A stretch of DNA of 32,000 nucleotides, taken from assembly GCF_018336915.1 (NCBI RefSeq), contig NZ_CP064923.1:270001-302000 (forward strand). Direction: 5' to 3'. This DNA is from Acaryochloris marina S15. GTDB lineage: Bacteria > Cyanobacteriota > Cyanobacteriia > Thermosynechococcales > Thermosynechococcaceae. The notes beneath the pieces are model-generated. The model was not told the origin of the DNA, searched no databases, and saw nothing but the letters and a program-made list of their open reading frames with translations. Positions within the stretch are counted from its first letter, which is position 1. The number at the start of each line of letters is the position of its first letter. A program made the position numbers and the translations under genes. Positions 1 through 32,000 of the stretch are shown piece after piece.

Positions 1-815
1 AAGTCTTGGGCTGCCGTTGAACTTGCTGGAACTCGGCTAATCCAAGATGTACTTCCTAATGCTTGCAGATTGTCGGCACTGTAGAGGGCACTATCAGCAA
101 CAATCACCTCTGGCTGTTGCTGACTCCACTGTTGCTTAAATTCATGGATGATAGGCACAAACGTACTTTTGTCCGCATCATTACCGTTGCCCACTTGTAA
201 AAATAAAGGAATACCCCCGTCCCCACTCACCAGTAGGTTCAATACAAACTGCTTGAGATCACGACGATTGTCCCGTGAGTAGCCGTAGGTGATTTTCACG
301 GGTATCGGCTCCTCTGATTCAGCCAGTGCAGGGGAGGGGGACTCAGGTGCAGAGGGGGATTCGTCTGACGCCTCAACCTGTGGTTTATCTAAGTATTGCC
401 CCTCAACACTAAGGCTTGTCGCATCTAGATGCGCACACCTTAGAGCTACATCGAATTTCTGAACGACTGCCATTGCCACATGGATAAATATCTGGGTCAC
501 ACCATAGGCATAGAGCTTGTCGAGGACTCGACCGATACGGGTATCGTTGAGGTGCTCTGGCAGTACACCTTGACCGAGTAAGTGCTCGGTTGCTTTGCTT
601 TCGAAAAACTCACTAAATAAGTACAATGGAGCACTCAAAAAGCCCATACCATTTAGAATCAGGGCTTTGACAACTTGACCACAACTAACATTCTCTTGCT
701 CGTGAGTACCTAATAATCGATCCACTATTTCGACAATGCCGATCTCATCGACGATACCGGCAATAATACCGAGATGGTCAATATCCTGAACGTCTATCTC
801 TTGAGGTGAATACAT
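1..815 (-). CDS. IS4/IS1634-family transposase, 5' portion; the ORF runs off the left edge of the window
   Basis: Hand translation of the minus strand from the ATG (complement of 813-815) is open to position 3: MYSPQEIDVQDIDHLGIIAGIVDEIGIVEIVDRLLGTHEQENVSCGQVVKALILNGMGF... This N-terminus resembles the DUF4277 region of IS1634-type transposases. Later come '...CAHLDATSLSVEG' and '...EVIVADSALYS', which look like the first two acidic DDE motifs. It is missing from the ORF track because no stop codon lies inside the window. Confidence 0.7.
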   Translation of the reverse strand, partial: MYSPQEIDVQDIDHLGIIAGIVDEIGIVEIVDRLLGTHEQENVSCGQVVKALILNGMGFLSAPLYLFSEFFESKATEHLLGQGVLPEHLNDTRIGRVLDKLYAYGVTQIFIHVAMAVVQKFDVALRCAHLDATSLSVEGQYLDKPQVEASDESPSAPESPSPALAESEEPIPVKITYGYSRDNRRDLKQFVLNLLVSGDGGIPLFLQVGNGNDADKSTFVPIIHEFKQQWSQQQPEVIVADSALYSADNLQALGSTSWISRVPASSTAAQD

Positions 816-857
816 GGACTTGCGTTGAGAGACAACCTCAAAATTATCCCTTGATGG

Positions 858-1340
858 TTAGTACCTGCTGAATGTCGGATAGATATATATTTTGTTCGTT
901 TTAGCATCGATACCAATCCAGCCGTGAATCCGTTGGGTGTAAGGACGCAGCTTAAATAATTCCAAGGAAGAATATTCAGCAACATTTACCCACCAATCTG
1001 GTGACGCTTGGGGGGCAACATAGTCAGGCTGAACTTTAAGGGGCAACAGCTTACCTCGCCAAGCAGACAAATCGTCGGGTTTGATCTCCAACATGCCAAA
1101 TGACACATAATCGCTGGGTCCTAACTGGTTGTCCCCAATTTGTTCTTCAAGAAAGTAGGCATTTTGCAATGGGCTGGGGAGCGGCTCTTGCGTGACTAAC
1201 AGCTTAGTGACGGTTGCAATCCGTTCAGATTTTGGACCTTCTATTTCGCTAACTGTGACAGGAGCAGACTTTGTGGAAAACCCCGGCTGGCAGGCTGTGA
1301 TTAGCATAGAGCCTAAAATCGTTAGTATTTTTTGCCACAT
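858..1340 (-). CDS. hypothetical lipoprotein
   Basis: 160-aa ORF. The N-terminus MWQKILTILGSMLITAC looks like a signal peptide with a lipobox-like ITAC. I recognise no other family motif. Its stop codon lies only 42 bp from the transposase start. Confidence 0.5.
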   Translation of the reverse strand: MWQKILTILGSMLITACQPGFSTKSAPVTVSEIEGPKSERIATVTKLLVTQEPLPSPLQNAYFLEEQIGDNQLGPSDYVSFGMLEIKPDDLSAWRGKLLPLKVQPDYVAPQASPDWWVNVAEYSSLELFKLRPYTQRIHGWIGIDAKTNKIYIYPTFSRY

Positions 1341-1522
1341 CCATCCTGTTCTCCTGGCTGGATTGAGTCACGGGGTATTTGGCCAGCTCAGCACAACCCA
1401 TAACTCATCCTGTTCTCTCCACGATAACAACAGGAAATTTAATTTTAGGTATAAAGTGCGGTTTTATTAGGTGTCTTAGCTGAAATGATAGGTATGAAAT
1501 GGGCTTATATTGGCTGTCTAAG

Positions 1523-3187
1523 TCATTTGCCCAATTCCGCTAGCCGCTTATCGAGCAGCATCAAAAAGGGTTTAATGTGATCTTGATCGGGGGTGTAGTA
1601 AAGGTTGGCATTGCCCCGGTCCGTATCCTCCCAAAATTTAGGTTGGGATGCCCGTAAGCGATCGCAGGTTTTCTTAATCCGCTTTCGAAAGGCCTTGTCC
1701 CCCAGAACGGCTATATCATCCAGGATGTCGGCGATGATACAGTCCACAAAATCATACTTTTGCTCTTTGAGATAAAACAGAGCTAAACAAATTTGCAGCG
1801 TGCGGACGCCACTATTGAGGTGGGGGTGGTTGAGGCTATCTGTTTCAATCGCTGGTGGCCGATCGACGAGTAGCATCTCTCCCAGCAGCTGTTTTTGAAT
1901 CTCTTCAGACCATTGTTGTTGATGGACTAGCACCAAGATTTTTTTCATCTCGGCTGCCACCACATCCACAATGAAATACATGGCAGAACTGGTCCGACCA
2001 TAGCCATAGGCTTCATTGCCATAAAGACGCAGGTAATAGAAGCTCTGCCAGGAATGATGGAGGCGGTGGTGGGTGACTAGGTTTTCAATAAAAGCCCGAT
2101 AGTGAAAGGCCAAATTATAGAGATTGCGAGCTTCATTATGTTTGACTCCATGTTTAAGGGCAAACCGGAACATGGTGTTAAAGCGAACAATAATCACCTC
2201 TAAGAGCTGGTCATCTTTCAGTTCAATCGCTTTCAGGCCAATATTGCTCATTTCCGAGGCACAGAGCGAGGCTAAATCAAACTCTGAATCATCCAAGAGA
2301 TGGACATAGATATTCCCCAGGAGGCGAAAGCATTTCTGCTCATAAAACGTTTTGCTCCGTTCTACATCCTCGAATTGATCAATCAGAGTTTTGAAGGAAA
2401 TATCAGAGCAAACCGTATGCCCCACCTGGAAAAACTTGGGGTTAATGTTGGGCTTTGTAGTGATGAACGTCTGAATCATCAGACTAATATTTTGAATGGC
2501 TTGGGCTTTGGGCTCTTTAAAGGTCAGGTATTCCAGCAAATTGCCTAATTGATTCAAAGACTCTAGCAGGCGGCGCTGGCATTCTTCTCGATAGGCATTG
2601 TTGTGAAGGAGTCGGTTGACGGAAGACCGCCTCAGTTTGTGGATATTGGCAATATGGGTATCTACAATCTTGCGAATCACCGTAATGGGCTGAATGCTTT
2701 TCAGGACATAGAAAATATAGGGAAAAGCAATGATGATTGACGCTGGTAGAAAGATATAGAGGTTTAGTATCAGGCTGGCGGGTCTGATGCTGGCTGTGTC
2801 TTGGTAATACTTGATCAGTAGCGCATGACTCCCCCCGATCATCAGGAACCAAATGTAGGTCAAGCTCACCCAATCCCGCATGTAGAGTTCTGCAATTTTG
2901 GGAATGGTTTGGGCGGCGACGGAGATGGCAATCACCAATGTCCCTAGGGTCAGGGCGATCAGAGATAGCCACACTTCAGGGGCAAAGCCAATATCAAGCG
3001 TCTCTAAAAAATTCGGATAAACCAGCCAGATTTGCGCAAGGGTTTGCGTTGAAATAGCAAATAGGCGGGTGCAGATGATATCGATGGAGATAAATCCCGC
3101 CAGCACCGTTAGAAAAGACAATAGGGAACGGTGCTTAGAACCGAGGGCAATGATTCGATGCAGCAGATAAAGGATTTTTAGATCCAC
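1523..3187 (-). CDS. integral membrane protein of unknown function (possibly DUF2254-like)
   Basis: 554-aa ORF. It has about 5 hydrophobic helices in the first ~170 aa and a long soluble helical C-terminal part. The segment 'LVIAISVAAQTIPKIAELYMRDW' resembles, from memory, the DUF2254 signature '...SQFGPRLLRNFMRD'. That family assignment is tentative. Confidence 0.6.
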   Translation of the reverse strand: MDLKILYLLHRIIALGSKHRSLLSFLTVLAGFISIDIICTRLFAISTQTLAQIWLVYPNFLETLDIGFAPEVWLSLIALTLGTLVIAISVAAQTIPKIAELYMRDWVSLTYIWFLMIGGSHALLIKYYQDTASIRPASLILNLYIFLPASIIIAFPYIFYVLKSIQPITVIRKIVDTHIANIHKLRRSSVNRLLHNNAYREECQRRLLESLNQLGNLLEYLTFKEPKAQAIQNISLMIQTFITTKPNINPKFFQVGHTVCSDISFKTLIDQFEDVERSKTFYEQKCFRLLGNIYVHLLDDSEFDLASLCASEMSNIGLKAIELKDDQLLEVIIVRFNTMFRFALKHGVKHNEARNLYNLAFHYRAFIENLVTHHRLHHSWQSFYYLRLYGNEAYGYGRTSSAMYFIVDVVAAEMKKILVLVHQQQWSEEIQKQLLGEMLLVDRPPAIETDSLNHPHLNSGVRTLQICLALFYLKEQKYDFVDCIIADILDDIAVLGDKAFRKRIKKTCDRLRASQPKFWEDTDRGNANLYYTPDQDHIKPFLMLLDKRLAELGK

Positions 3188-3534
3188 GGGTCAGCGGAGT
3201 CTCCTTTAAACGACTATCCGCTCCCAATCGGAACAAACTGTTTAGCAAAGCTAGGGCAGTCTGAAAAATTGGGAGCGGTCTAGCGGATCATTCAAGTTAA
3301 AGTCTGACTGCCGAAAGAACTCCGACATTAACTACTAGGTAGTTGATCAGAGAACAGTCTCGGCGCACAGCCGACCTAGCTTAACTTGATGACCCTGCAT
3401 TATACTACTATCTTGCATGGGCATCACCTCCTTAATCCCTGGACGGTTTATTCTCAAACACATCAAGTGTGGAATGGTTTTAAGATAGCACATCTATCTG
3501 AGAGTGCAACTGCCAAACGCTTAAACGGATTCTT

Positions 3535-4617
3535 CTAAGAAGAAAACTGCAGCCACGCTAAGCGAGTGCCGGGATAAAAGTGAGCCAGAATTTGCTGGTA
3601 ATTATATTGTCGTTGAGCCAATTGATTGGCGCCATTTTGGCTCATGCCAAACCCTTTATGAACCTCTCGTACAATTTGATCCGAGGCTGCGTAGAGAGAT
3701 TCCACCACTGCGCCGTTGTGGGATAGCACAATGCCTGCGGTTTCTTCGACCGCAGCTAAGGTAGAACCCGTTTCGGTTTCGATGCCTTTATAGGCTTGCC
3801 ATCGTTGAGTATCCCCCAGATCAAATAAGGGATTCGCTGGACGTGCAATATGGGCGAGAGCGTAGGAGCGGGCGGCAATCGCCTGAGATTTAAGGGCTTC
3901 CAGGGGCCATGATGCCGGCATCTCTGAACCCACAACGCTATAGAGGTAGGACTCCATATCGAGATGGTTGACGCCTGTGAGTTTGCCGTTATTGGCAATC
4001 ACCTGGACGGCTCCTCGGTACCAACGACCCGAAACATAGACGAGACCTGTGGCAGATTCAGGTTTAATCCACACGACGTTGGGAGCATTCTGAGAGCCAA
4101 TGCGCATCTGTCCGCCTTGGACCATAAAGTTCTCGGCGGCGGCAGGCACTAGTTTTTTGACGGCTTGACCTTGCTGATCAACCACGGTGGCGGGGGTGGA
4201 GGATCCAATGACTAAGTAGGAGGACTGCTGTGCGATCGCAACTCGAATCGGAACTCGGGGGGACGCTTGAGTGGGTTTTGGAGGTAACGCCAGCGCCTTC
4301 ACCTGATTGGCCTGATATGAAGAGGCCTTGCTCGTAGATTTTGGGAAAGGCGCAGCTGGCTTGGTCTTCGTAGGAGGTGCGGAAACAGGGCTCTTTATCG
4401 CTGCACTTGGAGGCGGTTGCGTCGGCACCAAAGTGGTTAACTCTGGTGTTGGAATGACTGGTGCTGAAGGTCTGACGGGTTGAACGCTTGATGTTGATCG
4501 GACTGTAGTTTGACGATCACAGCTACCCGCGATGAGCCCTCCAAGACTGATGGTCAGCAATAGAACAGCACTGGGAACAGAGCTGAACCCAAAAATCTTA
4601 AATTGAGAGCAAATCAT
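3535..4617 (-). CDS. SpoIID/LytB-domain protein (peptidoglycan-remodelling, amidase-enhancer family)
   Basis: 360 aa. It has an N-terminal signal peptide and a Pro/Ser/Ala-rich linker (aa ~45-115). The C-terminal domain contains 'MESYLYSVVGSEMPASWPLEALKSQAIAARSYAL', which is characteristic of SpoIID/LytB domains. Confidence 0.8.
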   Translation of the reverse strand: MICSQFKIFGFSSVPSAVLLLTISLGGLIAGSCDRQTTVRSTSSVQPVRPSAPVIPTPELTTLVPTQPPPSAAIKSPVSAPPTKTKPAAPFPKSTSKASSYQANQVKALALPPKPTQASPRVPIRVAIAQQSSYLVIGSSTPATVVDQQGQAVKKLVPAAAENFMVQGGQMRIGSQNAPNVVWIKPESATGLVYVSGRWYRGAVQVIANNGKLTGVNHLDMESYLYSVVGSEMPASWPLEALKSQAIAARSYALAHIARPANPLFDLGDTQRWQAYKGIETETGSTLAAVEETAGIVLSHNGAVVESLYAASDQIVREVHKGFGMSQNGANQLAQRQYNYQQILAHFYPGTRLAWLQFSS

Positions 4618-5052
4618 ATCAATAGAGATTAAAGATATTCAAAATAAGTCTTTTATCTTCTTTATTCTATCGTTTGAAGCCTTTATCATGATTTTATACG
4701 GAGAATTAGAAAAAGAAGAGGTATAGACTTATTCCTAAAGTGCCCGGTCATATTCAAGAACAGGTCAATCGCATCCACTCGATGTATCGAAATACAAGTT
4801 CATTATTTCTTGGATGCAAATATTAAAAAAATAAGTATATATTGCAAGATATTTTCTTCAAAAACAGAGGAAAAGCGTTATACAGCATCAATCTGCAAAG
4901 CTTTATATAGAGATCTCATCAATTGTTAAGAAACGCACCAAAAATGAGACTCACAAGAGGACAATGAGAGTAATAAAAGACTTTTAGTTAAATTCCTTTG
5001 TGTTTTAGCTCAGTTTTTAACTGATCCCCTGTGTGTTTTTCGATTAAGCCTC

Positions 5053-5571
5053 ATGAATAAGTATTGGTTTAATATCTCTAGATCCTCATCTCAGAGGGGA
5101 AAACGGTATAAAAGGTTACCGATTTATCTACTGAGTGTCTTGGCTTTTGTCAAGGTTGGAGTTGTTACATCCCTCTGTGCCCAGGCTCAATCAACGTTCA
5201 AGGGCGTGAAGCAGAATTCCAATAATGCTGTCGCTGTTTCACTTCCTCAATCTCCCCTCAAAGATGGCGTTCACCTATTTGGACAAGCGCGGGAACCTGG
5301 AAAGTTTCAAACTGAGTACTTGATCTTTAAGACGAAGCGTAATCGGGTCATTGGAGCCTTTTTTATGCCGTCTTCTTCCTTTGATTGCTTTGCGGGTAAT
5401 TTGCAGGGTGGGCAGTTGACCCTATCGATTTTAGAAAGTTATGAGCAGCAGACCTATGAGCATAGTGTCAACTTAAATCAGTACTATGCCATCCAGCAGA
5501 TCAACAATAACGACATGCGCATTCTTGATGTTTGTGCGGTTCACTCCGGCCATACTGCCCAAGAACCATAA
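5053..5571 (+). CDS. hypothetical secreted protein
   Basis: 172-aa ORF. It has a basic N-terminus, then a hydrophobic stretch ending in 'CAQAQS', which looks like a signal peptide. I recognise no family motif. Confidence 0.45.
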   Translation: MNKYWFNISRSSSQRGKRYKRLPIYLLSVLAFVKVGVVTSLCAQAQSTFKGVKQNSNNAVAVSLPQSPLKDGVHLFGQAREPGKFQTEYLIFKTKRNRVIGAFFMPSSSFDCFAGNLQGGQLTLSILESYEQQTYEHSVNLNQYYAIQQINNNDMRILDVCAVHSGHTAQEP

Positions 5572-5575
5572 GGGA

Positions 5576-6217
5576 CTAACGCAGCGCTAAAGTTGCATCT
5601 AAGGTTAAATCGAGATCTTGTTTGGCATCGATGACAACCACTTCTACTTTTTCGCGTCGACCGAGCAACCAGCCTCCTAAAGCACCGGCACCTGCTCCAC
5701 CTAGAACTTCTAGAACGCCGACATCGCCAAAGATCTCAGACAAGACCCCCGCCGCTGCACCACCCACTAGTGCGCCCTGCCAAATGCGATCGTTATTGCC
5801 TTTACGAATTTCTTCTTTGCGAGTGATCACATCAGATGTAGCATCGATATCCTGCCGGTCGCGGTTAGTCAAGATTAAGGTATTGGCAATAAACTGAGTC
5901 CCCTCTCCACTGGGCTCCAGTTGACCCGCAATGCGACTGCCTCGGGGAATCAAGATCGTGCCTCTAGAGTTACGGACATTCTCGACCACCGTCAACGTCA
6001 CAGGCAACGTTTCATCGGGCTTGAGAATGATTCGCTCAGCGCCTTGGTAGGCAGCAGGAATCACCGTGCCGGAGCTTAGGGCCACTCGGTTGGACCGGGG
6101 AAAGCTTTGGGCTTGGACTGGCAGAGCTTCCATAAGAGGTGCAACACCAGCACTACAAATCCCCAACGCCAATAGCGCTGCTAACCCGGCTTGAGAAGTT
6201 GGTCGATGAATAGTCAT
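5576..6217 (-). CDS. secreted protein with C-terminal glycine-zipper segment
   Basis: I prefer the internal ATG at 6217 because GAGGA lies about 10 nt upstream and it gives a clean signal peptide, MTIHRPTSQAGLAALLALGICSAG...PVQAQS. The C-terminal 'GALVGGAAAGVLSEIFGDVGVLEVLGGAGAGALGGWLLG' is a glycine-zipper type motif. Confidence 0.5.
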   Translation of the reverse strand: MTIHRPTSQAGLAALLALGICSAGVAPLMEALPVQAQSFPRSNRVALSSGTVIPAAYQGAERIILKPDETLPVTLTVVENVRNSRGTILIPRGSRIAGQLEPSGEGTQFIANTLILTNRDRQDIDATSDVITRKEEIRKGNNDRIWQGALVGGAAAGVLSEIFGDVGVLEVLGGAGAGALGGWLLGRREKVEVVVIDAKQDLDLTLDATLALR

Positions 6218-6310
6218 GGGATTGTCCTCGCATGAAATACGTTGCACTTTGTCCTTGCATACTTTGAAGACAAAGAGTTGACGAGGAATGTTCCTGACGG
6301 TTAAGGCGAA

Positions 6311-6775
6311 TTACGATGACTCTGACTGGACATAATACTGCTCTGCTACCTGTTTAAGCCGCTGTAACTGACTCTGCATGTCTCGACGAGTCAGTTTCGC
6401 CGCAAAGGTCTGAAAACCGAAGGCAACAATCGGATTCTCCATCCGAAACTCAAACCGATTAATCAAACGAGTGCCCCCAATCTCGGGTTGGCATTGCCAG
6501 CGATCCCGTCCTTGGAAAAAACCGTCAAAAGCCCAAACCACAAGCCCCTCCTGCCGTTCAATCACACGACTCTGTAATGTAGGATTGAGCAGCGGGATGC
6601 GAATCATAAAGCGGGTTTGGCTATCTAGCTGTGAACTCCATTCCCCTACCGGTTCACACTTTAGAAGGGGGTTGAGCCAACGATGCATCAGCTCTTGGTC
6701 GGTAATCGTTTGATCGACGATGGCAATCGGGGCATCGATGTAGACAGATTGTTCAAATGTGGTTGTGTCTGCCAT
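6311..6775 (-). CDS. SRPBCC (START/polyketide-cyclase-like) superfamily protein
   Basis: The start is moved to the ATG at 6775 (MADTTTFEQSVYIDAPIAIVDQTITDQELMHRWLNP...). The ~150-aa size and the 'F..S..I.AP...V...i.d...w..W' N-terminal pattern are typical of SRPBCC ligand-binding proteins. Confidence 0.6.
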   Translation of the reverse strand: MADTTTFEQSVYIDAPIAIVDQTITDQELMHRWLNPLLKCEPVGEWSSQLDSQTRFMIRIPLLNPTLQSRVIERQEGLVVWAFDGFFQGRDRWQCQPEIGGTRLINRFEFRMENPIVAFGFQTFAAKLTRRDMQSQLQRLKQVAEQYYVQSESS

Positions 6776-7037
6776 ATTCAGTAGAAAAACGGTTGGCAAT
6801 TGCTGAATCAAACACGATGTTAAAACAAGCAAACGTTGTGCGGCGCTGCATCGTGCAATAGCCTTGGCAATCTTACTTTAGAGTATGTAGGGGCGCTTGG
6901 GTACTGAATTCTCTTGGGTTCGATGAATCTGAGGTCTTCAGATCAAGAATGATTGCCGACACATTGGCTGTAGATTTGCCATAATCATCCAAACTATCGT
7001 TCAGCCGTGGAATAGCGATTCACCATAGGAGACAGTT

Positions 7038-8333
7038 TTGAATTTTTCACGACGCCATTTCCTCTCTATTGCGGGAGCAAGCTTAACGGGAACTCTCATC
7101 AGTGCTCCCCTATCGCGCCTATTTACCCGAGTAGCAAACGGTTTATCCATTCACACTGAAGGATATGGTCCGCTGATTCCCGACCCCAACAGACTCCTAG
7201 ATTTACCTCGTGGCTTTCAATATCGAGCGTTTTCCCATACTGGAGAACGGATGAGCGATGGTTTTCCAGTGCCTGCGAAACATGATGGAATGGCAGCCTT
7301 TCCTGGCCCCAACAATACGACTATTCTGATTCGTAATCATGAATTAAGTCCGAACCAGACCCCATCTGTACAGGGGGGCAATGCTTATGATTCGCAATGT
7401 ACTGGAGGGACAACCACCCTGGTGCTGAATGCCCAGCGTCAGTTAATCCGGCACTATGCCTCTCTGACCGGTACCTATCGCAACTGTGCCGGTGGACCCA
7501 CCCCTTGGGGATCGTGGATTAGTTGCGAAGAGAATACGTCCACGCCAGAGAGCGACCCGGCGGTTAGCAAGCGGCATGGCTATAACTTCGAAGTGCCGAT
7601 TCAAGCCACGGGACCAGTTGAACCCAAACCACTAGTGGCAATGGGGCGCTTTAATCATGAAGCGGTTGCCATCGACCCTGATAGCAATATTGTCTACCAA
7701 ACAGAAGATCGTGGAGATGGGCTGTTCTATCGTTTCCGTCCCCAGAAACCGCAAAATTTGCAGGCTGGGGGAGTGCTCGAAGCTTTGAAAATTAAAGGGC
7801 AACCTCAACTCAATACCAAACAGGATATTCCTGTTGGTCAACCGCTGCCTGTGGAATGGGTGCGAATTGAAAATCCTGATCCATTAACCGATACCGTGCG
7901 AGCGGAGGGATATGCCAAAGGTGCTGCTCTGTTTAGCCGTGGGGAAGGCATTTGTCTGGGTAAAGGCGAGGCGTTGTTCTGTTGTACGAGCGGGGGTGTT
8001 GCTAGCCTCGGCCAAATCTGGCGGTATACCCCAGATGCCGACGGGGGTACCTTGACCTTATTTGTTGAGCCCAATAATCCAGGAGTCTTGGACTATCCTG
8101 ATAACTTAACGATGGCTCCTTTTGGCGATCTGTTCCTGTGTGAGGATGGGCGAGGTGAACAATTTATTCGAGGTATCAATCAACAGGGACAACTCTATTC
8201 ATTTGCCCGGAATGCCTTAAATGATAAAGAGCTAGCAGGCGCCTGTTTTTCAACTAATCCCTTGACGCTATTTGTGAATATCCAGACCCCTGGGATAACC
8301 TTTGCTATTTGGGGACCTTTTGCTCAGGCTTAG
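7038..8333 (+). CDS. Tat-exported PhoX/DUF839-family phosphatase-like protein
   Basis: The TTG start has AGGAG 6 nt upstream. It has a twin-arginine signal, 'SRRHFLSIAGASL'. Motifs 'NCAGGPTPWGSWISCEE', 'GRFNHEAVA' and 'PDNLTMAPFGDLFLCEDG' match the conserved blocks of the COG3211/PhoX beta-propeller family. Confidence 0.8.
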   Translation: MNFSRRHFLSIAGASLTGTLISAPLSRLFTRVANGLSIHTEGYGPLIPDPNRLLDLPRGFQYRAFSHTGERMSDGFPVPAKHDGMAAFPGPNNTTILIRNHELSPNQTPSVQGGNAYDSQCTGGTTTLVLNAQRQLIRHYASLTGTYRNCAGGPTPWGSWISCEENTSTPESDPAVSKRHGYNFEVPIQATGPVEPKPLVAMGRFNHEAVAIDPDSNIVYQTEDRGDGLFYRFRPQKPQNLQAGGVLEALKIKGQPQLNTKQDIPVGQPLPVEWVRIENPDPLTDTVRAEGYAKGAALFSRGEGICLGKGEALFCCTSGGVASLGQIWRYTPDADGGTLTLFVEPNNPGVLDYPDNLTMAPFGDLFLCEDGRGEQFIRGINQQGQLYSFARNALNDKELAGACFSTNPLTLFVNIQTPGITFAIWGPFAQA

Positions 8334-8679
8334 ATTTAAAACTTTGGATGTGATCAAAACAATTTGGCTGAATAAATATAAACTGGTGAAGAAAAAAGAT
8401 CACATCGAGTGTCAAAATTCGGCAATATTGGGTCAAGATTATGCGAAAAGCATGTCTTTTGGATCTGAAAGTAGAACAGCTTTATATCTGTGGCCTAGCC
8501 GTCTTGATATCGATCACCATGGTTACCAGAGCCTTATGTTTTAAATAGTTATAAACAGCTGATGTTATCTCTAAGGTATGGATACCAATAAGTCTGTATA
8601 ACTACTCACTTTATGCGCCTAAGTTTGAGATGACGAGATGCATTAACGCTTCTTGTTTTACCCTAGTCCCATTGACTGC

Positions 8680-9564
8680 ATGGATTCAGAAACCAATCTT
8701 TCTTCGCTACAACTGACCTGCCCTATTTGCGACCAAAGCAGTGTGCGCTTATTTCGCAAGAATAGCTATTGGATACGAGAATGCGATCGCTGTCATCACC
8801 AATTTGCAGAAGAACAACCCACTGCCAAAGGTGTTAGCCAAATATATGACGGCCAGTATTTTCAGGGGGATGGCCCCGGCTATATCGATTACTTAGCGGA
8901 AGCCGAATTATTGCAACAACTCGGCCAATATTACGCAGATAGATTGGCGTATTATGTGTTGCCTGGCACCGTTTTGGATGTGGGGGCTGCTGCTGGCTTT
9001 ATTCTCAAAGGGCTGATGGATTCGGGATGGCGGGGAGAAGGGCTAGAGCCGAATCCCCGCATTGCTGAATTTGGTCAGCAGCAGTTGGGATTAAAAATGA
9101 CCGTGGGCACCCTCGAAAACTATCCCACATCCGATCGGTTTGAGCTGGTGATGATGGTGCAAGTGATCCAACATTTCTACAATTTGAAACTAGCGCTGCA
9201 TACCGCCAGTATGGTGACGAAACCCGGAGGGTATTGGTTGATTGAAACATGGGATCGCTCCAGTCTACTGGCTCGGATGCGAGGCCAAAATTGGCATGCC
9301 TATACGCCCCCGAGTCGTTCCCATTGGTTTTCGCCCCCCGAATTAGAACGCCTCGTTGCCCAATATGGGTTTCGGGAAGTGGCGCGGGGCAGCCCTAGCA
9401 AGTGGATGAATGGTCAGTATCGGAAATCGGTATTGCGATACCAACTGATGGATAAGGCTTGGGGAAAGGCCGTCGCCCAAGGCTTGAATTTGATGCCTGA
9501 CCAAATGAAAACCCCCTATATAGGCGGCGATATCTTTTGGGGTCTCTATCAAAAAGCCGTTTAA
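8680..9564 (+). CDS. class I SAM-dependent methyltransferase with N-terminal zinc ribbon
   Basis: 'CPICDQSS...CDRCHH' forms a Cys4-type zinc ribbon. 'VLDVGAAAGFILKGL' is SAM-binding motif I (a GxGxG variant). I chose the first ATG (8680); the track starts at a TTG at 8653. Confidence 0.75.
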   Translation: MDSETNLSSLQLTCPICDQSSVRLFRKNSYWIRECDRCHHQFAEEQPTAKGVSQIYDGQYFQGDGPGYIDYLAEAELLQQLGQYYADRLAYYVLPGTVLDVGAAAGFILKGLMDSGWRGEGLEPNPRIAEFGQQQLGLKMTVGTLENYPTSDRFELVMMVQVIQHFYNLKLALHTASMVTKPGGYWLIETWDRSSLLARMRGQNWHAYTPPSRSHWFSPPELERLVAQYGFREVARGSPSKWMNGQYRKSVLRYQLMDKAWGKAVAQGLNLMPDQMKTPYIGGDIFWGLYQKAV

Positions 9565-9685
9565 GGTGGGCTGCACCGCTGCCGTTTCTGCGGGATTTTT
9601 AAAGTGACGACTGGGGTCAAACTGCACTTTGGTATGGTGCACAATAAAGTGATGCTTGCCCAATTTACTTTCATTTGAGGTGTCC

Positions 9686-10750
9686 ATGGCCACTGATAAT
9701 CCCACTAACTCTGAGAAAGACAAAGCCCTAGGCGTTGTGCTGAATCAAATCGAGCGCACCTTTGGTAAGGGATCGATCATGCGCCTGGGAGATGCCGCCC
9801 AGATGAAAGTGGAGACGATTTCTAGTGGTGCCTTAACCCTTGATTTAGCTTTAGGCGGCGGCCTGCCCAAAGGCCGGGTGATTGAGATTTATGGCCCTGA
9901 AAGTTCCGGTAAAACGACCTTGGCTTTGCATGCGATCGCAGAAGTGCAGCGATCCGGCGGTATTGCCGCGTTCGTCGATGCTGAGCATGCCCTTGATCCC
10001 ACCTATGCCTCAGCTCTTGGGGTAGATACAGAGAACTTACTCGTCGCCCAACCTGATACTGGAGAATCTGCTTTAGAAATTGTCGATCAGCTGGTTCGCT
10101 CTACAGCAGTGGATATTGTCGTCATTGACTCTGTAGCGGCCCTAGTTCCCCGAGCTGAAATTGAGGGGGATATGGGCGATTCCCACATGGGACTGCAGGC
10201 CCGCCTGATGAGCCAGGCCCTACGAAAAATTACCGGCAACATTGGTCGTACTGGTTGTACAGTGGTATTTCTCAACCAGCTTCGCCAAAAAATTGGTGTC
10301 ACCTATGGCAACCCTGAAGTCACCACGGGGGGTAATGCCCTTAAGTTCTATGCTTCCGTACGTCTAGATATTCGCCGCATCCAGACCTTGAAAAAAGGAA
10401 CAGAAGAGTTTGGGATTCGAGCCAAGGTCAAAGTGGTTAAAAATAAGGTGGCTCCTCCTTTTCGGATTGGAGAGTTTGACATTATTTTTGGTCAAGGCAT
10501 TTCTACCCTCGGTTGCCTATTAGATATGGCTGAAGAAACTGAGATCCTGATTCGCAAAGGGGCTTGGTATAGCTATAACGGCGAAAATATTGGCCAAGGT
10601 CGAGACAATACCGTTCGTTATATGCAAGATAATCCCGAGTTCACAGAATCTCTAACTCAGCAGGTGAGAGCCAAGCTAGATACGGGAGCGGAAGTCTCGG
10701 CTAATACCGTCGCTTCCACGAAAAAAGGAAAAAAAGCGAAATCCGAGTAG
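9686..10750 (+). CDS. recA: recombinase RecA
   Basis: The sequence is RecA-like throughout: '[24 protein letters not shown]', Walker A '[12 protein letters not shown]', '[10 protein letters not shown]', '[37 protein letters not shown]' and '[37 protein letters not shown]'. The start is set at the ATG giving MATDNPTN. Confidence 0.97.
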
Positions 10751-10793
10751 GCCAGGTTCTATCTATTCCCGGCAACGCTTTGACTTTCTGACA

Positions 10794-12347
10794 TTATCCG
10801 TCAATCTTCTGTGCGCCCGGCTGACCATTCTTGATTTGAAAGGACGCCAATGTGCGCACGGGTGCTCCTGGCTTTTCCACCTGATCCACCACTCGCAACT
10901 GGGTGGTCCACTGTTCGGGGGTTACCTCACACACTACATAGCCTCGATACCGGCTCTCAAAGAACTTAATGTGGGGGTTCACTTTTAAGGCCAAGGTAAA
11001 TAAGTCAGGGTTGGGGCCACGGGAGCTGATCGACGTGCCCACAATCTCCGTTGCAACCACGGGGGATTGCGAATCTTGAAAATCTGATTTCAAGTCGGTG
11101 ACCCAAAATGAGTGGATATCGCCACCAATGACCACAGGGTTCTTGGGTTGATATTGGGTGATGCCCTTGAAGATGCGATCGCGGGTGGCAGCATAGCCAT
11201 CCCAGCCATCGGTCCAGTGCCCAGCCAGTGGGCCTATCCCTTGGTTCAATTCAGCCATCAACATTTGCTGAGCAATGACTGTCCAACCCGTAGACGAATT
11301 TTTTAACCCATCCAACAGCCAGTCTTCTTGCTCAAATCCTAATAATGAGCGCTTTGGATCCAAGCGCTCGGCACAATTGAAAACGACCTGCCCCCCTCCT
11401 TTCCCGTTCTGATCACAGGCTTGATCATCACGATATTGGCGAGTGTCTAGGCAGTGGAATTCAGCTAAATCACCAAAGCGAAAGCGTCGATAGAGCTGTA
11501 AGTGATCACCTTGGGGTTGGGCGGTGGGGCGTAAGGGTAGATGTTCATAATAAGCTTGATATGCTGCTTGCCGACGACGTCGAAAAACAGCTGGATCTGC
11601 AAAGTCCTGAGACTCATTATTGGCATAATCATTTTCAACTTCATGATCATCCCAAATGCAGATAAAAGGGAATGCTGCATGGGCCGCTTGTAAGTGCGGA
11701 TCACTTTTGTACAGGGCATAGCGCCAACGATAGCTCTTGAGATCGACTGGATTGGGACCGACATGTTGGCGGGGACGACCAGATCGTGACTTCCCTTCAT
11801 AGATGTAGTCCCCCAAATGCAGCACTAAATCCAACTCCTCTTGGGCCAAGTGCTGATAGGCCGTGTAATGGCCATATTCATAGTGCTGACAAGAAACGTA
11901 GGCAAACTTGAGTTGTTTGGCCTGAGACTCTAGGGCTGGCATGGTACGGGTCCGACCAATGGGACTGATTTCATCTCCTGCTTGGAACTGATACCAATAC
12001 CACTGACCTGGAGATAAATTCTCCACCACCACATGCACCGAATGCCCCCACTGTGGAACGGCTTGGACGGTTCCCTGTTGAATGACCTGTGTCATCTGGG
12101 CATCCGTCGCAATTTTCCATTGAACGGGAATTGCAACGGCAGGTATGGGTTGCCCAGATAACGGATTGGGGGCTAGCCGAGTCCATAACACGACACTATT
12201 CGACTCTGGGTCACCCGAAGCCACCCCTAAGCTAAAGGGATAAGCAGAAAACTTGGGCTGTGCTAGCAGAGGCAGCCGTTGGTCAGACCAGAGGACCCAT
12301 CCCATGGCACCACCAGCAGTCAACAAAAATTGCCTACGGTTGAACAT
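10794..12347 (-). CDS. phoD: Tat-exported alkaline phosphatase D family protein
   Basis: The start is set at the ATG giving 'MFNRRQFLLTAGGAMG', a twin-arginine signal. 'FSLGVASGDP', 'YVSCQHYEYGHY', 'LHLGDYIYE', 'WDDHEVENDY' and 'GGDIHSFW' match the PhoD metallophosphatase blocks. Confidence 0.85.
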   Translation of the reverse strand: MFNRRQFLLTAGGAMGWVLWSDQRLPLLAQPKFSAYPFSLGVASGDPESNSVVLWTRLAPNPLSGQPIPAVAIPVQWKIATDAQMTQVIQQGTVQAVPQWGHSVHVVVENLSPGQWYWYQFQAGDEISPIGRTRTMPALESQAKQLKFAYVSCQHYEYGHYTAYQHLAQEELDLVLHLGDYIYEGKSRSGRPRQHVGPNPVDLKSYRWRYALYKSDPHLQAAHAAFPFICIWDDHEVENDYANNESQDFADPAVFRRRRQAAYQAYYEHLPLRPTAQPQGDHLQLYRRFRFGDLAEFHCLDTRQYRDDQACDQNGKGGGQVVFNCAERLDPKRSLLGFEQEDWLLDGLKNSSTGWTVIAQQMLMAELNQGIGPLAGHWTDGWDGYAATRDRIFKGITQYQPKNPVVIGGDIHSFWVTDLKSDFQDSQSPVVATEIVGTSISSRGPNPDLFTLALKVNPHIKFFESRYRGYVVCEVTPEQWTTQLRVVDQVEKPGAPVRTLASFQIKNGQPGAQKIDG

Positions 12348-12446
12348 GCTTACGTCTCTAAAAGTGTAAAATTTGGCTATCAATACTTTGATGCAAATTT
12401 GAGGCTGAGGTTGCTTGGATTGAAGTTGTCGCCTGTAATGCAATCA

Positions 12447-12689
12447 CTATTCTGATGGAGATTCATCTTGATAGATCGGCAATTGATGTTGCATCAGGAA
12501 ACCCTCCCCAAGGCTAGCCGCTTCGGATCCAGAGTTGTTTAACTTCAATAGGTTGAGGTGGCCAAAGGGTGGAGCTGAAACAAGGTGGTGAGAGATATCC
12601 AGTACGCTGATGGTTCGGATTCTAGCTGTATTGAAGTCAGTATCAATTTCTGCATCAGAGAGAATCATGACATTACGGCGTATACCCAT
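12447..12689 (-). CDS. hypothetical small protein (doubtful)
   Basis: 80-aa ORF immediately upstream of phoD on the same strand. It has no recognisable motif or clear ribosome-binding site. Confidence 0.2.
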   Translation of the reverse strand: MGIRRNVMILSDAEIDTDFNTARIRTISVLDISHHLVSAPPFGHLNLLKLNNSGSEAASLGEGFLMQHQLPIYQDESPSE

Positions 12690-12938
12690 TGCAATTCAGT
12701 TAGATAGCGTCTGTCCTGCACGAAAAATTGGGCGATGTCTGCGTTCCTGTACATCGTGAAAGATAGCCTTGATCGTGATTTCCAGAATTCATAACTAAAC
12801 GTTATGACAACCTAAACACGAATTAATATTCCGAATCGAACGTTCTCAATTATGATCAAAGGAGTTACTGTTCTTAATCAAATCTTTAGATCACCCCTTT
12901 AAGAAACATTTTTATACCGTTGTCTAGGGAGTCAACTC

Positions 12939-13298
12939 ATGGCTACATCCGAGAAAAAACCTGCAGAAGGTGCAATTGAACTCTATCAAACCCCTCCTCT
13001 ACCCCAAAATCGTCCGATTGCAGCAAGAACATTAGAAGTGGTAGATACCTCAAGCTTGCCTGGCAACCGTCCCATCACTGCGGTCCATCTAGAAGTGGTC
13101 GATACTGACACCTTGCCCAACCATCGTCCCATTATCCGTTCTGGGTTAGATATTGTGGATGAAGAAAGTCTTGTCGGTCATCGCCCTATTGTGAATATGG
13201 GTTTACCCTTGGTTCCCTCCCCTAATCTCCCCAATAATCGTCCCGTCGCAACTGAACCCATCTACGATCCAGCTGATTTGATGGGCTATATCGACTAA
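12939..13298 (+). CDS. repeat protein: five tandem 19-aa 'LPxN/HRPI-x4-LEVVD' units
   Basis: 119 aa. The repeats are LPQNRPIAARTLEVVDTSS / LPGNRPITAVHLEVVDTDT / LPNHRPIIRSGLDIVDEES / LVGHRPIVNMGLPLVPSPN / LPNNRPVATEPIYD..., a 57-nt period spanning 12999-13295. Conservation at the amino-acid level with diverged codons argues for a real, selected coding sequence. Confidence 0.6.
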   Translation: MATSEKKPAEGAIELYQTPPLPQNRPIAARTLEVVDTSSLPGNRPITAVHLEVVDTDTLPNHRPIIRSGLDIVDEESLVGHRPIVNMGLPLVPSPNLPNNRPVATEPIYDPADLMGYID

Positions 13299-13471
13299 TC
13301 GTTCATTAACCTTAATAATGAGTGCAATCGTCTAGGGCAGGGGAGTATTCCTTGTCCTGGTCTGTTCTATACCCTTTTCAAAAAAGACCTGGCAAAATAA
13401 AGTAAGGTGACTTCCGCTTAAACTTTGTCTAAATCAAAGTATTGCCTAAGCCCATCTTTCTGTAATTGAGT

Positions 13472-14464
13472 ATGCCAAACCTCAATGAATGCTATCGCAC
13501 CTTAGAGTTGAGGACTGGCGCGTCTTTAGAAGAGGTCAGTCAAGCCTATAAAGATTTAGTTTTTATCTGGCATCCTGATCGAATTCCTCAAAGCCGCGAG
13601 CGTTTGCAGCAAAAAGCCATCGCTAAGCTTCAAGACCTCAACGAAGCTCGTGACTATCTGCAATCCTATCTACAGCGACGTCAAAATTTGCGTTCAGCCC
13701 GTCGTCCTGCCCAGAAAGCGGCTGCAGCAGGCCAGGCTCGAGCAGCGAGTTCACCTGCGGCTGCAGCAGGCCAGGCCCGAGCAGCGAGTTCACCTGCCCC
13801 TGCAAAAACGACAAGACGCACGGCGCCACCCCGCACATCCCAACCGTCTCAAGAACGCCAATCTCCAGCGGCCAAAAAGTTTCGGCAGCGAACCAAAGCA
13901 ACTCAACCCCCCGCAAGTTCTGTTCCTAAAGCTCCAAAGGCTGCTCCGGCACAGCCTAAGCCTTCTCAACCCCCTGCTGCGACTTCTTCTCCTCCCGATT
14001 CTGCTGCTAAACGAGCCGCCAAACGATGGCGAACAGGCCGAGGTACAGCTCCTGCCAAAACAGCTCCTGCAGCAACCAAGTCTTCCTCTCGCCCCCTCAC
14101 TCCAGACCATAGTGGTGTTGATTGGCAGGGTGCTGATTTACAAGAACGGGATTTTTCGGGACGGAATTTGAGTCAGGCCAATTTAGCGAATACCAATCTC
14201 AAGGATGCTTTTCTCCATAAGGTGAATTTGTCAGGTGCTAATTTGACGAATGCTAACTTGACCCGAGCGAATCTGCTGCAGGCCAATCTCACCCAGGCAA
14301 ACTTGCGAGGTGCGAATCTAACGGGGGCGGATTTGAGTGGTGCTGATCTGCGAGGCGCAGATTTTACAGGGGCCAGTATGGGTATTGGCAAAAAGGTGAT
14401 GGTAAAGCTAACGGGTGCTCGTCTATCTGGAGCGATTATGCCCAACGGTACAATCCATACCTAG
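13472..14464 (+). CDS. J-domain protein fused to a Pro/Ala-rich linker and C-terminal pentapeptide repeats
   Basis: 'YRTLELRTGASLEEVSQAYKDLVFIWHPDRIP' is a J domain with the HPD tripeptide. The central ~140 aa are low-complexity and rich in A, P, S and K. The C-terminus 'ANLANTNLKDAFLHKVNLSGANLTNANLTRANLLQANLTQANLRGANLTGADLSGADLRGADFTGA' is a canonical A(D/N)LxX pentapeptide repeat array. I chose the ATG at 13472; the track uses a TTG at 13466. Confidence 0.8.
   Translation: MPNLNECYRTLELRTGASLEEVSQAYKDLVFIWHPDRIPQSRERLQQKAIAKLQDLNEARDYLQSYLQRRQNLRSARRPAQKAAAAGQARAASSPAAAAGQARAASSPAPAKTTRRTAPPRTSQPSQERQSPAAKKFRQRTKATQPPASSVPKAPKAAPAQPKPSQPPAATSSPPDSAAKRAAKRWRTGRGTAPAKTAPAATKSSSRPLTPDHSGVDWQGADLQERDFSGRNLSQANLANTNLKDAFLHKVNLSGANLTNANLTRANLLQANLTQANLRGANLTGADLSGADLRGADFTGASMGIGKKVMVKLTGARLSGAIMPNGTIHT
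13718..13795. repeat. 2 x 39-bp tandem direct repeat inside the J-domain protein linker
   Basis: GCGGCTGCAGCAGGCCAGGCTCGAGCAGCGAGTTCACCT (13718-13756) is followed at once by the same 39-mer with one T-to-C change (13757-13795). It encodes AAAAGQARAASSP twice, in frame. Confidence 0.9.
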
Positions 14465-14824
14465 ACTGGTTTGGTGGTGAAGATTTAGAAGGTGAGACAC
14501 TTTAGAGCAAGGCTTCTATTCTCAATTCTGTCGACCATTGTCGTCATGACACCACGATCCAAGGCAAATTAGTCACAATAAATGAAGTGCTCTTAAGGGA
14601 CATGCTGGATGAGACTGTTCCCTGGTAGTTGTGGAAAACGGTCATTCAACTATCGGAATAGAGCATAGAGTTGAGGGAATCGCCGATATTCTCAGCGCCT
14701 GTTCGCTGACATCATTCAGCATGGTTGAGTATGAAAGGATGATTGGTCTTCATCTACGCATTCTATCTGCTTGGCCCAGCATGGAGTTCAACACTACAAT
14801 CCACACATTTTAGGTATCAATACA

Positions 14825-15769
14825 ATGGCGTTTGATTTGGAAAATATCCCTTCTCAGCAAGGCAAAGTTGCCATTGTGACTGGGGCCAACACGGGCTTGG
14901 GCTATGAAACGGTGAGTTATCTAGCTCGAAAGAAGTGCAAGGTGATTATGGCTTGCCGTAACGCTGATAAAGCTGCTCAAGCTAAAGCTGAAATCGAGGC
15001 TAAAGTGCCGGTCGCGGATTTAGAGATTCTCCTGATCGATTTATCTGATTTATCGTCTGTGAGAGCCTTTGCCCAAGCCTTTCGACAGCAATACGACAGA
15101 CTCGACCTTCTCATTAACAATGCTGGCATTATGTGGCCACCCTATTCCCTGACGGTGGATGGGTTTGAGAGCCAGATGGGGACTAACTACTTGGGCCATT
15201 TTCTCCTGACCGCATTGCTGTTGGATCTGATGCCGAATACGCCAGACTCTCGTGTGGTGTCCCTGAGTAGTAATGCTCATCGGCTGGGATCCGGAGAAAT
15301 CAATTTTGGCGATCTGCAATCGGAACAGAACTATTCCAAAACAGGGGCCTATTCCCAGAGCAAGTTGGCCTGTTTGATGTTTGGGAATGAATTACAACGG
15401 CTGTTAGAGCAAGCAGGCAAAAAAATCTTGTCTGTCACTGCTCATCCTGGCGTCTCCAACACGGACTTAGCCAGACATATGCCCCAGTATCAGATTGCAC
15501 TGGTTCAATATACGATTGGTCCGCTGCTCTGTCATGCTCCAGATAAGGCTGCCATGCCGACGGTGATGGCTGCTCTGGCCCCAGATGCCCAAGGAGGAGA
15601 ATATTTTGGTCCTCAAGGGTTTTTGGAAATGAAAGGGAAACCTGGACGAGCAACCCAGTCTGACTATGCTCAAAATCAAGCTGCTGCAGAAAAGCTCTGG
15701 CAGGTCTCCGAACAGTTAACGGAATGTAGGTTTGCAATTGCTAGAGATCAAGAGGTGACCACGCCATAG
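14825..15769 (+). CDS. classical short-chain dehydrogenase/reductase (retinol-dehydrogenase/WWOX-like)
   Basis: The start is at the ATG giving MAFDLENIPSQQGKVAIVTGANTGLGYET (TGxxxGxG). It also has 'LINNAGIM' (NNAG) and 'YSQSKLA' (catalytic YxxxK). Confidence 0.85.
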   Translation: MAFDLENIPSQQGKVAIVTGANTGLGYETVSYLARKKCKVIMACRNADKAAQAKAEIEAKVPVADLEILLIDLSDLSSVRAFAQAFRQQYDRLDLLINNAGIMWPPYSLTVDGFESQMGTNYLGHFLLTALLLDLMPNTPDSRVVSLSSNAHRLGSGEINFGDLQSEQNYSKTGAYSQSKLACLMFGNELQRLLEQAGKKILSVTAHPGVSNTDLARHMPQYQIALVQYTIGPLLCHAPDKAAMPTVMAALAPDAQGGEYFGPQGFLEMKGKPGRATQSDYAQNQAAAEKLWQVSEQLTECRFAIARDQEVTTP

Positions 15770-16815
15770 TCAATCAATTGCTGAAACATATCTGAGAGAG
15801 AAGTAGCAAGGGAACGATAGGTGAGGCCTAACTCGCGAATGCTCTTGCTGTTGTCTACGCCAAAGGGGACGCCGACATTTCTAGCAATGATTTTCCGCGT
15901 CATACTGCTATCCAACAAGGGCCCCACCAGCCAAACGAGTGCTTTGGGCAGAATACTGTTGGGAAATGGATAGGTATCGCCAAAGTGGGCGCGTAGGATG
16001 TCGGCTAGCTTAGGAAAATTTGTGTTGTACCCAGAGGTGATATGGCGACCTTGGGCAGAAGGGGTAAATCCTGCCGCCATATGAGCTTCTGCCACATCCC
16101 GCACATCCACAACGCCAATCTGATAGTCTGGTACGCCCATTTTCATGGTGCCGTCTCCCAGTTGTTTGATCAGGGCAAAAGACTCGGATGTGGCAAAGGG
16201 GTTTATCCCCGGTCCCAAGACGAGGGACGGATTAATGATGACTAAGTCCCAGCGATTTTGAGCCTGGGCAATGTCCCATGCTTCTTTCTCAGCTAAGGTT
16301 TTGGAATAAGAATAGGGCTGGTGGGTAAGGGAAGAGGTGGTATTCCAGTCTGCTTCGGTAAATAGATCGCCCTCGACTTGCTCTAGGTCAGCGCTGTCTC
16401 CATAAATAGCTGCACAACTGCTGGTCACCACTACTCGTTGAACGGAGTTGGTTTGGTTCGCTTGCTCTAAAACATTGCGGGTGCCGAGCTGGGCGGGTTC
16501 AATCAGATCTTTTTGTGGGTCATCGACAGCAATGGTGAAGGGAGAGGCGGTATGAAACACGACTGTACATCCCTCCATGGCTTCAGCGTAGGAACCGAGG
16601 GCTAATAAGTCTGACTGGAAATATTGGAGTTGGCCTGACGTGTTCTCCGCTAAAGCATTGAGATATTTAAGCTTTTCGGTATTGCTAGGATCACGAACGG
16701 CGGCGTGAACGGTAAAGCCTTCTTCGAGTAAACGCTTGACGAGCCATCCGGCGACGTAACCTGTGGCTCCAGTGACGAGCACGGGGGCTGAGGTATCGTA
16801 GGTGGGGTTGGACAT
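15748..16815 (-). CDS. extended-SDR NAD(P)-dependent reductase (aldehyde reductase / cinnamoyl-CoA / dihydroflavonol-reductase-like)
   Basis: 'VLVTGATGYVAGWLVKRLLEEGFTVHAAVRDPSN' is a Rossmann GxxGxxG motif followed by the 'VRDP' signature of the DFR/CCR clade. 'PYSYSKTLAE' supplies YxxxK. Its 3' end overlaps the convergent SDR gene by 22 bp. Confidence 0.85.
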   Translation of the reverse strand: MSNPTYDTSAPVLVTGATGYVAGWLVKRLLEEGFTVHAAVRDPSNTEKLKYLNALAENTSGQLQYFQSDLLALGSYAEAMEGCTVVFHTASPFTIAVDDPQKDLIEPAQLGTRNVLEQANQTNSVQRVVVTSSCAAIYGDSADLEQVEGDLFTEADWNTTSSLTHQPYSYSKTLAEKEAWDIAQAQNRWDLVIINPSLVLGPGINPFATSESFALIKQLGDGTMKMGVPDYQIGVVDVRDVAEAHMAAGFTPSAQGRHITSGYNTNFPKLADILRAHFGDTYPFPNSILPKALVWLVGPLLDSSMTRKIIARNVGVPFGVDNSKSIRELGLTYRSLATSLSDMFQQLIDYGVVTS

Positions 16816-16906
16816 ACTACTTCTCTATTGCTGCAGGATTAAGCGGAACACCGTTATCCCGTAGAGTAGCGCATTCATTGAGCGGGTGCTGTAGCAAGTT
16901 TCTAAG

Positions 16907-16940
16907 GGTGTATAGGGTTGAGATCTCAACCCTATACACC
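16907..16940. promoter_or_regulatory. 34-bp perfect palindrome in a divergent intergenic region
   Basis: GGTGTATAGGGTTGAGA|TCTCAACCCTATACACC has perfect 17+17 dyad symmetry. It lies 92 bp upstream of the reductase start (16815) and 112 bp upstream of the ORF at 17052. Its presence is certain; its function is unknown. Confidence 0.5.
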
Positions 16941-17051
16941 TGCTAGGCAGGATGGGCTTGATAATATGGATTTCACCTGTGAGAAGACTGACCGTGTTGA
17001 AAATCTAGAATCGATCTAACCGCAGCACTTCGAACAAAATGCACTTTTACC

Positions 17052-17441
17052 ATGGCTGAGATCTACATCCTGACATCTGATGGTGTGCCGTTGGCGCAGT
17101 TTGAGAATGAAGAATCAGATATGTGGTATCTCATGGGGAAAATTTCACCCATCCAATCGAGTCTGGTGACTCTAAATGAGATTTTTCAGGCGACCCAGGA
17201 TCTGGATTTCAAAGCTGTGATGTGTGATTGGTCTCAAGGGTATCGGTGTGAGTTGAAGGCTGAAGTCAACATAATTCCATGTGTACTGATGGAATGCAAT
17301 CCACAACAAGCCATTCTCAGAATGCTCACTGCCCGGGATTTGAATTCCTCCCAGAAGCACCTCGATTCCAGCATTTTGGGTTGCCAATATTCATCGTTAC
17401 TCTTGAGGGGATGTTGTTTTCGCGGTTATCAAATACAGTAA
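17052..17441 (+). CDS. hypothetical protein (doubtful)
   Basis: 129-aa ORF with no recognisable motif. Its 3' 45 nt overlap the convergent membrane-protein gene. Confidence 0.25.
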   Translation: MAEIYILTSDGVPLAQFENEESDMWYLMGKISPIQSSLVTLNEIFQATQDLDFKAVMCDWSQGYRCELKAEVNIIPCVLMECNPQQAILRMLTARDLNSSQKHLDSSILGCQYSSLLLRGCCFRGYQIQ

Positions 17442-17693
17442 GGGGCCGAACGAGCCCGTGAACACCGTGACTAATACCCAAGGCCAAGGATTCCGATTAC
17501 TTTTCCTCGCCTCTGGAATGAGCCAGCTCAATACCAGGACCAGAGCGATCCCTAAATCAGTGAAGACTTGCCAACCGGCTGGGCTATAGCGGTGATAATC
17601 TAAAATGCCGAGATAGCCCACCTGGGTCATGGCATACCCTGACAGAAGAGTAAAAGGCATCAGAATGATGAGTGCTATTTGCTTGTTGACCAT
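17397..17693 (-). CDS. small three-helix membrane protein (DUF2834/DUF1475-like)
   Basis: The start is at the ATG giving MVNKQIALIILMPFTLLSGYAM... It has three hydrophobic helices. 'WQVFTDLGIALVLVLSWLIPEARKSNRNPWPWVLVTVFTGSFGPLLYLI' resembles those small membrane-protein families, but the assignment is from memory only. Confidence 0.55.
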   Translation of the reverse strand: MVNKQIALIILMPFTLLSGYAMTQVGYLGILDYHRYSPAGWQVFTDLGIALVLVLSWLIPEARKSNRNPWPWVLVTVFTGSFGPLLYLITAKTTSPQE

Positions 17694-17818
17694 AACAAAC
17701 TCCTTGCATGTGATTTGCATCCATCCTCACCTCTCTTTTGAATGGCAGCAATAACCTCACAGGTCATTGAATTCATGATGGGTCTTGGTTGAGAATAGAG
17801 GGCAGAGTGGAGAAATGT

Positions 17819-18643
17819 ATGACCTCTCCCAGCACGCTAAACTTTCAACATATTTGCCGCCATTGGCGTAAGTTCAGAAAGCTATCGCAACTGGATTTAG
17901 CTTTGGCGGCTAATGTGTCGCAGCGCCATGTCAGTTGGCTAGAGACTGGGCGTAGTCATCCTAGCCGAGAAATGATTGGGCGTCTCTCTGATGCCATGAA
18001 TATTCCCTTACGGGAAAGGAATATCTTGTTACAAGCTGCTGGCTATGCCGCAGACTATCGTGAAACGCAATTGGATGCGCCCATAATGGCCCCAGTGCTT
18101 GATGCGCTGAATCATATATTGCAACACCATGCCCCGTTGCCTGCCTTCATTGTGGATCGCTACTGGAATGTGAAAAAGGCCAATCAGGCAGCAGAACTAT
18201 TGCTCAATATAGGGGGAAACCCCCAAGCGCTTCAGGAAACAATGGGGACGGATGGGGGACTTAATTTAGCCTTGCTGACCGTTCATCCCGAGGGGCTCAG
18301 GCAATATATTACCAATTGGGCGCAGATCTTACCGTCTATCATCCGTCGTCTTAGGAGTGAATCTCTGGCATCGGGCAATCGAGCCATTCAGGATCAATTC
18401 GCCCAATATATCGAATTAGCTGCCCCAGAAGGTTATAGCGAGCCAGATAGTGACAGTTTGCTGCCTGTTTTGCCCTTAGAACTGAATATTAAGGGTTTAG
18501 AACTGAGTCTATTCTCAATTATTGCCACCTTTGGTACGCCCCAGGACATCACGACGGATGAACTCCGGATTGAAACCTTCTATCCCACTGACACTAAAAC
18601 CGAACAATTCTTTCGGAACTATAATTTTGAGAATTCCGTTTAA
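17819..18643 (+). CDS. XRE-family HTH transcriptional regulator with MmyB-like ligand-binding domain
   Basis: 'WRKFRKLSQLDLALAANVSQRHVSWLETGRSHPSREMIGRLSDAMNIPLRERNILLQAAGYA' matches the conserved N-terminus of MmyB-like regulators. 'PAFIVDRYWNVKKANQAA' and 'FGTPQDITTDELRIETFYPTD' match their PAS-like C-terminal domain. The gene is divergent from the small membrane protein gene. Confidence 0.8.
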   Translation: MTSPSTLNFQHICRHWRKFRKLSQLDLALAANVSQRHVSWLETGRSHPSREMIGRLSDAMNIPLRERNILLQAAGYAADYRETQLDAPIMAPVLDALNHILQHHAPLPAFIVDRYWNVKKANQAAELLLNIGGNPQALQETMGTDGGLNLALLTVHPEGLRQYITNWAQILPSIIRRLRSESLASGNRAIQDQFAQYIELAAPEGYSEPDSDSLLPVLPLELNIKGLELSLFSIIATFGTPQDITTDELRIETFYPTDTKTEQFFRNYNFENSV

Positions 18644-18792
18644 GATAAAATGCCCTACTCCTAGCCCCAAAACGCATTGCCCAATGCTCAGCCAAGTGTT
18701 TAATGCAACTATCGAGTCTAGATGAGTTCCCTCAGCAGGGCTATCATTGCACTCCCTGCGATGTGAGTGCCGACCTTAACATTGCAGCGTTT

Positions 18793-19149
18793 CTATTCCC
18801 CAACGATAGTGAGCTTTGCCCACTGTTGATGATCATTGTTTGTAAATAGCTGTAGAGCATCCCCAGCAAAATCTGGATGGGGGGTGCCCAGTTCGTAGAT
18901 GGAATTTTTGGTGGTTACATACACCCGTCCTGCTTTAGTTAGACACCCCTTAATGGGCGAAGATTTCAGCTTTTTTCCAGCAGGATACTTGGAATGGTTA
19001 AATATTTGCCCCTGAATAACCACTTGATCGCCGATGTTAACGCAAAGCCAAGATTCGATAATTGGTAAGCTGAGAGTTGCGGTATTGGATGTAGTTAAAG
19101 TGGGCTGAGAATTCTCTAAATAATAGTCTGTGATGTCATCAGCAATCAT
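18793..19149 (-). CDS. hypothetical protein
   Basis: This ORF has the same orientation as the sulfotransferase/P450/LOX genes and lies downstream of them. I prefer the internal ATG at 19149 (MIADDITDYYL...) over the track start at 19206. I recognise no motif. Confidence 0.4.
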   Translation of the reverse strand: MIADDITDYYLENSQPTLTTSNTATLSLPIIESWLCVNIGDQVVIQGQIFNHSKYPAGKKLKSSPIKGCLTKAGRVYVTTKNSIYELGTPHPDFAGDALQLFTNNDHQQWAKLTIVGE

Positions 19150-19422
19150 GATCAAGCTCGGTAGGAGTGATGCTCGGGGATGAGTGTTGTGATTAAACGA
19201 CAACACAACATTTATGGGGCTAGCTATATCTAGTCTAAGCAGAATGTCTCTCAGAAAGTACAGTAAGAATGCGGAAATCTACGCTAGCTAATATGTTTTG
19301 TTGGAGTAAACTGGCTCGTTAAATATTCGGATCTTTTGCAACAGCCTTGTGGTCAATTTTCTGCCGCTAGAGGTGTTGCTTAACTTGAGCTAGCTATGTT
19401 TGCCTGGATGAGTGCTTTGATA

Positions 19423-20316
19423 TCAATTTTTTGTATCGTACAGGGTCTTCCATTCTGGAAAGGTCATGCCCAGTAAATTGCTAAGCTCTTCAGTTTGCTT
19501 GAGTAGGATGGGCCGGAGGAATTGAGTTGCTTCCTGTAGGTCTTCGGCATCCTTATCTCGATCCACTTCTCGAATCGCTAATTTGAGTCCAGAAGAGCGA
19601 ATCTTTTTTGGGAGTAAAGAGGCTAGCTGGTTAAAAGGCCAGGTATATCTCAAGCGAAATAACGCGCTCTTTTGGTAGAACTGCTTTGGGGTTGCATGAA
19701 ATTTTTCCGTAAGATTAGCAGGGGCAAAAGATGCATCGACACCCAGCCAGTCAAACGTTTTGGTCATACACGCTTCAGCATCATTACAGAGTTGTTCAAA
19801 GGTTAAAAATAAAAATTGATCGGGCGAAAAATACTGGAAGTAATGTTTGAGCTGTTGGGGATAATTACTAACATCTTGATAAAGAGGATTTTTCTGCACT
19901 GCTGTTAGCAAACTTTGATTTTCGTTCCCTTGACGAGTCTCATGCCAATAGTGACTCACCGTGCGTTCAATGGGGTCCCTCATAATATAAATGAAACGGG
20001 CTTCAGGGTTGAACTGGGCTAGTCGTTCAGCAACATCCGTAACATGGGGGTCTTTGGCATAAAGCGTACTGGATTCACCCAAAATGGTTGCATCACCGGC
20101 ATCCTGAAAGAGGCTGAGATATTTCTCTTCATTTTCCCAAAGGCCGAGCTTTTTGATATTGGGCCAGTTCAACTGTTGGGGATGCACAAAGTAGCAAGGC
20201 TCTTTGGGCTCACACATGAAGATAGACGGGTGATTATTGAGATATTGGTGCAAGGATGAGGTGCCAGATTTCATCGCCCCAATAATAAATAGATTCGGTT
20301 TTCTTAAATTGCTCAT
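19423..20316 (-). CDS. PAPS-dependent sulfotransferase
   Basis: 'NLFIIGAMKSGTSSLHQYL' is the 5'-phosphosulfate-binding loop (PKxGTT-like). 'FIYIMRDPIERTVSHYWH' is the 3'-phosphate-binding motif (RxPxxRxxS). At 297 aa the size is typical of a soluble sulfotransferase. Confidence 0.85.
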   Translation of the reverse strand: MSNLRKPNLFIIGAMKSGTSSLHQYLNNHPSIFMCEPKEPCYFVHPQQLNWPNIKKLGLWENEEKYLSLFQDAGDATILGESSTLYAKDPHVTDVAERLAQFNPEARFIYIMRDPIERTVSHYWHETRQGNENQSLLTAVQKNPLYQDVSNYPQQLKHYFQYFSPDQFLFLTFEQLCNDAEACMTKTFDWLGVDASFAPANLTEKFHATPKQFYQKSALFRLRYTWPFNQLASLLPKKIRSSGLKLAIREVDRDKDAEDLQEATQFLRPILLKQTEELSNLLGMTFPEWKTLYDTKN

Positions 20317-20403
20317 AGTATTAATGTGGAGGCCGTCTCAGCTTCACTTCTTTCTAGCGTAGCAGTGGGCTCTAGTCAATCTGCACTGTGAGCAATAGGG
20401 GGT

Positions 20404-21948
20404 TTATGCTCGCAAGACAAATCGCGCTTTTAACTGTCTGGGTACAGAGACCCCAAAGTAAAATTCTTGATCATGGGGCTGATCGCCAAATTGGATCTCT
20501 ACTTTTGCCAGCAGGATGGCTATCGTTAAGCGCATAAAGAACTTGGCAAAATCTTGACCGATGCAAGCCCGATCGCCTCGACCAAATGGAAAAAAGTAAT
20601 CGCTGCCATAGTCATTTTCTGCCAAAGTTTTTGCATCCCAGCGTTCTGGCTTAAAAGATTCTGAATCTTGCCAATGGGGAGAGAGACGCTGAAGAAACCA
20701 GTTGTTGATAAAGATTTGGGTATTGGCGGGGATGTCGTGGCCCGCAAGATGGATGGTGCGAACCGTATTGCGCGTAAAAAAGGGCACGGGGGGCCATAAC
20801 CGTAGAGACTCTCGCAATACTTGCTCCACTGGGACACAGTTTTCCAGTCGTTCCAAGGTGAGGGGTTCACGGAATAACCCTGCCAGATCTTGGTGAAGAG
20901 CAGATAAGGCTTGAGGATGCTGAAACAGCAAATGAAGCGTAGACGTAATACCACTGGGAGCCGACACCGCTCCGCCTGGGTAGACTCCAGCACAGAAGTT
21001 CCGCATTTGTTCAGGGGTAAAGGCAGACCCCCCTCGTTGCAGAACCCAGTCCAGTAGCGATCCACCGGCAGGATTAGCTTGAGTGGTTTCCATCACTTCG
21101 CCAAAGCGTTGAAACCATTGGCGACTCGCTTCTTTGTAATGTTTACCTTTGGGTTCTTCCGGAATCATCCAGCTGGCGATGGACGATCGGTTCATGCGAT
21201 CGGTCCCCGTTGCACAGAGGGTATTGAACTGTTCGAACACCTGATCGGGGAACACTTGGCCGACTGTAGCCAGGGAAAAACCATCGAAGACTAGCTTTTG
21301 AATGGCATCATAAGCCGGGAGCATGTCGGTCTCTGACTGCTGGACCAGTTCCTCCGCCCGACCTTCGATAAAGGCTTGCAAGGGCTGGACTTGAGTCTCC
21401 ATCCACTCGTGGAAGTAAGTCATATTGAAGGGATTATTTTGAACCAGGTGCTGCCATTTCGGTCCAGCATTTTTGGCAACAAAAGGATGACTCTCTGTCA
21501 GAATCGGGCGGAGGGCTTTGCGGGGGATATCTTTATAAAAATCAGCTTGGGTGGCCCGATGTCCATGGGAAGGGTGGCCGGTTTGCTGCTGGGCGGTGAG
21601 CAAGACTTGCTGGATTAAATCAGGGTCGTTGAGAACCAAGGATGGCCGAGCCAAAATCCAGAATAAGGATAAGCCACCATAGTGCTGTCCCTGTTCTCCG
21701 AGCACCTGCCAAATGGGTTTCCCTTGCTGCAGGGCCGAGATATTACCGATGGGAAAAAGCGGTTGAGGACCTGGAATTCTGCCGAACGCTTGGGTTTGTT
21801 TGCGAAAGATCAGCTGAAAAAGCATCTGAAAAAGCATCTGTGAAGAGGACTGTACTTTTGACTCCACCCACTGTCGTGGTTTGGCCTCCATCTGTTTGAG
21901 GGTATTGTGTAGTCCTGTGGTGAGTGATCCGGCTGATCGTCCTGTCAT
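20404..21948 (-). CDS. cytochrome P450 (atypical I-helix)
   Basis: It has the heme-thiolate loop 'FFPFGRGDRACIGQDF' (Cys codon at 20563-20565), ExxR in 'VLRESLRLWPP', 'FKPERW', and an N-terminal 'IPGPQPLFPIGN' proline hinge. The start is uncertain. The track uses a TTG at 21996. The first ATG is at 21948, with GAGGA about 11 nt upstream. Later ATGs at 21891 and 21837 are also possible. Confidence 0.85.
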   Translation of the reverse strand: MTGRSAGSLTTGLHNTLKQMEAKPRQWVESKVQSSSQMLFQMLFQLIFRKQTQAFGRIPGPQPLFPIGNISALQQGKPIWQVLGEQGQHYGGLSLFWILARPSLVLNDPDLIQQVLLTAQQQTGHPSHGHRATQADFYKDIPRKALRPILTESHPFVAKNAGPKWQHLVQNNPFNMTYFHEWMETQVQPLQAFIEGRAEELVQQSETDMLPAYDAIQKLVFDGFSLATVGQVFPDQVFEQFNTLCATGTDRMNRSSIASWMIPEEPKGKHYKEASRQWFQRFGEVMETTQANPAGGSLLDWVLQRGGSAFTPEQMRNFCAGVYPGGAVSAPSGITSTLHLLFQHPQALSALHQDLAGLFREPLTLERLENCVPVEQVLRESLRLWPPVPFFTRNTVRTIHLAGHDIPANTQIFINNWFLQRLSPHWQDSESFKPERWDAKTLAENDYGSDYFFPFGRGDRACIGQDFAKFFMRLTIAILLAKVEIQFGDQPHDQEFYFGVSVPRQLKARFVLRA

Positions 21949-22031
21949 AGCTGTATGTCCTCTGATGCTGAAGTGTGGTGAGTGATACCCTGCCAAGATT
22001 CATGGCATTGGCAAATGAGTTCTAATAAACG

Positions 22032-24038
22032 TTAGATATTGATGCTCTGGGGAATGTTAGAGGGCTGTAGGTAGCGGTAGGGGTAGGGACGATGACGGTT
22101 TCGTTCTGCGATCGCATCTTCGATATCCAATAAGTTGGCTTGAAAACGATGCAGAGGGGCTTGCACCCGCTCATCAGAAAACCAGGATTTTTCGTACTGG
22201 CCGAGTTGTGTATGGTAAATCTGCCCCAGCAAATACGTTAACTCCATCTGATTCAAGGCTTGATGTAAGGGGGGCAGCTGGTCTAGCCGATCCTGGGAAG
22301 ATAGGGCTGTAGCAGTGGGAGCTGGCCGATAGCCTGCTAACGGCATCCCTGGGGTATAGACCATGATGTCGCCCTGGGGAAAATTCACGGCGGCATGTTG
22401 AGCACTGGCCGTAAAAATGATGAGCGTGATGGCTTGAATCAAATAGGCCTGGGTCCGCAATTGTCCCTCCTCGCCAAAGTCTGGAACTCGACCGCCATCT
22501 TCAGCCTGTAGCTCCTTTGCCCAAGCCTGGAGGGCCGCATCCTTTTGTACTGAGTCATCGGTGGGGTAGTACAAGCTCACATAATCAGTGACCCAAGTTT
22601 CGATCGCCTGCCAAATCAGTAATGCATCGTCCCGATAGGGATTAATAGGTAACGCCTCAGCATTATCCAGACCCTGTTGCTGCAATTGTTGGGGCAGCAT
22701 GGCCTGATTAAAGGAATAGCTTTGTAATCCCGTTACCGCTAAGACCCTGGCACAGTCAATGGTGGCGGCTAAGACCGTATCCACCCCGCCTTCTGGGGCC
22801 ATCAACATACTTTGAGCCCCGTTGTTGATACTTAAGGTGCCTTCAAAGTGAGGCCGCAAGAGAATACTCACGGGATGAGTCGGGAGTAGCTGGCGATGGG
22901 TGGCAATCACAAACGGGCTAATAAACAGATGGGTTCGACCCAAATGGGTTACAGCCTCGTGGTAGTTGCTATCTGCAATTTGCACGCAGGTCTTTGCCAT
23001 TTCCCAGGCATGTTGTTGTTTGGTAGCCTCACCCGTGGGTGGCGTCAGAATCGGTGTTTCAGGCCCCGGAGATTGACGGCATTGAATGGCAACGGGCTGG
23101 AGATTGCGGGAGGGCGCATCATCAGGAGGGACTGCAAACAGAGCGATGGGGGCTGAGATATATTTTTGCTGGTCTGGGTAGTTACCATTAATCGCCCCGG
23201 CCAAGATAGCGTAATCGGCGATGTATAAACGCCCTTCGGTAACGGCAGTTTGGAGGGAATCGTCCTCTCCCATCACTGCCTGATAGTGCCCATTCGTGAC
23301 GGGGAAATTAGAGCGAACAGTGTCTCTAGACAAATGGCGCACTTGTTGTAGCAAAACAGGATTAGGACCTGCTACTCGCAGATAAGCAAAGAACTCATCT
23401 TCCTGAAAGTATTGGGCACATTCCGGCAAAGGGATAGTTACAAATTGCTGATTAAAGTCTTCTATAGAGGTGGGGCGATCTTGAGCGCATTCATGGGCAA
23501 GATGTTCTTTTAAGTTCAAGTGCAGAATCCGTAATAGATCATGCTCTAAATTGGAGGCAAGGCTGTGCAGAAAGCTTTCTGAATCAGCAAAAGATAACCG
23601 TAGGCCGTTCAAAAAAGTGGTTGGCACCGTTGTCAGCAGATGCCAGATTAGACGCCACCGCACCTCTGGCCGTTGAGTCAAGATATCCACCAAGGTTTTT
23701 CGAATCAGGCGTGAAGCATGTTGCTCCGCTTCATGCTCATGGTGATGATTGTGGGCTCCCACAATTGCATTAGTAAGGATCTTGAACATGGTGCGGATCA
23801 ACTTTGACCACCAATCTCCGGATGGGAGCTCTTCTTTGGGTAAGCGATCCACCATTGCCACGGGTGCAAGGTGACTGTAGTTGTATTGATATTTTCGCCG
23901 AGCTGCTTTTAGCGCGGTAGGGATAGGCTCAGGCTGTATCGGACGAGCTAGAGCTAAACTTTGTGGATGTTCTTCTTGTTGAATTTCAACAGGTGCGAGT
24001 TGGGTAGGCAGGCCAGTGAGAGAGTACTGATGCGTCAT
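22032..24038 (-). CDS. lipoxygenase (bacterial type, no PLAT domain)
   Basis: 668 aa. 'AWEMAKTCVQIADSNYHEAVTHLGRTHLF' matches the LOX W-x2-AK...H-x4-H-x4-H iron-ligand helix. 'SAQHAAVNFPQ' supplies the H-x3-N ligands. The C-terminus '...NIPQSINI' ends in Ile, the carboxylate iron ligand. The N-terminal 'RRKYQYNYSHLAPVAMVDRLPKEE' is typical of bacterial LOX helical extensions. By hand alignment, 'SINNGAQ' against soybean 'NINALAR' puts Ala at the Coffa-Brash position, which would predict S-stereochemistry. This last point is tentative. Confidence 0.9.
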   Translation of the reverse strand: MTHQYSLTGLPTQLAPVEIQQEEHPQSLALARPIQPEPIPTALKAARRKYQYNYSHLAPVAMVDRLPKEELPSGDWWSKLIRTMFKILTNAIVGAHNHHHEHEAEQHASRLIRKTLVDILTQRPEVRWRLIWHLLTTVPTTFLNGLRLSFADSESFLHSLASNLEHDLLRILHLNLKEHLAHECAQDRPTSIEDFNQQFVTIPLPECAQYFQEDEFFAYLRVAGPNPVLLQQVRHLSRDTVRSNFPVTNGHYQAVMGEDDSLQTAVTEGRLYIADYAILAGAINGNYPDQQKYISAPIALFAVPPDDAPSRNLQPVAIQCRQSPGPETPILTPPTGEATKQQHAWEMAKTCVQIADSNYHEAVTHLGRTHLFISPFVIATHRQLLPTHPVSILLRPHFEGTLSINNGAQSMLMAPEGGVDTVLAATIDCARVLAVTGLQSYSFNQAMLPQQLQQQGLDNAEALPINPYRDDALLIWQAIETWVTDYVSLYYPTDDSVQKDAALQAWAKELQAEDGGRVPDFGEEGQLRTQAYLIQAITLIIFTASAQHAAVNFPQGDIMVYTPGMPLAGYRPAPTATALSSQDRLDQLPPLHQALNQMELTYLLGQIYHTQLGQYEKSWFSDERVQAPLHRFQANLLDIEDAIAERNRHRPYPYRYLQPSNIPQSINI

Positions 24039-24720
24039 TGTTGATCCGGTTTATGGGTGTTCTGACGTAAATGGCAACTGCCTGTGATCAAGGGTGTAGA
24101 GAGAGTTCGTAGCAGCTACCGATTCAGTCCTAGTGTTCCCAAGACGGATTTGGACTTTACTTTTTAAATAGCCTTGAGTTTGGGTAAGCTGGTACTATCT
24201 GGATTGAAAACTATTGAGTATGTAAATGAAAGATTCTGTAGTTAAAACTAGCGTTGATTTAAGTACGGTAAATCGAGGTAGATAATCATTAAGACTGATT
24301 AGCTGAAGGTGAGGCTAATCAGAGCTTCTGACATGTTGTTAACCTTGGTGTTAGGACGTTTTTATTGTTTAATGCTGATATTGATTCGTCAACCTAGAGG
24401 GATGCAAATGAGTAAGCAATAAAAAGCAAAATATCTAGTTTATGGGTATTTATAAGGTTTTTCAGGGTTATGTCGAATCTATTTAAAATAATTCTTGGGC
24501 AGGCTCATACGAATATTGCAGTCACAATTATGCCCAATTGATTTGGAATAAATTAGGAGTAATCCTTGTTTGAGTAATAGTCTTGAGACCATAACAAATA
24601 AATTACTTAGATCTTGCAAGTTTTATGTAAGTTTGGGGAACATCTAGATTGAGGTAATTGCTAGTATTTTTCTTTTTGGAAAAGTTAGTGCTCCTGTTTT
24701 CTGGCTTGGAGAAATAATTG
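24039..24720. promoter_or_regulatory. long AT-rich divergent intergenic region (promoters for the LOX operon and the HstK-type operon)
   Basis: About 680 bp without an ORF of 60 aa or more, and visibly AT-rich. It lies between the minus-strand LOX start (24038) and the plus-strand kinase start (24721; GGAGA about 9 nt upstream). I could not assign -10/-35 elements confidently. Confidence 0.35.
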
Positions 24721-27700
24721 ATGTTGGGGACAATCGCGGACTGTCGTCTGGTTGAGCATCTATATGAGAGTGAGAATTCCATTGTTTATCGGGGTCAACG
24801 ACAGGCTGAGCCGCATCAGGTCATTCTGAAAGTTCTGAAAGAGGATTACCCAACTGCCTCGGAACTGACTCGGTATCGCCAAGAATATGAGATTACCCGC
24901 AGCCTAGAACTTGAAGGGGTGATCAAAGTGCTGGGGTTAGAACCCTATCAACGAACCCTAGCCATTATTTTGGAAGATGTGGAAGGGGTGTCCCTCAAGA
25001 CTTATTACCAGGGAAAGGCCGTTCCGCTGGTTGAGTTTTTACCCCTAGCCATTAGTATTACCGAGGTATTAGGCCGGATCCACAGCCAAAATGTCATCCA
25101 TAAGGATCTGAATCCTAGCAACATCATTTTTAATCCAGATACCCATCAATTACGGATCATCGATTTTGGCATTTCTACTCAGCTGAGCCGAGAAACAACG
25201 ATTCTCAAAAACCCTCGCATCCTCGAAGGAACGCTGCCCTATATCGCTCCTGAACAAACGGGGCGCATGAATCGTTCCTTGGATTATCGGACAGACTTCT
25301 ATGCCTTGGGGGTGATGTTTTATGAGCTGCTAACGGGACAGTTACCCTTTACCGCCAAGGATCCGCTGAAATTAGTCCATTGCCACCTCGCCCAACAGCC
25401 CATCCCTCCCAGTCAAGTCAATTTCGATATTCCTGGGGTGATGTCTGACTTGGTGATGATCTTAATGGCGAAAACCGCCGAGGAACGGTATCAGAGTGCC
25501 TTTGGGATTCAAGCTGATTTGACTGCCTGTTGGCAACAACTCAAGCAAACTGGGGAAATTCGCGCCTTTCCGCTCCGTACCCAGGATCATTCAGATAAGT
25601 TTCATATTCCCCAAAAGCTCTATGGGCGGTCCCAAGAAATTGCAGCCTTATTAACAGCATTTGAGCGGGTCAATCACCCTCAAGATCCGACCAAGAGTAG
25701 TGAAATGATGCTGGTGGCGGGTTACTCCGGAATTGGTAAATCGGCTTTAGTTGCAGAAGTCCATAAGCCGATTACCGAAAAGCAAGGGTACTTTATCTCT
25801 GGGAAGTATGACCAATTTCAGCGAGATGTGCCCTACTCGGCTGTCATCAGTGCGTTTCAAGATTTAGTCAAGCAACTTTTGACTGAAAGTGAAACCCAGC
25901 TAGACCAATGGCGACAAAGATTACTGGCGGCCTTGGGACCTAATGGTCAGGTTATCATTGACGTCATCCCTGAAATTGAGCTGATTACGGGGCCTCAGCC
26001 TCCGGTGCCTGAACTAGGGCCTGCAGAAGCCTTGAATCGGTTCAATCTGGCATTTCAAAATTTTATTCGGGTGTTTTGCACCCCAGCTCACCCCTTGGTG
26101 GTGTTTTTAGATGATTTGCAATGGGCGGATTCCGCCAGCTTGAAGTTGATCAAGCTGATGATGATGGATCGGCAAATGCGATCGCTGCTGTTAATCGGCG
26201 CTTACCGTGACAACGAAGTCGATGCCACCCATCCGTTGATGACCTTGGTGAAGCAGCTTTGGCAAGAAAAAGTCAACATCCATACGATTACTCTCCAGCC
26301 CCTCTCTCAACTGCATCTGTGTCAGCTGATTGCGGATACGGTTCACCATAATTTAGAGACTACCCTGTCCTTGGCAGAGCTGGTCCTGAATAAAACCGAA
26401 GGGAATCCTTTTTTTGTCAATGAATTTCTGAAAAATCTTTATACGGAAGCGCTGTTGCAGTTTAATTCTCGTGCTCAACAGTGGGAATGGGATATCGCCC
26501 AAATTCAGTCTCAAGATCTCACGGATAACGTGATCGAACTACTGATTAGTAAGCTGAAAAAATTACCCTCTGCTACCCAAGATGCCCTGCGGCTGGCTGC
26601 TTGTGTGGGAGCTGAATTTGATCTGCATACCCTCAGCTTGATTCGTCAGCAATCCCACACGGAGGTGTTTGCAGATTTGAAAGTCGCGATTCAGCTCGGG
26701 TTGATCTTTCCCCAGTCTGAGCTGAATGATGCATTAGTGATTACAGATTTTCGCTTTGGTCATGACCGGATTCAACAAGCCGCTTATGCCCTAATCGATC
26801 CTGACAGGCGCTCTACGGTGCACTTGAGCATTGGCCGGTTGCTGTGGCATAACGTGGAACCGGATCAACTGGCAGAGCGTATTTTTGAGGTGGTGGATCA
26901 TCTCAATCAGGCGCTCCCCCTGATTACGGATCTAGAAGAACAAGATCAGGTCGCCCAACTTAACCTCAAAGCCGGCCAGAAAGCGAAATCAGCTACGGCT
27001 TATAGTGCTGCTGTGCGGTATCTACAAACAGGATTGAGTTTGGTGGGGGAGACGGGATGGCAAAAAGCCTATCCCCTAACTCTTTGGCTTCACCAAGAAG
27101 CAGTTGAAGCTGCTTATCTCCACCAAGATTATCCCCAGCAAGAACAGCTGACAACCGTGGTGCAGCAGCAGGCCAGAACCGTGTTGGATATGGTGAAAGT
27201 CTACCGGGTCAAAATTTTGGCTCGCTCTGCTCAGAATCGTCATCTAGAAGCAACGGATATTGGCTTTGAGATTTTGGAGCGCCTGGGAATCACGTTTGTA
27301 GACCCCACCCTCGAGAATTTACAGCAGGAATTGGATCAAACCAAGCAGCTCTGTGCGGATCGCTCGATTCAAGATTTGATCCGGTTGTCTCCTATGGCGG
27401 CTGAGGATAAACTCGCCGCGATGCAGATCCTCTCGGATATTTTGTCCTCTGGGTATCAAGCTTCTTTTGAACGCTTTATTCTCAGTAATCTGAAGCAAAT
27501 TCACTTATCCCTTACCTATGGCAATACGGCTCCCTCCGCGTTTGCTTACGATTGTTATGGCATTACCCTCTGTGGGGTGGTGGGAGATATTGAAGCAGGC
27601 TACCAGTTTGGACGGTTAGCCCTAGCGGTGGTCGATCAGTTTCAGGCGAAAAAGACCAAGAGTCGGGTGGTCTTTGTGTTCAATGCGTTTGTGCGCCACT

Positions 27701-30234
27701 GGACTGACCCCCTGAATTTGACGATTCCTGATTTGCATGAAGGGTATCAGATTGGGTTAGAAACCGGGGATTTAGAATATGCCAGCTATTCCCTTTGTTG
27801 GGAGGCGATGCATTCTTTGCTGACGGGGGAGAAACTGCCAGATTTAGCATTGCGCATGCTGGAGTTTCAGCAAGCCATTGCTGGGTTTCAACAGGCGGCT
27901 TGCCTGCTCTATTTGCAAATTTTTCAACAGGTGACGTCCCACTTAACGGAGCCCAACTTGGATCCGACCTGCTTATCCGGGACTTACCTGCAAGAACGAC
28001 AGGTCATTGTGGACAGTGCGGATAATAAGTTAGCTCTGGCTTTCTTTTATACCCTCAAAGCTCAGGTGGCTTACCTGTTGGGACAGCCGGCGACGGCCTT
28101 AGAGAGTACCCAAAAAGCGGTTGATTATGTGGATGGCATGACGGCTGCGGCGACGGTGGCGAGCCTCAATTTTTACGATTCTCTTGCTCGCCTGGCCCTT
28201 TACGAGGCTCTGCCTCCTGTTGAGCAAGAGCAGATGCTAGCAAGGGTGGCGACCAATCAAGACCAGCTGCAGAAATGGGCTGTCCATGCCCCGGCCAACC
28301 ACCAGCATAAATATTGTCTGGTAGAAGCGGAGCGTTTTCGGGTATTGAGACAACTTCAACAGGCGGGGGAGGCCTATGATCGGGCGATTGCCCTGGCCCA
28401 GTCTCATCATTATCCGAATGAAGCAGCCTTAGCTAATGAGCTGGCGGCGAAGTGTTTTCTGCAGCAAGAACGGGATAATTTTGCCCGGGTGTATCTGAAT
28501 GAAGCCTATTACGGGTACTACTGTTGGGGGGCAACGGCTAAATTACGACAACTGGAAGCGTCCTATCCTTATCTGCTGGCCCAGCAAGTGATCCATTCCC
28601 AACAGGGCACCATCCCGACTACCCCCTTGGTGGCAGCAGCAGCGACGAGTACTATTCGCACTGGTCAAGCGCTGGATCTCTCCACGGTCTTGCAGGCATC
28701 ACAAGCGATTGCGGGGGAAATTGTCCTCGATAAGCTGTTGATGACCCTGATCAAAATTCTGGTCCGCAATGCGGGTGCCCAAGTGGGTCATTTAATCCTG
28801 AATGTGGAAGGTCGGCTAGTGATTGAGGCATCTTTTAACTCCCAGTCTGGCCAGAGCCAGGTGTTGCAGTCTCAATCGTTTGCTGGACAGCTTCCCGACA
28901 GTATCGTCAACTACGTGCTCCGTACTCAGGAGAGTGTTGTTCTTCAGCAGGCTACCCAAGACAGTAACTTTGGTCTGGACGCTTATATCACGACCCATCA
29001 GCCGAAATCGATTCTCTGTGCTCCGCTGATGAATCAAGGACAATTGAGCGGGATTCTCTATTTAGAAAACAACCTGACGACGGGGGCCTTTACGGCAGAC
29101 CGTTTAGAGATTTTGCAGCTGCTGTCGGGACAGGCTGCGATCGCAATCGACAATGCGCGCCTTTATACCAACCTGGAAGAGAAAGTCGATGAACGGACCC
29201 AGGAACTCTCCCAAGCTCTAGAAGACCTGCAGTTGGCCCAAGACGGCCTGATTCAGTCAGAAAAAATGGCGGCCTTGGGCCAACTGATTGCTGGGGTCGC
29301 CCATGAAATTAATACTCCCTTGGGTGCGATTCGATCTTCGATTGAATATATTGCCAATTTCCTCGATCAGCATCTGACGACCCTGCCACAATTTTTTCGG
29401 GAGTTAACCCCCCAGCAGGCAGAGCAGTTTAAATCGTTACTCCTGCGTGCCTTAACCCCTTCACCGACCTTGTCAGGTCGCGAACGACGCCATACCCGCA
29501 AGGCTTTGGCCAAGCAACTATCTGAACAAGGGATTGCCTCGGCAGAGTCCCTGGCCAGTTTATTGCTGGATCTAGGGATTTGTGATGGCATCCATGACCT
29601 CCTTCCCCTTCTATCTGAACCCGAGAGCGAACCCTTATTAAAGATGGTGCGCCAGTTTACGCGGGTGCGAGAAAGTACGCGGGATATTTCTACCGCGAGC
29701 GATCGTTCTGCCAAAATTGTGTTTGCCCTGAAAACCTATGCTCGCTACGACCATAGCGGTGAAAAGATTGAAGCCAATATCACGGACGGCATCGAGGCCG
29801 TATTAACCCTGTATCACAACCAAATCAAACATGGGGTGACGGTTCATCGCTCCTTCGCCGAACTCCCCCCTATCGCCTGCTATTTTGATGAACTTAATCA
29901 GGTGTGGACCAACCTGCTACACAATGCTCTGCAGGCCATGGACCATCAAGGCACCCTTGACATTGATGTCAGCCAACAGGCGGATCAAGTCTGCGTCAAG
30001 ATTACCGACAACGGTCCTGGCGTTCCCCCTGAGCTGCAAGGCAAAATTTTTGAGCCCTTTTTCACCACCAAACCCCCCGGTGAAGGCAGTGGTTTAGGTC
30101 TTGACATTGTCCACAAAATAATTGACAAGCATCAGGGTACCCTAAGCTTGGACTCCGTTCCTGGCCGTACAACCTTTAGTGTGACCTTGCCCATATCTGT
30201 CATTCCAACCCCTCAACCGACTCCTGCCCTATGA
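24721..30234 (+). CDS. multidomain sensor: Ser/Thr-kinase-like domain, AAA_16/STAND ATPase, helical-repeat region, GAF, histidine kinase (HstK-type)
   Basis: Kinase-like domain: 'VILKVLK', 'HKDLNPSNIIF', 'IIDFGIS', 'LPYIAPEQ'. P-loop ATPase: Walker A 'GYSGIGKSAL' (about 25720-25746), Walker B 'VVFLDDLQWAD'. Next comes a helical region of about 650 aa. The GAF domain ends 'AAIAIDNARLY'. A coiled coil precedes the H-box 'AALGQLIAGVAHEINTPLGAI' (His codon 29302-29304). The N-box is 'NLLHNALQA', G1 is 'ITDNGPGVP' and G2 is 'GEGSGLGLDIV'. No TM segments were seen. Confidence 0.9.
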   Translation: MLGTIADCRLVEHLYESENSIVYRGQRQAEPHQVILKVLKEDYPTASELTRYRQEYEITRSLELEGVIKVLGLEPYQRTLAIILEDVEGVSLKTYYQGKAVPLVEFLPLAISITEVLGRIHSQNVIHKDLNPSNIIFNPDTHQLRIIDFGISTQLSRETTILKNPRILEGTLPYIAPEQTGRMNRSLDYRTDFYALGVMFYELLTGQLPFTAKDPLKLVHCHLAQQPIPPSQVNFDIPGVMSDLVMILMAKTAEERYQSAFGIQADLTACWQQLKQTGEIRAFPLRTQDHSDKFHIPQKLYGRSQEIAALLTAFERVNHPQDPTKSSEMMLVAGYSGIGKSALVAEVHKPITEKQGYFISGKYDQFQRDVPYSAVISAFQDLVKQLLTESETQLDQWRQRLLAALGPNGQVIIDVIPEIELITGPQPPVPELGPAEALNRFNLAFQNFIRVFCTPAHPLVVFLDDLQWADSASLKLIKLMMMDRQMRSLLLIGAYRDNEVDATHPLMTLVKQLWQEKVNIHTITLQPLSQLHLCQLIADTVHHNLETTLSLAELVLNKTEGNPFFVNEFLKNLYTEALLQFNSRAQQWEWDIAQIQSQDLTDNVIELLISKLKKLPSATQDALRLAACVGAEFDLHTLSLIRQQSHTEVFADLKVAIQLGLIFPQSELNDALVITDFRFGHDRIQQAAYALIDPDRRSTVHLSIGRLLWHNVEPDQLAERIFEVVDHLNQALPLITDLEEQDQVAQLNLKAGQKAKSATAYSAAVRYLQTGLSLVGETGWQKAYPLTLWLHQEAVEAAYLHQDYPQQEQLTTVVQQQARTVLDMVKVYRVKILARSAQNRHLEATDIGFEILERLGITFVDPTLENLQQELDQTKQLCADRSIQDLIRLSPMAAEDKLAAMQILSDILSSGYQASFERFILSNLKQIHLSLTYGNTAPSAFAYDCYGITLCGVVGDIEAGYQFGRLALAVVDQFQAKKTKSRVVFVFNAFVRHWTDPLNLTIPDLHEGYQIGLETGDLEYASYSLCWEAMHSLLTGEKLPDLALRMLEFQQAIAGFQQAACLLYLQIFQQVTSHLTEPNLDPTCLSGTYLQERQVIVDSADNKLALAFFYTLKAQVAYLLGQPATALESTQKAVDYVDGMTAAATVASLNFYDSLARLALYEALPPVEQEQMLARVATNQDQLQKWAVHAPANHQHKYCLVEAERFRVLRQLQQAGEAYDRAIALAQSHHYPNEAALANELAAKCFLQQERDNFARVYLNEAYYGYYCWGATAKLRQLEASYPYLLAQQVIHSQQGTIPTTPLVAAAATSTIRTGQALDLSTVLQASQAIAGEIVLDKLLMTLIKILVRNAGAQVGHLILNVEGRLVIEASFNSQSGQSQVLQSQSFAGQLPDSIVNYVLRTQESVVLQQATQDSNFGLDAYITTHQPKSILCAPLMNQGQLSGILYLENNLTTGAFTADRLEILQLLSGQAAIAIDNARLYTNLEEKVDERTQELSQALEDLQLAQDGLIQSEKMAALGQLIAGVAHEINTPLGAIRSSIEYIANFLDQHLTTLPQFFRELTPQQAEQFKSLLLRALTPSPTLSGRERRHTRKALAKQLSEQGIASAESLASLLLDLGICDGIHDLLPLLSEPESEPLLKMVRQFTRVRESTRDISTASDRSAKIVFALKTYARYDHSGEKIEANITDGIEAVLTLYHNQIKHGVTVHRSFAELPPIACYFDELNQVWTNLLHNALQAMDHQGTLDIDVSQQADQVCVKITDNGPGVPPELQGKIFEPFFTTKPPGEGSGLGLDIVHKIIDKHQGTLSLDSVPGRTTFSVTLPISVIPTPQPTPAL

Positions 30235-30626
30235 CAAAACTGGCCATTCTTTGTGTTGATGACGAAGTCATTATTCTCAATAGCCTCCTGCGACAGCTGC
30301 AAACTGCGTTTGACGATAACTACATCTATGAAACTGCCGAAAATGCTAGCGAAGCCTTGGAGCTGATTGAAGAACTGCAGGAAGAAAATACAGATCTGTT
30401 AGTGATCGTGTCTGATTGGTTAATGCCTGGAGCTAAAGGAGATGAATTTCTGATTCAAGTCCATCAGAAGTTCCCCGGGGTGGTCAAGATTTTGCTGACC
30501 GGTCAAGCCGATGAAGCGGCGGTAGAAAGAGCACAATCCCAGGCCAATCTGTTTAACTGTTTACGTAAACCTTGGAGTGAGAGTGATCTCATTCAATGTA
30601 TTCAATCAGCCTTAGGGACGGTGTAA
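30231..30626 (+). CDS. single-domain response regulator (CheY-like receiver)
   Basis: Its ATG overlaps the upstream stop (ATGA at 30231-30234). All receiver signature residues are present: 'CVDDE', 'VIVSDWLMPGAKG' (phospho-acceptor Asp), 'ILLTGQAD' and 'LRKPW'. Confidence 0.9.
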   Translation: MTKLAILCVDDEVIILNSLLRQLQTAFDDNYIYETAENASEALELIEELQEENTDLLVIVSDWLMPGAKGDEFLIQVHQKFPGVVKILLTGQADEAAVERAQSQANLFNCLRKPWSESDLIQCIQSALGTV

Positions 30627-30641
30627 AGACTAATCAGGACG

Positions 30642-31916
30642 ATGCCTAAACCCGTAATTGTTTGTGTAGATGATGAAGTCGCAGTATTAGATAGCCTCCG
30701 GCGTGAGCTATCTGAAGTCTTTGAAGATAGCTGCGAAATAGAAACCGCTATGGGGGGCAAGGATGCCATTGCCCTGGTGCATGACCTGATCGAGGATGAA
30801 TGCGATTTATCGGTGATCATTGCCGATTATCTGATGCCGGATATCAAAGGGGATGAGGTTTTACAACAAGTCCATCAGCTCTCCCCCCAAACCTTAAAAA
30901 TCATGTTGACGGGGCAGGCTAATGTGGATGGCATTTCTAATGCGATTAATACCGCCCAGCTATATCACTATATTGCCAAGCCCTGGCAACCCGAAAATTT
31001 ACAGTTAACGGTGCGAGAAGCCCTCAATAGCTACCAGCTCGCTAAAAAAATTAAAGACTATCAGCAAACTCTAGAACGCAAAGTTGAAGAGCGCACTCAG
31101 GAATTATCCGCAATTCTGCATACCCTCCAAACCACCCAAGCCGAACTGATTCAGGCGGAAAAAATGGCTGCCCTAGGCCAGTTAGTGGCTGGTGTGGCCC
31201 ATGAAATTAACACGCCAGTGGGAAATGCCCTATTAGCTGCCTCTGTTCTGAACAACGAGACCGGTTCCTTAACACAAGCCTTCGACCAGGGGGGGCTAAA
31301 ACGGTCTGCTTTGGTCAGCTATTTACAGACAGCCCAAGAGAGTAGTGGTCTGATCTTGCAAAATCTCCATGGGGCGGCGGCCCTCATTCAAAACTTCAAG
31401 CAAGTTGCAGTCGATCAAACCAGTCATGAACAACGAGAGTTTCAGATCATCCCGTATATTGAGAGTGTATTGACTAATTTGGAGCCGAAATTAAAACAGA
31501 CTCGCCATAGGGTGACGGTCTCAGGGGATGCTGCTCTAAAAACTACTAGTTATCCAGGAGCACTGTCGCAAGTGGCGACCAATTTTGTCATGAATTCCCT
31601 TTTGCATGCCTACCAACCTGGAGAGGCAGGGCAATTAAAATTTAATGTGACTCAACAACAGAATCAGATCATTCTGGAATATACCGATGATGGTTGCGGC
31701 ATTCCTGCAGAAGATCAGCCTAAGATTTTTGAGCCATTCTTTACAACGGGACGAGATCGCGGGGGAAGTGGCTTAGGTTTACATATTGTTCATAATCTAG
31801 TCACCCAAACCCTAGGAGGAACCGTATCTTGTCAGAGTGAGGTTGCCGTGGGAACCCAGTTTAAGCTGCAGTTACCCTTGACCTTAGCAAAAGGGGGGTC
31901 TCATGCCCGAGGATAA
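30642..31916 (+). CDS. hybrid protein: N-terminal receiver plus histidine kinase
   Basis: Receiver: 'CVDDE', 'VIIADYLMPDIKG', 'IMLTGQAN', 'IAKPW'. Then a coiled coil, 'LERKVEERTQELSAILHTLQTTQAELIQAEKMAALGQLVAGVAHEINTPVGNA' (H-box His codon 31200-31202), and an HATPase_c domain ('MNSLLHAYQ', 'YTDDGCGIP', 'GGSGLGLHIVHNLV'). Confidence 0.9.
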   Translation: MPKPVIVCVDDEVAVLDSLRRELSEVFEDSCEIETAMGGKDAIALVHDLIEDECDLSVIIADYLMPDIKGDEVLQQVHQLSPQTLKIMLTGQANVDGISNAINTAQLYHYIAKPWQPENLQLTVREALNSYQLAKKIKDYQQTLERKVEERTQELSAILHTLQTTQAELIQAEKMAALGQLVAGVAHEINTPVGNALLAASVLNNETGSLTQAFDQGGLKRSALVSYLQTAQESSGLILQNLHGAAALIQNFKQVAVDQTSHEQREFQIIPYIESVLTNLEPKLKQTRHRVTVSGDAALKTTSYPGALSQVATNFVMNSLLHAYQPGEAGQLKFNVTQQQNQIILEYTDDGCGIPAEDQPKIFEPFFTTGRDRGGSGLGLHIVHNLVTQTLGGTVSCQSEVAVGTQFKLQLPLTLAKGGSHARG

Positions 31917-32000
31917 GCCCTTGACCGGAACCTTAGAAGCCGATGATGAGCTCCAATTTTTAGAGGAGTTATCCTATCATTCCTCGAAGGAGGCTATGCC
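31903..32000 (+). CDS. 5' end of a further ORF in the signalling operon (truncated by the window)
   Basis: The ATG at 31903 overlaps the upstream gene by 14 nt. The frame stays open to the window end (MPEDKPLTGTLEADDELQFLEELSYHSSKEAM...). The product cannot be identified from 32 codons. Confidence 0.3.
   Translation, partial: MPEDKPLTGTLEADDELQFLEELSYHSSKEAM

Follow-up and report, generated by a model that had tools for sequence, protein, structure and literature searches.

The window, meaning the whole 32,000-nucleotide stretch of Acaryochloris marina DNA that was analysed, carries three head-to-tail minus-strand genes for a lipoxygenase (LOX), a cytochrome P450 and a PAPS-type sulfotransferase (ST), with an operon headed by a giant sensor kinase on the opposite strand (Table 1). 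The three-gene arrangement had been put forward in the original prediction and was confirmed by the open reading frame (ORF) listing of the window, by Pfam searches and by exact matches to the consecutive A. marina chromosome proteins QUY42979, QUY42978 and QUY42977; the ST ortholog ABW28552 is numbered one accession below the P450. The spacing of 87 bp that had been given for P450 and ST was measured at 87 nt. The P450 had been said to open at or before 21996, and the maximal ORF (20404-21996, 530 aa) does begin there, with a TTG. The start is most likely the ATG at 21948, however, because that is where the closest homologs have their N-termini and the resulting 514 aa are exactly those of QUY42978.1, and the gap between LOX and P450 is therefore 83 nt.

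Table 1. Features of the A. marina locus, with positions in the window.
Feature	Position	Strand	Remarks
MmyB-like HTH transcription regulator	17789..18643	+	PF17765 ligand-binding domain; convergent with the ST end
ORF137 (unannotated)	18793..19206	-	137 aa; 216 nt downstream of ST; GC 0.437
PAPS-type sulfotransferase (ST)	19423..20316	-	297 aa; QUY42977.1; ortholog of ABW28552
Cytochrome P450	20404..21948	-	514 aa (most likely start); QUY42978.1; ortholog of AM1_3563
Lipoxygenase (LOX)	22032..24038	-	668 aa; QUY42979.1; ortholog of AM1_3564
AT-rich divergent intergenic region	24039..24717		679 nt; 35.6% GC; between LOX and the giant kinase gene
HstK-type giant sensor kinase	24718..30234	+	1838 aa; divergent from LOX
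Single-domain response regulator	30231..30626	+	Overlaps the kinase stop codon; same order in A. thomasi
Hybrid response-regulator/histidine kinase	30642..31916	+	424 aa; third gene of the kinase operon

Consensus scans, which are weak evidence, found no minus-strand terminator-like site between LOX, P450 and ST. The only minus-strand promoter-like site that they picked up (24392-24364) precedes LOX and falls inside the AT-rich intergenic region. LOX and P450 may be co-transcribed. At the far end of the cluster, the MmyB-like regulator is also found in strain MBIC11017, and its linkage to the cluster is doubtful because TetR/SnoaL genes replace it in another strain.

The lipoxygenase was recognised by Pfam (Lipoxygenase, PF00305, E 4e-67, residues 195-652), and its matches in the PDB are bacterial 15-LOXs with E values from 7e-117 to 1e-101. 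All the canonical iron ligands that had been claimed for it are present: the predicted ligands form a complete pattern, H360-x4-H365, H548-x3-N552 and the C-terminal Ile668, in register with those of solved bacterial LOXs such as 8x8f. A Pfam search found no N-terminal PLAT/beta-barrel domain of the eukaryotic type, a domain that is dispensable in bacterial LOXs, and in the alignment to P. aeruginosa LoxA (4g32, query residues 50-668) the ~190 N-terminal residues fall on the helical extension of that enzyme. The Coffa site is occupied by Ala, and S-stereochemistry is therefore predicted.

LOX and P450 form a gene pair that is conserved across many bacterial phyla. The neighbourhood sample comprised 78 loci on one-genome-per-species contigs, 70 of them with a member of the P450 family described below and 8 with a generic P450. 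A LOX lies within 10 kb of the P450 in about 50 of the 70 family loci, as against none of the 8 generic ones, and 46 of the 50 pairs have both genes on the same strand in the order LOX then P450, with alignment-end gaps that are mostly between -22 and +57 nt. The pairs are spread over Cyanobacteria, Planctomycetota (including Kuenenia), Acidobacteriota, Spirochaetota/Leptospirales, a Rickettsiales-labelled MAG and some 40 Myxococcota, with two tandem LOX-P450 pairs at one Leptospirales locus (L014). Natural fusions of the two also exist, namely a P450-PLAT-LOX protein of 1200 aa (P0391) and a P450-LOX protein of 935 aa found on 4 contigs (P0427). Pairwise identities of LOX and P450 co-vary (r=0.97, or r=0.88 without close relatives), which is partly expected because the two share the species phylogeny. 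A LOX is not an obligatory neighbour, since about 20 family loci have none within 10 kb (Schlesneria, Zavarzinella/Gemmata, Verrucomicrobiota and three marine cyanobacterial MAGs).

The surroundings of the family P450s were also recorded. The order in M. xanthus is a LOX, a second LOX and, after 21 nt, the P450 (ABF88335, 478 aa, 1437 nt), which overlaps a fatty-acid desaturase gene by 4 nt, and at 11 myxobacterial loci a desaturase comes after the P450. Lipid-related neighbours elsewhere are a FadL/TodX transporter (L010) and a phospholipase-B-like protein (L034), and CMAS and steroid-reductase genes are found at L088. A RoxA-like dihaem dioxygenase-type cytochrome adjoins the P450 in three loci that lack LOX (L009, L011 and L012), and the Kuenenia loci, alone among those with LOX-P450, encode a catalase-domain protein ahead of LOX.

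By its sequence, the window P450 (Pfam p450, PF00067, E 2e-43) belongs to a small, distinct, LOX-linked family. Homologs have E values down to 1e-134 in cyanobacteria and from 1e-86 to 1e-55 in other phyla, followed directly by generic P450s at about 1e-20, and E<1e-30 was reached by 97 of 29,248 P450 matches among 1.84 billion representative proteins. An N-terminal helix leads into a PGPxPxFPxGN hinge, and the canonical motifs follow, with the heme loop read earlier from the sequence (FGRGDRACIG), ExxR (ESLR) and PERW; the FPFGRGxRxCxG loop is uninterrupted and conserved throughout the family. It is the I-helix that deviates. The acid-alcohol pair of this helix (A/G-G-x-D/E-T-T/S) serves O2 activation in P450s, whereas the window P450 has GGAVSA in place of the AGHETT of other P450s, the acid being lost and the Thr changed to Ser. 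In a HMMER alignment to CYP97A3, GGAVSA sits opposite AGHETS. The pattern G-G-x-(V/I/F/M/Y)-S was found in 53 of 53 family P450s and A-G-H-E/D-T-T in 66 of 66 outgroup P450s, and both the representative set as a whole and the P0391 fusion keep the GGx(hydrophobic)S signature. Ferredoxin-like small ORFs were looked for with a crude motif scan, and none turned up within 2.5 kb of a family P450. Taken with that result, the loss of the motif fits a P450 that would use the LOX hydroperoxide directly, the missing acid being suggestive of such use rather than diagnostic.

These features have to be weighed against a conventional role, in which the P450 would be an O2- and NAD(P)H-dependent monooxygenase, served by a ferredoxin and a reductase encoded elsewhere in the genome, that hydroxylates or epoxidises fatty acids or LOX-derived hydroxy fatty acids to di- and tri-oxygenated products. 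The canonical FPFGRGxRxC loop, ExxR and PERW would suit such an enzyme, as would the invariant Ser at the Thr position. The best PDB sequence matches are CYP97A3, CYP46A1 and CYP3A, and an AF2 model (pLDDT 86, TM 0.8 to P450 structures) has CYP97, the fatty-acid hydroxylase P450 BM3 and CYP3A4 as its nearest folds; CYP97, BM3, CYP3A4 and CYP46A1 are true monooxygenases. Unlinked redox partners are common among bacterial P450s, and the family does occur without LOX at the 20 or so loci noted above. A monooxygenase is nonetheless unlikely: the I-helix acid has gone from every family member examined and is kept in every outgroup P450, the crude scan placed no ferredoxin-like ORF next to any member, and both the tight LOX-to-P450 operon structure and the P450-LOX fusions resemble known hydroperoxide-channelling pairs.

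A slightly better than even case can be made, from sequence and gene context, that the locus is an accessory oxylipin module of A. marina with LOX then P450 as its core, in which the P450 would convert the LOX hydroperoxide; the two enzymes probably make modified fatty-acid peroxide products together. A cytosolic, PA-LOX-like iron LOX, predicted to be S-specific, would first turn a polyunsaturated fatty acid into a hydroperoxide, with C18 linoleate or alpha-linolenate as the most likely substrate in A. marina. The P450 would then take this hydroperoxide both as its substrate and as its own oxygen source, with no call for O2, NAD(P)H or a redox partner, and would cleave the O-O bond on ferric heme so that the hydroperoxide is rearranged or dehydrated. 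The product may be of the epoxy-alcohol, allene-oxide, cleavage or diol type, a choice that is not predictable from sequence. The earlier idea of a LOX feeding a dedicated P450 thereby gains strong support from the cross-phylum adjacency, the Rosetta-stone fusions and the loss of the O2-activation motif, and the view that the arrangement is uncharacterised held up, as no description of the LOX-P450 pair was found in the literature.

The ST has Pfam matches to Sulfotransfer_3 (PF13469, E 1e-22) and Sulfotransfer_1 (PF00685, E 5e-15) and carries both PAPS motifs, the 5'-phosphosulfate loop K16-S-G-T-S and the 3'-phosphate motif R113DPIERTVS121. PAPS sulfotransferases do act on lipid-derived hydroxyls, with the Arabidopsis hydroxyjasmonate sulfotransferase (an oxylipin) and the CurM/olefin-synthase ST domains (beta-hydroxyacyl) as examples, and the window ST resembles these two in having the PAPS-binding motifs. 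Unlike the CurM ST, which it matches at E 3e-4 only, it is closest among solved structures to a bacterial stand-alone ST (3rnl, E 7e-23) and then to heparan-sulfate 3-O-sulfotransferases, and its relatives are found in glycan clusters: the closest homologs outside Acaryochloris (58-64% identity) lie in glycosyltransferase/ABC-transporter/methyltransferase clusters with a second ST. In 5 A. marina-clade genomes the LOX-P450-ST trio carries consecutive accessions, and it recurs at a further locu​s (L079) with a different downstream flank. The LOX-P450 pairs of A. thomasi (L085), Acaryochloris bin.148 (L086) and the Acaryochloridaceae MAG RU_4_10 (L004) have no ST after them, and none was seen at any other locus surveyed outside the A. 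marina clade. The ST is a recent add-on to LOX-P450 that is found in the A. marina clade only. ORF137 travels with it in MBIC11017, and a 118-aa gene, equivalent by position only, takes the place of ORF137 at L079.

There is about an even chance that the ST works outside the oxylipin pathway, as a recent insertion together with ORF137, and sulfates a glycan, a glycolipid or some other acceptor. Its restriction to one clade points in that direction, as do its GC content (0.433, with 0.437 for ORF137, against 0.506 for LOX and 0.507 for P450), the company of glycosyltransferases, ABC exporters and a second ST around its homologs, the mainly heparan-sulfate 3-O-sulfotransferase character of its solved relatives, and a very large and broad family (1439 matches). 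It lies, on the other hand, on the same strand as the P450 and just past it with no terminator-like site between, it has been kept with LOX-P450 in at least six A. marina-clade genomes, among them the one with the different flank, and no glycosyltransferase genes occur in the window regions examined. With context evidence this mixed, an oxylipin as acceptor is weakly supported and the role of the ST is uncertain. Within the proposed module, the ST, which joined the LOX-P450 unit at its end in the A. marina lineage alone, may transfer sulfate to a hydroxyl group of the product, and this is the least secure step. Of the full route first envisaged, from LOX through a dedicated P450 to a sulfated oxylipin, the LOX-P450 link is strongly supported, and the sulfated-product extension is weakly supported in view of the clade restriction, the GC contrast (0.43 versus 0.51) and the glycosyltransferase/ABC-transporter setting of the relatives. 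The expected recurrence in related genomes was likewise seen for LOX-P450 and, beyond the A. marina clade, not for the ST.

Conserved signalling genes, which did not figure in the original prediction, adjoin the cluster. The giant kinase combines Pkinase (residues 20-257), AAA_16 (300-493), GAF (1337-1477), HisKA (1520-1564) and HATPase (1724-1826) domains, and with a Ser/Thr kinase, a GAF domain and HisKA/HATPase in one polypeptide it is of the HstK type. A. thomasi also has the hybrid response-regulator/histidine kinase, followed there by a GGDEF response regulator. A role in phage defence or abortive infection, with LOX peroxidising membrane lipids under the control of the STAND-like kinase, is disfavoured and very improbable; the AAA_16/STAND-like NTPase-kinase does match PADLOC kinase defence families such as PD-T4-6 at the domain level, but these matches are confined to the generic kinase domain, LOX, P450 and ST have none, and the surrounding genes have housekeeping or lipid functions and do not form defence islands.

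The giant kinase is better seen as a candidate regulator or sensor of the LOX-P450 module, and together with its response regulators it would probably regulate the module or sense its product. The recurrence of a giant Ser/Thr-His kinase beside this P450 family hints at signalling. In the LOX-less cyanobacterial MAGs L003, L005 and L006, the gene immediately upstream of the P450 encodes a full-length ortholog (59-62% identity). Relatives with 34-39% identity adjoin one of the two core genes in Leptospirales (L014, L030) and Cystobacter (L061), and the direct neighbour of the P450 in Schlesneria, Gemmataceae, Kuenenia and L087 is an STK-AAA_16-TPR protein. Such a kinase is present within 10 kb at 21 of the 70 loci, a raw count with no genome-wide background rate beside it. 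The whole kinase-RR-RR/HK operon, divergent from LOX, is kept in A. thomasi, a chemoreceptor lies between LOX and P450 at L013, and one family P450 is fused to two cNMP-binding domains. A complete signalling device, with a LOX-P450 lipid messenger that is sensed by the kinase and response regulators or made under their control, would extend the proposed oxylipin module rather than replace it. It is a tentative proposition of fairly low probability, as kinases of this kind abound in cyanobacteria, planctomycetes and myxobacteria, and most myxobacterial loci have none nearby.

Among known systems, the M. xanthus LOX-LOX-P450-desaturase locus is, we infer, the characterised LOX locus MXAN_1744/MXAN_1745, whose products are 11- and 12-LOX of a hepoxilin/trioxilin route (An et al. 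2018, PMC5760719). That study assayed the P450s MXAN_0683 (1404 nt) and MXAN_2304 (1377 nt), for neither of which activity was found, and ascribed epoxy-alcohol formation to the LOXs themselves; these P450s differ from the LOX-adjacent one of 1437 nt.

In the plant and algal LOX-CYP74 systems (allene oxide synthase, AOS; hydroperoxide lyase, HPL; divinyl ether synthase, DES; epoxyalcohol synthase, EAS), as is proposed here, the hydroperoxide made by LOX goes to a dedicated P450 without the usual machinery for O2 activation. The CYP74 heme-binding loop carries a nine-residue insertion, and its Cys loop is non-canonical (PMC10813956). Assignment of the window P450 to CYP74 was rejected on its canonical loop, which has no such insertion, and on its nearest structures (CYP97, BM3 and CYP3A4), and no CYP74 entry was present among its best 60 sequence matches or best 50 fold matches. 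It differs from CYP74 further in the Ser retained at the Thr site and in being encoded in a bacterial operon, and the two families have only the P450 fold in common.

Catalase-related allene oxide synthase-LOX fusions, as outlined in work from the Brash laboratory, come from corals (Plexaura) and cyanobacteria (Acaryochloris marina, Anabaena). They share with the present proposal the coupling of LOX to a heme enzyme for its hydroperoxide, and even the species A. marina, but the partner in the window is a P450 and not a catalase fold, and the genes are separate; a Pfam search of the window LOX and of the genes around it found no catalase domain. With the window LOX-P450, A. marina has a second LOX system, distinct from that fusion. 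P450s that isomerise the peroxide of a partner dioxygenase with no redox partner are represented by the fungal Ppo/linoleate diol synthases, thromboxane synthase CYP5A1 and prostacyclin synthase CYP8A1, and the I-helix deviates in the fungal dioxygenase-P450 fusions and in both synthases, as it does in the window P450. Those enzymes work with a dioxygenase of the heme peroxidase/cyclooxygenase type instead of a LOX, and no specific sequence relationship of the window P450 to them was detected. If the P450 does handle hydroperoxides, this hitherto uncharacterised family would represent an independent, convergent solution.

Three co-directional minus-strand genes for a lipoxygenase (LOX), a cytochrome P450 and a PAPS-type sulfotransferase, claimed by the original prediction, were confirmed by ORF listing and Pfam searches, and their products are exact matches to consecutive A. 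marina chromosome proteins. The predicted LOX stop (22032), P450 stop (20404), sulfotransferase start (20316) and 87-nt gap between the latter two genes all held, while the opening of the P450, placed at or before 21996, is better set at the ATG at 21948, since the closest homologs start at the matching position and the product from there is identical to QUY42978.1. The gap between LOX and P450 is then 83 nt. The canonical iron ligands expected of the LOX (H-x4-H, H-x3-N and the C-terminal Ile) were seen, in register with solved bacterial LOXs, as was the canonical P450 heme loop (FGRGDRACIG), accompanied by ExxR and PERW; both PAPS motifs were found in the sulfotransferase. Consensus scans, which are weak evidence, gave one promoter-like site upstream of LOX and nothing resembling a terminator on the coding strand in the two gaps of the trio. 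No NCBIfam model was matched by the LOX or the sulfotransferase, and the P450 had partial matches far below threshold (ApyO, pentalenene oxygenase); the name "pentalenene oxygenase" on its A. thomasi homolog was rejected as an automatic label. No catalase-type partner lies within the window. Positions 1-13000 hold unrelated housekeeping and phosphate-scavenging genes (SpoIID-like, SRPBCC/polyketide-cyclase-like, PhoX, methyltransferase, RecA, PhoD), and short-chain dehydrogenase (SDR) and 3beta-HSD/epimerase-like genes lie a few kb past the sulfotransferase. Related SDRs recur near the module at loci L014, L018 and L064 of other genomes, which may be chance, as SDRs are common.

Features of the window and of loci from other genomes (L handles)
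Feature	Location	Position	Strand	Details
LOX	window	22032-24038	-	668 aa; Pfam Lipoxygenase E 4e-67; QUY42979
P450	window	20404-21948 (maximal ORF 20404-21996)	-	514 aa; Pfam p450 E 2e-43; QUY42978.1
Sulfotransferase	window	19423-20316	-	297 aa; Sulfotransfer_3 E 1e-22, Sulfotransfer_1 E 5e-15; QUY42977
ORF137, unannotated	window	18793-19206	-	137 aa; low GC like the sulfotransferase, with which it travels
MmyB-like regulator	window	17789-18643	+	next to ORF137
Giant kinase and two following genes	window	24718-31916	+	divergent from LOX
SDR and 3beta-HSD/epimerase-like genes	window	14771-16815
Related SDR	L014; L018	3686-4462; 6874-7755
Two tandem P450-LOX pairs	L014	9971-16584
Fatty-acid desaturase after P450	L089; L043	10434-11279; 11428-12273
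SAM methyltransferase adjoining LOX	L007; L013	2289-2948; 4467-5543
Methyl-accepting chemotaxis protein	L013	8333-9979		between LOX and P450
RoxA-like dihaem cytochrome c	L009; L011	11397-13067; 11520-13175		convergent with P450
Protein with C-terminal catalase domain	L022	650-3160		836 aa
Protein overlapping P450 start	L039; L058; L067	9108-9989; 8956-9999; 9070-10008		~300 aa

The comparison of gene neighbourhoods that had been proposed as a check on the LOX-P450 linkage shows that the linkage recurs. A scan with the family alignment, taking one genome per species, gave 78 loci, made up of 70 members of the small P450 family around the window protein and eight generic P450s. Since the ORF caller mis-extends genes in high-GC myxobacterial DNA (antisense cluster "c3", "c4"), tblastn alignment coordinates and called contig genes were relied upon. 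Of the 70 family loci, tblastn places a LOX next to the P450 in about 50 and none nearby in some 20; none of the eight controls has one. In 46 of the 50 pairs the LOX immediately precedes the P450, both on one strand, and the gaps between alignment ends are mostly -22 to +57 nt. Hosts of the pair include Acaryochloris and other cyanobacteria, Gemmataceae, a Zavarzinella sp., Planctomycetaceae, Kuenenia, an acidobacterium, Leptospirales, a spirochaete, a Rickettsiales-labelled MAG and around 40 Myxococcota. The pairwise identities of LOX and P450 co-vary (r 0.97, and 0.88 without close relatives), which fits inheritance as a unit, with shared species phylogeny contributing too. The order P450 then LOX occurs in the Leptospirales locus L014, where two tandem pairs come right after a 1793-aa relative of the window's giant kinase, in the spirochaete L019, and in fusion proteins: P0391 is a P450-PLAT-LOX of 1200 aa, and P0427 a P450-LOX of 935 aa found on four contigs, beside another LOX. 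LOX and P450 are very probably functionally coupled.

By its sequence relationships, the P450 defines a small, distinct family. Its homologs at 44-91% identity are cyanobacterial without exception, those of other phyla form a second tier at 30-37%, and below this, after an abrupt drop in score, come generic Streptomyces P450s (E about 1e-20). An exhaustive phmmer search of 1.84 billion representatives returned 29,248 P450s at E<1e-3 and just 97 at E<1e-30. The solved structures nearest in sequence are CYP97A3, CYP46A1 and CYP3A; those nearest by fold (AF2 model, pLDDT 86) are CYP97, the fatty-acid hydroxylase P450 BM3 and CYP3A4. The CYP74 hallmark is a nine-residue insertion in the heme loop (PMC10813956). 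Because this insertion is absent from the canonical loop of the window P450, and no CYP74 entry is among its best sequence or fold matches, membership of CYP74 was ruled out.

In the I-helix, G-G-x-(V/I/F/M/Y)-S is found in 53/53 family members, as against A-G-H-E/D-T-T in 66/66 outgroup P450s; GGAVSA sits opposite AGHETS of CYP97A3 in the HMMER alignment. The signature is kept in the P450-PLAT-LOX fusion as well as throughout the set of representatives. The acid-alcohol pair supplies protons for O2 activation, and P450s that do not activate O2 (CYP74, CYP5A1, CYP8A1, CYP152, P450nor) typically diverge at this site. A crude Cys-motif scan for ferredoxin-like ORFs within 2.5 kb of every family P450, blind to flavodoxins and distal partners, gave only out-of-frame junk in high-GC DNA. 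A conventional monooxygenase would be compatible with the canonical heme loop, with the invariant Ser of the I-helix motif and with the LOX-less loci; the loss of the motif, the negative ferredoxin scan, the operon and the fusions make a cofactor-free transformation of hydroperoxides the best supported mechanism, and one that we hold with moderate confidence. LOX would produce a fatty-acid hydroperoxide, and the P450 would cleave its O-O bond on ferric heme and rearrange or dehydrate it with no need of cofactors.

The sulfotransferase has a different history. The original prediction would have all three gene families co-located in relatives; this stands for LOX and P450 in several phyla, while the sulfotransferase is confined to the A. 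marina clade. The trio has consecutive accessions in MBIC11017 (where the P450 is AM1_3563 and the LOX AM1_3564), CCMEE 5410, "Moss Beach", NIES-2412 and the window strain, and is also present in a further strain with a different downstream flank. In A. thomasi the place after LOX-P450 is taken by a Uma2 gene, and in Acaryochloris bin.148 and Acaryochloridaceae RU_4_10 too it holds no sulfotransferase; no homologs were found at other loci by tblastn (E<1e-5, 78 loci). The GC content is 0.433 for the sulfotransferase and 0.437 for ORF137, compared with 0.506 for LOX and 0.507 for P450 (GC3 0.44 versus 0.51), a compositional step that fits later acquisition of the sulfotransferase segment. The sulfotransferase family is very large (1439 matches), and its closest non-Acaryochloris members (58-64% identity) lie among glycosyltransferases, ABC exporters, methyltransferases and a second sulfotransferase. 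The solved relatives are one bacterial sulfotransferase, then heparan-sulfate 3-O-sulfotransferases, with the CurM sulfotransferase at just E 3e-4. The gene is a lineage-specific addition. Sulfation of the LOX/P450 product, the last step of the pathway first proposed, is possible given the shared strand, the short gap and retention within A. marina, but its support is limited to position and retention and the evidence against it (absence from relatives, the GC step, homologs in glycan clusters) is broader, so that we regard this role as doubtful. The MmyB-like regulator beyond ORF137 belongs to a family reported to bind fatty-acid-like ligands; another A. marina strain has TetR/SnoaL genes in its place.

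Elsewhere, the neighbours of the family are consistently lipid-related. In M. xanthus, where the locus was reached through an exact copy of the DK1622 P450, gene calls give a minus-strand LOX and a plus-strand PLAT-LOX, then, after 21 nt, the P450, which overlaps a fatty-acid desaturase gene by 4 nt. We infer that this LOX pair is the characterised MXAN_1744/1745 lipoxygenases, in whose study two other P450s of different length were assayed and not the LOX-adjacent one (PMC5760719). A desaturase follows the LOX-adjacent P450 in 11-12 myxobacterial loci (Myxococcus, Corallococcus, Pyxidicoccus), and in some of these a TonB-dependent receptor comes next. Other loci have a FadL/TodX transporter or a phospholipase-B-like protein, and L088 has cyclopropane-fatty-acid synthase (CMAS) and steroid-reductase-like genes. 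SAM methyltransferases adjoin LOX at two unrelated loci (L007, L013) and, like the CMAS, may be alternative tailoring enzymes to the A. marina sulfotransferase. In LOX-less Zavarzinella/Gemmata loci (L009, L011, L012) the convergent RoxA-like cytochrome may be an alternative oxygenase partner of the P450; its family includes a rubber-cleaving dioxygenase. The catalase-domain protein of Kuenenia (L022, L024) precedes LOX-P450, after which come a FAD-monooxygenase-like gene and a Ser/Thr kinase (STK)-AAA_16 protein, and these loci may hold both kinds of heme partner together. In three Verrucomicrobiota loci (L039, L058, L067) the gene standing in place of LOX overlaps the P450 start, and its product matches no Pfam family.

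Signalling genes are also frequent neighbours. Opposite LOX, the window carries an 1838-aa STK-AAA_16-GAF-HisKA-HATPase protein, then a response regulator and a hybrid response regulator-histidine kinase; in A. thomasi exactly the same kinase operon lies opposite LOX-P450 and is followed by a GGDEF regulator. Three LOX-less cyanobacterial MAGs (L003, L005, L006) have a full-length ortholog (59-62% identity) immediately before the P450, full-length relatives (34-39%) flank the module in Leptospirales (L014), L030 and Cystobacter (L061), and in Schlesneria, Gemmataceae, Kuenenia and the metagenomic locus L087 the P450 has an STK-AAA_16-TPR protein as its direct neighbour; L020 and L068 are among the loci with an ortholog or relative next to the P450. 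An STK-AAA_16-type gene occurs within 10 kb at 21/70 loci, a raw count, and the adjacency stays a lead. In the acidobacterial locus L013 a chemotaxis protein gene lies within the module, and the metagenomic protein P0407 (1239 aa) is a family P450 fused to two cyclic-nucleotide-binding domains. As a lead, these neighbours suggest a tie between the module's product and signal transduction. A widespread bacterial oxylipin signalling circuit, in which the giant kinase and response regulators sense the LOX-P450 product (sulfated in A. marina) or gate its synthesis, is a speculative and rather improbable extension. If true, it would be a prokaryotic counterpart of jasmonate/eicosanoid signalling, built on a P450 family with CYP74-independent hydroperoxide chemistry. 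A defence-system reading was rejected, as PADLOC gave generic kinase-domain matches alone and none for LOX, P450 or sulfotransferase.

LOXs are rare in bacteria, and little has been established about what they do physiologically or about the chemistry that follows them. A conserved, sometimes fused LOX-P450 operon would supply the bacterial "second enzyme" of the LOX cascade, a P450 family lacking the O2-activation motif and of separate origin from plant CYP74 and the coral/cyanobacterial catalase-type partners. AM1_3563/3564 and the P450 beside the LOX gene pair of genetically tractable M. xanthus are clonable targets; the pair could account for the synthesis of hepoxilin-like lipids in myxobacteria or change the present view of it, bacterial lipid-mediator signalling becomes directly testable through the recurrent kinase neighbours, and the P450s are candidate cofactor-free biocatalysts for converting PUFA hydroperoxides. 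AM1_3563 was once a candidate chlorophyll d synthase and was discarded as lying outside the A. marina core genome (PMC8949462), its only appearance in the searched literature; lipid chemistry is more likely given the LOX context.

The claim that the arrangement is uncharacterised was borne out by a full-text literature search, in which no described bacterial LOX-P450 pair was found (the Brash-laboratory A. marina papers PMC2787963 and PMC2755933 lay outside it), and a 2026 review of bacterial LOXs does not mention operons, gene clusters or P450 partners. The module is alike in function to plant LOX-CYP74, to the coral/cyanobacterial catalase-AOS-LOX fusions and to the fungal dioxygenase-P450 fusions, but lacks the defining features of the CYP74 and catalase types. 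We classify it as a known kind of system, a LOX whose hydroperoxide is transformed by a heme partner, in which the new element is the partner, a new P450 family.

What the first reader, a model, noticed from the sequence alone, without database searches (positions are those of the whole stretch)
20917..21006. The P450 I-helix lacks the conserved acid-alcohol pair, as expected for a peroxide-utilising P450
A gap-free hand alignment was possible because both sequences have 31 residues between the 'E(I/M)R' motif and 'QHP'. It places 'MRNFCAGVYPGGAVSAPSGITSTLHLLFQHP' against the usual '...FLLAGHETT...QHP'. The (A/G)Gx(D/E)T(T/S) oxygen-activation motif becomes G-G-A-V-S-A, so Val replaces the acid and Ser replaces Thr. 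P450s that rearrange peroxides rather than activate O2 (CYP74, CYP5A, CYP8A) characteristically lose this pair. This protein, however, keeps a normal uninterrupted Cys loop (FGRGDRACIG), ExxR and PERW, which CYP74 enzymes do not. That would make it a different lineage converging on hydroperoxide chemistry. No ferredoxin or reductase partner gene is visible in the window.
Basis: inference. Interest (0 to 1): 0.65.

Follow-up and report, generated by a model that had tools for sequence, protein, structure and literature searches.

The report
Lipoxygenase-partnered P450 lacking its catalytic acid
This Acaryochloris gene encodes a cytochrome P450 from an uncharacterised bacterial family that has lost the acid residue needed to activate oxygen and almost always sits beside, or is fused to, a lipoxygenase, so it most likely converts the lipoxygenase's fatty-acid hydroperoxide directly into another oxylipin.

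Summary
Window 20917-21006 (- strand) encodes residues 331-360 of a P450 (CDS 20404-21948). Profile alignments to CYP3A4, CYP24A1 and CYP97A3 put G341-G342-A343-V344-S345 opposite A-G-x-E-T. Val therefore replaces the acid and Ser replaces Thr.

This defines a family. All 53 family members have hydrophobic+Ser there, and all 66 nearest outgroup P450s have E/D-T. Of 90 representatives in a 1.84-billion-protein library, 89 are non-canonical.

The Cys loop, ExxR and PERW are canonical. The closest folds are CYP3A, CYP97 and CYP102, not CYP74.

The peroxide reading gains independent support:
- The gene lies 83 nt downstream of a lipoxygenase, with no terminator-like site between.
- A lipoxygenase is adjacent in 27 of 41 species loci across five phyla, with variable gene order.
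- A natural P450-PLAT-lipoxygenase fusion exists.
- No ferredoxin is seen near any member.

I conclude this is a non-CYP74 P450 lineage that probably transforms lipoxygenase-derived hydroperoxides without a redox partner. The product and the O2/NAD(P)H independence are untested.

Caveats: Ser345 is invariant, some monooxygenases lack the acid, and 14 loci lack a lipoxygenase.

A second conserved neighbour is a giant Ser/Thr-kinase/AAA_16 signalling protein. I found no published characterisation.

The parts
20404..21948 (-). Cytochrome P450 CDS (514 aa from ATG 21948; the mechanical ORF runs to TTG 21996)
   Evidence: Pfam PF00067, 1.9e-43. The ATG is preceded by AGAGGA, and the N-terminus matches homologues P0001-P0004. 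AF2 pLDDT is 89.1 with a P450 fold.
20917..21006 (-).
   Evidence: Translation. The AF2 model has a helix over residues 328-359.
20959..20976 (-). G341-G342-A343-V344-S345-A346, the site of the usual (A/G)-G-x-(D/E)-T-(T/S) motif. V344 is at the acid position and S345 at the Thr position.
   Evidence: Alignments to CYP97A3, CYP3A4/5/7 and CYP24A1. G341, G342 and S345 are invariant in 36 sequences. 53/53 family members versus 0/66 outgroup P450s have hydrophobic+Ser here.
20800..20811 (-). ExxR motif (E396-S-L-R399) of the K-helix
   Evidence: E396 and R399 are invariant in A1.
20638..20649 (-). PERW motif (residues 450-453)
   Evidence: P450, R452 and W453 are invariant.
20557..20592 (-). Canonical, uninterrupted Cys-ligand loop FPFGRGDRACIG (haem-ligand Cys478 at 20563-20565)
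   Evidence: There is no 9-residue CYP74-type insertion.
22032..24038 (-). Lipoxygenase (668 aa) immediately upstream on the same strand, the presumed source of the P450's substrate
   Evidence: Pfam PF00305, 4.4e-67. It gives E-values of 1e-112 to 1e-117 against bacterial 15-lipoxygenase structures, including 4g32. The iron-ligand motifs HEAVTH and HAAVN and the C-terminal Ile are present. The gap to the P450 ATG is 83 nt with no terminator-like site between.
19423..20316 (-). Sulfotransferase (297 aa) 87 nt downstream of the P450 on the same strand; a possible tailoring enzyme
   Evidence: Pfam PF13469 1.4e-22 and PF00685 5e-15. It is conserved only in the A. marina MBIC11017 locus L010.
24718..30234 (+). 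Giant signalling protein (Ser/Thr kinase - AAA_16 - GAF - HisKA - HATPase, 1838 aa), divergent from the LOX-P450 operon
   Evidence: Pfam. Orthologues or Pkinase-AAA_16 analogues lie next to the P450 in 19/41 species loci, including loci with no LOX.
30231..31916 (+). Response regulator (30231-30626) and hybrid response-regulator/histidine kinase (30642-31916) following the kinase
   Evidence: Pfam. The same set occurs in L004, L010, L011, L014 and L017.

Best explanation
The gene encodes a soluble haem-thiolate P450 of a distinct bacterial family related to the CYP3/CYP4/CYP97/CYP102 group. It most likely works as the second enzyme of a two-step oxylipin pathway.

Proposed mechanism:
1. The upstream lipoxygenase converts a polyunsaturated fatty acid (probably C18:2 or C18:3 in Acaryochloris) to a hydroperoxide.
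2. The hydroperoxide binds directly to the ferric haem of the P450 and serves as both substrate and oxidant.
3. The O-O bond is cleaved and the fragments rearrange within the pocket. No O2, NAD(P)H or ferredoxin is needed.
4. The product is an epoxy alcohol, diol, allene oxide, hemiacetal/aldehyde or divinyl ether.

Because no O2 has to be protonated, the I-helix acid is dispensable and has been replaced by a hydrophobic residue (V344). The invariant Ser345, at the axial position over the iron, probably positions or polarises the peroxide.

Shown here: the sequence features, their family-wide conservation, the fold, and the genetic coupling to lipoxygenase. Inferred: the substrate, the independence from a redox partner, and the product. 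A hydroxylated product (epoxy alcohol or diol) is weakly favoured in this organism, because a sulfotransferase follows in the same operon.
For: 1. The I-helix register is fixed by four independent alignments.
2. Acid-to-hydrophobic replacement is seen in 53/53 family members and 0/66 nearest outgroup P450s. 89/90 representative domains scoring at least 195 bits are non-canonical, against 16/101 below that score.
3. Operon layout is LOX, 83 nt, P450, 87 nt, sulfotransferase, with no terminator-like site between LOX and P450.
4. A LOX is adjacent in 27/41 species-level loci across five phyla. The order is LOX-P450, P450-LOX or divergent, and most stop-to-stop ORF gaps are under 100 nt or overlapping. 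One Leptospirales locus has a tandem P450-LOX-P450-LOX.
5. Fusions: P0178 is P450(FFGGALS)-PLAT-LOX in one 1200-aa ORF, and P0219 is P450 plus a LOX-like C-terminus.
6. No ferredoxin-like ORF lies within 10 kb of the P450 in any of 50 loci or in the window, and no reductase was found in the window.
7. Precedent from established knowledge: every characterised haemoprotein fused or clustered with a fatty-acid dioxygenase converts that enzyme's peroxide. Examples are the coral and A. marina catalase-type AOS-LOX, the fungal DOX-CYP fusions and the Nostoc 10S-DOX with its catalase-type lyase (PMC13049297, PMC10813956).
Against: - No biochemical data exist for any member that I could find.
- Ser345 is an invariant, conservative replacement of the proton-relay Thr. 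From my own knowledge, Thr-to-Ser P450cam remains coupled, and genuine monooxygenases such as CYP51 (His) and CYP7A1 (Asn) also lack the acid. The I-helix alone therefore does not exclude O2 activation.
- The closest solved structures are fatty-acid, sterol and carotenoid hydroxylases.
- 14 of 41 loci have no LOX within 10 kb. These are the 'Synechococcus' MAGs, the Schlesneria clade, Zavarzinella and others. Three of them are too short or cut at a contig end to be informative.
- Bacterial P450s commonly use unlinked ferredoxins.
- The ferredoxin test in the related loci was only a Cys-motif scan.
- I could not inspect the AF2 coordinates to measure which side chains face the haem.
Confidence: 0.7

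Rival explanations
1. It is a conventional O2- and NAD(P)H-dependent monooxygenase (hydroxylase or epoxygenase). It acts on the fatty acid or on the reduced LOX product, using an unlinked cyanobacterial ferredoxin/FNR. Ser345 and ordered water would supply the proton relay in place of the acid.
For: Ser at the Thr position is invariant. The nearest structures are fatty-acid, sterol and carotenoid hydroxylases (BM3, CYP4B1, CYP46A1, CYP97). The Cys loop, ExxR and PERW are fully canonical. From my own knowledge, some true monooxygenases lack the acid (CYP51, CYP7A1). LOX-less members exist.
Against: The acid position is hydrophobic in every member, never D, E, H, N or Q in the main clade. No redox partner is adjacent in about 40 species. 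A direct fusion to LOX makes most sense for channelling an unstable hydroperoxide. Sister sub-variants carry His-Pro or Arg-Asn at these positions, which also do not fit O2 activation.
Confidence: 0.15
2. It is a peroxygenase. It uses the LOX-made hydroperoxide (or H2O2) only as an oxygen donor to oxidise a second molecule, for example by epoxidising another fatty acid, rather than isomerising the hydroperoxide itself.
For: The genetic coupling to LOX and the loss of the acid fit this reading equally well. Related sub-variants with a basic residue followed by Pro or Asn at the acid/alcohol positions recall, from my own knowledge, the Arg-Pro of CYP152 peroxygenases.
Against: The window protein has no Arg-Pro. 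All characterised dioxygenase-linked haemoproteins act intramolecularly on the hydroperoxide (PMC13049297). No candidate second-substrate pathway is conserved in the loci.
Confidence: 0.08
3. It is mainly a regulatory or sensory haemoprotein tied to the neighbouring Ser/Thr-kinase/AAA_16 signalling protein, and its LOX adjacency is secondary.
For: Pkinase-AAA_16 proteins are adjacent in 19/41 loci. In three cyanobacterial lineages, Schlesneria and Zavarzinella they are present without a LOX.
Against: The catalytic P450 motifs are all strictly conserved. LOX adjacency is more frequent than kinase adjacency (27 versus 19 of 41), and fusions are to LOX. P0190 is instead fused to cNMP-binding domains. 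Myxococcota loci and most Leptospiraceae loci have LOX but no kinase.
Confidence: 0.05

Closest known systems
CYP74 clan (plant, algal, metazoan and Methylobacterium allene oxide synthase, hydroperoxide lyase, divinyl ether synthase and epoxyalcohol synthase)
   Same: Both are P450s placed directly downstream of a lipoxygenase. In both, the I-helix O2-activation motif is replaced, and no redox partner is needed (shown for CYP74, predicted here) (PMC10813956).
   Different: CYP74 has a 9-residue insertion in the haem-binding loop and an I-helix Asn (FN321TwGG in Arabidopsis AOS). This protein has a canonical FPFGRGDRACIG loop and PERW, has Ser345 at the axial site, and groups by sequence and fold with CYP3A, CYP97 and CYP102.
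Thromboxane synthase CYP5A1 and prostacyclin synthase CYP8A1
   Same: These are self-sufficient P450s with normal Cys loops that isomerise a dioxygenase-made peroxide. TXS belongs to the CYP3 clan, which is the closest structural neighbourhood of this protein.
   Different: TXS keeps the acid and loses the Thr (AGYE-I345), and PGIS has an axial Asn287. Here the acid is lost and a Ser is kept. Their substrate is the PGH2 endoperoxide from a haem cyclooxygenase, not a LOX hydroperoxide.
Fungal dioxygenase-P450 fusion enzymes (linoleate diol synthases, 8R/8S/9R/9S-AOS, epoxy alcohol synthases)
   Same: A fatty-acid dioxygenase is physically coupled to a self-sufficient P450 that converts its hydroperoxide. 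Some of them (8R/9R-AOS) keep a hydroxyl residue (Thr) at the axial position, as this family keeps Ser (PMC13049297).
   Different: The partner there is a haem (COX-like) dioxygenase and the two are always fused. Here the partner is a non-haem iron LOX, usually encoded as a separate adjacent gene and rarely fused (P0178).
Catalase-related AOS/HPL-lipoxygenase fusions (Plexaura and other corals; Acaryochloris marina plasmid-type fusion)
   Same: The logic is the same, and for P0178 so is the domain order: haemoprotein, PLAT, then LOX. The genus Acaryochloris already has a characterised haemoprotein-LOX pair.
   Different: The haemoprotein there is a Tyr-ligated mini-catalase, not a Cys-ligated P450.
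CYP152 peroxygenases (P450 BS-beta, OleT)
   Same: These are bacterial P450s that use a peroxide instead of O2/NAD(P)H and lack the acid-alcohol pair (my own knowledge).
   Different: CYP152 has Arg-Pro at these positions and uses H2O2 on free fatty acids. The window protein has Val-Ser and is LOX-linked. Only some sister sub-variants (for example AG-T-R-N-V and AG-A-H-P-V) are reminiscent of CYP152.

Membership tests
Cytochrome P450 superfamily (PF00067) | Profile match above the curated threshold, and a P450 fold | tested here: met
   Pfam score 149.4 bits against a 22.8-bit cut-off. AF2 pLDDT 89.1; Foldseek TM up to 0.83 to CYP97, CYP3A4 and BM3.
Cytochrome P450 superfamily (PF00067) | Cys-ligand loop FxxGxRxCxG, ExxR, PERF/W | tested here: met
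   FPFGRGDRACIG, ESLR and PERW are present at verified coordinates and invariant across the family.
Canonical O2-activating P450 monooxygenases | I-helix (A/G)-G-x-(D/E)-T acid-alcohol pair | tested here: not met
   The motif is G-G-A-V-S. The acid position is hydrophobic in 53/53 family members, against E/D in 66/66 outgroup P450s.
Canonical O2-activating P450 monooxygenases | Dependence on a ferredoxin/reductase or CPR partner | tested here: inconclusive
   None is encoded in the window or near 50 related loci by motif scan. Unlinked partners cannot be excluded.
CYP74 clan | Nine-residue insertion in the haem-binding loop (PMC10813956) | tested here: not met
   The FPFGRGDRACIG loop is uninterrupted.
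CYP74 clan | I-helix 'hydroperoxide-binding' groove with a catalytic Asn (N321 in Arabidopsis AOS) | tested here: not met
   There is no Asn in residues 339-348, and the axial residue is Ser345. Only the Anabaena 4-3 and Cyanothece BG0011 members have S-A-N-F-S.
CYP74 clan | Closest sequence and structure similarity to CYP74 members | tested here: not met
   The top 60 PDB sequence hits and top 50 fold hits are CYP3A, 97, 102, 24, 46, 4, 17 and 1, with no CYP74 among them. No explicit phylogeny with CYP74 sequences was built.
Self-sufficient peroxide-converting P450s (functional class: CYP74, CYP5A1, CYP8A1, fungal DOX-CYP partners) | Genetic or physical coupling to a fatty-acid dioxygenase | tested here: met
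   The window shows an operon layout. A LOX is adjacent in 27/41 species loci. P450-PLAT-LOX and P450-LOX fusions exist.
Self-sufficient peroxide-converting P450s (functional class: CYP74, CYP5A1, CYP8A1, fungal DOX-CYP partners) | Turnover of hydroperoxide or endoperoxide without O2, NAD(P)H or a redox partner | not testable with these tools
   This needs enzyme assays.
CYP152 peroxygenases | Arg-Pro at the acid/alcohol positions, binding the substrate carboxylate | tested here: not met
   The window protein has Val-Ser there.

The most novel reading that the evidence does not exclude
LOX, this P450 and the adjacent STAND-like Ser/Thr kinase (Pkinase-AAA_16, with GAF and histidine-kinase modules in cyanobacteria) form a widespread bacterial oxylipin signalling module. 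The P450 would make a specific oxylipin from a membrane-derived hydroperoxide, and the kinase would sense or control that molecule. This would be a prokaryotic counterpart of jasmonate or eicosanoid signalling. In some planctomycetes a RoxA-like dihaem dioxygenase would replace or supplement the LOX.
Probability: 0.25. Interest if true: 0.85.

Novelty: new variant of a known kind. Interest (0 to 1): 0.68.

Why it matters
Enzymes that process fatty-acid hydroperoxides define which oxylipin signals or volatiles an organism makes. The known ones are the CYP74 clan, two animal P450s, the fungal DOX-CYP fusions and the catalase-type enzymes. Bacterial lipoxygenases are being characterised and exploited, but their physiological role and downstream enzymes are largely unknown.

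This finding identifies a coherent, uncharacterised P450 family: about 90 clusters at 50% identity, spread over five phyla. It is the commonest genomic partner of these lipoxygenases and carries a family-specific rewiring of the oxygen-activation site.

If the prediction holds, three things follow:
- It would be another, separately evolved P450 solution to hydroperoxide chemistry.
- It would give bacterial LOX pathways a defined second step, including in Myxococcaceae, where related LOXs have been studied in M. xanthus without this P450.
- It would provide cofactor-free biocatalysts for oxylipin synthesis.

The recurrent link to large Ser/Thr-kinase signalling proteins makes the question of bacterial oxylipin signalling directly testable.

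Tried and rejected
- **CYP74 membership.** Rejected. There is no loop insertion and no I-helix Asn, and the nearest neighbours are different families.
- **One-residue alternative register.** The CYP46A1 pairwise alignment gives it, but it needs a gap and disagrees with three profile alignments and with the pattern of invariant residues. It also lacks an acid.
- **Redox partners.** Pfam scans of all window ORFs of at least 120 aa, plus Cys-motif scans of the window and of 50 loci, found only spurious out-of-frame ORFs.
- **Curated families.** NCBIfam has no model for the P450 (best score 80 bits against a 525-bit cut-off), the LOX or the sulfotransferase. PADLOC gives nothing for P450, LOX or sulfotransferase, and only generic kinase-domain hits for the kinase.
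- **Long 'fusion' hits in the representative search.** Most proteins of about 1000 aa are tandem canonical P450 gene models with E/D-T motifs and are not family members. Only P0178 and P0219 are P450-LOX fusions.
- **Literature.** Nine full-text searches covered Acaryochloris+LOX+P450, bacterial LOX operons, MXAN neighbours, P450-LOX fusions and bacterial AOS/HPL/EAS. None found a paper on this family. The library is incomplete, so this is not proof. The A. marina LOX paper PMC2787963 was not held.
- **Membrane anchor.** The N-terminus has no TM-like segment (maximum 19-residue Kyte-Doolittle value 0.59).
Full report
**What is at the coordinates.**
- Window 20917-21006 on the minus strand encodes MRNFCAGVYPGGAVSAPSGITSTLHLLFQH. 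These are residues 331-360 of an ORF running from 21996 (TTG) to 20404.
- Pfam identifies the ORF as a cytochrome P450 (PF00067, E = 1.9e-43, residues 75-513).
- Close homologues start at the Met that is residue 17 of the ORF. That ATG (21948) is preceded by AGAGGA, so the CDS is most likely 20404-21948, or 514 aa.
- I keep ORF numbering below.
- The window comes from an Acaryochloris strain. The orthologous locus on the A. marina MBIC11017 chromosome is 88% identical at the protein level (L010).

**Checking the alignment.**
- HMMER aligns the segment without gaps to CYP97A3, placing G-G-A-V-S-A opposite A-G-H-E-T-S.
- A profile built from 36 family members aligns G341-G342-A343-V344-S345 to A-G-Y-E-T of CYP3A4, CYP3A5 and CYP3A7, and to A-A-V-E-T of CYP24A1.
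- One pairwise alignment, to CYP46A1, is shifted by one residue and needs a compensating gap. It would put Ala at the acid position, so neither register has an acid.
- The three positions that never vary in the family are G341, G342 and S345.
- An AlphaFold2 model from the family alignment has mean pLDDT 89.1. It shows a single I-helix over residues 328-359 with block pLDDT of 92-98.
- The Cys loop FPFGRGDRACIG, ESLR and PERW are all present and uninterrupted.

**Is it more than chance?**
- I aligned all 120 database hits to the family HMM.
- The 53 family members covering the site have V-S (24), I-S (17), F-S (10), M-S (1) or Y-S (1) at the acid/alcohol positions. The 66 next-best P450s have E-T (64) or D-T (2).
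- I then searched 1.84 billion representative proteins with the profile. Of 90 domains scoring at least 195 bits, 89 are non-canonical. Of these, 67 are hydrophobic-Ser and 13 carry His, Arg, Lys, Asn or Gly followed by Pro or Asn, for example AGAHPV and AGTRNV.
- Below 195 bits, 85 of 101 domains are canonical.
- The substitution is therefore a defining character of a discrete family, not an accident of one sequence.
- In the cyanobacterial clade the motif reads Y-P-G-G-A-(V/I)-S-x-P-S, with two prolines flanking it.

**Relationship to known P450s.**
- The best sequence matches among solved structures are CYP97A3, CYP46A1, CYP3A4/5/7, CYP24A1, CYP4B1 and CYP102.
- The best fold matches are CYP3A4, CYP97C1/A3 and BM3, with TM-scores up to 0.83.
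- No CYP74 or CYP8A entry appears among the top 60 sequence or top 50 fold matches.
- CYP74 enzymes have a nine-residue insertion in the haem-binding loop and a catalytic Asn in the I-helix (PMC10813956; PMC13049297). Neither feature is present here.
- The protein is therefore not a CYP74-clan member.
- No curated NCBIfam model covers it.
- It has no hydrophobic N-terminal anchor.

**Genomic context in the window.**
- Directly upstream on the same strand lies a 668-aa lipoxygenase at 22032-24038 (PF00305, 4.4e-67).
- It matches bacterial 15-lipoxygenase structures such as 4g32 at E-values of 1e-112 to 1e-117. It retains the iron-ligand motifs and the C-terminal Ile.
- The gap to the P450 ATG is 83 nt, with no terminator-like site in between. 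The only promoter-like site on this strand lies upstream of the LOX.
- A sulfotransferase follows 87 nt downstream of the P450, at 19423-20316.
- Divergently transcribed are an 1838-aa Ser/Thr-kinase/AAA_16/GAF/HisKA/HATPase protein, a response regulator and a hybrid response-regulator kinase.
- No ferredoxin, flavodoxin or reductase is encoded anywhere in the 32 kb.

**Context in relatives.**
- I fetched 41 species-level loci from GTDB genomes and nine loci from metagenomes and other genome assemblies. I searched them with a LOX HMM.
- A LOX gene lies within 10 kb in 27 of the 41 species loci, nearly always as the immediate neighbour.
- LOX-linked carriers are:
  - Acaryochloris, Acaryochloridaceae, Anabaena sp. 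4-3 and Cyanothece sp. BG0011;
  - Leptospiraceae;
  - Gemmataceae, Gemmatales and Ca. Kuenenia;
  - Corallococcus, Myxococcus, Citreicoccus and Cystobacter;
  - Qipengyuania.
- Gene order is not fixed. It is LOX then P450 in 22 cases, P450 then LOX in 9, and divergent in 2. This argues for selection on adjacency rather than inherited synteny.
- One Leptospirales locus has P450-LOX-P450-LOX in tandem.
- The Myxococcaceae loci carry two LOX genes plus the P450. This resembles the MXAN_1744/1745 LOX pair characterised in M. xanthus, where no P450 partner was examined (PMC5760719).
- A motif scan found no credible ferredoxin near the P450 in any locus.

**Fusion proteins.**
- Most long hits in the representative search are tandem canonical P450 gene models and are irrelevant.
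- P0178 (1200 aa, from a metagenome contig) is a single ORF. It contains a family-type P450 (FFGGALS motif, residues 61-470), a PLAT domain (524-627) and a complete lipoxygenase (755-1183, ending in Ile).
- This is the domain order of the coral catalase-type AOS-LOX fusion, with a P450 in place of the mini-catalase.
- P0219 (935 aa) joins a family-type P450 to a divergent LOX-like C-terminus.
- Such fusions are strong evidence that the two activities act consecutively on one substrate.

**Interpretation.**
- Every characterised haemoprotein that is fused or clustered with a fatty-acid dioxygenase converts that enzyme's peroxide product without external electrons. Examples are the coral and A. 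marina catalase-type AOS, the fungal DOX-CYP fusions and the Nostoc 10S-DOX with its catalase-type lyase (PMC13049297 and PMC10813956).
- This precedent, together with the family-wide loss of the proton-relay acid, points to one explanation. The P450 binds the LOX-made hydroperoxide at the ferric haem, cleaves the O-O bond and rearranges the product.
- The product cannot be predicted from sequence.
- The invariant Ser345 would sit at the axial position. That position holds Asn in plant AOS and PGIS, Ile in thromboxane synthase and Thr in fungal 8R/9R-AOS.
- A sulfotransferase in the Acaryochloris operon hints at a hydroxylated product. It is present only in the window and in MBIC11017, so this is weak.
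- I put the probability of the core claim, reductant-independent conversion of LOX hydroperoxides, at about 0.7.

**Caveats and rivals.**
- Ser is a conservative substitute for Thr, and some true monooxygenases lack the acid (my own knowledge: CYP51, CYP7A1).
- The nearest structural relatives are hydroxylases.
- Fourteen of 41 loci lack a LOX, although three of these are too short or are cut at a contig end.
- A conventional monooxygenase using an unlinked ferredoxin therefore remains possible (about 0.15).
- A peroxygenase that uses the hydroperoxide as oxidant for a second substrate (about 0.08) and a mainly regulatory role (about 0.05) are less likely.
TXS keeps the Glu, and 8R/9R-AOS keep a Thr.

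**A second conserved partner.**
- Pkinase-AAA_16 proteins are adjacent in 19 of the 41 loci.
- In three cyanobacterial lineages the P450 directly follows the giant kinase and no LOX is present.
- In Schlesneria and Zavarzinella the neighbours are Pkinase-AAA_16(-TPR) proteins. In Zavarzinella there is also a RoxA-like dihaem cytochrome c.
- In locus L023 the genes for LOX, P450, Pkinase-AAA_16 and the RoxA-like protein lie in a row on one strand.
- This suggests, but does not show, a link between the oxylipin made here and a signalling system.

**Novelty.**
- Nine full-text literature searches found no description of this family, of LOX-adjacent bacterial P450s or of P450-LOX fusions.
- Recent reviews of bacterial LOX, of the epoxyalcohol-synthase/CYP74 branch and of octadecanoids do not mention it.
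- The library is incomplete, so prior work cannot be excluded.
- I rate the finding as a new variant of a known kind: a LOX-coupled, probably self-sufficient P450 from a lineage other than CYP74. Interest is about 0.68.

Noticed in passing
window 24718-31916 (+); L001, L002, L004, L006, L010-L015, L017, L021: A giant Ser/Thr-kinase/AAA_16/GAF/HisKA/HATPase protein (1838 aa) with a response regulator and a hybrid RR-histidine kinase is a conserved neighbour of the P450 in cyanobacteria. It is present even in lineages where the LOX is absent. L004 also has an RR-GGDEF.
   Followed up: partly
L003 9382-11052 (-); L020 1665-3257 (-); L023 15481-17085 (+): A RoxA-like dihaem cytochrome c, related to rubber oxygenase 4b2n, lies next to the P450 in Zavarzinella, where no LOX is present. 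In L023 the genes for LOX, P450, Pkinase-AAA_16 and the RoxA-like protein lie in a row on one strand. It may be an alternative or additional dioxygenase.
   Followed up: partly
P0178 (1200 aa, JGI metagenome contig 3880 bp); P0219 (935 aa): These are natural single-ORF fusions of a family-type P450 with PLAT+lipoxygenase (P0178) or with a divergent LOX-like domain (P0219). P0178 also has an N-terminal hydrophobic helix. The source organisms are unknown.
   Followed up: partly
P0164, P0165, P0167, P0171, P0179, P0184, P0185, P0203, P0206, P0209, P0224, P0232, P0246: A sister sub-group of the family carries His-Pro, Arg-Asn, Lys-Asn, Asn-Pro or Gly-Pro at the acid/alcohol positions (for example AGAHPV and AGTRNV). 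This recalls the Arg-Pro of CYP152 peroxygenases or the axial Asn of AOS and PGIS. Their genomic contexts were not examined.
   Followed up: no
L018 9974-11377 (Anabaena sp. 4-3); L041 9986-11434 (Cyanothece sp. BG0011): These two LOX-linked cyanobacterial members have S-A-N-F-S instead of G-G-x-hydrophobic-S, so they lack the invariant Gly-Gly and gain an Asn. L041 has two LOX genes downstream.
   Followed up: no
L021 4642-16581: A Leptospirales MAG has a Pkinase-AAA_16 protein followed by a tandem duplication, P450-LOX-P450-LOX.
   Followed up: no
L038-L040, L042, L043 (Corallococcus, Myxococcaceae, Myxococcus): These myxobacterial loci carry two LOX genes (divergent) plus the P450. The arrangement resembles the characterised M. 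xanthus MXAN_1744/1745 LOX pair (PMC5760719), for which no P450 partner was studied. I did not confirm the P450 in M. xanthus DK1622 itself.
   Followed up: partly
window 19423-20316 (-): A sulfotransferase (PF13469/PF00685) is the third gene of the apparent LOX-P450 operon. It is present only here and in A. marina MBIC11017 (L010), which suggests a lineage-specific sulfated oxylipin.
   Followed up: partly
window 17789-18643 (+), 14771-15769 (+), 15748-16815 (-), 6311-6832 (-): An MmyB-like HTH regulator with a ligand-binding domain, two SDR/epimerase-type reductases and an SRPBCC (polyketide cyclase/lipid-transport) protein lie nearby. Any link to the oxylipin genes is unknown.
   Followed up: no
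window 18793-19206 (-); 20526-21065 (-): A 137-aa ORF downstream of the sulfotransferase has no Pfam or NCBIfam match. The 179-aa ORF at 20526-21065 lies inside the P450 gene in another frame and is almost certainly spurious.
   Followed up: no
P0190 (1239 aa): A family-related P450 domain with a non-canonical I-helix (FTRGVLQTAT) is fused to two cyclic-nucleotide-binding domains.
   Followed up: no
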